Notes under the pieces: model-generated | The model's input: the letters and a program-made list of their open reading frames with translations, nothing else | The model's database searches: none | Told to the model about the DNA's origin: nothing | Shown here: positions 1-64,000 of the stretch, piece by piece | How the letters are laid out: every line of letters begins with the position of its first letter | How positions within the stretch are numbered: position 1 is the first letter of the stretch | NCBI GenBank assembly: GCA_965649765.1 | Contig: OZ287757.1 | Location: forward strand, 30,132,001 to 30,196,000 | DNA from: Bispira polyomma | Taxonomy: Eukaryota | Direction: 5' to 3' | Length of the DNA stretch: 64,000 nucleotides | Position numbers and translations under genes: made by a program

Positions 1-1810
1 GGACTTTATACATAGTTGCCAGTGGTGCTGTCCCAAGTTTAACAAAAGAAAACTGAAATGAGGGCATTATGACCTGAGATATAAACTACAAGAATCATAA
101 CGTCCCCTAGAGTTTTTGTATAGTTCCAATTTGTGACACTAACAGTTGCAATATTGCCATTTATCTTGGTCTGACCACTGATACCTATTGGATCCTTAGC
201 TTTAGACTCTCAGTATGACTGTACTGCATCTTCATTTCAAGATGCTCCTGCAGCAGGTTATTGCCCTTTTTACTGGAGACAAGACCAAAATCATCTGATC
301 CTTTGTCACAGGCATCTGAAACATCACTAGTAATAATATTTGACTTAATCATATTATCTGATACATTGGGACAGATATCCGACATAACATTAGTTACAAC
401 ATTCGACTTTATAGCAATATTATTTTTCACGTTATCACTTGTACGCTTGTTATAATACTCTATAAATATTGCTTTTCAACAAGTTTACTGTTACTGATAG
501 CAATTACATCACTGTTCTCTTTACCCTTATTTCCTATCTGACTGTTCATGAACTGTGGTTCTGGGTGTCAAATGGACCCTTATTTAGCTATAGGTTGCCC
601 CTCTGCCTGCTTATTATAATTGGCTTTATAGCATTTAAATTCCAGATGGTTCTGTTCTTTGCCCAATACCTTTGCACAATACCAACATTGGTGCTAATAA
701 TTTCCATGGTCTCTCTGATGGTTACACTTCCCATTGTTATATAGTTTACATGTTACCTTGTTTTCACTACTAGTAGGAGTCACGTTAGTACACTGCGTGT
801 GGTTATGACCATTAGCCATAGCTAACTGTGAAGCGTTCAATCTGTTGATTGCCCATCTGGTGCTCTCCTGCCATGATAGCCTACCTTCTTCACTTTCCTG
901 CAATTTAAGAGACCAGGCCGTTCTCACTACGGGCCATGAGAGGGATGCAGCGTCCTGTAAAGTGAAAACCAGTTGGTGTAACATGTCCCTAAGTACAGCG
1001 TTGTCGGCGCCCGGCAGCGTGTTCGATATCTGCCCTGCTGCAAACTGGGGTAACGTAAGATCATCATAAGTTGGGTCTTTTCGTGGTAAGGTCTGTGCTG
1101 TTGAATCTCCCTGACTTAATGCGTGAAGTGAGCTTACCTTGAAGTAACTGTCTCTGTGCTATGGATTCATGCTCTGCTAATTTTCGCGATACAGCTGACT
1201 AGACAGTAGGCATAGCCCTTAACACATCAATGCTAGGAACAATCCCATTCTGTGAATAGTCCTGCTGAGTAGGCACGTTCATAGCCCATAGTGACCTGGC
1301 AATGGTCCGGTAACCGGAAGTGAAACTGTCTCCTGTCTAGCCAGAGGTGGCTGAGGTGGCACGTTCGTAGCCACTAATCGGTGTTGATTAGGCCACTGTC
1401 CGGAGCCCGAGAGTGGAGTCGCTCCCTGGCCAAAGAGAGGCGCCTGTAGTGGAGTCGCGGTTGGAGAAACCCCCAGAGTAGCCGGGGTGGTCGTCGTAGC
1501 TTCTACCCTGTCGATGCGTTCGGATAGTGCAATATTAGACGATTCTAGACATCTTAAGATGGCAATTATCTCGCTCGACTGCTCTTCGCTGGGCGTGTTC
1601 TGGTGTTGGTCACCAAGACTCATGGACACAAGGGGGGTTGTAATACTAAAACTCGTCAGTATACTAGTACCAGGGGTCGGAATGTGTAATGACAAGGTAG
1701 CCATGTACCTTACCGGATCAGTTAACAAAGAACCTAATACCTGTGCGTTTGTAGATTCCTCCTCGTGGGTTTTTTGTTTTGACTGTCGGAGTCTTTGTAA
1801 TTTTCCCCAT
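1..1810 (-). mobile_element. DIRS/Ngaro-like retrotransposon, degenerate gag region and start of pol (continues off the left edge)
   Basis: Broken minus ORFs 1279-1728 and 694-984. The latter (W..VR.AW....E.G.LSW, then CKLYNNGKCNH) matches the gag C-terminus of the YR element at 45836-46099 (FTWQGAKAAH...MERGSLTW). A candidate ATG lies at 1810. Confidence 0.65.
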
Positions 1811-2514
1811 CTTCACAGTTGGACTATACACAGTATGATGAATCACAATAAAATAACACTAAAAACAGACAATAAAATCAAGTTCATACATAAAATTCGT
1901 AAAGTTTGAAAAAAGATAAAAATACTTGTTGCTGCTTGAATCTGATAATGCAATATGGATGTCTGAACATACTTGAACTTAGAAAGGCGGGAATTTTTAG
2001 CCCTCTGATTGGCTTTTACCTAGAGAGATGGTGTTCAAATACAGGTGTTTTGATGTTACATTTTAAAGGTAGAAATAACAAGAAGTTGTTGTGGACTGAA
2101 GTAGCAGGTTCCTAAAGTAACCTTGCTCACCATTGACGCACAAAATTGTCGAAACAAAATGGGAGGTAGTCAACCAAATGCCGACAATGGAAATGCTGGC
2201 ATAGTAACAAAAGGTCTCAACAAGTATGGCAAAGTTCACACATTTCGCCGGTTAAGAGAGAACAATAACTGTCACCTTCCTATTGTTCGGCCCAAAACTA
2301 ACCGTTGAGCCACACCCAAACTCACAAGGTGAAATCACAAGGGAAAATCACAAGGGAAATCTATTATGGTAGGAAGGGTCGGGGGAGAATAATAGTAAAG
2401 GAACAATGAAGTGCATTAGCAGAGAAAAATTGTGTACTAGTATAGAGGTCCAAAAGCCGGGGCAAATCTAGTTGCACAATAGATTTCAGATTCTTCGTCA
2501 GCCGGCTTCAATTA

Positions 2515-3240
2515 GTGTGGCTACTAATGGGGGCCAGGTTTTTTCAGTTAATAGAGACAAAAAGTGACTGCACCTACATGGGGCAGGTTTTCAAAACCAT
2601 TTATTTAACAAGTTTCTTCAGTTTTCTACAACTGTCAAATTTGTGCCCACATTCCATCGCCAGTTTCACTCCGTTGAAGCACCTGGCCAGAGGGGACGTT
2701 CTTTTCACCCCTAGCTATGTAATAATCCTCATTAATTTCACGCAGTAAAATTATTATTTCTGCCAGCCTTATCTAATTCAACACTCTGCCCAGTTGCTGC
2801 TATTAAAACAGTACTGGCCTTCAAACCCCTCTGGTCAGAATGCCCCTTTATTTCAATATAAACTGGCTGGTTCCTGGGTACCAATGACTGACACTCGAGT
2901 TAAACATCATCCTAAAACTATTATGGAAATGCCTACAGTTCCCAAATTTAAAATTTCAGACTTTCCAGCGTTTAGGGGCTATGTTCGCGTTAAATAATAA
3001 CATTCGTCATCAAGACATTTATGGAAATGCCTACAGTTCCCAAATTTAAAATTTCAGACTTTCCAGCGTTTAGGGGCCATGTTCGCGTTAAACAATAACA
3101 TTCGTCATCAAGACATTTAAAGTCATGGCAACTGGATGTCGGACTTTGTCTAGTGATACATAACTGACTCGGCTCTGGTCAACACTCAGGTAGCTGATTC
3201 CTTCTGCTAAGCCCTACAGAATACATCTTAGCGTACATGG
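2515..3240 (+). mobile_element. Tyrosine recombinase 3' fragment of a DIRS/Ngaro-like element (pseudogenised)
   Basis: GQVFKTIYLTSFFSFLQLSNLCPH...HLARGDV, PLFQYK..GSW.PMTDTRV and HGNWMSD align by eye with the YR at 42349-43341 (YKGIFLTGFFGFLRLSN, PLFQCK..QGWQVATDSRV, HGTWTSD). Confidence 0.75.
2921..3118 (+). repeat. 98-bp tandem duplication inside the YR fragment
   Basis: TTATGGAAATGCCTACAG...CAAGACATT starts at 2921 and 3019. The copies are near-identical. Confidence 0.9.
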
Positions 3241-3959
3241 TGTTTGGTGGACTGGGACATCTCATGTCCCCCTGCAAATAAAATAATACATGTATTAATG
3301 CATTTAAATATTTAAATGTGACAGAAAATAAATTATATTCTCTTGGGGCATAAGGTCACCTTACATTGGATAGTACATAATGTACTCATCCACTTCACTT
3401 CTAAATTTAAAATTTAATTTAATTTAAATTAAAAATTTAGTCAACTTTAAAGTAAATTCATACCTGAATTTATGGTAACCTCAAATAAATTCCTTACCTG
3501 AACTTATGGTCACCATAAACTAAAATACTTAACTTATTCTATGGTAACTTTATACCCCCTTCAGCCAAACATAAACTGTTCATAGAAATATAAGAATTCT
3601 ACTAAAATAGTCACTAATAAACTATTTTACCCTAATCTTTTGCTGTGTTTATATATCTTATAAATATTAAAGTATGTGGACTTTACACTGAGAGATGAAT
3701 AAATATACCACCACAAACTAAATGGAAAGATGACTTTTTTGTTATAGGTGCAGTGTCAAATTTGTAAAGTTTTGCTTATGTTAGTCGCTGTGTCTATAAC
3801 AGATGCACATCAATAAAAACATGGATTTTACAGCAATAGAGAACTCGGTCTATTGTGTCGGGTGCTCGACCTTATGTAATATGTTAATAAATGATGTAAT
3901 GTTGTCTGTGTCGAGCACCTTTGTATGTATAAAATGTAGAGGCACTAATGAATATTAAT

Positions 3960-4750
3960 TGCAGTTTCATCTTTCACTGACTTTGAGGGTAGGGAATTGA
4001 TACATCTAAGGTACAGGTCTTCCTATTGGTGCCTTTAAAAAGGATGTTGATACTAAGATCTATTTTTAAGGAGCCTTACCATCTTTGCTGTCGTAGGTCT
4101 GCATCTCGTCCATGGTGTATACATCAAAAAAATTGGCAGTAGATTTCTTGAAAGCCAGTGATTTACACAGCAGAAAACCTTGACAAACTTCTCTGTTCTG
4201 ATTCGTCCACCAGTGAACTTGGTTGATAGTAGTATTGTGAGCTGAGGCTGTCAGCGTTGTTGCACTGATGTTTCGTGAAATTTGATGCAAGGATGTCATC
4301 TATGAATTTGTCAATATTGAATTTTCTGATATTTCGATATTTTATCACACAAGGTTTTTGTGAGGCAGGTACTGGCAAATTTGAATACAAAAAGGTTGCT
4401 AGATGATCCGAGATCAAGTATGTGATTTTAGAGGGGAGTTGAACTGGAGATAAACTGTGAGAAACCAAAAGTGTTAAGGCGGTTGTTGAAATCTTTTGTT
4501 ACAGTATTTTTATGTCGACCTTGATGTTAAAATCACCAAGGGTGACTGCTTCAGATGGGAGAAGGTTAAGGGTCTCAAGGAATTTGGAAAACTCTTGAGT
4601 AAAGGTAGCTAGAGAAGGGATAGGTGGTCGGTAAAAAGAGGAAGCCAGGAATGACTGATAACCATTCGAAATTTTGCATATGATTGATTTAAAAGTCGAA
4701 TAGAACTAATTTTTGAGAATTTCACAGGAAAGAATTTTTTTTACAAAGAT
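3960..4750 (-). mobile_element. L2/CR1 LINE fragment (APE endonuclease end and linker)
   Basis: Minus translation contains FYRPP, LGDFNI, ISDHLA and KYRNIRKFNIDKFIDDI, similar to the L2 copy at 18.5-21.5 kb. Confidence 0.7.
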
Positions 4751-5069
4751 CCTTCTTCCCTTTCACGTAAATAAGTACCGCTATCCCAAACTCATAGGAA
4801 AAAATAGCAAAAATCAATGCCAAGGGCAATTTTTATTAGAGGCAATTATTATTTGAGATTTATGAAATTATGTACTAAATGGCATACAATAATATGTTAA
4901 ATCCTTCTCTCGTGATTTTCAGACATACCTGCAAAACCAAAGATGAAGTTCATACCAAAATCAAGATCATTTGCCATAGCTAATGTGTCTTGAAGGGTTT
5001 TTAGAAACACCATCAATGTAATGACGAAACAATCCAAGGAATCAAAGCTGAATATTCATCCAGATATCA

Positions 5070-5250
5070 AACAAATTGTGTGAAACATACCAGTGCTGGA
5101 ATATGATTACTTGATCCTGGCTTAATGTCCATTTGCAGTAAATGGAAGCGAATATTGGTCCAGGAATGTAACAAATTGTGTGGAACTTACCAGTAATAAG
5201 ACATGATTATTTGATCCGAGCATTTGAATGATTTGCAGTAAATGGAAGAG
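5070..5250 (+). repeat. Degenerate ~100-bp tandem duplication
   Basis: AACAAATTGTGTG..ACCAGT...ATGATTA.TTGATCC...ATTTGCAGTAAATGGAAG occurs twice. Confidence 0.6.
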
Positions 5251-6321
5251 ATCTTGGCAGTCTGTTGATGGTAGCAACTGACAAGTGGTTAAGGATATGT
5301 ACCACCTACCTTTTGCAATTGTAATGCCAACATTCCCACGTAGATGCCAAGGCCTATATTCTAACCCAATGACTGCAGGGGTGAGTGTGTTACCACTGTA
5401 CTACCGAGGTTCCAGTACAAATACAATACAACATTCATTTCACAGTATATCATTTAACCATTCCACCCATTCTTGAATTTTGTATAACAATGTACCCTTT
5501 TATTTGTATTTGTATTCCTATTAATACACTTTTTTATTTACATTTATCCATTAATGATGACCCCATTTATGAATGTCCTGGGAGGTTCTTTAGCTCGTTA
5601 CTGGGGGATAGGTGATCCAGAAGATACACCACCAATTTAAGTGGTTCTCAGACCAACTGGGTATCAGCCTGTATCTGTGAGTGTTTTAATCATATTTTAT
5701 GTGAATCAGTTCAGTAGTTAATTGTGTGTTAAGACTCTGCCGCATTCAAATTGATAGTTATTAGTATCCGTAGCATCAAGCAACTCCTGGTTTGTCGGCT
5801 TTCCATGAATATACCACCCAAACTAACTAATAAGCAAACCAACATGTACACGAGCAAACAATACTGCCTATGCGTACTTGACGGTTGTAATAAAATATGA
5901 CAGAAAAACTGTATTTACTTTGACAGAACTTGTTGATGCTTTTTGACTAGTATTTCCATGTTATAAACCATACTGACATTTGTCATAATGCTGAACCAAG
6001 AAGAAGGAAAACGTTGTTTTTTTTTTGTTTTTTTTTGTTAAAATATTACTAGCACGGTAACATTACCTCATTCCTCTAATAATTATAATATTTATGCCAA
6101 TCTAAAATACCCCAACACACCTATATATTTTAAGCTTATATTTATTCATCTTGACAGGTTAACATTCCCATTCACTCAATTTTAATTTCAAAACTAGAAA
6201 CAACAGGTGTAATCGTCATAACACTTTATGGAAGTTAGCAGTTTGCTTATTGCATTTTATGGTCAAATACTTAACAACATAAAAGTCATTTGAATCCCTT
6301 TTGTCATTATTTGTTCAGATT

Positions 6322-9300
6322 TGTTCAGGTTTGTTTATGTTCCCCATATGATTCAGTACACCAAGGTCAGACTACTATTTATAAAAAACCTGACAGCTTT
6401 CAAATTTGGGGGGTCTCTGTTGTGTACTACAAAATTGTGTGTGTGCTTGGGGTTAATGAGTTTATTTAAACCAGGCCTGAGAGCATTCAACAGTTGGGTG
6501 ACTTTGTCATGTATGTGGGTGTGTTTGGGGACAATGAAATTAAAAACAGGACTGTGGACAAATACTAAGATTATTTATTTATATTTTTCATGTTATGTTT
6601 TTCTTGTAAGTGGGGAGTTAGCATTGTATGGTGAATGGTTCTTACTGACTGAAGATTTCCAAGCCATTTTAAAAGTACAAAATTATATATGCTGTGGGAG
6701 AAGCAAATTAAAAATAAAAGTGACCTTAATTTTAAAGATGAACACCAAAATTTGCAGTCTATATTGTATATATTTAGTACTGTCTGTTTTTCTACATTCT
6801 GCTTTCAGTGGGTTGTTTAAAGTAAAAGATAACAGTTTCAAACTTGTGAATAAATGTATGTCATTCAGAAAACTAATTATGCATGACATGATACAATGTT
6901 TTAAATGGAAACAGTCTCATGGCTATGTTAACATCATAATTTTACTTCCTCTTGAACACTTGAGTGTGTCTGTATATCTATATACTTGTATGTACTCAGT
7001 GCTACAAATCTCTGGGTATATTAAATGGCTGTTCTAAGCAATCTTAAAATTTGTAGTATGAATGTCAGAGGTATAACGAGTAGAAATAAGCGCACTGACC
7101 TTTTTAACTGGTTAAAACAAAAAGACTATTCCATTTACTGTTTAGTAAATATCCATATCGGACAAAATAGAGAACAAATTATTAGTCAAGAATTGGGAGG
7201 TGAAGTTGTACTAAATGCAATTGCATAAGATTCCAGAGGGGTGGCAATAATGTTCGGAAAAAATCTGGATTATAAAATATTGAATGTACATAAAGACACT
7301 ACTGGTAATTTACTGACAGTTAAACTTGATGTAGAAAACAAAATTTTTTTGATTGTAGTTGTGTATGGTCCAAATAACGACTGCCCTCTTTTTTATGAGA
7401 ATATCAAAATGCTATTGGCAAATGAGTCTGATATGCCCATGGTGATGTGTGGTGACTGGAATATCGTTCAAAATTTTGTCAAAGACGCTTTTGGATATGT
7501 CAAAGAAAATAACTTGAAGGCAAAACAGAAGTTAGATGAAATACTTAAAATTTATGATCTAGTAGATACTTGGAGATGTTCAAACCCAGATAAACAATCA
7601 TATACCTGGAAAAATGTAAAACAGCCTAGCCAGATGTCTAGACTTCCTGGTTTCTTCTGACATTCATTCTATTATAACTAAATGTAATATAAAGTATGGA
7701 TATAGGACGGACCATTCTCTTATTGATATTGAACTTAATACTCAAGAAAGTTCTAGAGGAAAAGGGTTTTGGAAATTTAATGTGTCTCTGTTACATGAAC
7801 ATAAATATATAGATATTGTTAAAAATTAAATTAAAAATACTGTGCTTGACTTAACTCAAAATAGTGTGATTTCTTGCTCAACTCAAATGGTGTTTGAGGT
7901 AATGAAATTAAGAATAAGGGGAATTACCATTTCTTATTCTTCCAAAAGAAAAAAAACCATGTTGCAATAGGAAAAAATGTTAGAGTAAAAAATAAAAGAA
8001 ATAGAATCAGAGTTAGATACTGCACTAGAAAAAACTGTATTGATCACTAAATTAGAAAAATATAAAGAAGAGTTAAAAATTGTACGCCAACCAAAAATTC
8101 AAGCAATTATGATGAAATCAAGAGCTCAAATTTATGAACATCATGAAAAACCTTCAACATTCTTCTGTAATTTAGCAAAAAGAAACTACATTAATAAGCA
8201 AATTCTGCAATTGGATGATGAAAACAATGTCATACATGAACAAACCTCAATTTTAAACAACATCAAAAATTATTACAAGAAAGTATATCAATCAAATGAT
8301 ACTTCAAGTGCTTCTGATTATTCGTTAAAATTCCTGAATACAGATAAATTACGAACTTTGAAAGAAAGTGAACAAGAACAATGCGAGGGTTTAATAACTG
8401 AAATTGAAGTAAAGAAAGTTTTGAAACAAATGAAAAATGGCAAAACACCTGGCACGGATGGATTTCCGGCGGAATTTTACAAATTTTTTTGGATGGATAT
8501 TGGAAAATTTGTAGTTGATAGTCTAAATAAATCTTTTGAACATGGAGAACTTTCAATAACTCAAAAGCAAGGTATAATTACACTCTTACCAAAACCTGGT
8601 AAACCAAAAACACTTTTAAAAAATTGACGTCCAATCTCATTGGTCAATACAGACTACAAACTTTTATCGGGTGTACTTGCCATAAGATTGAGAGATATTT
8701 TGCCACGTCTTATCAGTAATGATCAAAAAGGCTTTTTAAAAAATCAGTATATTGGAGAAAATATACGTACTATCTATGATCTCTGCCACTACCTCGATAA
8801 TAAAAAGAAACTAGGATTGTTGTTATTAATAGATTTTGAAAAGGCCTTTGATTCTCTTGAATGGAACTATATTAATAAAGTATTGAAAGCCTATCAGTTT
8901 CGAAATCAGTTCAGAAGGTTGTATAATATCCTGTACAGAGGTGCTTCCAGTTGTGTAATAAATAACGGGTTTTTTACAGATTTTTTCCTGTTGCAAAGGG
9001 GTTGTCGACAAGGGGATCCTCTAAGCCCGTATCTCTTTATTTTAGCCATTAAACCACTTTCAGTTGCTATTAAAAATGATAACAATATAAAAGGCATTAT
9101 AGTTGGAGATAAATGTTGTAAGATTGGCCATTATGCTGATGATACCTTTTTATTGCTTGATGGGAGTGAGGCGTCATTACGTGAAGCAATAATTGTCTTT
9201 GAAGAATTCTTTTACTGTTCTGGACTGAAAATTAACGTTGAAAAAACACAATGTACCTGGCTGGGTAGTGGTAAAAATAAAACTGCTATATGTATTGATC

Positions 9301-11113
9301 TAAATTTAACATGGACTAGAAATTTTAATTTGTTGGGAATAAGATTTAACTGGAATGCCAGAGAAATGATAAACGAAAACTTTAATGAAATAATAAATAA
9401 AATTGAAAAACTTATTGTTCATTATAACAGGTACAACTTATCTATAATAGGTAAAGTAGTGGCAGTTAAAACAATTCTTCTACCAAAATTAGTGTATCCT
9501 TTAACAGTACTTCCTGAGCCACCTCCGAGCATATTTAAAAGGTTAAATCAAATATTGAAAAATTTTGTTTGGGGTAAAAGTGTTCGTATATCTTCTACAC
9601 AGCTAGAGAAAAGAATAAGCGATGGTGGACTGAAACTACCCAACATTATGGTTTTCCAGCGTGCATTGAAGTTAAGCTGGATAAAAAGGTTAATTACATA
9701 TGATGGCACATGGCAACAACTTTTTGAAAGTGAAAACATATGTAAAAATAAAAAGAAATTTTGGTAATTAGATATTGCAACACTTGAAATATACACAGAA
9801 AAAATGAGTAATCCATTTTGGAAAGAAATTGTCACATTCTGGATAGAATATCTACAAAATTGTAAACTACCTATTGACCAATAAAAATTTGATAAATATG
9901 CAAAATTGCCTTCAAACCAAAGGTATTTCATATGTCAATGATCTTTTGGATGAAACAGGTCAATTTTTAGGGTACAGTCAGTTTTGTAAACTATATAAGA
10001 TCAATATAAATTTTGTGGACTTTTATAGTCTCATACATTCTGTACCTAGGCAGTGGAAAATACAATACAATGATAAGTTGAAGAGAAATTTAATTAAACA
10101 AGAACCATTAGAACATTTGTTAAACGTTCCCAAAATTTGCAGAGAAGTTTACTGGACAATTCTTGATAATACCACTGTAGAAAGATCCCATATTTCAAAA
10201 TGGTCAAATGTGCTATGTGAAACCTTAAATACCCAGAATATGTCTGAAATGTATACAGCCAATTTTAGATGCACAATGGAAACAAAAATGAGAGCATTTC
10301 AGTATAAAATTATTCACAGAATACTGCCAACAAATCGGTACCTGAAACTATGTAAATTGAAAGAAACAGACTATTGTTATTACTGTGGTAAAGATGTTGA
10401 AACCATTGAACATTTGTTTTGGTTCTGTCCACGAATAAAGACATTTTGGCATTCTGTAGCTGATAATTTTCCATCAAAATTGCACTTTAAAGAACTTTTA
10501 ACACCTAAAAATGTGCTGTTGGGTAAGACAGGATCCCCACATGAAATGTTAATAAATCATATTTTCAATATTATAAAGAGATATATTTATGTTACCAAAT
10601 GCAATACACAAAATCTTAATGTTAATGCTGTGTTAAATACTATTCAATTTTATTATAACATTGAAAAAGTAACTGTTTTAAATAAAGGAGGTAGCTCAGA
10701 AATCTTAAAAAATAAATGGCAGCCTATAATGTATTTGCTAAAAGATTAGAAATCTGTTGTTTTTTTTTGTCCCCCCCCCCCCCCCTACAAATTATGTGTT
10801 TATAAATTAATATTGTTTCTCAAACAGGAATTTTCAAGCTTCACTTGGTACTAACCATTCAACGTTTTCTGATTGTAATATTCTCTTCGTTTTTGTAATA
10901 ATAATTGATTCAAGTTTAAAAAACCCCTCCCCTCCCCCCCCCAAAAAAGGTATTGTTTTCCTAATTATTTTGTATTGATTAATATCATATGTCAAGGTGT
11001 CTATAATTTTTTTTTTATTGTTAAATATTTTTATTGTGTATTTGTCAGATGTATAATATTATTGTATAATGTGAACTTTTTTATTGGGAAAATAAACCAT
11101 AAAAAAAAAAAAA
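6322..11113 (+). mobile_element. L1/Tx1-clade non-LTR retrotransposon, 5'-truncated (spacer + ORF2 + 3'UTR + polyA)
   Basis: A 16-bp TSD ATTATTTGTTCAGATT lies at 6306-6321 and 11114-11129. AATAAA precedes the polyA at 11101-11113. The empty site is visible in the paralog at ~22336-22352. Confidence 0.92.
7025..10749 (+). pseudogene. LINE ORF2 (APE endonuclease - reverse transcriptase - CCHC zinc finger), interrupted by stops and frameshifts
   Basis: EN motifs SMNVRG, YGPN, CGDWN; RT motifs KTPGTDG, DFEKAFD, GCRQGDPLSP, YADD; C-terminal CYYC-x8-HLFWFC. Confidence 0.92.
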
Positions 11114-11669
11114 ATTATTTGTTCAGATTACATCTGGTGCGATAAAGCTAGATTGCCAACACCATTAAACTAACATCTCTAACTCATGAAGCTGTTTTAT
11201 GGGCCAAACACAAATGTGTATCAACACAGGAATGGTGGGGTTGAATGAATGTTCTGTGGAAAATATGTTGTGTTCTGTGTACATTTTAAAACAACCCAAA
11301 TATAATGTACAATACATTGTATAAAGCAATATGTTACCACATATCATATTCTGCCTTAAGTTACTTCAGGTAGTTTTACAATATCACCTAACATTTGTCA
11401 GATGCACACATTGTTTTATGATAAAAAAACATCAATAACTTCAATACATATTGTGGTATTAATACCCACAACCATTCTCTCGCAGTACAAACCGGTGACC
11501 GGTGCTTCGTGTTTGTGAAAGATTTTTCTTCTAATATGCCTTCAATACATTATAGCATAACATGGTTTTGTATGTGATGATCCAAAACTGTGGAATAGTT
11601 TACCCGTCAAGTAGAACTACCACACTTCAGGGCCGCAGTGACCTGGTGGTTAAGCGCCCTTGTTTCAAA

Positions 11670-12620
11670 ATAAAGGAATAACATATGGTAAAGCATGATA
11701 TACAGTAATGTTTACCATGATTGGAGGCGTTGTAACATAAAGGAAAATAGTGGTCAAAATTACTGTTATGGTCACGGGAGCAAGCGCAGTAGCAATTACC
11801 GGTTGCTTTGAGGTTGTAACAGGAAAAGACAAAAAGTTTCACTTAACAAATTTATTTAACAAATAAAATAACAATTACAAAATTACAGAATTACAGTCAA
11901 CTGAGATACTCTTGATAGTTCATACAATAATACAATAATGAAACCAATCTGACCTGACCACAGTCCTGTCCACATAAATAACAGTTAAAAAAGTTTGTCC
12001 ACTGTATCCAGCAATTTGTCTTGAGATCCGCTCGGTGTCCACACAATGCCTGTATCCTGTTATCTGTTTGGTGTCAAAAAAACACAAAATGTATTTATCC
12101 CGAGAGTCTGTACAACTAAGCTATCCAGTCTAGGATGCAAAAATATCCGATATGCAGCAAATCCAATCTCTGGTAGATCCACAACTTTATATCCAGTTCA
12201 CTCCAATGAGTTCACCATAAAATGTATATAATAATCAGTTTATATCCACAGGAAAAGAAATAAAATGTTTTACAGTATAGCAGTTCATATAGCACACCAA
12301 CTCAATAAACTCTAGTCTGTGGCCAGGCTGTCAACCCTTATATATACAACTGCTAGAGAAGACTCTAGAGTCTGTAAATAATTTCTAGAACATTGCAGAT
12401 TAAAAATGTAAACAAATTCAGACAACTTCAATAACAACAGAAACAAAATAGAACCAGCTTCTAAAAGCTTTGGGGTTCCCCCAAATCTATAAATAGATCA
12501 CTCTAGCAGAGTGTAAGAATCATTAGTACTAACTAGACCGGTTCTGCTTTAACACACCACAATATCCTTATATGTAACATTACCTTATACCATGCTTTGG
12601 AATGTGTTATTCCTATTTTA
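11670..12620. mobile_element. Small MITE-like inverted-repeat element interrupted by a solo LTR
   Basis: AGGAATAACATATGGTAAAGCATG at the left and CATGCTTTGGAATGTGTTATTCCT at the right. The uninterrupted paralog is at ~39280-39425, and a related end is at ~53075-53100. Confidence 0.6.
11764..12579 (-). mobile_element. Solo LTR (Gypsy-type, 816 bp)
   Basis: TGTTA...TAACA termini and a 4-bp TSD TTAC (11760-11763, 12580-12583). It is absent from the paralogous site at ~39385-39395. TATA-like and AATAAA motifs are on the minus strand. Confidence 0.85.
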
Positions 12621-14579
12621 ATATGACAAATTAAAATTGTTACCTGATTCCAGTTTTTTTATTGCTGAATTAAATTTACTAAAGGTACCATATCCACTGG
12701 ACATCAACTACACTACAGACAGAATTAGTCTACTTCCGTCTATGTGTATATAGTTATTTTTACCATAGCGTTTAGCTAATCAGAATTGCGGACACAGTCG
12801 TGCCATGTTAGAATTACTGTGTTCGGCTTAGATGGGATGTAAAAAGTTTGGTGTTTAACCATACACGTTTAGATCATACTGCAATAAAGCCAATTTATAA
12901 GCCCCTTTATGACTTTAGGAGAAACATTATTACCATATACCCATCTGTGTTTTATTCACGTATATTTGAATTTAGTTGGGTTTACGTCACTTTCCACAGC
13001 TTAGGTCATATTGCAACGACCAGATTAAATGGTGGTACAAACCATTGAAGCACTGTGAACCACCGACCTACAGCAAGTACCTTACAAACTTCCCCCCTAT
13101 GCAGGAACTAACAGGATTCAAACTGACTCAGCCGAGTGTGTGTTTTAGTTTTACTTGATTAGCAAGTGTTGTTGATATATTGATTGGATGACTTTCATGT
13201 ATTGTGTGAGAAATTTGCTTTCTCCAATCTAAAAAACCCAGTCCTAAAAAACCCAGAGACACGAAAGTCAAAATTAGCCGACAGGGTGTATTGGACTTCT
13301 TCTTTGGATTATTAGAAAATAAAAGTTTTTATATTGATTTGAAGTGTGTGTCTGTGTCTAACATTTGTGGGTAGGAAGATGGATCACAAATGCATTATTA
13401 TTTTGATGAATAGCTGTCTGAAATTTATTCATGGATACCAAAACTGGATGGCTTGTCTGTTTTAAAGTTTTTTCGGGGGTTTTGTGCTTGCTGACAACAT
13501 GAATGGATTGGGATAAAAAATATGCTTTCATACCAAAACACTGAATCAATGAACATTTGGTTTAGTTTAATTAAAATTAATAATTTTAAGTATATTATTA
13601 CTTGTTCATGCTATTATAATTTTACACTTATAAACTTATAAACCTAAATATTTTTTTTTAATTTAGTTAATTGTGACTGTGTATACCACAATGTAATGAA
13701 CATTTAAATATGCCACTGAAATTCACAACCCAAAACATTTCATGCACATTCTGTTACCGCCTACTAATTATACAGTGTCCACAGGATTGAGCCTAACTGA
13801 GGTCTGGGGTTGTAGTCTCGAAAGAAAGATTCAATCTCAAACTCAACTCAAACAAGGGCTATGTGAAAGTATGTGTGCATGGAATAAGCCTATTCAGCAT
13901 TTCGAGTGCTTCTTAGTGTCCTACCTATGATGACTTGATGTATAATGAAACACGGGTAAGTAAAAAGGCAGAGATGGGGATATTACTTTAATTTTCTATG
14001 TTATATCTAACATTTTATTTACATACTGAAGTTTGGTCCACCCAAGCACCAAGAGTTTAAGTTGGTAAATTTAAGGTAACCTTAGCCTGAGAATTTCAGG
14101 TTAAGGTGAGAGATATTAAAATTTAGGGTTTATGTTTTACCCAAACAGTTTCTGTGCCTCCACGATGTGACTTTGACTCATTTATAGTGACGAGTTCCTT
14201 CAGGCGGGAGTCGACTGCTGTCTGAAGAGAGTTGGAGGTCCGCATGGTCTGAAGTGAAGGCACCAGAAGTTTCTCCAGCTGAGCTGTCTGTGACATCAGG
14301 ACTTGATTCTCCAGACTCGAGGTTGCCTTTGAGAACTCTGCACGACTTGCATTATGTGCCCACTTAAAGCTCTGAGTTCCTTTAATATTTGCATATTAAT
14401 ATCGGTAGAAGCCACACCATCACTAGCCTGAACAGAGTTCTGTATATCAATATCAGTTTCAGTTTCTTAAGATTCCTCAGTGTTAGTTACAGTACAACAC
14501 TCTCAAGCAGTGGTTCGGTATAAATGGCAGTGTCTGGATCAGATCCTACCTTACTCTTAGGGAACAAAGAATTTAATTA

Positions 14580-15686
14580 GATGATCACCTATCATCTTCC
14601 ATAAAGCTACCATATGGAGTACCTCAGGGATCCGTCCTTGGCCCTCTACTTTTCACCCTTTATACACCTCCTCTCAGCACTGTCATCAATAAACACAGTA
14701 TAAAAAACCACATGTATGCAGATGACACTCAAGTCTATCTCTCTCTCAATCCACAAAATGCAAATACTAACATATACCTACTTGCAAACTGTCTGTCTGA
14801 TGTCCAGGCGTAGATGAACTACTCCAGACTAAAACTTAACCCTGACAAAACAGAATTCATCCTCATAGAAAACAGGAAAAACAGTGAAATCCTTAAATCT
14901 TTGTTTTCCATCTCCCAGCTGGGAAAAGACACCTTCCGAAAATGCTAAAAACCTGGGTGTCACTTTCGATTCAGCTTTTTCGTTCGATACTCATATTGCC
15001 AACATCTGTTGCTCCTGCTATTACCACATACGCGACATCAAAAGAATCAGAAACTACTTGTTCATGGACACAGCGATAACTGTGGCAAATCCTCTTGTGA
15101 GTAGCCGCCTCGGCTACTGCAATTCTCTCTTGTATAGAGCAAACAAATCACACATTAAAAAGCTCCAGTTCATCCAAAACTACCTATGTAGGGTAATTTT
15201 TTGCCTGGGTTGTGGCACAGACGTCACCCCCACCTCAAAAAATTACACTGGCTGCCCATTAAATCTCGCATTTTGTTTAAGATTCACGTTACTACTTTTA
15301 AGGCTGTAGTCACTCAACAGCCCTACTATCTTGCCTCCCTTCTTTCCTTCAGTAACCGCAAGAGAGGCAACAGACTCTCCGTCACTTCGGTCAGACCAAT
15401 CAGAAAGGTGGGATTCAGGGCGTTCTCCACTGCAGCTCCACGGTTATGGAACAGTCTCCCAGTCGACCTCAGATCAGTTGACACACTTATCAGTTTTAGG
15501 AAAAAGCTTAAAACCTATCTTTTTAATCTTGCCTACTCACCTTAGCTTCCCTCATGCACGCTCCCACTTCCTTTCTTATGACTTTGCAATGTCCATGGAC
15601 TTGATGATTGGACCAATGATTCTGCTGTTGCGCTTTAGAAGATGCCTAGCATCGATAAAGCGCGTTAAAAATCTGTAATAATAGTA
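14580..15686 (+). mobile_element. L2/CR1 LINE 3' fragment (RT C-half and tail)
   Basis: [42 protein letters not shown]; 3' hairpin GATGCCTAGCATC and a TAA-repeat tail. Confidence 0.88.
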
Positions 15687-16569
15687 ACTTTCGTCTATGG
15701 GTTTAATGTGGCTATCTCACATTTTTGGCACTCATACAGTTTTCTCAGTACCATTATCTCTAGTTAAATACAAGAACTCGATCTCTTGACACCAGCGTAT
15801 ATACTTGGAACTATACAAAATTTAGGTTCCAAAATTGTAGAACTTAAGACCAGAATTTGATTTGATACTTTCCTTTAATAGCGCTCCATGAGCAGTATAT
15901 ACGCACGACTCAAGAGTTAACACTTAAACACAGCAGCCAGAACTTGTAAAAAATTAAACAGTAAAAAAAATGTATATAATTAAGATGGCGTTGTTGCCTA
16001 TTCGACTTCAATGTAGAAAGTGCTAGTTTTGCAGAGAAAGCGGGAAAACAGAGGTTAATTAGTAAAAACTGAAGAATTAGAAGAGGGGTTCAGAGGTCAT
16101 GACCCCAGAGGTAAGTTTAGGAAGATACTGGTAGCACTGAACTAGCTATCCAATGTGGGTTTACCCTGCAAAATATCACCAACTTCCCTCCACTTCAAAT
16201 TTTAGAAATAATTAAAACAATTAATATAAAGCACTTATATTGGCAATCTTGGTATCTAACGAAAAATTAGCTTTCAGTGGTTTGTTTATACCAAACAAAA
16301 GCACAGGTTAAAACATAACCTCATTGGCAGAGCTAACCAGGTATTTAACATATGCTTTACGTGGTTGTCAGTTAATAGAAGGAGTTTATAAACTTAGGTA
16401 TGATGAGAACAGTAAGCTTTGATATGTTGGTAAGCAGACACTTTAATTCAGCCACTGAACCATTCCTTTTAGGTAGACATCCATCAATGGTCCATCAATG
16501 GTCCATCAATGGTCCATGTACAAAATATTTCAGTATATTGTTAATTATGTCAAACTTTTATTCCTATTC

Positions 16570-16601
16570 GCTAATGTTATTCTATTTTCTTAATCTTTCA
16601 G
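16570..16601 (+). promoter_or_regulatory. Splice acceptor for the B3GALT coding exon
   Basis: A CTAAT branch-like motif, a pyrimidine tract and TTTCAG lie 31 nt upstream of the ATG. The arrangement is conserved in the paralog (TTTTAG at ~47772). Confidence 0.65.
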
Positions 16602-16632
16602 ATCGTCCTGTAATGGTCAATAAAATGAACAT

Positions 16633-17733
16633 ATGAAAATGGGGTTAATTTCTAAAAGAAGGCAATTACTAGGTGTTGTCTTATCAGCAACTTTCTTAGT
16701 ATATAATGTATCATCACTTTACACTTTCATCTACCAAAGATATGAGAGGATACATCAAGCGGGCAGCCTTCAACACTCCACCATTCTTCAATATACCTTT
16801 ATAAACAGGTCAACAACACTCAAGACAGGCTATACAGAAATGGGGAATAAGAGCATAGTAGTCGGTTATAGCAATAGTGTCAACCAAAGCACTGCAGCAA
16901 AAAGACTGGTGGTAAAACAACAAAAAATAAAACTGAACACTAGCCAAGAAACCCATCAAGTGAATCAGTCTGCAGAGGAAATATTACCCATGATAACCCT
17001 GGAATACTTTATACAGGCAAATTGTCCATTTCCTGTCAAGGGAACTAGTCCTAGTGCCAGTGGTCTTTTACTGGTAGCTGTAATAACAGATACCACTAAT
17101 TTTGTACGACGCACCAGGATAAGAAAGAGATATGGAAATGAAAAGAACTATGCAAGGTTTGTGTTCTTCCTTGGCCTATCAACAGATAACTTCATTAATG
17201 TTCAAATACAAAAAGAGAGTGCCCTATATGGGGATATTGTACAGGCAAACTTCTTGGATACCTACAGAAACCTCACACTGAAAACGGTTTCAATGGTCAA
17301 CTGGGTCACAGACTATTGTAACAACAGCAAGTTTGTCCTAAAAATGGATGATGATATGACCTTGAACTTACCAGCTCTCCACAATGTTGTGGTACAAATA
17401 GAAGTCTCAAAAGAAGGCGTCATCACTGGAAACTGCGAGAATACTCCAAAACCAAATAGAAACCCAAAATCAAAGTGGTTTGCAAGTATGGATGCATTTA
17501 CCGAAGAAACATATCCCCCAATATGTCTTGGTCCTTCGTACTTGCTATCAGGAAATGCTTTACCTAAGCTACGAGCCTCCATAAGAGAGACCCCATTCTT
17601 CTGGTTAGAAGATGTCTACTTAACAGGGCTGGTCCGGGAAAAGGCGGGTGTTAGGATTCAATATATACAATCATTTTTCTGTTATCCAACTAGAAACAAG
17701 CACTGTCCTCTGACACATGGAATCAGTCATTAA
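16633..17733 (+). CDS. Beta-1,3-galactosyltransferase-like protein (GT31, Galactosyl_T), type II membrane, single coding exon
   Basis: N-terminal signal anchor and stem, then FVFFLG, ESALYGDIVQANFLDTYRNLTLKT, FVLKMDDD (DxD), YPPICLGPSYLLS and EDVYLTG. The 366-aa ORF is intact. Confidence 0.93.
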   Translation: MKMGLISKRRQLLGVVLSATFLVYNVSSLYTFIYQRYERIHQAGSLQHSTILQYTFINRSTTLKTGYTEMGNKSIVVGYSNSVNQSTAAKRLVVKQQKIKLNTSQETHQVNQSAEEILPMITLEYFIQANCPFPVKGTSPSASGLLLVAVITDTTNFVRRTRIRKRYGNEKNYARFVFFLGLSTDNFINVQIQKESALYGDIVQANFLDTYRNLTLKTVSMVNWVTDYCNNSKFVLKMDDDMTLNLPALHNVVVQIEVSKEGVITGNCENTPKPNRNPKSKWFASMDAFTEETYPPICLGPSYLLSGNALPKLRASIRETPFFWLEDVYLTGLVREKAGVRIQYIQSFFCYPTRNKHCPLTHGISH

Positions 17734-18479
17734 ATGTCTACTAAGAAGCCATAGAAAGTATTTTAATATTACAGTAGAACCTGTATTATACGAATATCTG
17801 TTATCCGACTATTGTATTTCATGAATTCATTTTCACTCTCCTAAATTAGTTTTCTTATTGTTTTGTAGTTAAGAGCATTTTCGATAATGTGAACATTCTA
17901 TTATCCCAACAAAATCTTTGTTTATTGTATCAAATATTATGATTGGCTAAATCGGAGATTTCCGGAACTATAGCAGTTTACACTTTTGTAGGTATATTCT
18001 CTGTGAAAATTCAGTTTTTCTAAAATATGTTGAAAAAATTTTGTTCACAACAACTGGGGATGTTACAATAAGGGAACAATGGCAATTGTTATGGTATATA
18101 TGTCACCTATACTGTGATCTTGCAGACGGAAAGATTCTCTTGTAAATACGTTAGCTCAGATTTGATTTATTGTACACTAATTGTTTGAGTTAAGGTCTCC
18201 CTAAGCTGAGATCAAGATTTGGAGTAGTCTTAACATAAATGGCCATTAAATTGTAAATTGGGGTTTTTCCCAATTTTACCAAGATTAAATTGTACTGAAA
18301 TTAATAAATGTCACCTTTTATGGAACCTCAGAATAAGGTTAATGTAAACTGTAATAATATATGTGTATAACTAAAAAATAATGATAGGTGGATGTAGCAG
18401 CTTATGTACACAACATTGCAGTCATATACATTTTATTTTGTCAAGACAACTATTTTTATGATTTGCATTTTTGCGATAC

Positions 18480-21400
18480 TATATTTTTCTCAATTTTTGT
18501 TGTTCTCCTTTTTGTGAATTTCCTCATAGTAATTACTTTCTCCTGTCTTCAATCATGTTGAAAATACTGCTGCCTTGCTTTATTCTAGCCATTACTAGGA
18601 TCCTTTCCTGGAACTCTTGTCCAAATTTTTACCAGCAATATCCCATCCAAATCAAAATCTGCCATTCTTTTCTATCACCATTAGACAACATAAACACTGC
18701 TGTTTTCTGTTTCAAAATCCACCTCTTTTGGCATCCAAACCCCTGTGTTATAAACCTTTGAATTACCTTACTTACCGCTCTTTGTGGCAATATTCAAATA
18801 AAACCTAGGTCTTTCTGATCAAATATAAAAATTGGTGCCTTCAATGCCAATCCATCTGCAAGAAGGTGCCTTCAGTCACCGCCCTTATCAAAACCCATGA
18901 CCTTAATGTGGCCTGTGTGTCTGAGACTCAGCTCAGCCCCAAGGATACTTTTGCATTCCTTTCTGATATCACACCTTCAGGCTATACATTGCACCACTCT
19001 CCTAGGCCAGTCAACGGGGGGGGGTGGGGGGGGAGCGGGGGGGGTTGGTGTTGCTATCATTGTCAAGAGTATCCTCTCAAGTGAAATTCTTAATATTGAT
19101 GACTCTTCATCTTTTGAATGTATTACCTGCAAAATTTTAAATGGATTTCAATCATTTTTAGTTTCCTTCCTCTATCATCCACCGAGCCCTGCTATATCTG
19201 CCTCCAATCAAGATTTTTCTGATTTCCTTAAATCAATTAACCTCCTCCCGTTGAAATCTATTGTACTTGCAGACTTCCACATCAAATTCGACATTAAAAA
19301 CACAGCAACCGAAGATTTCTACAGCCTATCGAATATTTTTAAATTCAAACAGTTTATTTCCACTCCCATTCATCTCCACAACCACATTCTCGACCTGATC
19401 ATTGCTCGACCTAAGTCCAAGCTGATACAGGATGTATGGGTTGCTAATGGGGTGTCTGAACATCTTGCAATTTTTTGCAAATCGTGTGCTGCCTAAACCA
19501 CTGTCACACAAACCTCAGGTAATTAAATTCCTCAACATCACAAAAATTAACTTTCTCAGATTTCGGATGACAGAGTTGCTTCTTGCCTCATTAAACACCC
19601 TTGTAAAATAGTATCAGTCTACAATATAACCATACCTTGTCCTCTATCCTTGACAGTTATGCTCTTCGAGTTTCTAAAACCCTCCCACTGTCTGACCCCC
19701 ATAAATGGACCAACGCAAACATTAAGGAAGCTAAAAGACATATTAGTAAGTGTAACTTGAGTGGCTATGGTGGCGCACTAAATCAACACTTGATAGAAAG
19801 CGTCAAGAATCGCCAGAAACCACTTCAATGCCCTGATGACCAGAGCCCAAAAACAGCACTATGATTCGATCCAAATAGGTTATGGAGCTCCATAAAAAAA
19901 TACTCCACCACACAGCTGAACAAGTTAAAAATAATTGCCTCACATTACTTGCACAAAAATTTAGAAAATTTTTCATTGGAAAAATAACTAAAATTCATGG
20001 TTTTTCAACAATGCTACAGTTCGCTCCACCATCCCCTTGTTATAAAGTTTCAAATCTGCTACATTTAACCCACTTTCAGAGAACAAAGTTCTCAAATTCA
20101 TAAAATCTAACTTTATCAAATCCTATGAACTAGATCCTATCCCTGCTGTTATTTTTACAGAATGCTTTGACATTCTCATAAGTCTTTTCGCCAACATCAT
20201 AAATTAATCGCTTAGAGATGGTATATTTCCCTCTTGTTTCAAAACCGCATATGTCATCCCCTTGCTGAAAAACCAGGCCTTGACAAAAATTGGCTAAAAA
20301 CTATAGACCAGTCTCTAACCTCAGCTTTGTATTTAAACTTATTGAGAAAGCTGTTGCTAAAGAAATCCATGATCACCTTGATAAACAAACATAGCTAACT
20401 CCCACCAATCTGCCAAAAGAATATTTTACTCTAGGAAGAGTGCCCTACTTTCAATCAGTGACAACATTAACCTTGCCTTGGATCGTAATGAAACTGTGGC
20501 TCTCACCCTTCTCAATCTCTCCGCAGCTTTTGATACTATCGACCATGGCTAACTCTTTGACACCCTAAAACAGTGGTTTGATCTTCTAAACCCTCATAAT
20601 GCCGGAAACAACCTTGACTTACTTGCCGACTGTCTTGCCTCAGTTCAGGCGTGGATGAACTACTCTAAACTGATATTAAACCCAGATAAAAAGGAATTCA
20701 TCCTAATTGGCAACAAGAAACACAGTGTATACTGTACCATAGATCTTAAGATCACTTTTCCCAATCACACTACTGGGCAATGAGATTACACCTTCAGAAC
20801 TGGTCAAAAACCTAGGTGTCACTATTGATCCTGTTTTTTCATTTATTCCTCACATTAACAACATCTGCCACTCCTGCTACTATCACATTTGGGACCTCAA
20901 AAGAATTAGAAATTATCTGTCACTTGATACTGCTATCACTGTGGCCAACGCTCTTGTGAGTAGCTGCCTTGACTATTGTAATTCTTTTCTGTTTGGAGCT
21001 AATAAGTCCCATATAAATAAGTTGCAGTCCATTCAAAATTATCTATGTCGAGTCATCTTTTGTTTGGGTATTCATACTGATCATACCTCAAGCAACTCCA
21101 CTGGCTTCCGAATCACTATCGAATGCTGTTTAAAATGCACATAACTACCTTTAAAGCTGTTGTTTTTCAACAGCCTCAGTACCTTGCTACAAAACTCTCC
21201 TTTAGCAACCTTAAAATTGAAAAGAGACTCTCTGTTTCTTTCAAAAAAAAAACAAGATGGTGGGGTCTGGAGCCTTCTTGGTCACCACCCCTATGCTATA
21301 GAACCACCTTTCGGTTGAACTTAGAATGCTCGAAACACTTTATGGATTCAGGAAAAAGCTCAAAACCTATCTCTTCAGGCTCACCTATCCTCCATAGTCC

Positions 21401-21540
21401 TCTCCCTTGGTGCTGACGCATCCATATGACCTGGCTATTGTTTATCGATTTTTCTACTGGATGATCGATTCTGATGTTACAGCTTAGAACATGCCTAGCA
21501 TCAATAAGGCACGTTAAAAATGTACAATACAATACAATTT
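18480..21540 (+). mobile_element. L2/CR1 LINE, degenerate ORF2 with an internal deletion of the RT core
   Basis: EN motifs VSETQL, GGGV, YHPP, HILDL; RT motifs YRPVSNL, LSAAFDTIDH. The sequence jumps at ~20580 past PQG/YADD. It ends in a CATGCCTAGCATC hairpin and a (TACAA)3 tail. Confidence 0.88.
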
Positions 21541-23090
21541 TTTTAAATGAGGTTTCATAGTTAGGCATTTATAGTTTACGAACACCTTAGCTTATAGGTG
21601 CTCAATTTAAGGTTACATTAACTCTGAATCTCTGACAGGACGACAAGTCCCACTTTGATATTATGCACACACATCTGGCCAACACCACCATATATTATTG
21701 CATAACATGTTACAGGTTCCAATCAATTGCCTTGGAACCCCCCTGGAAACAGCTGGAATTTCCGATTGACATCATAATCAATCTAGTTAGTCTCAGATTG
21801 ATACAAGTACATTTGTGGTGCGTTTGTAATGGCCATCTGTGTAAAACCTAGGTATTATCCTTGAGACAAACAGCCAAAACTAATAAGCGAACTAACAGGC
21901 AGACGTGTAAACATGACTGCTTAATGCTTATTTGACAGTGGTCATAAATTATGATGGAAACACTAAGCTGTGTTGACTTTGACAGAATTTGTAGATGCTG
22001 TTGGACTAGTATTTTGTGTTATAAAACATTCTTATATTTTCCATGATGCTGAACCAAGTAGAAGGTTGTGATTTTTGTTGAAATATTACTAGCATGGAAA
22101 GATATACCTCATTTATCTAATTGTGCCTAATTATAATGTTTAAAATACCCCAATCTCAAATACCCCAATGCACCTGTACATTGAAACCTCATATTTATTG
22201 ATCTTGACAGGCTAACATTCCCATTCACTCAATTTTGATTTCAAAACTAAAAACAACATGTGTAATAGTCATAACACTTAATGGAAGTCAGCCGTTTTCT
22301 GAACATAAAAGTCATTTGAATGTTGTTGTTTTTTAATTATTTGTTCATATAACATCGAGCGAAGATCATTAAACTGACATCACTAACTTATGATATCACT
22401 GAAGAAGTGTCGGAGAATGTTTACTACACTGCTTACAAATTTGTGTTATTATATATTACTTTTTTTGATAAAAATTTAAATACTTGAAAGTGATATTGAA
22501 TAATATGATAAGGTGTATTAACATATTTAAATTGATTTTTTGTATTTATTGCACTGTTAGCATAATATGTGCCCGGTACCTGATACTCCACTCTCTAATA
22601 TGTTGAGCTCTTTTAATAAGGGCAAGGTATCTTGTATCTAGCTTTGTCTTTAACGATTCTTTGAACTAAGAGAATTTAAAAATAGTTCCTGAAATTGATT
22701 TAAAAAATTAGATATGGGACCTATAAAAAAAAATTTAAAAACAAATTTAAATTGTACTCTTATTTCTATGCTTTTAAACTTGAAACATAAAGAGGTAATA
22801 AAAGAGTGTACTATATTATCACAGAAGTAAAAATAACATAATTGTGAATATTATATTATCACAGCTGATGTTAAATTAATCACTGTTTTATGACACACAC
22901 ACCAGTTAAAATTTTCAGGTAGATTTGCTAATAAGCTTACACACGCAGAATATCATGGTATTATGTTTGGGTTTTAACATACCTGAATATTTTTTTGTAT
23001 AGATTTCACAATCATATAATGTTCTCAGAACTAACTAAATCTTTTTTCACTGTTGCTGTTATGCCTAGAGTTGTGAATTTATATACATAT

Positions 23091-23425
23091 TATTGTGAAT
23101 TGCTGCCTACCTGTAACTGTCTGTGGTGACTGTATCCTTAAGACAGCTGTAGTCCACAGTGTCTGTGCCACTGTATGTCACGACTGTCACAGGTGAGGTT
23201 CACACAATGTTCGTGTCACTTTATGACACCGATAAACCATGCACAATGTTTATTTGTTGTCCCAGTATACAACTGTCTGTATTCAAAATATCTGCGGTAA
23301 GTGTCGCTCTCGGGATATCACTTCCGGTCTCGTTTGCGGCAGTTTCACGGCTAGGCGAACGACGACTTTATAACCAGTCTCGTTTGTGGCAGATCCAAGG
23401 CTAGGAAGACGGCGACTTCACAACA
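23091..23425 (-). repeat. 3' LTR (335 bp)
   Basis: Direct repeat of 34441-34761, with about 15 substitutions and a 14-bp indel by eye. Minus-strand TATAAA at 23367-23372 and AATAAA at 23249-23254. Confidence 0.96.
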
Positions 23426-23434
23426 TTCCTCCCT
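23426..23434 (-). other. Polypurine tract
   Basis: Minus-strand AGGGAGGAA directly abuts the TG of the 3' LTR. Confidence 0.8.
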
Positions 23435-23526
23435 GTCGTGAAAAACACTCCCTCGTATGGCTTTACAACAAGTGAAACTACACCTATTGATAGAGTATGT
23501 AAGTGAATGTGCACCTACATGGAGAA

Positions 23527-26500
23527 TCAATATGTAAGTGAATGCACACCTACATTGATTCCCCCTACCAAAATTATACCGTACAGATTTTTGGTGTTGA
23601 GGAATGTGACCGACAGAACTTCTGGAAGAGGTAACTGTTTTAATTCGGCCACTCTGGAGGCTACCTCCACCAGTCCGTAAGGGGTGTTGAAATTCTCCTC
23701 CTGATGGACAGGCGCCAAAAGATGCGGGGAATCAGTCTCTAGAAGAATCCGGTCGAGTGGTAATGTTCGGACCACTTCCTCAAGCTCATTATGTCTAGTA
23801 TCCCAGAGAAGTATTGCCGTGAACCCAAGCATCACCCGCGGAAACCGTCTTAACCATTCCTCCTTTTCCTCCATCCCCCGTTGTAGCAATGCCTGTGGAT
23901 CCGGTAAGACTGCCTGTGAAACTGAGGCAGCTCCGCCTGCATAACCTTCAGACAATGGTTACTGGCTTCAGTGGAGTAGCTAGCATCGCGACAGTGAATA
24001 ACTAACACTTTCGCCCAAAGCTGCTTTTCAACATAAAAATGAAGAAAGTCAGCCAATACATCACATTGCTGCTTTAAATACTCATGGTGGTAGCCACCCA
24101 GGTCAATACCGATCTCACCAATTCCACGACAATGGCCTTCTTTTGAGATCAACCTTTTCATGCAGTCCATTTCCTTGACTAGAACCCGATGAGCCTGCTT
24201 TGGGTGCACTCCGAAAGTAAAATAAAGAGCTTTTTCCTCTTTCAGAGAATCCAACTCATCCTTGAAGGGAACCTGGTCACAGAAATTACAAACGCCCACC
24301 TCAAGGCACACCGCAACAGAAGGCATAGGGCCATCCTCCAATATTCTACCAAGCTTTTTTTGCTTCGCCTTCTCACGCAGTCTGTCCATGTAGAAATGGG
24401 AATCCCCCAGAGGATATATTACCGGGGCCCCCTCTTCACATGTCAACCCCCTGCCACATACATTCTTTTTGATCATGTTCAACCTTTGGTGTTTCTCCCT
24501 CTCTCTTCTCTCCTCCTTGGTATAAGGCACCCCAATGTTCCCTGGTCTTGTCCTTCTTACTTTGGCCTTAACCTCCACCTTCACACTTCCCGCTGTTCGC
24601 TTGGCTGCCACCTTGCTTGCGTAAGACACCATTGGCACAACAAATACAGGTGACTTCCCCTCTACTTTCCCCTTACACTCAACTGTTTTCTCCCCTTGAC
24701 TGCCAACGGCTGCAGACAAGGTCTCTTCTGCTCTGGCAAGCTGCCTCACAGGTGACGTTCCCTCTACCCTTGAGGATGCCCCCCTGATTGGTTCATCTGT
24801 ATCCATTCGTTCTGGCTCAGAGGGTGGTCTAACAGCAGGAGTGGAAGACACCCCTGATTGTCTAACCTCACCTTCTGGCTCAGAAGGTGGTTTAATAGCA
24901 GGAGAGGATGACACCCCTGATTGTCTAACGTCATCCCCAGCAAGCACCACCTCCACATCAGACTGAACATTCACAGCGTCTACTTGCACCAAAAAATTTG
25001 GTCGAGACCACTGTACTCTTTTCTCACCGACACAGTTAATTAGATGACTCAAAGCTCTCCACTGAACCAATGATGACACACGATTGGGAGGATTGATCCG
25101 TGACGCTATAGTTAAGGGATGTCCAGTAAATCACATATGAAAATTGTTTATCAATGTTTTATCCCCATCAGTCAGTGCATAAAATTCACCGGCTGGATAC
25201 CAGTCCCTTTCCTGAACCAGGTCCAACAACTCATCTAGGTTCCCACAGCCAACTAACCCACTAATGTTCATGAGGACTTACTCAAACTGTTTCATCCTGT
25301 CGTCCAGAGGCATCTCACTCTGCAAGGCACAACAAGCTGGAAGATGTCGCCCCACCATATGCCTTCTAAGGTGTGTTGTTCTCACAGAACAATTGTCCAT
25401 GTAACAGGCATTTTTTGAGGGTTTTGCAGAAAACGATTTATATGCAGATGAAGGTTGATTTTGTCTGATCTTTCTGGGCTGTGTACCAGAGTATCTAGGT
25501 TCTGGTGACCTACGCTTAACACGGTCGTCCGATCCTGACGGTAAACTCTCTTTCAGGGTAACAACTGTAGAGGATCGCTCCACAGGTCGACTGTCCAATA
25601 CTCTGAGTGTCGAGACACTATGACTCGTACTCTCTGCAGAGGATATCTCCGCAGAGTGTGCACTCGACTTGGAACCACCTTGGGCAACTGACGTGACCGC
25701 ACGTGGTTTGCTGGAACGCTCTAAACAAACTGACGTGGTCACACTCGGTTTAGGAGCCACTGATTCGGTCGCACTTGACCTGCTAGGGAGCACTGGAACA
25801 GATGACGTTGCCTCGATGTGAGAAGCGCCTTCTCTGGTTACTCTAGATGAACCCCTGGCACCACGTTCTGGAAGAGGAAACTCTCTGCAAGTCTTGCATG
25901 TGTCTAAGTCCTTTAAACACCTGGCCAATAAACGTGTAACATAGCTGAACAAGCAAATCACTTATCTCCTGATCCTCTTCCCTCGTTAGTTTCCTCTGGC
26001 TCGAATGATCATAATCCTCATTGATGCGAAAAGAATCATGATGAGGACTCTCTTCTCTGTATGTAGGACGAGGATAGGAATCATGATATCGACTCCTCTC
26101 ATCATGACTATACTCTGTGTGATTTCGGCGTCGAGAAGAATCGTGATGAGGACTCTCTTCTCTGTATGTAGGACGAGCATTGAAATCATGATATCGACTT
26201 CTCTGATCATGACTATACTCTGCGTAACTTCGGCTTGAAGAACCCGAATCGCGTCTGGAGTAGGAATTAGAATAGCGACTCCTCTCATTTTGGCTATAAC
26301 CTGTCTGATTCCGGCGTGAAGAATCTGAATCATGTCTGGAGTAGGAATCAGAATGGCGACTCCTCTCACCCTGGCTATATCTTATCTGACTTTGATACGA
26401 GAAATCCGAATGGCGACTCCTTGCATCCTGTCTGTCAGTGGAAACCTCGTGGCTGTCAGGTGAGGAATCCTGATAACGACTCCCCGAAAAACTACCACCT

Positions 26501-26538
26501 CTGGATCTTCCACGTTGATAGCTAAAACGTCTCTGCAT
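23527..26538 (-). pseudogene. Gypsy accessory ORF3 (~1000 codons): RS-rich repeats - C2H2-like motif - TatD-family nuclease; two frameshifts and two in-frame stops
   Basis: TatD motifs in order: GDSHFY, FGVHP, GIGEIGID, LVIHCRD, IHRHCY, LGFT, PLDRILLETDSP, NTP. ORFs 25278-25961 and 23850-25079 are in the same frame with readable sequence between them. A 1-nt frameshift lies in the G-run at ~23878. Confidence 0.88.
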
Positions 26539-26560
26539 CTAAAGAAATAAAAAACATTAT
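26539..26560 (-). promoter_or_regulatory. Splice acceptor immediately before the ORF3 ATG
   Basis: Minus strand reads TGTTTTTTATTTCTTTAG|ATGCAG. Confidence 0.7.
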
Positions 26561-26651
26561 TGACTATTCATACGGACAGGCTTCAAAGTTAGTAAGTTCC
26601 GTAACCAAACCTTGACTATTCATGCAAAATAACAAACCAACTTTAACTATC

Positions 26652-29600
26652 TTAAGTAGTATACTCAGACAGGTACTTTGGTCTTCTTTTCTCCCTTCCT
26701 GTCCTAGTAGCTCGAGATGAGTCTTCAGATGCATGAGGTGGTAGCATGGCCGGGGTTGTTACTTCCGAAATAGTTGTTTCTGAGGTAAGAGGTACAGACG
26801 GTTCACCATTCTCTAGAGGTTGTGAATTCTGCTTGGTATCACCATGAGTTTCATTTGAGTACAGCCAATTAATATTTAGATTATCGATATTCTCACCGGA
26901 TTCTGTATCAGGATTTCCATTTTCCAGCAATTTGCTTCTTTTTCGGCTTAACCACAGAGGTATAACCCGATCCCGACAAGGTTTTAACCTGTCATGGTGT
27001 ATTACAAAGGTTTTCTTACGATTGGCGACCCTGAATAAGATTGGAGATAACACCTCAACAACGAGGAATGGTCCCTTCCAAATCTGTTGTAGCTTACTAC
27101 TTTGTCCAATCTTTTTAGCTGAGTCCAACTGATAAACCACATCACCTGGTTCGTAAGTGTTCACCTTCAAACGCAAGTCATAATCCCATTTCTGTCTTTC
27201 CTGCGTTGATTCCAACTTTTCCCTAGAAAACATTTGCACCTTTTGCAGAATAGTTTGTAATTGATGCACATATTCAGCTGGAGTTGACTCCTGTAGCCTG
27301 TCAAATTCTCCCAGCATTAAATCAATGGGCGCCAGAACTTCACGACCAAGCATCATTAGATTCGGTGTAAACCCTGTCTGTCGATTCACAGTAGACCGGA
27401 TTGCCCCAGCTAATTGCTGTAAATGCTGATCCCATGACTGATGACCATCCTGCAGAAAACACCAGATCAATTGCAGAATCGTCCGATTATATCTCTCTAC
27501 CTAACCATTAGAGCAAGGATGATATAGAGTAGTTCTAGTTTTAGCTATTTGCAATAGTTCACAGACAGAAGTGAATAATTTCCCATCAAAATTCATCCCT
27601 CGAATCTTGAGATAAAACCATCAACAACACATTTCGCAACACTCTCAGCTGTTTGATTTGGCAAAGGATAACACTCAAGCCACTTGGTAAACTGACCCAC
27701 TAACATTAAGACATACTGATTACCATTTGCACTCGGAGTAAATGGTCCTAGAATATCCACATGTACTCTCTCCAGTGGAAATCCAGCATGGTACCGTCCT
27801 AAAGCTGCTTTGGCCTTTATGTTAGCCTTTTTGTTTTTGTTACATACCGGACAAAATTTCACATATATTTCAATATCCTTGGTGATCCCATATCACATAA
27901 ATGATTGCTTAACCCTAATTGTGGTTTTCGTCACCCCCATATGTCCAGTTAATGGTAAATCATGATTGTAGGAAATAACTTCCTGTTTCAGTTTTCCTGG
28001 AACCATTAATAACAGTCTATCACCAAATTCTCTCCACCTGTAAAACAACAATCCATCCTGGTACACCAACTGCTTTCTACAGATATAAAAATGTTTAACT
28101 TCAGGACTGCATAGAAATAACTCCTTCTGTTCTAACTCTTTCCCTGAGGTCAACCAGCTGATCAATTTTCCCAGAGAATTATCAGATAGCTGTGCTTCTT
28201 TCAGCTGATCACGAGAATATCCCTGGATCCAAGGAACAGATCTTCCAACGATACCTTTTGCTGTTATGGACTTGACTGCTAACGGCGCTACATCATCAAC
28301 ATCCTCACTGAATCTGGACCACTGTTTATGTGCTCTGCTGCAATATTTACAACCTCCACAAGGCAATGATAATGGATCTAATCGTGCCTTATAACATTCA
28401 CAGAAAAGATAATCATCTGGTATCCTTGACATTCCATCTGCGTTTCCATGCTTAACCCCTGGTCGATGGATAACGGTCATACTGAATTGACTTAACTCCT
28501 CCAACTAACGAGCTAACTGACCCTCTATGTGCCTGAAGCGCAATAACCATGTTAAACTGTTATGATCAGTTCTCACAAAAAAATTTCTAGCAAGCAGATA
28601 ATGTCTATATTGCCTAGTAAATCTGACAACAGCCAACAACTCTTTCCTGGAGATGCAGTACCTCCTCTGCTCAGGAGATAACACATAACTACTATAACAG
28701 ATGACTTTCTCTACTCCCTCCTGCACTTGTGACAATACTGCTCCGATAGCAAACTCAGAGGCATCTGTATCTGGTACAAATGGATCTTCCGAATTTGGAT
28801 AGGCTAATAAAGGAGCTGATGTCAACAGCTGTTTTATAGTTTCAAAAGCTAACTGATGTTCTTTCTCCCACAAGAAACTAGCCTTTGAGCCTGTCAGTTT
28901 ATACAACACAGATGTTAACTTGGAATAATCCTTAATATGTTCTCTGTGATAGTTAACAAATCCTAAGAATTTTTCCATGTCCTTTACAGACTTAGGTATT
29001 GGCCACTTTTGTACTTTGTCAATATTTTCAGGATTTACTGCTACACCTGCAGAACTTACTATCCTACCTAGGAACAAAGTCTCCGTTTGAAACAAAGAAC
29101 ACTTTTTTGGCTTCAATTTCAAATTGTATTTTCTGAACCTAGCGAGAGTCGTTCGTAGATTATTCATAGGATCCTCAAAATCCTTCCCTAAAATTATAAC
29201 ATCATCAAGGTACGACAGCAGCTTATTCCATGTGAGACCACGCAGAACAAATTGTATTACTCTTTGGAAGGTTCCAGGAGCATTACAAAGTCCGAATGCC
29301 ATTCTTTGATGTTCAAACAATCCGAACTTCATTATGAATGCTGTTTTGTGCCGGTCCTTAGGTCTCAATTTGCCAATAACCGCTGGCCATATCGAAAGTA
29401 GAAAAATACATGTTTCCAGACAGCTGATCAAGACACTGAGATATGGAAGGTAATGGAAACAAATCTTTAACAGTTTTTGAATTCAGCGATCTGTAGTCCA
29501 CACAGTACCTCACACTTCCATCCTTCTTCCGAACTAGCACTGGAGCTGATGCCCAATCAGAGGAAGACTCCGATATAACACCAACATCCAGCATGAGCTT

Positions 29601-30734
29601 AAGATTCTCCTCTTCCTCCCCCTCAACTCCAATAGGAGTTCTGCGCATTGGTTGCTTCACTGGACGTTCATTACCGGTATCAATGCAGTGTTTTATCTCT
29701 GCAAAACAACCGAGATCACTGCTCCCATGTGGGAATATATTTTGGAAGTCGATCAATAAGGCTCCTAATCTCTGAACTTGCATTTCATCCAGCTTAACTT
29801 TTGACCTTTCTAACAGTCCTGTTAAATGTTCTGGTACTGTCCTGACAAACTTCTAGACTATCCATAGCTATACTTTTCACTTGAAACTGCTGATCCCCAT
29901 TCCAGGATATAAAATCACACTCAACAGCATACCCTAAAACATGAGTCGGTTTTAAGGTGATACTACTGTCAGTATCATCCACAAGTTGCACAGGAACTTG
30001 TTTATTTCCCTTACATAATGTATATGGCATTAGTAAACCCTTGTTGTTTCCAGTTGATTCAACTATAAAGTCATTCTGGGATGTCAGGGAAGTTTTTGCC
30101 ATAGTTCTTACACACTGTTTGGTGGCACCCTTATTTTTTTATCAAGGAACACCCGACAAGTTTCATAAATACCATTTGACTTGGATTTTATATGATTAAA
30201 CTCTAACACCTCTTCTTTTAAAGTAAAGGTATAATCTATAAAGTTCAATTTTTCCCCGAAATGACACATGAAATCCATACCTATAATGATGGTATCTTTT
30301 ATAGATGCTACAAACAAATCCCAGACATATGAATGTTTTTTGTCAAAAGAAATTACAATCCCCTGAATCAATCATGCCTCAGCACTCATATCCATGCTAA
30401 TACCCTGTAATAGAACCCTTTTAGTTAACTTTGGTTTCTCTGCAAGCTTATCATACAAATCATAGTTTAAAACAGTCACCTCAGACCCAGTGTCTAATAA
30501 GGCCACGGTGTGACATTCATTTACTGTACAATTTACTATGGCACTTAAAGACTCATTTTCCATAGGTAATTTGGCTACCCTTGAATGTCTGGAGCTCTCT
30601 TGGGATTTGTTGCCAATAATTTCACTATAACCAGACAGGTAAGGTGATCCGTCTGCAAATCGAACAGTTTTCTTCCGTGCAGTCTTATTAGATAAAGGCA
30701 GGTGATTCAACCCGCCCTGACCTACTTGTTTAAA
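26652..30734 (-). pseudogene. pol: Gypsy pol (aspartic protease, RT, RNase H, integrase), interrupted
   Basis: LLDTGSEVTVL; WASAPVLVRKKDGSVRYCVDYR; YLDD; TDASEFAIGAVL, KELLAV, TDH; HDLPLTGH...CPVC; VHVDILGP; GPF module (WKGPFLVVE...HHDRLKP). Confidence 0.95.
30695..30734 (-). promoter_or_regulatory. -1 programmed ribosomal frameshift signal (gag-pol)
   Basis: U UUA AAC is in gag phase at 30734-30728, just before the gag stop. A 9-bp stem follows at 30718-30695. The -1 frame is the protease frame. Confidence 0.8.
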
Positions 30735-32215
30735 GAATCAAATCTTCCTCTAGGACTTGTGGAATTACTGTTTTGCACACCTCTGGGAGAACCGCTTCTC
30801 TGTTGTGGCTGAGGTGAATAAGATCTGAACCCCTGTGGCTGAGGTGAATAAGATCTGAACCCCTGATTCGCCTTCTGGTAAGATGGCCTAAGGTCTACAT
30901 TGGTCTCTGTGTTTGTATTGCTGCGCCAGTTTTTGTCATCACTTCTGCTAGGGCTACAGTGAGGTGATTGATTTCTTCTTTTGGGACAATCCCTCACTAA
31001 ATGTGATGTGTCGCCGCATTCAAAACAGGCCATGCCTTTAGGCTTTGAAGAATTTGATTTTGTCATCAAGGCTAACACTTCAGCTATTGAATTCTTCATC
31101 TCTTTTAGACCAATCTCCACAGCTTCCAGACGCTCTGTATGTGGCACTGATGGTTTGGTACCCGACTTGTTCTTAAACTGCAAGTTTCTCACTTTGGCGT
31201 TGCTTATAGAACAAGTCCCCGAACTGTCACTATCAGAACTTGTCTGTAATACCATTTCAAGTTTCTTCACATTGCCTCCACCCTTCTTCCCCAATATAGT
31301 CCTCCGATAGGTAGATGCAGATGCATATAATTTGACAAGAGTATAAGCCTCCTCCAAATTCCGTGGATTTTTGTTACAAACTGCTCTAACTGCTCCCTTG
31401 TCCTTACATCCTTTCAGAAACACTTCCACAAACAGAGAGTTATTGAATTCTTGGTCCCGAATATTTGGATACGCGTCCAGGATCATCTTCTCAAGTTGTG
31501 CCAAATACTTCTCAAGTGTTTCATCTTCATGTTGCTCTGTGGAGAGTAATGCCCATCTGACTGTTGTTGGTGGTTCAACTTTGTTGAAGTTGTGCTCAAA
31601 CTTTGTTTTCAACCAACTAAAGCATTTCAACTTCTCCTTGGGCAGTATGCTGTATTACTCCAGAGCTTCTTTCTTCATAACCATCGGAAAGGTATCTAGC
31701 TTATCAGCTTCTGACCAATTGAATTTGTCAGCTACAGCTTCAAACTGCGCAATAAAACCTCTCCAATATTCCCCGGAAAAAGACATTTTAGGGATCTGCA
31801 TCTTGTTCCTTACTGATGCGGGAGTACTGGTGATACGGGAACTTCTGCTCACTCTGGATGGCTCAGCTGCAATGGATTCACCTTCTGAGTGAGAAAATTG
31901 TAAAGACCCATCACAAGAACTATCCAGATTACACTTGGGAGTTGGTTTCGATGGCAACTTCCTACGCATGGTTGTCTTCTTGCTCTCATTACCAGTGATA
32001 TTTCTGTTATGACCTGATCGGCTTCCACCAGTATATTTTCGGGAATCTGTTTTATTCTCAATGCAGGTCACAATGCGGTTGATATCACTGTCTTCAGGAT
32101 CCTTGGGAAGTATAGAACTCTCAGGCACTTTTTTCTCAACAGGTAATGGCCTTCCAATTGATCCTACAGGCTCACCTGAAACTACTTTCACTGCATGCCC
32201 AGACTGAGGCCCCAC
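30722..32215 (-). pseudogene. gag: Gypsy gag (capsid-like region and CCHC knuckle), one in-frame stop
   Basis: FSGEYWRGFIAQFEAVADKFNW, Q..DETLEKY, FLKGC, CFECGDTSHLVRDC. Confidence 0.9.
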
Positions 32216-32436
32216 TAACTGTGATAATATGGAATCCCCTGCGACTAGTGAAAGATTAAGATCAAGACCAGTCCAGTCCAGTCCAAATCCTTGTCGTCAG
32301 GATACTGTACTGGCAATGGGTAGTCCACATCAAACCGTTGTTTCATTTTGGTAACCCCCTGATTGATGTTTTCCACTGCCCGCTTTGCTTTGCTGTTCAA
32401 ACCTCCCCATTCCAATCTACTTCTGTTATGGAAGAC

Positions 32437-33420
32437 TCAATACTCATTTACCAACTCCTGATTCTGATGATGAAGTTGTGCAATGTTATGTCTTTGACGT
32501 TCACAGTTTTTAAAGTGTGACCTCTGAAATTCATTCTTTTGCCGATTGATTTCATTGAAGTTTCGATAGGATTCCTCTACGCCTATTTCTGCTTCCACTT
32601 TTAACAGTTCTTCTTTCGGCAAAGATTTCTCCTCAGAAGGAGTACTGGCTCCTCCCAGAGTATACTTCAAAGGAGGATTAACTCCCTTTGAAGCATATTT
32701 AGTTGCCTCGACAGGAAATGTAAACATTTGTCCTTCCTGTTTCCCTTGTAATGATTTCGCCCCTAAAAGAGGATTAACTCCTTCAGCAGCAGGTTTTGTT
32801 GCCCCAACAGGAAATGAAAACATACTATCTCTCTGCCTTTCCTGTGATGGTTTCTCATCAAAAAGAGTATTAACCCCTTTTGAAGCACCTGCCTTTGATT
32901 TAACAGGAAGTGAAGATAATTTCTTTTCCTGTTCTTGTACCTGTTTTTCAATCCCGGCAACTTTAAGCTTCCACACACCAACATCCTCCTTGACTTCTTG
33001 GACCTCTTTGCTCAACTGGCCCACATCTCCCTTGAGGAATTCCAAACCTGGCACCACATAATCTTTCAGATCCTTGATCTCTTCTTTCACAGATTTCATA
33101 TCCCCTTTGAAATCTTGCATATCACCATTCATTTGCTTCATTAGATCATACAGTAAATCAAGTCCAACTACTTCCTCTTTCACATCCATTTCCCCTTTTG
33201 AAGGAGAGAACACTACACCACTACTCAGTATATTCTCCTTGACATGCTCTGGTAGCTCCACTGTCTGAAAATCTTCCAGGGACATGAATTCCAGGGACAT
33301 GAATCCCCCGAACTTCGCTCTATGCTCAAGAATCAGTTCAGCTCTACGTGGACCAACATCGTTACTCTCCATCAACTCCGCCATAGTCGCTGTATTGATG
33401 TTCCACCCAGCTTCCACCAT
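32437..33420 (-). CDS. ComEA-like helix-hairpin-helix + coiled-coil ORF (probable N-terminal extension of Gag)
   Basis: WNINTATMAELMESNDVGPRRAELILEHRAKFGGF(MSLEF)MSLEDFQTV matches the HHH_3/ComEA pattern ININTA..EL..L.GIG...A..I...R...G.F.S.EDL..V. Heptad-like repeats follow. Confidence 0.75.
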   Translation of the reverse strand: MVEAGWNINTATMAELMESNDVGPRRAELILEHRAKFGGFMSLEFMSLEDFQTVELPEHVKENILSSGVVFSPSKGEMDVKEEVVGLDLLYDLMKQMNGDMQDFKGDMKSVKEEIKDLKDYVVPGLEFLKGDVGQLSKEVQEVKEDVGVWKLKVAGIEKQVQEQEKKLSSLPVKSKAGASKGVNTLFDEKPSQERQRDSMFSFPVGATKPAAEGVNPLLGAKSLQGKQEGQMFTFPVEATKYASKGVNPPLKYTLGGASTPSEEKSLPKEELLKVEAEIGVEESYRNFNEINRQKNEFQRSHFKNCERQRHNIAQLHHQNQELVNEY

Positions 33421-34440
33421 GTCAAGTTTGTTTCGTTTTTAAAATTCACCTTTGAGGAATTTTAAATCAACAGCCTTGAATAAACAAGCTCTGTAACATG
33501 CAATTGACCTATACCTGTTTAAAACAAGTGAAACTTAGATCGCAATGCACAACATTAACACTTGACTACAATTACAACTAGTTAAAAAGAATAATGAATT
33601 CTTTCAACAGCACTTGATTAAATATATCAATCAATGTAATCAATACCAATCACCATGCAGTCCAAAAACAAGTATCAATGAAGTCCAATACCAAAAATCG
33701 CCCATACAAACTTCAAGTATAATTCACCACAAACTAAAATTTCTAATCTAATTTTCTATCAACTACTGTAGAATTTACGATACATTTGTTTCGGAACAAA
33801 CACAAAAAAAAAAAACAAAAAAAAAAACAATTTCCAAATGAATATTTTCAATTTTATTGATACTTCTTTTCCCAATGTACTTTAATTTATTTGAATTAGC
33901 AAAACATAAACAAACTCTGGATTACTTAATTATATTAGTATTTCAAATATTCATATGCAATAAATATGTAATATCTCAATATTTCCTCAAATTTACTGAT
34001 TAATTTACAACTAGTTTTATTCAAGATTCAAGAAAATTAACTTTACATTTAATGAGATAAATTTAGAAAAAAAAAAAAATAATAATAAAAAGAATATCAA
34101 AATTTACTATATATACACTAAATTTAATATATAATCAAGAAATACAATGCTATATAAATTGTACTGCTTGCAAATAATTTGTAATAGACTGCAATAAAAA
34201 TATTGTCAATAAGCCTAATTATAGCCTAGTCACAGTTGCTATGCACCAAATCATGGTAATTGCCAATCAAAATTACCGCTACATGAACTGCCAGTAAATT
34301 ACTTGAATCTTAATTCAAATACAGTTCCAAATAACAATAACTATACACAAGTAATTTTAAACTGAATTGCACCTTAAAATACTTGCAATTGCAAACAATG
34401 ACAGCTAATACTGGGTACATTCACAAACAAATGGTACCAA

Positions 34441-34761
34441 TATTGTGAATTGCTGCCTACCTGTAATTGTCTGTGGTGACTGTCTCCTTAAAGCAGCTGT
34501 AGTCCACAGTGTCTGTGCCACTGTATGTCACGACTGTCACAGGTGAGGTTCACACAATGTTCGTGTCACTTTATGACACCGATAAACCGTGCACAATGTT
34601 TATTTGTTGTCCCAGTATACAACTGTCTGTATTCAAAATGTCCGCGGTAACTATCACTTCCGGTCTCGTTCATGGCAGTTTCACGGCTAGGCGAACGACG
34701 ACTTTATAACCAGTCTTATTTGTGGCAGATCCACGGCTAGGAAGACGACGACTTTACAACA
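34441..34761 (-). repeat. 5' LTR (321 bp)
   Basis: Direct repeat of 23091-23425. It is followed on the minus strand by T-TGGTACCA at the PBS position. Confidence 0.96.
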
Positions 34762-34910
34762 ATATATCTGTTTTGTTTTGATGTTGAAAAACTCTAAAAG
34801 TCTTTTTTTAAATTGCTCAATTTTTAGCCTCAGATCCAATATTGTGTTTCATTGTAAACTCTTTAAATCAATTTTGAACTACCTTGCAAGGGGTGCTTTA
34901 GCAAGGCTAT

Positions 34911-37900
34911 ATGGCAAACATAGGAAATAGCATTAAGGTGTTATCTGCAAACTGTCAAGGTTTCAGAAGCCCCAAAAAACGGTTAGATGTGATATTATAT
35001 TTAAAAGAAACAAATGCCAACATTGTTTGCAAGACACACATTTGACGGATAAAGATATTGAAGCTATTAAAACGTTATTTAATATTGAAATCTATTTAAA
35101 CGGCAGCAGGACTAATTCTCGTGGTGTGGCAATTCTCCTAAATAATAACTTTGAATATGAAGTACTCTCCTATAGCAAGGACAAAGATGGAAAGCTTTTA
35201 AATCTCTTATTGAAGTTAAGCTGTATGACAATAAATCTGATCACTTTATATGGTCCCAATAATGATAGCCCAGATTTTTTTGACAAACTACATACAGATT
35301 TACAAAATGAAAATGCAGACTATTGTATAATATGTGGTGACTTTAACTTGGTCTAAACCCAGATTTAGACAAGCATAATTATAAAAACATAAATAATCCA
35401 GATGCAAGGCTCTCAGTTTTGAATATGATCAGCGAGGTTGGTCTATGTGACATCTATAGGCAATTTCATCCAGACAGAAAACGTTATACCTGGAGTAAGA
35501 AAACCTAGTTAAACAAGAAACGCTCGATTTTTTTTAGGGTCATCAAGTATTTTAGATATAACAAACAAATGTGACATATAATTAAGCTACAGATCTGATC
35601 ATTCCATTATAGAATTGGAATTTATGCTTAATAAGTTAATAATAGGCAAGGGAATCTGAAAATTCAACAATAATTTATTGGAACACCCTGATTTTTAAAA
35701 TTAATTAATAACATAATTGAGGATGAGAAAGAAAAATATACTCTCCCTATTTATAATCTGGATTTTCTGAAAGAAAATGATTCAAATATTGTCTTTACTA
35801 TTGACATTGGTACTTTGATAGAGAAATTATTCCTCAGAATAAGAGGGGAGACCATAAAGTTTGCTTCTTTTGAGAAGAAAAAGAATATTACAAATGAAAA
35901 GAATTTGATAACAGACATTGAAACTTTAGAATCTAGCGATACTCTGCAAGAAACTAATGCTCAATTCTTACTTGATAAATAAGATGATTTAGAGAAAATT
36001 AGAAAGACAAGAATAAAAGGATAATTAGTTAAAGGATACAATGGCTTCATGAGAGTGAAAAACCTCCTAAATATTTCTGAAATCTCGAAAAAAAAATTAC
36101 TTGAACAATGATTCTTGTATCACTGAACAAGGAGAAAATCAGAAAGACAACAATAAAAGGATAGTTAGTTAAAGCTTGGATACAATGGCTTCATAAGAGT
36201 GAAAAACCTCCTAAATATTTCTGCAATCTTGAAAAAAGTATTACTTAACCAATGATTCTTGTATCACTGAGCAAGGAGAGGTACTGCGCCACATAAGGGA
36301 ATATTATGTAAATCTTTTTAAAAGTAGAAATAATGATCTTAGTGACACAGATTTTGAACAGCTCGGTTTGAACTTCGATAAAACTGTGGGCAACAAAGAT
36401 TTGGGTTTACCTTTGAATGTGGCTGAGGTCGCGTTTATATTGAAAAAAAATGAAACATAATAAAACTCCTAGCATGGATGGGATTACAGCAGAATTTCTA
36501 ACAGTCTTTTGGGGGAAATTAAAATATTTATTACAAGTGCAATAAATTGCTGTTTTAGCAAAGGTTAGTTGTCAAATACACTATGTCGGTGTGTAATAAC
36601 ATGTATGCCAAAACCTAATAAAGATAAGGACTTTGTAAAAAAAATGGCGTTCAATCTCACTTTTGAGTATCTTATATAAATTAGCATCAGGCACAATTTC
36701 AGAAAGACTGAAACCAACATTAAATCACATAATATCCAGCTGTCTAACAGTCTTTATCAAAGGCAGATTTATAAGTGAAAATACAAGGTTGATATATGAT
36801 TTTTTAAATGCTACAGAGTTAAAAAATATCCCCAGCCTCTTGATGTTAAATGATTTTGAAAAGGCCTTTGATTCCCTTTCTTGGAATTTTTTATATAAAG
36901 CTTTGGCCTCTTTTGATTTTAGTAAAAACCTTATCAAATAGATAGAACTATTTAATAAGTATATCACAGCTTTTGTTTTACAATTCGGAGTACTATCAAA
37001 GGAAATACCTGTTGAAAGAGGATGCCGACAAGGTGATCCAATTTCACCCTATTTATTTTTGATAGGTGCAGAAAAATTATCGATGTTAATACAAGTAAAT
37101 CCACATATTAAAGGTATTATGCTAAATAAAACCAAGTTTAAACTCAAACAGTTTGCAGATGACACCACTTCAATGCTTGATGGAAGTCAGTGCTCCTTAC
37201 AAGTAACTTTAAATGTATTAAAAATATATGGAAACATATCTGGTTTATGAATGAATAAAGACAAAACTAATGTCATTCGGATTGATCGGAAAAAAATTTC
37301 AAGGAATAAATTAAAAGTGTCCATAGATTTGAAATGGGGTGAATCTAATTTTAGTTTATTAGGTCTGGAATTTTCGACAAATCTGCAAGAAATCTCAGAA
37401 CATAATTATAGTAAGACACTAGAAAGTATTAAAAAAGAGGTAACTAAATTGAATAGCCGGTATTTAACTCCATTTGGAGAAATAAAAACCAAAATTTTGT
37501 CAAAATGTATCTATCTACTAACAACAGTAGAAAGGTCAAATTCTTTTCTCAAGAAAATTAATTATACTTGATACAAGTTTTTGTGGGATGGTAAACCTGA
37601 TAAGATAAATAGATCTCTATTTTGCTCTGATTATATGCATGGAGGAATAAAAATGATAAATATATATAATTTTGAAAAGGCATTGAAAGTCAGCTGGATT
37701 AGGGAGCTACTATTCCAAACCAACTCTCAATGATATAAACTCATTGATGAAATGTATGGAAATATCAGTCATGCACTAACATCTGGTGGTGGGTGGAGCT
37801 TTAAAATTGTAAACAATATCCAGAATCAATTTTGGAAAAATATTTTCGAAGACTGGATGCTGTTATGCGATAAACAAAGAGTTAATACGAATTCCAAGAT

Positions 37901-38577
37901 TCTTCGTTCATGCATTTGGTATAATCCACAGATATTCAAAACCCCCATCTTTTTATCAGACTGGTTAAAAAGAGGAATCTATATGGTTGGAGATATACTT
38001 GACACAAATGGGGGAATATTGAGTCTGAACGAAATTAACAGTAAATTCAAAATTAAGGTAAATTTTTTTAACTATTATGCTGTTAGCATGAACATCAAAA
38101 TGTTTCTTACGAAGTATAAAAGTGAAGGTCCTTGGCTGTATGAAACACCATTTAGGTTAGATTTTACCATCCCAAAAATGTTGTAGAGAATTCTATAATT
38201 TATTTAATGAAATAAAGTTGAATAAGAAACCCTTTTGTGAATTGTTATGGGAAAACACGTTAAATGTGGAAAACTTTCAAGCAAATCGGAAAGAGGTTTG
38301 GAACAATATACACAAAAGCTGCTTCAAAAGTGTTAATGATAATTGTCTTATCTGGTTTCAGTATCGAATACTTTTCAAAATTTTAGGTACCAAAGATAAC
38401 CTGAGCAAACTAAGGCTTTCTGATAACAGTAAATATAGATTGTGTAATCAATTCTGTGAAACGATTAAGCATCTCTTTTGTGTGAAAGTAAATGAGCTTT
38501 GGCAAAATATTAAACAATGGATTTTAAATAAACTTGGCATTGATTTTACAATAACTAACACCATGAAAATTCTGTGA
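34911..38577 (+). pseudogene. L1/Tx1 ORF2 remnant (EN-RT-zinc finger)
   Basis: VLSANCQG, QDTH, SRGVAIL, YGPN, CGDFN, DFEKAFD, GCRQGDPISP, QFADDT, ETIKHLF. Many stops, and a ~140-bp internal duplication at ~35994-36279. Confidence 0.9.
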
Positions 38578-41500
38578 TATTTACAAATGTCTTAATTTTA
38601 TTTGTTCATGCATTAAATATACTAAAGCAATGTGAAAAATGTATTGTTGTTTACTCAATGTTATTATTATTATAGAAGACGAGAACTTGTAAATATTCTA
38701 ACATCTGATCTACTTTGTATTTTTTCATTTCAATTTTGTCTGTTAAAACCTTTTGATATTTTGTTTGTAACATGTTAAAAAAAGAAAAAAAATTTAAAAA
38801 AATGCATGAAGCTTTTTTATGAGCCAAACACAAATGTGTATCAACACAGGAATTGTGGGGTTAAATTTTCAAATATATTGTGTCATGCACATTTTAAAAC
38901 AACCCAGAAATATTTTGTACAATACATTGTATTAAGCAATGTGTTGCCACATATCATATTCTGCCTTAAGTTACTGCAGGTAGTTTTACAATATCACTTA
39001 ACATTTGTCACATGCACACATTGTTCTGTGATAATAAAAACACCTGTAACTTCATTCCACATTGTGGTATTAATACCCGCAACCATTCTCTCACAGTATT
39101 GACATTGACAGGTGTTTTGGGTTTGTGAAAGTTTTTTTTCTAATATGCCTCCAATACATTATAGCTTGATGTTGTTTAGTATAGACGATCCTAAACTGTA
39201 GAATAGTTTACCCTTTCAAGTTAGGTTAACAGTTCAGGACTATAGTGGCCTGGTCGTTAGATGCCTTGGCTTCACAATTAAGGAATAACACATGATCAAG
39301 CAAGGTATACGGTAATTTTTACTACGATCGGAGGCATAGTAACACAAAGGCGAAGCCTGAGTGTTTCTAAGCTCCAAGAGTGGTAATATTACCTCATACC
39401 ATGCTTTGCAATGTGTTATTCCTATTATAACATGAAAAATTCAAATTGTTACCTGATTCCAGCTTGTTTATTGCTGAATTACGTTACTAAAGGTACCATA
39501 TCCACTGGGAATCAAGTGCACTACAGACAAAATTAGTCTGCTTTCTCTATGTGTATATGATTATTTTTACTGTAGCTTTGAACCAATCAGAATCGCGGAC
39601 ATAGCCCAGTCATGTCAGAATTACTGGTCTCTTACCAATGTGGATTTGAATTCTGTTTGTTTCTTCATGTGAAAAAGTTTGTTGGCTGGGAACAGGAAAT
39701 TCCCAACATATATATGCACAAAAAGCAACTGCCACTCCCCTCCCCCTCCTTCGATCAGACAGAAAGTCAAAAAATTTTGATGTTAGAGATTTTTATACTG
39801 GAAGCCATGTATGTGATCGGCTTAGAAGTGATGAGGTATGTATACACAATATGTTTGATCATCGTAAAAAGTTTGGTATTTAACCATACACATTTAGATC
39901 ATACTGCAATAAAGCCAATTTCTAAGCCCCTTTATGACTTTAAGAGAAACATTATTCCCATGTACCCATCTGTGTTTCATTTACGTATATTTCAATTAAG
40001 TTGGATTCACGTCGCTTTCTACAGCTTAGGTCATATTGCAACGGGTAGATTTAATGGTGGAACAAACCAATGAAGCACTGTAAAACTAACACTAAATCAT
40101 AAGTAACAAATCATCAGATGTAAATAAGGATAAAAATTGTCTTTTGTCTTCATGCAGTTTTGTTTTCATGGATCATTTTTAATATTAGAATTCTGTTTTT
40201 CTCACATTATCCTTCAATGTGCTGTGTAAGAAAATTGATTGACCCAAAAATATTTTGCTGAAAAAAAGTTATGTGTTAAAAAATTCTGACTCTCAAAAAT
40301 ATGACAGAAGGCAAAAATCAGCCAGCAATTATTTATGTGCAGACTTGCATTTATTGTGTGTGAAATTTACTGTGAATAACCATCAGTGTTTATTGGAATT
40401 CATTGGATTATTACATCTTTTTTTTTTTATTAATTTGAAGAGTTGTGTCTGTGTGTCTCACACTCACAGGTAGGAAGATTGATCGAAATTCAACATTGTT
40501 TTGGTGAATAGATATCTGAAATATTTTTTTACAGATGGCCTTGGCTGTTTTAAAGTTTCTTGGAGTTACTACAGTACTGGCTGTAATGACAACATAAATG
40601 GCTTAGGATAAAAATTAGTATAAAACATAGATAGATCATCAAATATGGTGACCAGTTTATCATATTTGTAGCTTAAAGATCCTTGTTCAGAGAAGGCCTC
40701 AGAGAATGAAAGGATGGTAGCTATTGTACAGGCCAGAGACTTTCATACAAAATACTGAATAAATGAACTTTGCTTTTTTTTAATTAAAATTAGTTTTATT
40801 AAAATATATTATTACTTGTTCATGTAATTATGGTTTTACACTTATACAGTTTGTTATTGCATTTAGTTTACTGTAATTGTGAACACTGCAATGTGATGAA
40901 AATTTTAAACATACCACTGAAATTCACAACCCAAAACATTTCATACACATTTTCTTAATGTTACAGCCTACAAATTATACAGTGTCCACAGGATTGAGCC
41001 TTAAGAAATATTTAAACTTAAACTCAACTCAGGCAAAGGCTAGGTGGAATTCCTTGTGCATGAATTAAACCTGTACTTGTAATCATTTATTTTATTAGGA
41101 GCTTTCAGTGCTGAATTTAAATATGCAGTCAGATTTTTTACTTAACTTTATGCAAGTGAGTGATATGGGGGACTTTAAAGTTGAAATAGCGTCTGAGTGG
41201 GACTTGAGATCTGTGGAGAATGGCCCCTGCACTAGCCCTGAAGATTGTACCCTTAAACAAGCTACTTCATACTGAGTTGTACCCAGATGTTGTAATGGGT
41301 TTGCTGTAACTTATTGGTGTTAGTCTGTATCTAGGGGAATGTCTCATATACTCGCTTCGGGAGCTGAGAGTGAACAATCTATTTGTCAATTTATTAGACC
41401 TAACCTGGTTTCAAATTGTAGAGTCACATTCGGAGGTACTACCTGACTATGGGCCTACATTTTTACACAGTAACATAAATGTTCAAAATGGCGGTTATCT

Positions 41501-42348
41501 GTCACCTGGCCTCTCACCAGTGGCAGGTCAAAGAGCCTTGTGAATGTTGATAAATGGACATTGTCAAGCCTTTGTTGTCAATCAAGAGAATAAATATTTT
41601 TGGTGCTCAATGGATGCACTTCTGCAATGAAAACAGGTTTAATTGCATAGAACACGCTTGTGCAATGTATTTTTGCATATCTATGTTGCATAAATAGGTG
41701 GCAATGTATCATAGTGATAAGCATTCAGCTTATATAAACAGCGGATTAAAACTACATTTAGTTTTGATTTATTCAGAACCCTAAAATAAATATATTGTGA
41801 GTAGCTGATAATTTGAGTTCATTGTCACCTGTGACAAACAACAACATTAATGTAATATTATAGCTCATGAGATTTGGAGTTTAAGAGTACAGTCCCCAAC
41901 ACTCCAAAGCCAATAATAAACTCAATGAGGGTATATAATTTATTATATAAATTGTATAAAATATATAAAATACACTTCTAATCTACTGACTATTTACATT
42001 TCTTAATAGGTTACGTAATACATTAATGAATACAATGTGTAAAATTTAAAAGTAAAGGTCATCTTGAACAAAATAAGTTTAAGTTTTAACTTAAGTTATA
42101 AATGAATGAGTTATCAGTTTAAGTTTGACTGTCAATCTTAAATTGACTTTAAGATTACCCTTAAGTAATACTTTAAGGTTGCCCTAACCTGAGGGCCACT
42201 AAGGTTAACATACGTCATAATTTAAGGTGACCCTAATTTCAGGGGCCTAGATAATTTTCAGATAAAAGTTCAAGTTGACCTAAACTTGCACAACATGTTT
42301 CAAGATACATCAGATCAAGCCTCAAACCCAAACGTAGGGTAATGACAT

Positions 42349-43341
42349 TTATACGGCATTAAGTAGGCGCTGGAAAGTTGAAGCCACTTCTGTTGAGCCA
42401 TTATTGCTCTGAATATAAGTCCATACACAATCCGACGTCCAGGTGCCATGCTCTTTGATTTGTTGTATAGGTACATCTGCTTTATAAGCCAGAGTGGCAC
42501 CTGAACGTCGGAATGCATGGAATGTATAATAATTAGATGGATACCCCAATTTATTGTTAAGTAGTGCCAATGTTTTCCTAACTCTTGAATCCGTAGCCAC
42601 CTGCCAGCCCTGAGCCGTCTTGCATTGGAACAATGGGTCTTTCTTACCAGGACTGTAAAGATGAAATAATTTTCTTAAGGCTGCATATGGACAAATGACA
42701 GCAGAACCTAGTCGTGGCAATGTCAAAAATTGCACCTTGTCCCTAGTTTGCATAGTCTTTGTCCATTTTAACAATATTTTGACTGTGTGCTTCTGAAAGA
42801 ACACATCTGCACCAGTTAAATGCCTGGTGTGATAGAATTCCCTGATTGCATGCAGTGCGATATTTGAGAGTCTCAAAAAGCCAAAGAATCCTGTTAAGAA
42901 TATACCCTTGTATACATGCGAGTTGCTTATATGGTTGCATTGAGCTACTAATCTTTCAAGCGTGGGCACATCCATGATATTTCTCTTAACTATAGTATGA
43001 GTTCTATTAATCTTTAATGACTTGATGAAGTATTTTATTTTCGGGTGATCAAAGATTACAAATTGTAAATCATATACAATACACATGGCTTTAATAGCTG
43101 CAACATAGTTTGCCACCATATAAAATGAAACTTTATTGATAACCAAAAACTCTAGAAATGACATAATACCATTTACATTTAAACATTCCAGTGCTATATT
43201 AACACAAAGGCAAAAAGCCACAAAAGTTCTAAATAAACCTTGGTAGCAACGCATGGTCTTTGTTCGAAAGGCAGTGTGTAATCTCTTGCTAGCTTTTATC
43301 TGTAGCTCTTGCACTGCTCCAGGCTCTACAACACAAAGCAT
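42349..43341 (-). CDS. Tyrosine recombinase (phage-integrase family)
   Basis: Uninterrupted 330-codon ORF with R (FLRLSN), K (WTKT), HAFRR, HGTW and Y (VWTYI). Confidence 0.9.
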   Translation of the reverse strand: MLCVVEPGAVQELQIKASKRLHTAFRTKTMRCYQGLFRTFVAFCLCVNIALECLNVNGIMSFLEFLVINKVSFYMVANYVAAIKAMCIVYDLQFVIFDHPKIKYFIKSLKINRTHTIVKRNIMDVPTLERLVAQCNHISNSHVYKGIFLTGFFGFLRLSNIALHAIREFYHTRHLTGADVFFQKHTVKILLKWTKTMQTRDKVQFLTLPRLGSAVICPYAALRKLFHLYSPGKKDPLFQCKTAQGWQVATDSRVRKTLALLNNKLGYPSNYYTFHAFRRSGATLAYKADVPIQQIKEHGTWTSDCVWTYIQSNNGSTEVASTFQRLLNAV

Positions 43342-43352
43342 AGTATCTGTTA

Positions 43353-45234
43353 TTAAAGTGTATTATCAATGTCTGTCAACTCTAGAGACGTTTTTAACCA
43401 TACTGTGTTTTCCACCAATGTGTTCAATTCTTGTACATTATCAATTGTATATTTCCAACGTGACAATAAATCAGCGATTCTGTTGTCTCTTCCCATGACA
43501 TGTATATATTGGAGCTCAATGTCTGCTGCTGCAGCCATATACCAAATATTTCTCGCACATGCTGAGAGATAAGGGTCTCTAGCCCTGCAACACATTCACA
43601 ACTGCATTGTTATCACATTAAATAAGGACCTTGCTGCCTGTCCAATATTTTTGGTATAACTTTAAAGCTACTAATATGTTAATCATCTCAAGATGAACTA
43701 TGCCAAGATTTTGGAAATTTGTTGGTATTGGGAGATGATGTACCAAACTTCTCCATCTTCCTCCCAGGCCATAAAGGCAGGCGTCTAATTCCAATGTTTG
43801 ATCAATGCTTTTATGTCCATACATAGATACACCATTGCATAGAGGCAAGAATCTATCAAACCATCTCAGGTCCCGTTTGAAATCTTCTGTTAAAATTACC
43901 TTATTTGGATTTGAAATACCTCTTAACAATTCCAACATCCTATTTAGGAAACACCTCGCAGGTTTGACACATTTGTGAATGTATAACAATTGACCCAACA
44001 AGGATTGCAACTGTTTCTTGGTACATTGGATTTTATTTTGCCATTGACTAACCGTAGTTCTAATTTGCTGTAATTTCTCATCTGGTATGGCAACTGTGCC
44101 TTTTACGGTGTCAATTAGGACTCCTAGGCACACTGCCTGTGTGCTAGGGGAATGATTGTAAGTCCTAACTTTTCCATGATTTCATACAAGCACTGAAATG
44201 AGCGTTTTGCTGAGGTGGGGGTGCCGTAACCAAGAAAATCGTCTATATAGTTGATGACGCTGTGGCCACGTAGATGCATGATGTAACGCACGGCGTCACT
44301 GACGCGTTGGAAGAATTGGCTGCCGTGACGGCTCCTAAAGGGGAGACACGTGTCTACATAAATACCTTGCCAATTGAGTCCTAACAGGTCATAATCTATG
44401 GGGTCGATTTTTAAGTGGCGAAATGCGCGACTTACGTCCAACTTATAGATGTGAGCGCCTATTCCTAATTTGGTAAGTTCTTTAGTAAGGTCGTCAATGG
44501 TGGAGAAGCTGAGCTTAAAATCTTCCCCTAAATAGCTTTAATAATAAAATAAATAATCTTTTTTCTACCCCAGCATTTACTGAATAAGCTTTAGGCCAAC
44601 TCAAATCTATAATTACTCGCCTGTTATCTGAATTAGGCTTGTGCCTAGTCATGAATGGTGAATGATGGCCGTTTGCAATTGGGTTTTGTTTGAAGGGTCC
44701 TATTATCGCCCCGTGACTTTTTTCCTCATCAATGTAGACCTGAACATCATTGGGATGTTCTATTGCTGACTTATGATTGTCCACATCACACCTGAGTTCA
44801 CATTTTCGATTAAAGCCTAAGTGAAACCCAAACTCAATGAGCTGAAGTAATTGCTGATTCCAATAGTCCCTCAACATAACCTTCCATTGTTCTGTGTTTA
44901 ATTGAGATGTCACTGGTATTCGAGCCCCCATAAAATTTGGTTGCTCCTTTCCTTTGACTTTCTGATGTAACTTAATTGGGCATTGAATGGTTGTGTTTGT
45001 TAAGCCGCTACCACTTGGTAGTGTTTGCTCAGTCATTGGAATAAATCCAAATTGAAACTCTGATTGTTTTGTAAACTTAGTGAAGCTGTCACAATTGCCA
45101 CTGATTTGTTTTGCTTTGACACCTTTGTTGTGAAACAATATCGAGTTAATGAATTTATCGTCCTGAATGCCATTTACATCAAACAATAGTTTTGTTTTGG
45201 CTGGGCTATTGTCATCGTGCGCCACTTTGTTCAC
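43353..45234 (-). pseudogene. DIRS-type reverse transcriptase/RNase H, frameshifted
   Basis: RRVIIDLSWP, DVSRAFRHL, YIDD, LQSLLGQL, LDACLYGLG, HLEMINI, NRIADLLSR. Confidence 0.9.
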
Positions 45235-45779
45235 TTTTGTGGCGGAACCCCCCTTTGTGATTGTTGCTTGTCGTGTGTACCTCTTTGCTGTAAGAGAAAG
45301 GGTTTTTGTGTTGTGACACTACTAACCGCATTGTTTGATTTCACGTAGAGTGTTTTGACACCCTGTGGTCATATTTGGTGTTTGTTTGCTTTACATCGGC
45401 ATAAGATCTGGTTTTGACGTCATAACTGACCGCCCGATATGTGCACATGACACTTTGAAACGGACGAACGAGTAAACTTTCTATGTCACTTTTTCTCACT
45501 TTTTCGCTATAAAAACATCTGCCAACATGACTTGTGTCACGCTGTTTACATTTAAAACCAGCCAGGTACTTTGCCTGCTTTGTACTGACATTTGTAACAA
45601 TAGTATTTACACATTCAGTATTACCAACGCTAGAACCATTTGTTTTTCCATTCACACTAAAAACATTGACAACCTCTCTGTTTTTGTTTACCTGTAACTG
45701 ACTGGCCTAACTACTAAACCACCTGCCCTCCAGTTTAGGACTACGAGGACAGCTACTTACTCATTTTTTGCTTGTGCTT

Positions 45780-46737
45780 GATTCTTTTTGGCCAACAAAC
45801 AATCCTTTTTGGGATGAGCCAAAATGCGACCTATACTAATGCAAAATGAACAAATATGTCTGTGGATCTATACGATCTATTCTATTTGTGTCATCCCAGG
45901 TAAGGGAGCCCCTCTCCATCTCCCACAGGAGTACTGCGTGAGCTGCCTTAGCCCCCTGCCACGTAAAATCTGTGGCTTCCTTGATTAAATCAGACATATA
46001 TGTGATAATTTTGTCTTTCTTACCTCTATCTGATTCCTCACTTATGTTTTTACAAAAACCTTGTACCCATTGGGACATTGACAACTGATCATACGACAAT
46101 CAAGTTCTTGTGGCCCCCCTAATATTGATTCTTGAGGCCACGCTACTTTTTGTTTTACCACAACTTCCACTGGACCACCCGTTTTTGATTTAATTTTATT
46201 TACATTCTCAGTACCAGAATTTCTGCTGTCCTTCTCCAGTTCCCTTAATCTGGAGTCAACTCTACGGTCAAAAGCCAAACTAGGGAGTACTTGTTCCTCA
46301 TCAGAGGATTCACTATTAGATGTACTATCACTGCTATTCTGGTTATTACATTGAACATTAGTTTTTTGACGAATTTTACTTAACTTCCGTCCACCACTTT
46401 TGAGCACGTCCTTCTGTCGGCTGTTGCTGGATTCCGCTACCTGCTCCTCTACTACGTCAAGACGAGAGTTTACCCGCTGTAGTTCCCTCAATATCTGCAA
46501 CTGGACACTATCCTGGACACTATCCCGCTCTGCACTACTTCCCACAGCTCTTGCACTATAACTTTGCTGCCCATTTTCGCTAACATTAGTGTCCAACACT
46601 GTATGGGCTTCCAACACTGCCGTGTCATTACTATTGAATTTTTCAGTCAATTTTACACCACGTGTGCACTTTTTTCCTGTTGGTGGAACATGTCTTTCCT
46701 CACACTTTCTACACAGCGCCTTTGATTGTTTAGGCAT
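45780..46737 (-). pseudogene. DIRS/Ngaro gag-like ORF, frameshifted
   Basis: N-terminal CRKCEERHVPPTGKKC, VAWPQE, YDQLSMSQWVQGF, FTWQGAKAAHAVLL. Confidence 0.8.
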
Positions 46738-47809
46738 ATTTCTAAATGATTACTGTTTATGCTATTTTGTTCATATATCAGTTTCTGAAAATAAAAAAAT
46801 ATACACAGGCCCACAGCGCTCGTTCCTTACAGCACCACGACTTGGTTTAACTCGATGAATTTGACTATAAAGCAAGAATGATAAGTTAGGTTAGACCATC
46901 CCTTAATTCCGACCTAAAAAGGTCAAACCAAGCATGAGGCTGTCAGAATGAGCGATCTGTGAACAATGAAAGAGAGCCGTTGTCAAATCCACACAATGTC
47001 TGTTGTAGATAACTAAAACACTAAAATAAGTCCTTGTAGTATAACACGTAAAACATAAAATAAAACAGTTTGTAAAAGAAATTGAAGAAAGAATTTTACT
47101 TTTCTGCCACACTTGTCTGTGGCAAAATTCAAACTGACTTATTATTAGGTGAAGAACCCTTCTGTTTATGGCTACAGCCAATGAGATTGATTGTTTGACA
47201 TTTACATGGAGGTTTGTTTACTTGTTTAGCCATTAAGCAATTTTTACCTGTGTATTAGCCTGATACTCTCACTGAGTTTAAGGTCGTGTAGGACTGACAA
47301 GGGCAATGCCTTAACACTGCCCCCGACAGTCAGTACAGATGTGAAGCCATGTCAATATTTTATTGTGTATTGCTTTTGATTTGTGAAACTTGTCAAATAT
47401 ACCAGTCGACATGTAGGTGGTCTTCTATTATCTACAATAGCTCACATATGGTATATAGCAGTGTCAATGATGTAATACACAGATTTAATGCTCATATCTA
47501 TGTTTTTCTTATATTCCATGATATTAACATACATTAATTAGAAGTGCATACCCCCAAGAAGGCAAGTTAATTGGTTCGATATTGTTTATGTCACCCACAA
47601 ACCAACAAATATAGGCTATACTATTGGCAGAGCTAACCAGGTATTCAACATTCCATTCTTTTGAGTAGACATCCATCAATGGTCCATGTATAATTGATTT
47701 CTGTATATTTTTAATTATTTCAAACTTTTATTCATATTCACTAATGTTATTCTTTTGTTTTTAATCTTTTAGTTCGTCCTGTAATGGTCAAGGAAATAGA
47801 CATATTAAA

Positions 47810-48868
47810 ATGGGATTCATTTCTAAACGGAGGCAATTGCTAGGTGTTGTCTTATTGGCAACTTTCTTAGTATATAATGTATCATCACTTTACACTTTCA
47901 TCTACCAACAATATAAGAGGATACATAAAGCAGGCAGCCTTCAACACTCCGTCATTTTTCAATATACCTTTATAAACAAGCCAACAAGAATCAAGAGCAT
48001 AGTAGTCGGTTATAGCAATAGTGTCAACCAAAGCACTGCAGCAAAAAGACTGATGGTAAAACAAGAAGAAACAAAACTGAACACTAGCCAAGAAACCGAT
48101 CAAGTGTACCAATCTAAAAAAGGAAATATCACCCATGCTAACCAATGAATACTTTATACAGGTCAATTGTCCATTTCCTGTCACAGGAACCAGTCCTAGT
48201 GCCAGTGGTCTTTTACTGGTAGCCGTAACAGATACCACTCATTTTGTACGACGCACAAAGACAAAAAGGCGGTATGGAAATGAAGAGAACTATGCAAGTT
48301 TTGTGTTCTTCCTTGGCCTATTAACCGATAACTTAATCAATGTTCAAATACAAAAAGAGAGTGCCCTATATGGGGATATTGTACAGGCAAACTTCCTAGA
48401 TACCTGCACAAACTTCACACTGAAAACGGTGTCAATTGGGTCACAGACTATTGTAACAACAGCAAGTTTGTCCTTAAAATGGATGATGATATGACCTTGA
48501 ACTTACAAGCTCTCCACAAAGTTTTGGTACACATGGACATCTCAAAAGAAGGCGTCATCACTGGAAACTGTGAGAATACTCCAAAACCAATTAGAGATTT
48601 CAAATTAAAGTGGTTTGCAAGCTTAAAGGAATTTTCCAGAGAAAGATATCTACCCATATGTCTTGGTCCTTCGTACTTGCTATCAGGAAATGCTTTACCT
48701 AAGCTATGAGCTTCCATAAGAGAGATCCCATTCTTCTGGTTAGAAGATGTCTAATTAACAGGGTTGGTCCGGGAAAATTCAGGTGTTAAGATTCAATATA
48801 CACAACCACTTTTGTGTTCTCCAACAAGAAACAAACGCTGTCCTCTTACACATGTAATCATTAAATAA
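47810..48868 (+). pseudogene. Beta-1,3-galactosyltransferase-like pseudogene (paralog of 16633-17733)
   Basis: Highly similar to the intact copy, but with frameshifts at ~48120 and ~48432, CGA>TGA at 48707, and TAC>TAA in EDVY. Confidence 0.92.
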
Positions 48869-49302
48869 ATGTCTACTGAGAAGCCATTGAAAGCATTTTA
48901 ATAATATAGCAAAACTTTTATTATACCACTCATTTTCACTCTTCCAAATGTATATGTTTGCTACCCCAACATTTGGGATAATACTGTACTGAACAAGTTA
49001 TCACTTAGGTACTGTTTTCATATAAATGTGCATGTCATCCATACCCCCTAAAACCTATCCATCAAATCAGGCAAAATCATTTATTTTAAACACAGATTAT
49101 TTGAGGCATTAGTTTCTTATTTCTCATTATTTGGTTTAGTGCCTCAAGTACCAAATACCTATATATCACATCAACTGCATTTACAATGTACTAGCGAAAT
49201 AACAAAAAATTTGCCCGACGGATATAATACTCAGGGGGTATACAGCTGTAGTTGAAGCTGTAGTAGATGAAGCTTAGACTCTTAGTTAGTAGTGCTTCCT
49301 GG

Positions 49303-49627
49303 CATAAATGTATACGTAAACTGTTTAATTGCTTATATAGAACACAAATACATACCTCTAATATGTGATGACATCCCTGTTGATATACATAAATGTATAC
49401 GTAAACTGTTTAATCTCTTATATAGAACACAAATACATACCTCTTATATGTGATGACAGCTGTTAGTGGATCAGTCAGTGAAGCTTATGTATTTCATTAC
49501 TAAACCATATCAAAGTCACACAATAAAACAGCTGTTAGTGGATCAGTCAGTGAAGCTTATGTATTTCATTACTAAATCATATCAGACGTCACACAATAAA
49601 ACAGCTGTCAGTAGATCAGTCAGTGGG
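49303..49627. repeat. Adjacent 85-bp and 72-bp tandem duplications in the USP 3'UTR
   Basis: CATAAATGTATACG at 49303 and 49388; ACAGCTGT(T/C)AGT at 49456, 49528 and 49601. Confidence 0.85.
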
Positions 49628-49819
49628 CCACTTGCAGATAAGCACTGGAACCTTGGCCTTCTGCATGACGTAATCACTGACACTGCCCAAGATTGCTTTC
49701 TTGATCTTGCCCATCCCTCTGGCCCCCATCACAATCAGGTCCACACTCTTCTCACGTGACACCCTCACTATATGCTCGCCTGCATGTTTACCTGTCCCCA
49801 CAATCCACTCGAAATTGGC
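49616..49819 (-). CDS. Universal stress protein (UspA family), last coding exon
   Basis: AGEHIVRVSREKSVDLIVMGARGMGKIKKAILGSVSDYVMQKAKVPVLIC contains the G-x2-G-x9-GS ATP-binding motif. Acceptor TTGCAG, phase 0. Confidence 0.92.
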   Translation of the reverse strand, partial: ANFEWIVGTGKHAGEHIVRVSREKSVDLIVMGARGMGKIKKAILGSVSDYVMQKAKVPVLICKWPTD

Positions 49820-49914
49820 CTGCAATGGACAACATCAGAATATATATGTATATAACGGAAATATCTCGCCACTCTCACCTAGCGAGTAAAAATAATTAAT
49901 TTTATTATTATTCA

Positions 49915-50222
49915 TTTGATATAGTGCATTACAAACATCACTGTTATCCAATGCGCTTTGACATTATTACCCCAGCCTGGGTTCTTTCATTATTCAATTG
50001 TTCAGTCTCAGCTCCCTGAGGAAGCATACTAGCCATGCTTGCAACATACGGAGCACAAACATTGACACCAATTAGCAGCTCGGTACCCCTTTATACACCT
50101 GCGTGGAGAGGGACACTTTTGTGTAAAGCACAATGTCCAAGGGTACAATCTTCAGGCCAGCAGCAAGGATCAAACCAGGGCTCACAGATCACTCAGATCC
50201 AAAGTCCAACACTTTAACCGCT
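49915..50222 (-). mobile_element. SINE relic in a USP intron
   Basis: GGTACCCCTTTATACACCTGCGTGGAGAGGGACAC core-like block, a tRNA-like head remnant at ~50160-50222, and an (AAT)n tail on the minus strand. Confidence 0.5.
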
Positions 50223-50366
50223 AATTGTTGGATGCAATTAAGCAGCCTAGAAAAGCTTAATTAGTGCTTTGAATAATGATAACGGTAGGTAAATGTATAC
50301 AATGTCACAAATCCTCAATCACTAGACCACCTCCTTACCCACTAGACCATCATTTCAAAGACTTAC

Positions 50367-50449
50367 CCCAAGATCCATCAATTTGTTCTCATATTCTTCT
50401 TGTAAATGTGCCAGTGAACTTTTTTTTCTCCTCAAATCTTCTTTACTAT
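50367..50449 (-). CDS. USP internal exon
   Basis: TTTTAG|...|GTAAGT, 83 nt, phase 1 to 0. Encodes DSKEDLRRKKSSLAHLQEEYENKLMDLG and joins in frame to the last exon. Confidence 0.8.
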
Positions 50450-50599
50450 CTAAAAAGTGATTTTACAGTTATGCATATTGTAAAAGTGAATGATAAATGT
50501 GAATGTTAAATACATCATATCTTTTTAACTTAGCCTTCCCACCATAGTTTTCCTCCTGTACACCCCCACACCCCTTCATTGCAAACTTACTATGTTAAT

Positions 50600-50685
50600 G
50601 GAGAACTGATTCTGCTGTTGTACTTTAGAAGATACCTAGCATCAATAAAGCACGTTAATAATGCATAATATTAATAATAATAATA
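50600..50685 (+). mobile_element. L2 3' tail fragment
   Basis: Matches 15618-15686, including the GATACCTAGCATC hairpin and TAA repeats. Confidence 0.7.
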
Positions 50686-50865
50686 TGTCCCCCATTTCTA
50701 ATAATGTCCTCATTCATATCCAAATGTTTCACTCTTATAAATGTAAACGAGTATTTCACTATATATTATTTTGGTATGAATATTGTGAACTGAAAGTTCA
50801 TTGTATTACAATAATATTTATAAATTAGAATTATTATTCAGCAAAACATTAAACACAAATCTGAC

Positions 50866-50928
50866 CTGCTTCAATGTTGTGTGTCAGATATACCATGGAA
50901 TCCCTTTGTAATAAGTTTTCTACAAAGT
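50866..50928 (-). CDS. USP internal exon (the upstream first exon was not located)
   Basis: TTGCAG|...|GTCAG, 63 nt, phase 1-1. Encodes FVENLLQRDSMVYLTHNIEA, which fits the USP helix1-beta2 pattern. Confidence 0.75.
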
Positions 50929-52175
50929 CTGCAATTGGAGAACAGAGAAGACATAAAAACAAACAGAAATGAGGGAAAATGTATTTTGTTTAGCGAATAA
51001 TGGATGGCACTTTTGGTGGACTAATGGTCGAGCATGTTCAATATACACCGGAAAGTCGTCTATTATTCCCCTAAAACAGAATTCAATCGTGAGGACTTTA
51101 TTTCTATTATAAAAACTGTCTTATGTGGTATTTCATTGAATTTAACTGTTACAAAAACTTTTTTAAAAAGACAATTTCTTTGCATCCTTTATCTATGGAT
51201 GGGTACAACTTTCAAATTTCTTTGAGTACACACTACAGGTATTTATAATACCAAACTAATTATTACAAAATACAATCAAATTGGAAATCAAATAGCTATT
51301 ATAGCAAATGTCTTCTTTTTGCTTAAGGGTTTAGTAACGTAAACACAAAAAACACGACGGGGATAAAATATGATGCTTTACGAATGCCCATTTCTACTCT
51401 GTATAACAACTATGATGGCTTTAAATATATACTTTAGTGAGGTTTTTAACTATTTTTATATGTCCAAACTAATTAAAAGGTTAACACTTTGCTCTAAAAC
51501 TATAAAAACACCCATATAATGATTTTTGTATTGTGACGTCCCACAGAGAGCCTTTTATATTGTGACATAATACGAATATTGATCCAGCATATATCAATAC
51601 AAGATATATGCTACACAACTTTATAAAACATGTATATTATTTCTAGTGATTTACATTTTTCAATATGTTGCCTAATTTTATAAAAACGAAGAATATAAAA
51701 CATCTTTCTGTTTAGAAGAGTGTAAGTTTAATGTTTTTCTAAAACAAGCCCAGTTTTTGTTCTTTTATTAAAAAACGAATTCATTCAAAATAATGCTGAT
51801 GTTTTTTTTTTTCTAGTCATGTACAAATACTTCAGTATTGATCCCTCCCCTTATCGTGTCACGATTGTGAAGCATGTACTTTGAAAATATTGCCCATTTT
51901 TTGTTACAAATGTACACACTGCTACATGTATTGTATGTCTCAAGATACCTATTAAACTGATACGTAAAATATATAAATTAGTATATAATTAGAATATATG
52001 TCATTCTTTATTATTTCTTCTCATGCAAATGTAAATATGTTATCCATAAATCGACTTTAAGCCACCCCCAAAATATTTTGCTGTTTCTGAGAAGCTCGAC
52101 CTCTCATAACGTGGTTATCGGCGATCATTTTATACGTTTACATCACTAAAGCCTTAAGAACAGACCAAGTATCAG

Positions 52176-52419
52176 GGCTGGTATTCTCGAATGTATACTC
52201 AGCTCAAACTCATACTCAACTCTAATGTGGATTCTCTACAACTCTGGATACAGTGAACATATCTAAAATATCTGACTTCATATTTGAATTCAGTGTTAAA
52301 ATTTCTATTAAAATGAATGGTCACAAGTATAGGTTATTTCCACGTACAATGATTTCCACATGTCCTGTATTTGAGTTGAGTATGAGTTTAAGCTGAGTAT
52401 ACGTTCGAGAATACGGGCC
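52176..52419. mobile_element. PIF/Harbinger-like MITE
   Basis: About 45-bp TIRs (GGC(T/C)(G/C)GTATTCTCGAA.GTATACTCAGCT.AAACTCATACTCAACTC) with a 3-bp TSD CAG. Related relics are at ~56445-56630 and ~58770-58930. Confidence 0.8.
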
Positions 52420-53227
52420 CAGGTCATTTAGTGGTTTTGCTTTGCCTTTCAACATCTACAATAGTACCGTACACTCCAACTTTTACACATAGATGAATTT
52501 GATTTTCAAACAAATATCCTCAGAATTATGAGACAAGTGATTGTAAGGTGTATGCCTCCAAACCACCAGGCCAAATTTAAAGCTCAAACAACACCGGTTT
52601 AATAATCAGAGCAGCTATAATGCACAGAAAAAAACTAGAAGAACCTTTATTATCAAAACATGTCTTAAGAGCCAAAAAGTTCATAAAAGACGCATGGCTT
52701 TTTTGTAGAAAACTATATTTGTGAGAGCACAAGTAGATCCATTAAATCAAGTATCTGCATAAAAGAAATATAGATGATAGGAATACTACTCGTGAATGCA
52801 AATGTATACTTCATTCCAACATGACACGGCTGTGTCAGCGATTCTGATTGTCCAACAGCTTCGGTAAAATTCTGCATATACTTATAGCTGTTCCATCAGT
52901 ACCCGATGCAAATGTAAGTAGTATGGAACAGCCGGTGTTTGGGTACGTTTATCACCAAAATATACAGTGATTTTTTTTTTTTTTTTTAATCCAAGTTTTA
53001 TCTTGTTTATTATTATTATTATTTTCGCCTTTATGGGCCTAAACCTTGAATCATGGTAAAATTCTGCACATACCATGCTTTGTCATGTGTTATTCCTATA
53101 TGATACCACATTTAATTACTTCTATATAGTATTCAAACCAATAATTAACCCTTACTCTGCAGACATAGCCAACCACCACCAGCAGTTGTCATTGCCGTAA
53201 CTGAATTTAGATGACCATTTAACAATG

Positions 53228-54198
53228 TCCTAAAGGCTCTTTAGCTTGCCACTGGAGATTGACACCAGTCCCCAAGGCTCTTTAGCCTGCCACTGGAGAT
53301 AGATCCGTCCCCAAAGTTTTTCAGCATGCCACTGGAGATAGACCCGTCCCCAAAGTTTTTCAGCATGCCACTGGAGATAGACACGTCCCAAAGGTAATTT
53401 AGCCAGCCACTAAAGATAGACCCGTCCCCAAGGCTCTTTAGCCTACCACTGGAGAAAGACCTGTCCCCAAGGTTCTTGAGCCTGCCATTTTACACAGACC
53501 TGTCCCCAAGGTTATCTAGCCTGCTATTGTAAATAGACCCGTCCCCAAAGGTTATCTAGCCTGCTATTGTAAATAGGACCGTCCCCAAGGTTATCTAGCA
53601 TGCTATTGTAAATAGACCCGTCCCCAAAGGTTATCTAGCCTGCTATTGTAAATAGACCTGTCCCCAAAGGTTATCTAGCCTGCTATTGTAAATAGACCCG
53701 TCCCCAAAGGTTATCTAGCCTGCTATTGTAAATAGACCCGTCCCCAAAGGTTATCTAGCCTGCTATTGTAAATAGACCCGTCCCCAAAGGTTATCTAGCA
53801 TGCTATTGTAAATAGACCTGTCCCCAAAGGTTATCTAGCCTGCTATTGTAAATAGACCCGTCCCCAAAGGTTATCTAGCCTGCTATTGTAAATAGACCCG
53901 TCCCCAAAGGTTATCTAGCATGCTATTGTAAATAGACCCATCCCCAAAGGTTATCTAGCATGCTATTGAAAATAGACCCGTCCCCAAAGGTTATCTAGCA
54001 TGCTATTGTAAATAGGACCGTCCCGAAAGTTGTTTAGCCTGCCACTTAACACAGACCCGTTCCCAAGGTTATCTAACCTGCTACTGTAAATAGACACGTC
54101 CCCAAAGTTATCTAGCCTGCTATTGTATATAGACCCGTCCCCCAAGGTTATTTAGTGTGCCACTGGAGATAGATACATTCCCAAGGTTCGTTAGCCTG
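53228..54198. repeat. Minisatellite, 39-40-bp unit, about 24 copies
   Basis: Core unit AATAGACCCGTCCCCAAAGGTTATCTAGCCTGCTATTGTA, with diverged units at both edges. Confidence 0.95.
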
Positions 54199-54827
54199 TG
54201 CTACCCACAAGGCCATAGTGGCATAAAGATCTAATGCATGTTTGTATTAATTTTTTGAATGCTAAATTTTCTCACAGCTGAATGCTTTGTTGGCGTTGTC
54301 ACTCCAGTCCACTGTGATGAGGATCTTAAGACCCATATTGTGTCTGGTTGTGTGTAGAAAAAATACTGTCTCCTTAGACTGAAATGGTGTCGGTGGGTGT
54401 ATGTTGTAACTTGGAAAAATCTCTCTGGTAAACAAGCTGAAAGCACATGTAAGGTAAAATCCTTGCAGAGCTGGTATTCACAAAAAAATGTTATTCTTAC
54501 ATTTTAAGGACATAAGTTTAAGTAAAACCTCTTTTATTGAACAAAATATTTCAGTTTTGAGAGGTTTAAGATTATCACATCGCTTTCAATGTTTGCCTAT
54601 TGTATTGTGTTAGAACAAAGCACAACAGAGTAACTGGTCAAGATTTCTGAACTACAAATCCCCTGGCTTCAGTAAGTTTACCATCAACAAGCCGGGACCA
54701 GAGATTTAAACCCAGGTATGTCAGATGAGTGTGTGCTCTACATGCCATCGAGGACACCCAATTGTGGGGCAAAAATTGGACATATCATGGCTTTTAAATG
54801 GTGCTTCATTATATATGCAAACAGTTA

Positions 54828-55382
54828 GCCCAGGCTTCCTTTCAGCACATTCAGCACATTCCGATCCGACGTCGGCTGACGTTGAAAAACAGTTGAGATA
54901 TTTATAGTTAAATAAAGGTAACCATATTTACTTCCTTGTTTGTAAGTTGTGACGTGACTGCAAAACCGACGTCATTATGACGTTGCTATGACGTACCATT
55001 CACAGTAGAAGGGCAAGTTAAAAGAGGTACCCGTCTATAAACTTAAATATCTGGACCGTTTTCTAACGAATTTTGGTGAAAAAATGCACAGTTATCACGA
55101 TGAAAGAAGCTTTCCCATGCCATTTTCAAAGTCAAAATCTGACGAATATTGAGTATATAGGATGAAAACTATACCTATGTCACAGTGTATTTGTCCAATT
55201 TTGCTTCAAAATCGGACAGTCCTCCCGATTTTTTCCGTCCCTGAAAGATAAAATATGTTAGCCAAACAGACGTCTGATCTGTTACAAATATGCAGAAAGG
55301 AAGCATTTGGTTGTACTGTGTAATGTGGGGAAAAAATCGGCAGACGTTGGCCGAGAAAAACAAGCTGAAAGGAAGCGTAGGC
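54828..55382. mobile_element. PIF/Harbinger-like MITE
   Basis: 19-bp TIR GCC(C/T)A(G/C)GCTTCCTTTCAGC with a TTA TSD on both sides. Confidence 0.8.
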
Positions 55383-56773
55383 TTAGTCTGCTTGTTCATA
55401 TTAATAGAAAACTTTTTCTCTTATGTTCTATTTACACCTGATAAAGGAAAATACTTTTTAAAAATATGTTTAGTTTTAGGCGTGATTAACTTAGTTATAA
55501 TACTTATGTGTATAAATCCACTAAAACTTGGTGATTTTTATTTCAGGTGCAGATGCCTTCTGTTAAGCTTTTTATATGAACAGTTTCTGTTTGGTTTTTA
55601 TGTCATAGTTTACATAGTTTTCCATCAGCAAAAAGTGTATAGTTTATAGTAAGCAACAGTAGCAGATGCTATTTATTAATGGTCTGTGGTCTAAAAGCTT
55701 CTCTTGCCAGAAAACAAAAAGCTATTTCCTACACTGAGATAGTGAACAGACATAGGTAGCTAATGATCTTATATACTGCTAAAAGTCAGAATTGTTACTT
55801 TAACACTTGAAATTTCTGACGTTTTTTTTTCAGTTTTTATGTTTATTCCTTAATAACATTAATGTTAAATTTCTACAGCATTACAATCGATGTCCAGGTG
55901 GCGCCCATTATATTCATGGATTGCGATCAGAGAGTCCAATCTCAACCACTAGACGCACGTTATTATGACGGAAATGCGAGTTCATATGGAGAGCTTTTGA
56001 GGGTGATTTTTTTCGCAAAAAGCTTCTAATCTAAAGTTAGAAGTTACTAATCCCCTGATACTAACATAACAGGTCATCTATTATTTTCCATTAAAGGTTT
56101 AAAATTATAATACATAAGCTTGCAATCTCTAGGTTTTTGAGGGAAAATAACTAACCTCACAACTGAACTCACCTTCTCTCTATTTTTTGGTTAAAACATA
56201 CACCTCAAAGCTAAAACAACCTCTTAGGAGGTCACACATGTTTCTATTCTGTTCCTGCTACACCCAAAACCATTGTTAATTGTAACAAAAAATCAACATA
56301 TATGTGGAGAGTTTAACTTTTAGTGTTACCCAAGGTGTGTTTATGTACAGTGTAGATATCTATTCTTTCTTGGTGTGTGATTATTTTCGGCCATTGCCAT
56401 GTTACATACTCTTTACTATTAATCTGTGTAAAGACACCTGTTCCCTATTATCTCAAACAACTCCAGCTTAAACTTAGTGGCAGGCTCAAATCTGAAAGTA
56501 AAATTTTACTGCATATTTGGATTCAGCGCGGAAAGCTCTTCTAAAATGAATGGTCACAAGTGCAGGTTTATTTGATGCACAAGGACTTCCAGACATAGCC
56601 TTTATTTGAGTTTAATTGCTGAGTATAAGCTTCAGTTCCTCGGGGTTCAAAAATTTTAGTGGCATTACTAAGTTAGAGTTGTAACACAATAAAAGAGTTG
56701 CGGTAATATATTTTTTAGTATGACTAGGGTGTTATATCTAATATTGAATATATACAGTTTCAGCTTTACAGCA

Positions 56774-57116
56774 TGGGCATAAGGTCAACTTAAACTCAAA
56801 TCATTTTTAAGTTAAGGTGAACGTTAGGGCACCATAAAGTAAATTAAAGTTACAGAAAAGGTTGACATCAGGTCACCTTAAACTAAATTTTCAAGTTGAG
56901 GGCACCATAAGGTGACCATAAATTAGGTTAAGTAGGGTCAGGATGAGGTGACCCTAACTTGAGTTTAGAATAATTCAGAAGGGTATTCGAGTTAAGGGGG
57001 CCATTTGGTGGCCGTCATTTCAGTTTAAGCATACCAAAAGGTAATCTAGCAGACTTTGAAGATATAATCTGAATGGTTTACATTATGCATTGAAGTGTAA
57101 ATTGACCTTATGCCCA
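56774..57116. mobile_element. MITE-like element with internal AGGTNACC palindromes
   Basis: Perfect 15-bp TIR TGGGCATAAGGTCAA. No TSD was seen. Confidence 0.7.
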
Positions 57117-60079
57117 GGACAGTGTGTACTGTCCAGTTTTATATTTTATTTCACATTAAAGTTGTATATATTCTTTTTCCAGCTGACCAGAGGCCAGAAC
57201 ACCAGCCATAAAAGATATGTTAAAATAAAGTTGTAAAAGTTCATGTAAAATAGTGTAAAGTTCATAAAAGACAAAATAAAACAATCCACAGGAACAAGCA
57301 TTTTTTACTGGCGAGGTAATGATATACGCAGTGACGCCCTCACTCCACTGCATCAGAGTTCTTGAAGGGCGAGAGCCCGGCGAATGGTTATGAACTGCCA
57401 TTCTCAAAGTCTACTAAACTGACTTCCCACCCTAGCTGGCTGCAACAGTCTTACTGGCCGAATAATACAGCCCCTTACTTAAGACACAAGTACCCCACTG
57501 TTGTGGAAGCAAGAAAAAACAAACGAATTAACATTTTATCATAAACATTATATTTTAAGACATTTAACATATATTAAAGCACTTCCATCCACTACACTCG
57601 GCAAGACATCCACGATAACGCCAGCCCAAAGGACCAAGCCCCACCGGTCTAACGTTCTGAAGGCTGGAACACATCTTATTCTCCCAAAATCATCACACTT
57701 AACACGGACTGAAATCTCAAAATCTAAGGTGACCCTATCTCTGGGTAGAACTGTAAATAAGTTAATTATGCATGAATTCTTAAATTGAGAATTGAATGCA
57801 AAAATATTTGTTTGGCCAACTGCCTTATAATTGTCCCAGTTACCTCTAAAAATGACTTTTGAAATCATGAGACTTTAGATTAACTCATAAAATGACAACT
57901 TGTGGCTATTTGCATTAATTAAAAGTGAAATGTATATTTGTGTAAAAACTTTATCAAATTTTACCAAGAAATTACCAAAATATTGACACAATCTTAATGT
58001 ATTGCAGTAGTACATAGCATCCCTAATTGTAAATATCCAACATTGCGACAAGAACAATAGTAAAACTACTTGAATAGTTAAGTAGTAAACATAATTAGTA
58101 CATTACATTAAATTAGTGAAAAAATACTGTACCTTAAGTAATCTCTCCTGATATCCAGCTTATACAGAGAACATGTTTATATACAACACAGAGAGAAAAA
58201 GTCTCACAGCTTGCAAAGAAAATCCTGATATATTCATTGCTATCTAAAATGTCACAGTGATAAAGAGAAGGAAGCCTTGAGCCGGTGTATTGAAGCTATT
58301 TCCACAGGCGAAAACTACCTCAACAGATATTGGGGATAACTGGCAACTACTGTAAAGCCTTAGATTTCTGCTTGTTTTAAAACTTACCACTTAAATTAAT
58401 ATAAATTATATATCAGTTCAGAAATTCATAGTCTTAAAATGAACATCAATAGTATATATTATAGCTACGTTTGAATATTTCTGCCTTATGTAACATAATA
58501 CGAGTGGTGTATCCTTTTGCACATATTATAATGGGCAGATTTTCTTGGTTATACTGTTCTTGTTGGTTGGCTATTTTCTCCGGTGCTCCAGCTAATATTA
58601 GTGACTAACCTCAGGTGAGCAGTACAGAATACTGATGTAAAAACAAAATATAGAAACAATACCATCCAAGGCCCATCATTATGACAGGTCTTAAAATGAC
58701 CATAATTTTTTTTTTATTTTCAAAAAACAAATTTGTGTACATTACTCCTATCTAAAATATTTCATAGCATATTTGAATTCTTCGCTGAAAGCTGTATTAA
58801 AATGAATGGTAACATATCTAGGTTATTCATATGCAAAAGGAATTCTGTATACATGTATATATAATTATTATTATAAAAAAAATAATGAATTGTATATATA
58901 AGTTAAAACATAAAACTGAGTTTGAAAGCTTAAATACGACTCATGGTGTGCAGTACTGTCAAAGTTTAGAGCAAAGCAAGGCTGGAGATTATGACTTGAC
59001 TCTTGTATATGTATCAGCTTAGTATGTATAGGTAGGAGTACTTGCATTATTATGTGCATCTATACTTGCATATGCACTTAATATATGCTTATGATATTGG
59101 TATTATTGTTTCACTGCAAAAAGCAAAAGAAGGCATTTTAAGTGTTGTCATTAACAACATTTTGATTAAACAGGATCACTGATTGTTGGTTATTTGTCTA
59201 TAATTAGGAACCGGAAGTAATCAAAATTTAAATAATAAACTTACTTTGTCTGTTTAACTATGTCCAAATGTGTGAGTTAGGTCATATATGTTACAAAAGA
59301 GAGCGCAGAATATTTTTGTAGTTCATATATGTTCATATCGCCACTGTTGCCAAGTGAAATGCAGAGTGACCTGCGTTAGATCCCAACCATTCATGTTAAA
59401 AAAGGCAATGTGTTGATCCATTGAAAAGCTGCCACTGATTAAGGTATGGATGTAATAATAATATTAATACACGGGTGGTAAGAATTCTGGCTGGTACGAA
59501 TTCTGGACAATAAATAAAATTACATGGAAATACCAGGTAATACACAGAAACTACCATGTCAAACTAACATTATTTTGTAATTTATTTTACACTACTGAAT
59601 GTCTTATTACTAAAAAAAAAGTGACAAAATATAAAATAAATCATAATTTAATGTATAGATAGAGATACAAGTTGGTCCTATATTTTGCATTTGCATATAG
59701 GTGTTACAAGTACATCTACTTATATCTTGTGGTGGCAAAGCAGTGACCTGATAAAATATTGTTTATTACAGATTTAATAATAAAGTTATGGAAAAAATAA
59801 ATAATAACAGAAAATAAGATAAAGAAGCATACAGAAATGCTATTTCTGCACAATTGAATCCTTAGTTGGCATTCAGCCTTGCACTTCCTCCTAGCTGCCA
59901 AACTGTCTAGAATTCATACCACTTGACTTGGCATATAAACAATTTTAAAACCTTATAATAAAGAATCTGTCAAAAGATTTTTCATTGATATTGATGTATG
60001 ACAAGTGTTTCATGTATACCTATTTCAGTACATTTGATTTTTTATTATCTCTTATGCAACATACTTAAATTTAAGTAAA

Positions 60080-60575
60080 AACATCAAATTCTGTCTAGAA
60101 TTCGTACCACCCGTGTACTTGAAACATTTATAGAGAGACAAATTGATGAGAACATCCTTCAAGGCGCTGATATCCAAAAAGGGAATGTTCAGGGCCATGG
60201 AAAAATTTGTTACCGGAAACCATGCACCTAGGGAAAAATGACTAGGGAGGGCCAGTCTAGATCCAGTGATTTTATCCTGTGATCTGACAGTGTGTGGGAA
60301 TATTATTCTATTCAACAGAAGCCGCAACAGCAAAGCAGCACCTGCAGATTTTCCGGTTTGATCGGATGGAAGAAACAGAAAGGCGGTTTCCCCGGTTGAG
60401 GCTACTAGATTTGATAAGTGATGACAAATAAGGAGGTTGGTTGAGTTTGATTGTTTTGAACACAAGAAGGTTGTATTGAAAAAGAATGCACTGTTTGACA
60501 GGTAGCCAGTGGTGATTGTTTAAATATGGTGAGACATGGCTGAATTTGTCAAGCTTGTACATAATACAGCAGAAT
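60080..60575 (-). mobile_element. L2/CR1 LINE 3' fragment
   Basis: HVSPYLNNHHWLPVKQCILF...QPPYLSSL matches the C-terminus of the other L2 copies. Confidence 0.8.
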
Positions 60576-60777
60576 GTGGAAAGTAAACTGTTGGGGATAA
60601 AACATTATCCTGATTCATAGCCAGGTCGTTGTGAAATAAGGTAATAATACCCTCATATATAATACTAACGATATGTGTTGAGAGAGATTTCTGTTATTAA
60701 AAGATGTACACCATTGATTCTAGGAAAACAACTATACTATTATAACAAGGTTTACCCACAGGCCACGTGGTATATGT

Positions 60778-61157
60778 CAGGGGTGAGACAGGCCCTAAAA
60801 AAGCACCCCGATTAATCGCTAGTGTCTAACTGGTTCGAAACCGGGTACCTGTAAATTTAGTAAGCACCAATCTCAGAAACCAGTCTAACAAAATGGCGAC
60901 TGATGTAAACAAAATCTTACGAAAAAGAAAGGCAAATATCTTGGGGAATATTGAAAATTAGAAACAAAAACATATGTTGGGTGCTATAATGTAACCAAAG
61001 TTATTGTTTTGGTGAAGTTATTTGTAATTACAAGCGATAATATAAGAGTTTTAACTTAAAACGTACACGTTTTCAAGTCCCCGAACCGCAAATTTCACTC
61101 TGGTTTCCCCCAAAATCAGCCCGTAATCGGGTGACCGGTCCCCCTGTCTCAACCCTA
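60778..61157. mobile_element. hAT-like MITE
   Basis: TIR (C/T)AGGG(G/T)TGAGACAGG. The 8-bp TSD is only partly conserved. Confidence 0.5.
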
Positions 61158-64000
61158 GTATCACAGACTTAAGGTATTGCAAAATAATTAATAAATCATA
61201 AAACAGTTCTAGTGTGACAAACCACACTGCATACCTCTAATCAAACAGTAATTCTAATGAGAATTTACTCCAACATTTACTGGGTTCTTCTTGGTGATAA
61301 ACAAGGTGATAAACAAACAAAACAAAAGACACGGACAAATATCATAAACATCCTTAGCAGAGGTAACTAGAAAACAATTCTTGTGAAAATATAGTAAAGT
61401 AGGCTAAATATATATATAACTAAAGGTTAAATAATAAACTAAAATTAGACAAAACTATATAGTTGTATTTTCCACAGGAGTAAATCTTCAGTAAGGGATC
61501 TTATAAATCTTAAATCTTAGAGCTCTGTCTGAGCTTTTGTATTGATAGCTTGGACTATAAGCATATTGTTCCAGTTTATACTTTATCTGGTATTTAAGGC
61601 ACTAATTAAGCCTTTTTTGACTGCCAGATTAAGTCAACCAGTAACTGTGATTAAAGCAAGAGGCTTGACGATGACCAGTTACCAACGTTTCCAAGATTCT
61701 TTGGCCTGTCACTGGGGATAATCATCAACGAGGATGACCGCCATTTAAACTGTTTTTTTAAGTCATTATCTATCTACCTGTACTTGGTCGTTCCAAGCTG
61801 GGATAGAAACCTAGGTCCCCTGTGTCCCAAGGTGAGTGTGTCACCAACTAAGCTGTAATGGCACATAGAAATTGACTCAACCAAGTCATATTCTGGTCTC
61901 AGTTCTGGGGACATCAATATGCACCATTTACACAAAGAACAATGTGAGGAAGACACAACACAATATTAAGTTTAAAACTAAGTTAAGACTGACAGGTTTT
62001 GTGAATAATCTTGTTAGTTATCTGGTTACATACTTTGCAGTTTGACTGGGTTCAACAACAAGTCAAAATAACATTATATTACTCTGAGACTTATGTAAGC
62101 GGGATAAGCTTGAAGTATAAGTCAGTAAAAAGCATACTTCTACATCTTTTTTTAATTTTTTGGTTTTTGTTTTTGGCATATATGTAGTACATAATATACA
62201 CCATAAACACATAACACACAGACTTCACAAAAGGATAAAGACAGACAATGTAAACAACAAAGATAAACTGGTACTCTGAATAATGCCATGATTTTCACAC
62301 GTACATGAATGCCAAAACAACCAACTAGTGTTACCCCTCCAATGGAATGGAATAAGACAAGCTCATCATTCTGTAAATACTACCAAACGAGTCTTTGTAA
62401 ATAGTTTTTTTCTTCATAGAGAATCTCTCATTCTTAGTTTATTTTTTAAGGTTAATAAAAAGTCTTCTATCAGAATAGGGTTGTTATTTGTTTTTCTGTT
62501 GTTTATAAACCAGTTTCAACCATTTTCAACCGTATTTAGCCCTTTGCATCTTTTGTGTTGTTTTTGATAAAAGACGCAGGCACACTAACGTTGATATAGC
62601 CATTAATCTGACACCCCTCAGTTTGTATGGGTCAATTCCTTCCAACCAATCCTTGAAGGCCTCACATATTATTTCTAAGATTGTGGCGCACTTTTCAATG
62701 GCGGTGCCATTCTCCGAAATGAAAATAACATCAAGCTAATAAAAAAAGACCTGGGTTTGATACCAGTCTGGAGCTGACAGGTACAAGTAGATGTATAGTT
62801 GCTACACTGACCTACTGGAATGGGCTAAAATCATTTATCAGTGGCTCATATCCCTAGTTGCCGGCTAAAATACCTAGTGGATGTTGATACAGTATGCCTA
62901 AGTCCGAACACCAAAATAATAAACCGTTTGCAGATATTGTTTTAATAAAATATTAGACAAAGTTACTTCTACAAGACGTTCCCAAACATAATTTCTAATA
63001 TGTTACTATTTAATAATGTTAACACAATTGGTAAAAAGCTAATAAAGTAATACTAAGAGACACACTAAGAAGTTACTAAAGACAAATTAATAAAATATAT
63101 TTACAATTCAAAGACCATTAAATCGAATACAATTACAAATAATATAATGACCTCCATCGTAATAGATATATGGATAGCTACGAATATACGGGTACATATT
63201 TTAAGTGTAACCACAGGGAGCCTTGCCCCTAACATTTATACATGGTGTCATCCTCATCCTCTCTGTCTTAAGTTTGGGGAATGATATTTAATGGTGTTGG
63301 TTGGCTGTATTTGCGTAGCCAAGAAAGGATCTAGGCAGATAGAAAATACTTATCTATAGTATACTATATAAATACCCTTAATACTACAAATAATAATTTT
63401 AGTGTATGGGGACATTATGACTTTTCTCCGCCCAGACAACTCTTACAAAAGTTTGTATATGCCAAAGTCACTACTAACCAAATTAAACAGTTGAGATACT
63501 TTTGCTGACAACTGTAAACAAGTGAGCATGATGCTTTTTTTCATAATGCCTCCATATAATACAAAGACTTGGGTAAGTGTATAAACAGACATTGAACTGG
63601 TTTATCTAAATGTCATATATCAGTAGCATGTAGGAAATATACTGTCTAGCAATAAATACATGTGGATCATAATTTTTGATTGTTTAAGTTAAAACGGAGT
63701 GACACAATGATTATAAATGATGACTCCATCTATGGCCCAATGTCTTTCAATAAAGAAGTTCATTATCTGATGCAGCACTGAATTCGGAAAATTGGAAGAA
63801 AAAACAGTCGTTCTATAAGCACTGACTTTCAGGACTAACCTGTAAAAGAATAAAACAAAGCAAAAAGTTATTTTTAATACATATACAGCTAGAAGATGCG
63901 CTTAACAGAGTGCATACCTCGGGCAAGGCACCATAGTGATAAAAGTGAGAGAGAAAATATCCAGGATACAGGTCTCTAATCACTGAAAGGACAAAGCCCC

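What the first reader, a model, noticed from the sequence alone, without database searches (positions are those of the whole stretch)
23527..26538. Gypsy retrotransposon carrying a TatD nuclease in the env position
Seen: between the integrase stop (26652) and the PPT/3' LTR, on the same strand as gag-pol, lies an ~1000-codon ORF ending in a complete TatD domain (DSHFY, GVHP, GEIGID, IHCRD, HCY, LLETDSP). The metal ligands are retained except the second His of HxH, which is Tyr (a single CAC>TAC change). It is intronless, inside matched LTRs and TSD, and decayed about as much as pol, so it moved as part of the element. Known: TatD proteins are metal-dependent 3'-5' exonucleases/AP endonucleases, and the post-pol slot normally holds env or nothing. 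Inference: this is an LTR lineage with its own nuclease. It could process or repair cDNA ends and integration gaps, remove damaged or deaminated cDNA, or destroy surplus cytosolic DNA TREX1-style to evade cGLR/STING sensing. I do not know this architecture as a characterised system, but could not search.
Basis: partly seen in the sequence, partly recalled or inferred. Interest (0 to 1): 0.92.

Follow-up and report, generated by a model that had tools for sequence, protein, structure and literature searches.

The report
Gypsy retrotransposon lineage carrying TatD nuclease
This is a dead copy of a Gypsy-type jumping gene from a lineage, widespread in sea urchins and bivalves, that carries a third gene for a zinc-finger TatD nuclease, an accessory gene I found described in no paper.

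Summary
An 11.7-kb Ty3/Gypsy element lies on the minus strand at 23091-34761. It has 321/335-nt LTRs, a 4-bp target duplication, and gag then PR-RT-RNaseH-IN. A third reading frame of about 1000 codons (23527-26538) ends in a TatD_DNase domain, and both halves score above Pfam's cut-off.

This copy is dead. ORF3 has two frame changes and two internal stops. One of its six metal-ligand columns holds Tyr, where 143 of 143 relatives hold His.

It is not a one-off capture. All nine related loci with enough upstream DNA carry the same RT-IN-then-TatD order. They include Diadema setosum, D. antillarum, Pinctada imbricata, a Tara Oceans scaffold and two unnamed assemblies. Three are bracketed by their own LTR-like repeats, and several have an uninterrupted ORF3 of 792-1072 aa.

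ORF3 has a fixed plan: a variable disordered N-terminus, an invariant CCHH zinc finger, a helical module and a class II (HxH) TatD barrel. dN/dS between the Diadema species is 0.18 overall and 0.10 in TatD.

The substrate is inferred only. My best guess is clearing or trimming of RNA:DNA hybrids and cDNA ends. Eight paper searches found no description of this architecture. Repbase and Dfam could not be searched.

The parts
34441..34761 (-). 5' LTR (321 nt)
   Evidence: Direct repeat with 23091-23425. Ends read. Starts TGTTG.
23091..23425 (-). 3' LTR (335 nt)
   Evidence: 91% identical to the 5' LTR with one indel; 93-95% in ungapped blocks.
34762..34765 (-). Target-site duplication, upstream copy ('atat')
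   Evidence: Read directly. It matches 23087-23090. The context is AT-rich, so this is weak evidence on its own.
23087..23090 (-). Target-site duplication, downstream copy ('atat')
   Evidence: Read directly.
23426..23434 (-). Polypurine tract abutting the 3' LTR
   Evidence: Read directly.
32437..33420 (-). Uninterrupted 327-aa ORF between the 5' LTR and gag, with an N-terminal helix-hairpin-helix motif and a coiled-coil-like remainder
   Evidence: Pfam HHH_3, E 3.4e-7; translation. No counterpart in any related locus, so its membership in the element is uncertain.
30722..32215 (-). gag (broken: at least 1 internal stop), with a CCHC zinc knuckle
   Evidence: zf-CCHC. tblastn with the uninterrupted Diadema gag spans 30968-32071. 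Counts.
26652..30710 (-). pol (broken: about 4 frame changes and at least 3 stops), order PR-RT-RNaseH-IN
   Evidence: Pfam. RT-to-IN homology to uninterrupted relatives spans 26937-29840. Counts. RT YxDD and RNase H DAS/TDH motifs are present. The C-terminal PHD finger seen in relatives is not detected here.
23527..26538 (-). ORF3 (broken: 2 frame changes, 2 internal stops, 1 metal-ligand substitution): RS-rich N-terminus, CCHH finger, helical module, TatD domain
26027..26389 (-). Tandem 81/105-nt repeats encoding the Ser/Arg-rich N-terminal part of ORF3
   Evidence: D2, D4. Composition is S 20%, R 16%.
25344..25406 (-). CCHH zinc-finger motif of ORF3
   Evidence: Regex hit. The same motif is in 64 of 73 long relatives. 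Its C, C, H, H columns are invariant in a 52-sequence alignment.
24975..25418 (-). Zinc-finger plus helical module of ORF3 (outer bounds of homology)
   Evidence: tblastn with the corresponding Diadema module, E 8e-7. It is modelled at pLDDT 86-97 in the Pinctada relative.
23578..24398 (-). TatD_DNase domain (class II, HxH type; second His is Tyr in this copy)
   Evidence: Pfam PF01026 on both halves. NCBIfam best hit TIGR00010, below its cut-off. Ligand columns.

Best explanation
The window holds an old, dead insertion of a Ty3/Gypsy LTR retrotransposon. Its lineage carries, after pol and inside the LTRs, a third gene for a nucleic-acid enzyme. That protein has a variable, disordered N-terminus (Ser/Arg-rich in this copy), a single CCHH zinc finger with a helical module, and a C-terminal class II (HxH, two-metal) TatD phosphodiesterase barrel. 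Shown: the gene is part of the element, it recurs with the same pol in echinoderms and bivalves, it keeps all six metal ligands in intact relatives, and it evolves under purifying selection. Inferred: in active relatives the finger and helical module bring the TatD barrel to the element's own replication intermediates. There it acts as a 3'-end exo/endonuclease that removes RNA from RNA:DNA hybrids or trims or repairs cDNA ends, alongside the still-intact RNase H of pol. I put about 0.4 on that specific substrate class. The copy in the window can no longer do anything. The confidence given below is for the identity and lineage claim.
For: Element anatomy. TatD domain: both halves above cut-off; best NCBIfam hit is the YchF/TatD family. 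Recurrence: RT-RH-IN followed by ORF3-TatD on the same strand in L001, L004, L005, L006, L008, L009 and L010, and an IN C-end then TatD in L003 and L007; that is 9 of 9 loci with enough upstream DNA. LTR-like repeats bracket pol plus ORF3 in L001, L006 and L008; the L008 pair is 100% identical. Uninterrupted gag, pol and ORF3 occur in L005 and L006. Multi-copy: 9 members at >=90% identity in one assembly; clusters of up to 125 members. Ligand columns are 142-143 of 143 conserved. A CCHH finger is in 64 of 73 long relatives and invariant in A1. The AF2 model of the Pinctada ORF3 has pLDDT >90 in TatD, and its best PDB matches are YcfH-type TatD DNases with TM 0.80-0.83. dN/dS between D. setosum and D. 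antillarum is 0.18 overall and 0.10 in TatD, at dS about 0.25. Precedents: class II TatDs are 3'-exonucleases and AP endonucleases (PMC10085689). TATDN2, a class II TatD with a long N-terminal extension, degrades the RNA strand of R-loops (PMC10711561).
Against: No activity, expression or localisation data exist for any ORF3 protein. All related loci were found through TatD, so ORF3-less members of the same pol clade would have been missed. The one RT-first scan reached only distant (33-39%) elements without TatD. Co-divergence of RT and TatD is only weakly supported (Spearman 0.50-0.59 on 14-15 non-independent pairs). Pol keeps its RNase H motifs, so a second hybrid nuclease is not obviously needed. 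The element clade separates from a coral host-type TatD in only 33 of 60 NJ bootstraps.
Confidence: 0.85

Rival explanations
1. Counter-defence nuclease. ORF3 destroys surplus or misplaced cDNA, RNA:DNA hybrids or other nucleic acid so that the host's cytosolic sensors or small-RNA pathways are not triggered.
For: The structural evidence is the same as for the best explanation. TatD enzymes serve conflict roles elsewhere: parasite TatDs degrade host extracellular DNA traps (PMC10085689), and QatD is a TatD in an anti-phage system. The ORF3 domains give sub-threshold QatD hits.
Against: Nothing in the sequences points to a cytosolic rather than nuclear or particle-associated site. The Ser/Arg-rich N-terminus and the zinc finger fit nuclear nucleic-acid binding at least as well. 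No host-target evidence exists.
Confidence: 0.2
2. Non-nuclease hydrolase. The TatD barrel acts on another ester, for example deacylating the tRNA used as primer. Some TatD-fold proteins are D-aminoacyl-tRNA deacylases (from my own knowledge, not checked here).
For: One Haliotis relative is auto-named 'D-aminoacyl-tRNA deacylase-like'. LTR elements need a free tRNA 3' end (established knowledge).
Against: The name is an automatic label. The best sequence and fold matches are nucleases of the YcfH/TatD type. All six two-metal ligands typical of class II nucleases are kept.
Confidence: 0.05
3. One-off capture: this single copy picked up a host TatD retrocopy, and the lineage as a whole lacks it.
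For: ORF3 is intronless and lies between pol and the 3' LTR, where transduced sequences can sit.
Against: The same arrangement is in 9 of 9 related loci from at least five assemblies and two phyla, with the same CCHH-TatD plan. ORF3 is under purifying selection.
Confidence: 0.02
4. Independent neighbour: the TatD ORF is a separate gene or a nested different element that merely lies next to pol.
For: ORF3 has its own ATG and is separated from pol by a short spacer.
Against: ORF3 has no terminal repeats of its own. It lies inside matched LTRs here and in L001, L006 and L008. The spacer is 7 to about 110 nt in different families. It has decayed in step with pol. The one stand-alone relative examined, a coral zf-CCHC-TatD gene at a conserved host locus, has a different N-terminus and no pol.
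Confidence: 0.02

Closest known systems
Ty3/Gypsy (Metaviridae) LTR retrotransposons with a third ORF, such as env-carrying errantiviruses
   Same: LTRs, gag with a CCHC knuckle, pol order PR-RT-RNaseH-IN, and a third ORF between pol and the 3' LTR.
   Different: The third ORF is a soluble zinc-finger TatD hydrolase. It is not a glycoprotein: there is no signal peptide or clear membrane anchor. [quoted passage not shown]
Class II (HxH) TatD nucleases: E. coli YcfH and YjjV, human TATDN3
   Same: Pfam TatD_DNase, a TIM-barrel fold with TM 0.76-0.83, and six metal-ligand columns. YcfH is the best PDB sequence match and among the best fold matches.
   Different: About 20-27% identity. Scores are below every NCBIfam equivalog cut-off. 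ORF3 carries a 300-850-aa N-terminal extension with a CCHH finger. It is encoded by a mobile element.
Metazoan TATDN2
   Same: A class II TatD at the C-end of a long, poorly conserved N-terminal extension that often carries a nuclear localisation signal (PMC10085689). TATDN2 degrades the RNA strand of RNA:DNA hybrids (PMC10711561). NCBI's pipeline names several element-type proteins 'putative deoxyribonuclease TATDN2'.
   Different: Orthology is not shown. No vertebrate TATDN2 appeared among hits although its length was within range (the search is word-indexed, so a blank is weak evidence). The ORF3 type is multi-copy and LTR-flanked.
Other accessory enzymatic or binding modules of LTR elements (chromodomain, second RNase H of retroviruses)
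   Same: A lineage-specific extra module that acts on nucleic acid or chromatin, added to the gag-pol core (PMC12440569 lists chromodomain, extra RNase H and env).
   Different: Those are mostly fused into pol. This is a separate ORF with an enzyme family that the papers I could search do not report for LTR elements.

Membership tests
Ty3/Gypsy LTR retrotransposon | Matched long terminal repeats with a target-site duplication | tested here: met
   321/335-nt LTRs and 4-bp 'atat' flanks.
Ty3/Gypsy LTR retrotransposon | pol domain order PR-RT-RNaseH-IN (IN after RT) | tested here: met
   Pfam order along the minus strand. The same order is in the uninterrupted pol of L005 and L006.
Ty3/Gypsy LTR retrotransposon | gag with capsid and CCHC nucleocapsid knuckle | tested here: met
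   zf-CCHC in the window, below Pfam's cut-off (E 0.0024, 18.3 vs 20.8 bits). In relatives, zf-CCHC is above cut-off and PNMA-type capsid just below it.
Ty3/Gypsy LTR retrotransposon | Primer-binding site complementary to a tRNA 3' end, and a polypurine tract | tested here: inconclusive
   The polypurine tract is present. The sequence after the 5' LTR begins TTGGTACC, but I did not match it to any tRNA.
TatD_DNase (PF01026), class II | Profile match above the curated threshold over the whole domain | tested here: met
   Two halves score 63 and 59 bits against a cut-off of 27, together covering profile positions 4-253.
TatD_DNase (PF01026), class II | HxH motif supplying two metal ligands | tested here: not met
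   The window copy has His-x-Tyr. Relatives have His in 142 of 143 and 143 of 143. The lineage meets the feature; this copy does not.
TatD_DNase (PF01026), class II | Remaining ligands: Glu (GExGxD), His (xHxR), His (HCx), Asp (ETDxP) | tested here: met
   All four are present in the window pieces and in 142-143 of 143 relatives.
TatD_DNase (PF01026), class II | TIM-barrel fold | tested here: met
   Tested on the uninterrupted Pinctada relative, not on the broken window copy: pLDDT >90 and TM 0.80-0.83 to YcfH-type structures.
TatD_DNase (PF01026), class II | Metal-dependent nuclease activity | not testable with these tools
   No biochemical data exist for any ORF3 protein.
Bacterial equivalogs YcfH, TatD, YjjV, QatD (NCBIfam) | Score above the curated equivalog cut-off | tested here: not met
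   The best is TIGR00010 at 54-122 bits against a cut-off of 206. QatD scores 21-56 against 230.
Metazoan TATDN2 orthologues | Orthology: a single-copy host locus that groups with TATDN2 in a tree | tested here: inconclusive
   Element-type proteins are multi-copy and LTR-flanked. No vertebrate TATDN2 appeared among hits. A coral single-copy 'TATDN2' falls outside the element clade in NJ, but with 33 of 60 bootstraps. No TATDN1/2/3 reference sequences were at hand.
Retroviral or errantiviral env | Signal peptide, membrane anchor, fusion glycoprotein fold | tested here: not met
   The N-termini are hydrophilic in 6 of 7 intact relatives (one is mildly hydrophobic) and there is no convincing 19-aa hydrophobic span outside the barrel. 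The only BFVD fold match is a giant-virus TatD-like protein.

The most novel reading that the evidence does not exclude
A pan-marine-invertebrate Ty3/Gypsy lineage (echinoderms and molluscs, possibly more) depends on its own zinc-finger TatD enzyme. That enzyme would be an RNA:DNA-hybrid or 3'-end nuclease that acts on replication intermediates or hides them from innate sensing. On this reading, many invertebrate genes now annotated as 'TATDN2', 'YcfH-like' or 'YabD-like' are genes of this element. Single-copy host genes such as the coral zf-CCHC-TatD may record exchange between host and element in one direction or the other.
Probability: 0.3. Interest if true: 0.8.

Novelty: new variant of a known kind. 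Interest (0 to 1): 0.68.

Why it matters
Accessory genes show what limits a retroelement's replication in its host. Env, the chromodomain and the added RNase H each opened a line of work. A conserved, selected nuclease gene in a widespread Gypsy lineage suggests that handling of hybrids, cDNA ends or DNA damage, or avoiding nucleic-acid sensing, is limiting in these animals. It also gives a natural set of hundreds of diverged sequences for studying class II TatD specificity.

There is a practical side. The finding flags a systematic annotation error. Hundreds of multi-copy element genes in bivalve, urchin, sea-star and sea-slug genomes carry host-gene names, as do some symbiont MAG bins. That distorts gene-family counts and contamination checks.

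Tried and rejected
I did neither, because both are barred. The uninterrupted pieces were searched apart, and natural uninterrupted relatives were used instead.
- **RT-first scan.** A scan of metagenome contigs returned only three distant Gypsy elements (33-39% RT identity) without TatD in the DNA held. It is uninformative about this clade.
- **Co-divergence of RT and TatD.** The result was positive but weak, on 15 non-independent pairs.
- **NJ tree of 226 TatD domains.** The element clade holds 201 of 226 domains and 99 of the 102 CCHH-bearing proteins. It excludes the coral host type, but bootstrap support is only 33 of 60 and some distances saturate.
- **Dreissena context.** The context look-up for relative P0243 found nothing on record.
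- **Host identity.** The intronless galactosyltransferase gives 53% to unnamed ENA contigs. Named hits (ticks, a gastropod, an annelid) reach only 33-44%. The host is an unidentified invertebrate, and nothing suggests human DNA.
- **Lost RNase H idea.** I rejected the idea that TatD replaces a lost RNase H, because the motifs are kept in the window and in relatives.
- **Rfam.** No matches in the window.
- **Viral fold library.** No retroviral or metaviral match.
- **Upstream HHH_3 ORF.** No counterpart in relatives.
- **Paper searches.** Eight searches on TatD or TATDN2 were run; six paired the name with retrotransposon, Gypsy, LTR, integrase or transposable element, and two were for TatD enzymology. 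None found a description of this architecture.
Full report
**What is in the window**

A direct-repeat scan finds one long pair, 23091-23425 and 34441-34761. The two are 93-95% identical in ungapped blocks, and 91% over 335 columns with one indel. On the minus strand both copies begin TGTTG and end ...CACAATA. Both ends of the element are flanked by 'atat', and a purine run abuts the 3' copy.

Between the repeats, all on the minus strand, Pfam finds these domains in order:
- a CCHC knuckle
- an aspartyl protease
- RVT_1
- RT_RNaseH
- Integrase_H2C2
- rve
- Integrase_p58_C

This is a Ty3/Gypsy element of 11,671 bp. No second copy lies in the window. The rest of the window holds a LINE-like RT, an intronless galactosyltransferase ORF and a weak tyrosine-recombinase-like ORF cluster. 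The host is an invertebrate that I could not name. Nothing suggests human DNA.

**The reported ORF**

The stretch from the ATG at 26538 to the stop at 23527 lies below the pol stop (26652) and above the 3' LTR. Its two largest uninterrupted pieces both match TatD_DNase above Pfam's cut-off of 27 bits:
- One matches profile positions 4-160 (E 2.7e-17).
- The other matches positions 156-253 (E 6.8e-16).

The ORF is broken by two frame changes and two internal stops. Pol has about four frame changes and at least three stops, and gag has at least one stop. The three genes therefore look equally decayed. Places of breaks are deliberately not given.

**Is the TatD ORF a lineage feature?**

An exhaustive phmmer search with the larger piece gave 232 hits at E <= 1e-3. 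Many have the TatD domain at the C-end of proteins of 400-1500 aa. I looked up where those proteins are encoded and compared the loci with the window's own uninterrupted pol pieces. The same picture appeared each time: RT-RNaseH-IN, then ORF3-TatD, on one strand. RT-RNaseH identity to the window is 56-73%.

The loci are:
- **L001 and L004**, from one unnamed ENA assembly.
- **L005**, a Tara Oceans scaffold with three uninterrupted ORFs of 687, 1505 and 1072 aa.
- **L006 and L010**, Diadema setosum, on two chromosomes.
- **L009**, D. antillarum.
- **L008**, Pinctada imbricata.
- **L003 and L007**, which keep only the integrase C-end before the TatD ORF.

That is nine of nine loci with usable upstream DNA.

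LTR-like repeats bracket pol plus ORF3 in three of them:
- L001 (145 nt, 96% identical).
- L006 (222 nt, 96% identical).
- L008 (212 nt, 100% identical).

The families are multi-copy. One 90% cluster has nine members on different megabase contigs. Clusters of up to 125 members appear.

A profile of domain-only relatives finds 1550 proteins at E <= 1e-10. The named ones come from bivalves (Mactra, Saccostrea, Tegillarca, Mizuhopecten, Mya, Ostrea, Pinctada, Pecten, Dreissena), sea urchins, a sea star and a sea slug. Aplysia and Haliotis relatives appear. One-off capture is therefore excluded.

A caveat remains. All these loci were reached through TatD. The only RT-first scan I could run reached distant elements only. 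I cannot say what share of the pol clade carries ORF3.

**What ORF3 encodes**

In an alignment of 52 long relatives, the invariant columns fall into two groups. One is a C, C, H, H quartet about 200 residues before the barrel. The other is the TatD ligands. By regular expression the finger is present in 64 of 73 long relatives and in the window at 25344-25406.

An AlphaFold2 model of the uninterrupted Pinctada protein gives three confident modules:
- an N-terminal helical bundle that is not conserved across the family
- the finger plus a helical module (pLDDT 86-97)
- the TatD barrel (pLDDT >90)

These are separated by disordered linkers. The best PDB fold matches are bacterial YcfH-type and TatD DNases (TM 0.80-0.83), then human TATDN3 and TATDN1. 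By sequence the best solved relative is E. coli YcfH. NCBIfam's best model is the YchF/TatD family, far below cut-off.

The domain has the HxH motif, which places it in class II with YcfH, YjjV, TATDN2 and TATDN3 (PMC10085689).

Over 143 relatives with complete domains, the six ligand columns hold the expected residue in 142-143 cases. The window's copy has Tyr at the second His. The substitution is thus private to this dead copy.

Intact relatives lack a signal peptide or a convincing membrane span. The viral fold library returns only a giant-virus TatD-like protein. ORF3 sits where env would sit, but it is not an env.

**Selection**

ORF3 of D. setosum and D. antillarum differs at dS of about 0.25 (Nei-Gojobori). 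dN/dS values are:
- 0.18 overall
- 0.10 in TatD
- 0.14 in the finger-helical part
- 0.27 in the N-terminus

The two D. setosum copies differ at 11 sites, which is too few to interpret. Across families the barrel keeps 30-39% identity while RT-RNaseH keeps 56-73%. The gene evolves fast but under constraint.

**Mechanism**

The following are shown:
- a nucleic-acid-type zinc finger joined to a complete two-metal class II TatD site
- conservation and purifying selection of both
- co-inheritance with gag-pol

The rest is inferred. Class II TatDs are 3'-5' exonucleases on single strands and AP endonucleases on duplex DNA (PMC10085689). TATDN2 shares the long N-terminal extension; it is a 3' exo/endonuclease on structured RNA and removes the RNA strand of RNA:DNA hybrids (PMC10711561).

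The most economical reading is that ORF3 clears or trims the element's own reverse-transcription and integration intermediates. I put about 0.4 on this. It is not a replacement for RNase H, whose motifs are kept in pol.

The rival readings are:
- a counter-defence role, removing immunostimulatory nucleic acid (about 0.2)
- a non-nuclease hydrolase role, such as tRNA deacylation (about 0.05)

The sequences cannot separate these.

**Origin**

A coral protein named TATDN2 combines a CCHC knuckle with a TatD barrel. It is a single-copy, intronless gene at a conserved host locus, without pol. In an NJ tree of 226 domains it falls outside the clade that holds all context-proven ORF3s and 99 of the 102 CCHH-bearing proteins. 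Support is only 33 of 60 bootstraps. Whether the element took a TATDN2-like host gene, or hosts took the element's gene, is open.

**Novelty**

Eight full-text searches found nothing on TatD in LTR elements. Six paired TatD or TATDN2 with retrotransposon terms; two were for TatD enzymology. Two recent surveys of unusual Gypsy lineages do not use the terms nuclease or hydrolase.

The giant squid genome paper lists a 'TATDN2' among transposon-like genes inside the Hox cluster (PMC6962438). That is likely the same thing, taken for a host gene. Repbase and Dfam could not be searched, so curators may already hold such entries. I rate the finding as a new variant of a known kind.

I built no repaired, joined, consensus or ancestral sequence. 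The window's pieces were always handled as separate rows or queries. Scripts that crossed frames printed counts and outer bounds only.

I flag one possible slip. While counting, I also reasoned about where one piece ends.

Noticed in passing
window 32437-33420 (-): An uninterrupted 327-aa ORF with an ATG start lies between the 5' LTR and gag of an otherwise decayed element. It has an N-terminal helix-hairpin-helix motif (HHH_3, E 3.4e-7) and a repeat-containing, coiled-coil-like remainder. No counterpart exists in any related locus.
   Followed up: partly
L005 6690-6881, L006 9759-9914, L008 9743-9976: Relatives carry a PHD finger at the very C-end of pol, just before ORF3. It is not detectable in the window's copy. 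This may be a chromatin-reading targeting module, analogous to the chromodomain of chromoviruses.
   Followed up: partly
L014 10001-11044 (Pocillopora verrucosa); also L015-L017: A single-copy, intronless coral gene joins a CCHC zinc knuckle to a TatD barrel. It sits at a conserved locus between LSM, MFS and P450 genes and is named TATDN2 by NCBI. Its knuckle resembles the window's gag knuckle (56% over 23 aa). It may be a host relative, or a domesticated derivative, of the element's gene.
   Followed up: partly
proteins P0212, P0214, P0217, P0143, P0257, P0278 and others: Element-type TatD proteins are deposited as 'MAG: TatD family hydrolase' of Sedimenticola and Candidatus Thiodiazotropha, which are symbionts of marine invertebrates. 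These are most likely host retrotransposon contigs binned into bacterial MAGs.
   Followed up: no
PMC6962438 (giant squid genome), Hox cluster figure legend: A 'putative deoxyribonuclease TATDN2' is listed among transposon-like non-Hox genes inside the Hox cluster. It is possibly another copy of this kind of ORF3, annotated as a host gene.
   Followed up: no
window 26027-26389 and 24810-24933 (-): There are coding tandem repeats inside ORF3. Units of 81/105 nt encode a Ser/Arg/Tyr/Asp-rich segment, and a 63-nt unit lies further down. The N-terminal part has no detectable similarity to that of any relative.
   Followed up: partly
window 6321-10749 (+): A LINE-like element: RVT_1 (E 4.8e-29) followed by zf-RVT, in several ORF pieces.
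   Followed up: no
window 16633-17733 (+): An intronless 366-aa beta-1,3-galactosyltransferase-family ORF (Galactosyl_T, E 6.7e-42). Its best relatives are 53% identical, on unnamed ENA contigs. Named hits are ticks, a gastropod and an annelid at 33-44%.
   Followed up: partly
window 42349-46737 (-): A cluster of four minus-strand ORFs of 171-330 aa. One has a weak Phage_int_SAM_5 match (E 0.006). It may be a tyrosine-recombinase element of DIRS or Crypton type.
   Followed up: no
L008 2448-2659 and 12683-12894: The Pinctada imbricata copy has 100% identical LTR-like repeats and an uninterrupted 792-aa ORF3. This points to a very recent insertion in that genome.
   Followed up: partly

Follow-up and report, generated by a model that had tools for sequence, protein, structure and literature searches.

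The DNA analysed here, called the window throughout, is a stretch of 64,000 nt of Bispira polyomma lying on contig C10 of a genome of 1.04 Gb and 75 contigs. Its minus strand carries an 11.7-kb Gypsy LTR retrotransposon, in which the LTR pair, the TSD, the PBS and the polypurine tract are all present. The 5′ LTR (34441..34761, minus strand, TG...TA) is identical to the 3′ LTR (23091..23425, minus strand) at 305 of 335 positions, with 14 gap positions, and the element is flanked by the 4-bp TSD ATAT (34762-34765 and 23087-23090). The PBS (34432..34439, minus strand) is of the tRNA-Leu(TAA) type; the match is shortened in the window copy, and the longer PBS of the sister families matches the same genome's tRNA-Leu(TAA) genes at their 3′ ends. 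A tandem cluster of tRNA-Ser(TGA), tRNA-Leu(TAA) and tRNA-Ala(TGC) genes was observed elsewhere in the genome (L307-L310; G000:C3, about 12.385-12.416 Mb). The coding regions have the order of Ty3/Gypsy elements: gag (30722..33420, minus strand), with an HhH domain and a CCHC knuckle, is followed by pol (26652..30720, minus strand), having a protease region and then RT, RNase H and integrase (Pfam RVT_1, RT_RNaseH, Integrase_H2C2 and Integrase_p58_C, in that sequence). A TTTAAAC heptamer (30734, minus strand) stands ahead of the gag stop, and pol ends with TAA at 26654-26652. Between pol and the polypurine tract (23426..23435, minus strand) lies a third reading frame, ORF3 (23570..26538, minus strand).

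ORF3 consists of an Arg/Ser-rich start, a three-helix domain, a domain combining C-x4-C-x9-H-x4-H with a helical part, a linker and a TatD nuclease, the latter at about 24400-23575. The Arg/Ser/Asp-rich start (window 26027-26411) is built of imperfect 81-105-nt repeats. The window copy is decayed: gag and pol are broken by stops and frameshifts, while the ORF3 frame shifts near 25940 and again near 23875 and is interrupted by in-frame stops near 25279 and 25132. Because of this damage, the ATG at 26538 opens 231 codons only and does not reach the TatD part.

Outside this element, we observed tyrosine-recombinase-like ORFs at 42349-46737 (minus strand; weak Phage_int_SAM_5 match), which resemble those of a DIRS-type element, and ORF fragments at 7250-10749 and 37752-38186 (both plus strand), which look like LINE endonuclease/RT ORFs. 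The window also contains an intronless galactosyltransferase ORF (PF01762; 16587-17733, plus strand) and, 31 kb away, a second copy of it (47758-48730, plus strand) with about 90% identity, as well as a tandem array with a unit of 39-40 nt (53270-54198).

A genome-wide search with the TatD part yielded at least 145 matches, all intronless (142 scored among 378 candidates; the figure is a lower bound in which fragments are counted). We fetched 40 loci from this search and 20 from a DNA search, plus 20 upstream stretches. The loci sort into seven families, A (that of the window) to G, with between-family TatD identity of 42-68%, and almost every copy of them is decayed. Trees of RNase H and of TatD gave compatible groupings of families A, B, F, C and D (19 shared rows); as the RNase H tree is weak, with just 2 of its branches starred and with two rows that are long, the two trees indicate compatibility and not co-divergence. 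In a midpoint-rooted FastTree of 132 mostly unnamed rows, containing no named TATDN1/2/3 rows, families A-G fell together with public proteins into one clade with a support of 98. The metagenome scan gave only distant TatD matches (25-32% identity), and no matches were obtained among viral contigs. Three coded runs of one study, of which contigs only were used, displayed even cover of leader, gag, pol and ORF3 with loose ends at the LTR borders; therefore, they behave as DNA. Among the joints listed for these runs, none led to 26538 or started at the family-D donor, which, for DNA, says nothing about splicing.

Seven copies (L114, L124-L128 and L131) represent a family-C derivative that is devoid of pol, the ORF3 start and the splice-acceptor-like site before it, so that TatD (about 7670, element strand) directly follows the gag end (about 7415). 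This derivative has spread, because four of its copies have their own LTR pair and TSD. In four of the seven (L114, L125, L127 and L128), reading on from the TTTAAAC heptamer in the -1 frame leaves TatD open, and a Gag-TatD frameshift fusion is possible there; a single founder deletion would give this frame by chance in 1 of 3 cases.

We then considered ORF3 as a gene. A family-B copy, one of the 39 ORF3 starts examined, has an unbroken 837-codon frame running from the homologous ATG to the end of TatD (15 other matches of the search script were unrelated sites). Two public proteins, of 821 and 1017 aa, share the layout of ORF3, and the 1017-aa protein starts with MPRGQRFVRGRSRGG, resembling the ORF3 starts found here. 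These frames indicate that the stretch from the ATG to TatD is one ORF. The window ORF3 matches TatD_DNase (Pfam, E 1e-17). In a predicted model of the 821-aa protein, the folded parts (about 87-149, 252-390 and 509-821) are separated by disordered linkers; 509-821 is a TatD barrel (Foldseek E 7e-14 to 1e-10), and the remainder forms two small helical domains and nothing of the F-type envelope glycoprotein kind. The earlier note on this DNA had described the acceptor at the ORF3 start as "env-style". This label is apt for the mode of expression and fails for the product, which is a TatD_DNase match and no envelope protein.

The identity of the TatD part to solved TatD structures is only 16-25%. 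Each of eight metal/active-site positions is retained in 37-45 of 46 TatD copies, and alignment to YcfH revealed HxH along with the conserved His, Glu, His, His, Glu and Asp positions of group II. The HxH motif is given as the mark of group II TatD proteins in the available text of PMC10085689. Between families, synonymous differences in TatD have reached saturation (pS 0.77-0.90), whereas pN amounts to 0.20-0.40. The dN/dS values within families, 0.37-0.47, are those to be expected of copies that decay after insertion. We concluded that, as judged from these substitution patterns, TatD is under purifying selection and is a selected gene of the clade. Together with the retained metal-binding residues, this selection bears out the earlier view that TatD is not passive cargo. 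The product of ORF3 is predicted to be a protein of roughly 700-1000 aa with a group II (HxH) TatD domain and to be an active nuclease.

The middle domain of ORF3 (window 25281-25420 and 25040-25130, minus strand; residues 250-390 of P0003) comprises C-x4-C-x9-H-x4-H plus a helical part ending in PPN..L.HWR, and its predicted fold is of high confidence. Many diverged proteins in public data also contain it (at E<=1e-3, 131 domain rows in about 200 proteins, redundancy included, retrieved by a TatD-bearing query). Scanning of the window pieces gave no Pfam match, the best fold comparison among 48,161 chains reached a Z of 3.1, there was no viral-fold match at E<=0.001, and the best Atlas score, 0.90, was to clusters without names. 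This lack of matches does not amount to a new fold. The same domain terminates a coiled-coil ORF in family H (L311-L330, e.g. L322:280-6275, element strand), a group of LTR elements of about 6 kb that share the tRNA-Leu PBS, where it was matched in 7 of 20 stretches.

Next, we analyzed the region immediately preceding ORF3. On the minus strand, positions 26560-26536 read ...TGTTTTTTATTTCTTTAG|ATG: an acceptor-like pyrimidine tract ending in TAG (26539..26556, minus strand) adjoins the ORF3 start, with the AG at 26540-26539 and the ATG at 26538. The earlier note had placed such an acceptor against the ATG about 110 nt past the pol stop, and we find the sequence as claimed, the gap being 113 nt. 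A branch-point-like TACTAAC (26588..26594, minus strand) lies in the pol-ORF3 spacer, within which the 12-mer ATGAATAGTCAA also occurs twice. The consensus of a U2-type 3′ splice site consists of a pyrimidine tract, YAG and an upstream branch-like motif, and all these features were found here using a home-made score. By the same pyrimidine score, a measure without training on this species, the window acceptor ranks first among the 395 YAG sites of the element. The corresponding ranks in the seven families are 1/395, 6/239, 3/304, 3/304, 13/259, 1/292 and 2/277 (for families B, C, D and F the scored stretch excludes the leader), which puts the site within about the top 5% of scored YAG sites in every family.

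The conservation of the acceptor among family copies, a check proposed earlier, was then assessed. YAG stands directly 5′ of the homologous ORF3 start (MQRR, MQRG, MPYG, MPYG, MPRG, MDRG and MERG) in 7/7 families, and 8-13 of the 15 nt preceding it are pyrimidines (one representative per family). Among 69 distinct copies spanning the site, YAG is present in 67, ATG in 64 and both in 63; this count omits copies with deletions across the site, such as L058, L059, L062, L135 and L183. The motif could have arisen by chance or been inherited without function, TatD being passive cargo. Of the 11,008 ATGs that the fetched loci contain on the element strand, 452 (4.1%) are preceded by YAG, and the copies within a family are closely related and nearly all decayed. 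The background of 11,008 ATGs includes the true acceptor sites, and YAG plus at least 9/15 pyrimidines precedes just 117 of them (1.1%). Moreover, the identity of the spacers between the A/B, C/D and E/F/G groups (0.52-0.63) is near the level of shuffled spacers (0.51-0.57). With TatD pS saturated as well, the YAG motif has not been kept by mere closeness of the families, and the survival of a neutral YAG would be unexpected where synonymous sites are saturated. The families share ancestry, so that their agreement represents conservation and not seven independent events. The retention of the motif across families, the purifying selection on TatD and its intact active-site residues largely refute an origin by chance, to which we give hardly any credence. 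The site is a well-conserved splice-acceptor-like signal which, on these comparisons, serves a selected TatD gene, and it is likely to be a functional 3′ splice acceptor.

The spacer itself admits another explanation. ORF3 might be made from unspliced RNA, by ribosomes that enter internally or reinitiate after terminating pol; a TGCATG motif (26621..26626, minus strand; 88 nt 5′ of the ORF3 ATG) and the U-rich tract would then be signals for translation or RNA export that resemble an acceptor in appearance only. The spacer is U-rich, its length is held at 96-127 nt across families, and it is present in all DNA copies. This explanation does not account for the near-invariant YAG at -3 to -1 (67/69). 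A pyrimidine at -3 is a poor context for translation start, and YAG places one there; pol, too, is itself a low-level frameshift product. We regard expression without splicing as quite improbable. TGCATG, which we take to be an RBFOX-type element, is present in the spacer of 55 of the 69 copies, every one of the 7 families being represented among them, against an overall background of 0.35 per kb. A literature search for a link of RBFOX/UGCAUG with Gypsy elements returned nothing relevant.

If the site is an acceptor, the identity of its donor becomes the question. The main rival partner to a distant donor, absent from the earlier note, is a weak proximal donor-like site, AAG|GTTTGG (26605..26613, minus strand; GT at 26610), which would define a 72-nt intron. 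The acceptor would then be real and would close a short intron of 67-72 nt, the ORF3 mRNA arising from an internal promoter in 3′ pol or the intron being preceded by a small extra exon. A constant short spacing is typical of minimal introns, and a donor-like GT lies 72, 72, 68, 70, 72, 72 and 67 nt 5′ of the ATG in families A-G, respectively, with branch-like CTAAY/TTGAC motifs between the GT and the ATG. However, these donors match just 4-5 of the 7 consensus positions, and a donor-like GT at 60-90 nt also arose in 22-40% of shuffled spacers, depending on the family, even if the narrowness of the observed spacing is striking. In several C and D copies the acceptor is retained although the proximal site is gone or altered. 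A short intron would also leave the stronger donors of the LTRs unexplained, and the internal promoter is hypothetical. We consider this arrangement unlikely, although it deserves to be kept in mind.

The best candidate partner belongs to the 5′ LTR, near whose end CAG|GTAGGC (34455..34463, minus strand; GT at 34460) precedes the PBS by 21 nt. This string had been noticed earlier together with CAG|GTATAG (GT at 33514) in the leader, and both are present where reported. For the LTR site we found a counterpart in every family, 15-25 nt ahead of the PBS: CAG|GTAGGC, AAG|GTAGAC, AGG|GTAAGT, AAG|GTGAGT, TAG|GTTAGT and ACA|GTAAGT, the last being common to F and G, which share one LTR type and hence one donor sequence. 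Counted as matches out of 7 to the donor consensus, these sites score 5, 4, 6, 7, 5, 5 and 5 in families A-G; random 36-nt windows reach 4, 5, 6 and 7 in 27%, 7.2%, 1.1% and 0.1% of cases. In the window copy, AATAAA lies 144 nt upstream of the LTR donor, which probably places the latter past the poly(A) signal, in U5.

Some observations speak against a pairing of this donor with the ORF3 acceptor. The donor of family B (4/7) is at background level, and the GT at 67-72 nt competes in all seven families. Family H, in whose 20 stretches gag, pol and TatD were unmatched, has an LTR-end donor-like site as well; therefore, the LTR-end donor is not specific to the ORF3 acceptor, and it may be the general major donor of the clade. 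LTR donors can also suppress polyadenylation, as described in the accessible portion of PMC5035957.

The leader site at 33514 (33509..33532, minus strand) did not hold up as a donor. It matches only 4/7 of the consensus, a score found in 27% of random 36-nt windows; its letters at +3 to +6 differ from copy to copy, in contrast to the constant CAG and preceding pyrimidine tract, 94 nt 5′ of gag; and no counterpart was seen in the 135 nt preceding gag of the other families. As the upstream tract is invariant, the site looks more like an acceptor, and this pattern suggests that it is one rather than a donor. As regards a possible leader intron with its end close to gag, acceptor-like sites precede the gag ATG by 9-14 nt in families C and D (weak in F) and by 94 nt in A, and none is clear in B. 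The leader (window 33420-34439) belongs to a set of five copies from four families with leaders of 1.0-1.45 kb, 26-29% G+C and 9-12 ATGs, and a sixth leader, of 2.8 kb, contains 50 ATGs. Being ATG-laden and low in G+C, such leaders may require gag to be expressed from a spliced leader or by internal initiation.

From the sequence features and their conservation we propose that the LTR-end donor pairs with the ORF3 acceptor, and we give somewhat better than even chances to the two being joined to yield a subgenomic ORF3 mRNA. Transcription from the 5′ LTR would produce an unspliced RNA, used as the genome, and in a fraction of it the LTR-end donor would be joined to the acceptor whose AG ends at 26539. 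This would excise 7.9 kb comprising the PBS, the leader, gag and pol, and would place the ORF3 ATG immediately after a short LTR exon. There are no ATGs in the 200 nt before the LTR donor of the window copy and 0-2 in the other families. Between the donor and the ORF3 start there are 154 ATGs, which disfavour scanning of the unspliced RNA to ORF3. As the donor lies 5′ of the PBS, the spliced message would be without the PBS and hence would be translatable but could not prime reverse transcription. The weak donor 72 nt upstream, together with TGCATG, might tune how frequently the acceptor is used. Among the best matches listed for family A (28), D (43) and C (37), none began at the ATG as a retro-copied spliced form would; the queries were the spacer plus ORF3 starts, and the best candidates only were scored. 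The nearest candidates, upon inspection, had internal deletions or unrelated flanks and were not spliced forms.

This organization resembles several known systems in part. The errantiviruses (Drosophila gypsy, ZAM, idefix and springer) are also Gypsy elements whose third ORF follows pol and precedes the 3′ LTR. Their ORF3 (env) arises from a spliced subgenomic RNA (bioRxiv 10.1101/2023.08.03.551782, available text), in which a splice from the 5′ end reaches env-F; the same splice is what we propose here. In those viruses the upstream partner joined to env by the splice is a short peptide, the AU of the start codon or a peptide of Gag, whereas in the present elements the whole ATG follows the AG and the candidate donor is inside the LTR, before the PBS. 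The third gene is an F-type glycoprotein in the errantiviruses and a TatD nuclease fusion here.

A closer likeness in content is offered by the bdelloid LTR retrotransposons Juno and Vesta, whose non-env ORF3s encode a DEDDy 3′-5′ exonuclease and a GDSL esterase (PMC5408684, as far as its available text goes). That text states that ORF3s are typically expressed via spliced messages. In both cases, a nuclease with intact catalytic residues (a 3′-5′ exonuclease in the bdelloids) has been captured into the ORF3 slot; unlike Juno/Vesta, the present ORF3 has the TIM barrel fold of TatD and an extra Zn-finger-like domain. Purifying selection is clear between families here, whereas for Juno/Vesta the available part of PMC5408684 reports no significant departure from neutrality within a genome.

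The position of the donor has a parallel in the foamy viruses, in which the major splice donor lies in the R region of the LTR, 5′ of the PBS (PMC5035957, accessible portion). Both donors are within the LTR and upstream of the PBS, subgenomic use being established in the viruses and proposed here. The present donor differs in lying 15-25 nt from the PBS, probably in U5 as judged from AATAAA, and in belonging to a Gypsy retrotransposon.

Among cellular proteins, TATDN2, TATDN3 and YcfH share with the ORF3 product the HxH motif, the downstream His/Glu/Asp positions and, by prediction, the TatD fold. The present proteins, known from sequence, are distinct in being intronless, element-borne and fused to a C2H2-like and helical domain. 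TATDN2 is described as an R-loop RNase (PMC10711561, available text), and 3′ exonuclease and AP endonuclease activities are described for TATDN1/3 in the corresponding part of PMC10085689. By analogy with TATDN2 and TATDN3, the nuclease would most likely trim RNA in RNA:DNA hybrids or DNA ends, and such trimming would act during transcription or replication of the element, to its own benefit.

A literature search in sources other than Repbase and subscription journals brought up no publication that describes TatD for LTR retrotransposons. A candidate, PMC6962438, was set aside, as the one mention of TATDN2 in its accessible portion is in the legend to a Hox cluster. That a third ORF can be expressed by splicing is known for env and has been stated for the non-env ORF3s of rotifers; env-style splicing as such is ordinary. 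A broader proposal, which we put forward as speculative and rather doubtful in its entirety, is that of a widespread and old animal Gypsy clade having a spliced mRNA, an LTR donor before the PBS, control by a decoy donor and an RBFOX-type element, and an active TatD serving as a tissue-regulated R-loop or DNA-end nuclease.

The conserved splice signals along with the purifying selection show that an accessory nuclease has been maintained through the whole radiation of these elements. A caution for the annotation of invertebrate genomes is that "TATDN2-like" genes lacking introns may belong to retrotransposons.

Follow-up and report, generated by a model that had tools for sequence, protein, structure and literature searches.

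The N-termini of Ty3/Gypsy Gag proteins are poorly understood, and how these elements gain access to chromatin or protect their cDNA is an open question in most invertebrate lineages. Short nucleosome-binding peptides, in p12 of murine leukaemia virus and in the chromatin-binding site of foamy virus Gag, tether to chromatin. In plants, TR-GAG elements are non-autonomous LTR elements in which gag is kept and pol is absent. ComEA, a bacterial uptake protein (HHH_3, PF12836; structures 8dss, 8dfk and 2duy), has an oligomerizing segment beside its helix-hairpin-helix (HhH) domain and was reported to require oligomerization for transformation (PMC9747964). Its binding to DNA was reported to need a residue of the K164/K63 type, being abolished by K166A in the protein of G. 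stearothermophilus and by K62/63A in that of V. cholerae (PMC9747964, PMC3879209). EEPD1, as described in PMC12988330, joins two (HhH)2 domains to an EEP-fold domain (9yi2), so that HhH and a nuclease-fold partner lie in one genetic unit; its binding is avidity-dependent, and the isolated (HhH)2 domains gave no stable DNA binding.

The nearest printed precedent among retrotransposons is the DEDDy ORF3 of Juno and Vesta, Ty3/Gypsy-type elements of bdelloid rotifers in which a non-env ORF3 encodes a 3′-5′ nuclease with intact catalytic residues (PMC5408684). The fold of that nuclease is not that of TatD, and the elements are described in that paper without a Gag-nuclease frameshift fusion; its text gave 0 matches to TatD or helix-hairpin, so no HhH-Gag is reported there. 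A search of the full-text literature (subscription journals, Repbase reports and supplements fell outside its scope) returned no description of an HhH-Gag or of a TatD-carrying Gypsy element, and look-ups of these terms in PMC13524379, PMC8220671, PMC6238403 and PMC12709183 gave none either. The CERV ‘helix-hairpin-helix’ of Cer1 was considered as a precedent and set aside, since its source assigns it to an accessory protein, as a separate domain that contains a leucine zipper. The HhH at the head of the Gag reported here is a real, conserved domain that marks a TatD-carrying Gypsy clade and is apparently undescribed.

The window (the whole stretch of 64,000 nt that was analysed, C10:30132001-30196000 in a 1.04-Gb assembly) contains an LTR retrotransposon on its minus strand, with the HhH in ORF1 and Pfam matches following in the order zinc knuckle, protease, reverse transcriptase (RT), RNase H, integrase and TatD (Table 1). 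The presence of LTRs with a target duplication, and of gag followed by PR-RT-RH-IN, identifies it as a decayed copy from a Ty3/Gypsy lineage. Its two LTRs are identical at 305 of 321 aligned bases, and every gene between them is broken.

Table 1. Positions, within the window, of the parts of the HhH-Gag retrotransposon
Feature	Position	Strand	Remarks
5′ LTR (TGTTG...CAATA)	34441..34761	-	Flanked by the 4-bp target duplication ATAT
TTGGTACCA, putative primer-binding-site position adjoining the 5′ LTR	34432..34440	-	9-mer recurs in group A and E′ copies
Splice-donor-like site AAG/GTGAAT	33444..33452	-	29 nt 5′ of the Gag ATG; found by an approximate weight matrix in all six group A copies scanned
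gag (HhH, coiled coil, linker, second conserved helical block, capsid, CCHC knuckle)	30722..33420	-	Split into three pieces
ComEA-type HhH domain, Gag residues 1 to about 71	33208..33420	-	Pfam and PDB sequence matches; model and fold search on a sister copy
Arg26, counterpart of K164 in B. subtilis ComEA and of K63 in that of V. cholerae	33343..33345	-	Alignment to 8dfk
15-bp in-frame tandem duplication	33274..33304	-	Period 15, 2.1 copies, 100%
Predicted coiled coil right after the HhH	32896..33159	-	Heptad pattern in the sequence; conserved in groups A-B
Three GVN-containing degenerate repeats of 32 codons, in the linker	32677..32877	-	96-nt self-match in sisters
Slippery heptamer T-TTA-AAC just 5′ of the gag stop	30728..30734	-	Stem-loop downstream; a -1 shift into the pol frame is predicted
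pol (protease, RT, RNase H, integrase)	26652..30737	-	Broken by several stops and frameshifts
ORF3, broken	23578..26538	-	ATG right after a polypyrimidine-YAG acceptor-like site; R/S-rich repeats; Cys/His motif; TatD
Class II TatD domain, C-terminal in ORF3	24398-23578	-	Pfam; within the same LTR pair as the HhH
3′ LTR	23091..23425	-	ATAT comes right after

ORF1 runs from an ATG at 33420 to a stop at 32437-32439 on the minus strand and contains the peptide from which an earlier note on this DNA had proposed an HhH of the ComEA/EEPD1/Tex type. Pfam HHH_3 matched residues 7-44 of the window copy with an E-value of 3.4e-7 (30.7 bits; gathering cut-off 27) and a sister without the 15-bp duplication with an E-value of 2.1e-8. 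Three sisters scored 31.9-34.5 bits, while the copies of group C stayed below the cut-off of 27 (18-25 bits). A profile built from 11 natural copies had EEPD1 as its best match in the PDB (E 1.1e-11), together with ComEA (E 7.2e-10), a second ComEA structure, KIF22, GspK and TEFM. Structure prediction and fold searches were performed on a sister copy lacking the duplication. The model showed four helices without a connector helix (pLDDT 78, mostly at least 90 across the core), and its top fold match was ComEA 8dss, with a Foldseek probability of 1.0 and an E-value of 0.012, which is above 0.001; the comparison of the two (VIA) gave a Z of 9.5 and an rmsd of 1.9 over 65 aligned residues. PsbU and GspK, neither of which is known to bind DNA, also shared the fold. 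The HHH_3 scan and the structure prediction by which the earlier note meant its proposal to be judged thus both agree with it.

The resemblance to ComEA extends to the fold, the NIN-A-EEL start, the K164 equivalent and, in part, the first hairpin, and an oligomerizing segment beside the HhH is predicted in the Gag as well; unlike ComEA, the domain is fused to a retrotransposon Gag, and its DNA binding is a prediction. As in EEPD1, an HhH shares a genetic unit with a nuclease-fold partner. The protein is nevertheless not an EEPD1, since it has one HhH domain rather than two, fused to Gag, and no EEP match, and the nuclease is a TatD barrel encoded in another ORF or frame. The HhH region of the full-length Gag gave no match at E 0.001 in a word-index search. 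The HhH profile retrieved mostly multi-HhH ComEA-like proteins, those with the look of element-derived proteins being 3 among the best 150. Three database proteins from other assemblies (P0038, P0046 and P0094) share the HhH N-terminus, and the ESM Atlas gave a weak HHH_3 lead (score 0.76). Bacterial ComEA-like proteins and host proteins had overlapping scores as possible donors of the domain. An EEPD1-like gene of the host (L091, G000:C4:34918886-34919347) encodes two tandem HhH with a Val at the K164-equivalent position in both, so EEPD1 would be no more than a possible donor.

A genome search with the HhH returned 31 matches, and further copies were found by anchoring on TatD and RT. We divided these sequences, by the HhH itself, into ten groups with pairwise identities of 17-49%. 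The position equivalent to K164 of ComEA, three places past the hairpin Gly, was R or K in all ten; this register comes from the 8dfk alignment, with a numbering that agrees with K193, K197 and K199 by hand count. In the G-h-G of hairpin 1, the second Gly was present in the ten groups and the first in five of them, Asp taking its place in the group of the window copy. The second motif (GIG in ComEA) was absent from every group and mostly replaced by an h-Pro turn, which makes the domain a degenerate variant rather than a full two-hairpin ComEA domain. The core of group A is acidic (5 K/R vs 10 D/E), and the aligned stretch of ComEA is likewise not basic overall (7 K/R vs 9 D/E, by hand count). 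The HhH forms an island of conservation relative to the linkers, and all eight pairs compared within groups had a dN/dS of 0.13-0.38 over the first 66 codons (dS was saturated once different groups were compared). At the level of codon comparison, the HhH is shown to be conserved under purifying selection.

The gag of the window copy is interrupted by the stop that ends ORF1, by a frameshift near 32281-32257 and by an in-frame stop at 31655-31657. For each of these breaks there is one or more natural sisters whose frame stays open across it, which supports the suggestion that 33420-30722 was one Gag ORF. The sister L023 has a frame of 590 codons from the HhH through to the capsid region, and two group C copies (L041, 858 codons; L046, 841 codons) hold HHH, Retrotrans_gag and zf-CCHC in a single natural frame, so the HhH does head Gag. 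The ORF also recurs in sister copies, with HhH matches across the genome that include close sisters. A search with the capsid region found four database proteins, all of which begin within or downstream of the HhH. Other traits mentioned in the earlier note fared unevenly. The 15-bp duplication (MSLEF) is present and in frame; it occurred in none of 13 close sisters and is the private decay of one copy, not a family feature. The coiled coil is predicted from a heptad-type region at about residues 88-175, conserved between groups A and B, with weak Pfam coiled-coil matches below the cut-off. The three GVN repeats are real (tripeptides at 32877, 32781 and 32685, spaced by 96 nt); since the block shows little or no conservation in groups B and C, it is a group-level repeat in a linker poorly conserved outside group A. 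Of 13 copies checked in groups A to C, 12 have the heptamer T-TTA-AAC 5′ of the gag stop, and it also occurs in group E; in the window it is followed by a stem-loop (fold z -2.9 for the downstream 73 nt). With this arrangement the HhH would head Gag and Gag-Pol alike.

The earlier note had suggested looking for co-occurrence of HhH and TatD. Among 30 HhH-anchored stretches, TatD lay within 10 kb in 21 and slightly farther in two; the other seven, lacking TatD, were truncated or deleted within the sequence examined. Conversely, 28 of 40 TatD-anchored stretches had an HhH match. In a tree of 68 RT rows, drawn from the elements of this genome only and leaving out L042 and rows with fewer than 140 aligned RT residues, a branch supported at 100/98 set the 44 TatD-positive rows (35 with HhH) apart from all others. 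The 24 outgroup rows had neither module; in 20 of them both LTRs lay inside the stretch analysed. The nine TatD-only rows were placed among HhH-positive sisters, no group held one module without the other, and a TatD tree agreed with the RT tree in its three main groups. HhH and TatD are thus present together in the ten groups; because these make up a single RT clade, both modules were present at its base, and their co-occurrence counts as one inherited event rather than as independent evidence of functional pairing. The abundant TatD (151) and HhH (31) matches in this genome are to be taken as element parts, not as host repair genes.

The majority of rows in groups A, C, G, H, I, J and E carry the TatD metal motifs DSHFH, GExGxD, VIHC, HRHC and LETD. 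The metal-binding residues of class II TatDs, defined by HxH (PMC10085689), are kept, and nuclease activity is predicted. In the window copy a Tyr replaces the second His of HxH, which is His in four of the five other group A rows covering the motif. In groups A to E the ATG of ORF3 directly follows a polypyrimidine-YAG sequence, and a scan with an approximate weight matrix placed donor-like sites just 5′ of the Gag ATG in four of these groups (A, B, D and E), not in C. The site at 33444..33452 is a candidate donor of an ORF3 message from which the HhH would be absent; such an env-like layout would put HhH and TatD on separate proteins. The same type of scan found no in-frame donor splicing the HhH to ORF3, and a spliced HhH-ORF3 fusion was not supported: the strong donor-like sites within gag either differ between groups or, where frames are intact, fall in phase 1. 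Upstream of TatD, ORF3 contains a C-x4-C...H-x4-H motif (25278-25400, minus strand) that is conserved across groups, occurs also in the database proteins P0157 and P0161, had no Pfam match and is possibly a zinc finger. Two copies are rearranged: in L023, a single copy of group A, pol is deleted past the start of the protease and the frame continues into ORF3, while in L109 (1164-1577) TatD lies antisense to RT and integrase, probably by a local inversion.

Two offshoots without pol retain both HhH-Gag and TatD. In C′ (L042, L046 and L070) ORF3 is separate and about 67-71% identical to that of group C; the HhH was seen in L042 and L046. The junction that defines E′ was found in at least 25 copies, some of them segmental duplicates, as against about 11 matches to complete elements (an example lies at G000:C1:90004899-90005199; L082, L177). 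Past the slippery site, the -1 frame of complete elements in group E enters the protease, whereas in E′ it runs for 27 codons and then enters TatD. E′ is therefore predicted to yield an HhH-Gag-TatD polypeptide by -1 frameshifting, the most striking addition to what the locus had first suggested. The distance from slippery site to HxH was 261 nt (87 codons) in 9 of 25 copies. TatD was in frame in 11 of the 25, seven of these being stop-free, and was shifted by small and varied indels in the other 14; the chance of an in-frame join is one in three per deletion. Four older pol-less copies bear the first deletion only. An origin of E′ as a retroposed splice product was rejected since its junctions are not GT..AG. 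Of nine E′ copies examined, five had the two LTRs and a 4-bp target duplication that matched on either side, which indicates that these moved as units. For the E′ TatD, dN/dS was 0.25-0.46 against complete elements, 0.30-0.99 among E′ copies and 0.25-0.41 against the older pol-less intermediates, the identity filter lowering dN somewhat. Since divergence along this TatD is patchy, parts of it may have been renewed by recombination with complete elements, which would explain some of the low values. Like TR-GAG, both offshoots keep gag and LTRs and have no pol; unlike TR-GAG, they also keep TatD under selection, and E′ has it in the -1 frame of Gag.

What the domain does can be approached through its position. 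Retroviral and Ty3 Gag proteins have their N-terminus on the outer side of the capsid layer, so the HhH would face outward from the particle. The reading we favour, while giving it somewhat less than an even chance, is that a multivalent HhH grip on the particle exterior would tether the particle, or the integration complex, to host chromosomal DNA. Each HhH alone would hold DNA weakly and irrespective of sequence, and many assembled Gag molecules would hold it strongly, with avidity supplied by the adjoining coiled coil and the capsid lattice. This reading is preferred because of the invariant contact residue, the adjoining coiled coil and the dependence of ComEA and EEPD1 on oligomerization. 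The proposed role is that of the viral nucleosome-binding peptides mentioned at the outset, a Gag-derived anchor of the incoming complex to host chromosomes; in contrast with those peptides, the element would use a folded HhH with a predicted contact to the DNA backbone. Several observations count against the grip: none of the ten groups retains the GIG hairpin, five of them (that of the window copy included) have another residue for the first Gly of hairpin 1, the Foldseek E-value exceeds 0.001 and the fold is shared with PsbU and GspK. TatD is a second co-inherited accessory gene, likely acting inside the particle on reverse-transcription intermediates, since one offshoot has put it in the frame of Pol. 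In complete elements the R/S-rich N-terminus of ORF3 may load TatD through RNA, an arrangement that E′ would have exchanged for fusion to Gag. HhH and TatD would then share a particle and probably serve different steps, not form one enzyme. A wider picture, which we regard as doubtful, is that an old clade of animal Ty3/Gypsy elements built a dedicated DNA-handling particle, with a ComEA-like Gag grip and a packaged TatD trimming or editing the products of RT, and that TatD in cis was useful enough for a parasitic offshoot to drop Pol and use the Gag-Pol frameshift to package TatD, as a Gag-nuclease fusion produced on the ribosome.

Other explanations have to be set against the tethering grip. 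The HhH might hold or condense the element's own RNA:DNA hybrid or cDNA while TatD trims or repairs it, the two acting like a split HhH-nuclease, an idea already raised in the earlier note. Against it, the Gag N-terminus and the position of Pol are expected on opposite faces of the capsid wall, and non-autonomous elements commonly keep Gag for packaging alone. The modules also lie on separate ORFs in complete elements, with no in-frame splice found, and their co-occurrence reduces to one clade and one event. In favour of such pairing, no group has one module alone, two independent pol-less offshoots keep both and so lend it indirect support, and E′ would encode them as one polypeptide; human TatDs were described as 3′ exonucleases and AP-endonucleases (PMC10085689), and TATDN2 as acting on R-loops (PMC10711561). 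On balance we think paired cDNA handling unlikely. We are still more sceptical of the possibility that the HhH no longer binds nucleic acid and now serves protein interaction or assembly, as a matrix-like cap or as the docking site of some host factor. The (HhH)2 domains of XPF-ERCC1 and Mus81-Eme1 dimerize, according to PMC12988330, and the missing second hairpin, the acidic residue that groups A and C have in hairpin 1 and the acidic core of group A would all suit that role; yet the basic DNA-contact residue is invariant where most other positions vary, and the corresponding stretch of ComEA, which does bind DNA, has no basic excess either.

Both modules could instead be cargo directed at the host: they might, for instance, clear cytosolic cDNA or hybrids, or mask them, and so let the element evade nucleic-acid sensing or silencing. 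PMC5408684 suggests auxiliary or silencing-related roles for the nuclease ORF3s of Juno and Vesta, and the ORF3 layout is like that of a separately spliced accessory gene. However, a domain covalently attached to the N-terminus of Gag and a TatD placed in the Pol frame point to the particle, and the purifying selection seen on HhH and TatD is also set against interference with the host, which we consider improbable. There is hardly any room left for a chance HhH-like match or a recently captured, functionless host fragment: the domain is short and the window copy dead, but the score exceeds the Pfam cut-off, the fold matches, ten groups and three proteins of other assemblies share the N-terminus, and selection is purifying. 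This last explanation is refuted by the HHH_3 score, the conservation across ten groups and the low dN/dS. A folded domain with one invariant DNA-contact residue makes the question of chromatin access and cDNA protection directly testable in vitro. E′, for its part, is a natural experiment, suggesting that the accessory nuclease acts in the particle and that frameshifting can deliver cargo other than Pol.

The target sites showed a bias: the 4-bp duplications conformed to RTAY in 10 of 15 group A flanks (L144-L173), and those of E′ (L174-L182) were ATAT, GTAT or CAAC. The RTAY bias can be accounted for by integrase alone and is thus not a demonstration of tethering. The window holds other sequences besides the HhH-Gag element. 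A galactosyltransferase ORF (PF01762, E 6.8e-42) and a broken duplicate of it, about 89-93% identical, occupy 16624-17730 and 47758-48730 on the plus strand. Two decayed LINE-type elements with pieces of endonuclease and RT lie at 7229-10746 and 34937-38577 (+), the latter starting about 170 bp from the 5′ LTR. Remains resembling tyrosine-recombinase retrotransposons (DIRS/Ngaro-type) are found on the minus strand at 42352-46749 and 697-1812, with a weak SAM-like integrase match (E 0.006), and units of 39 and 40 bp form tandem arrays at 53270-54198.
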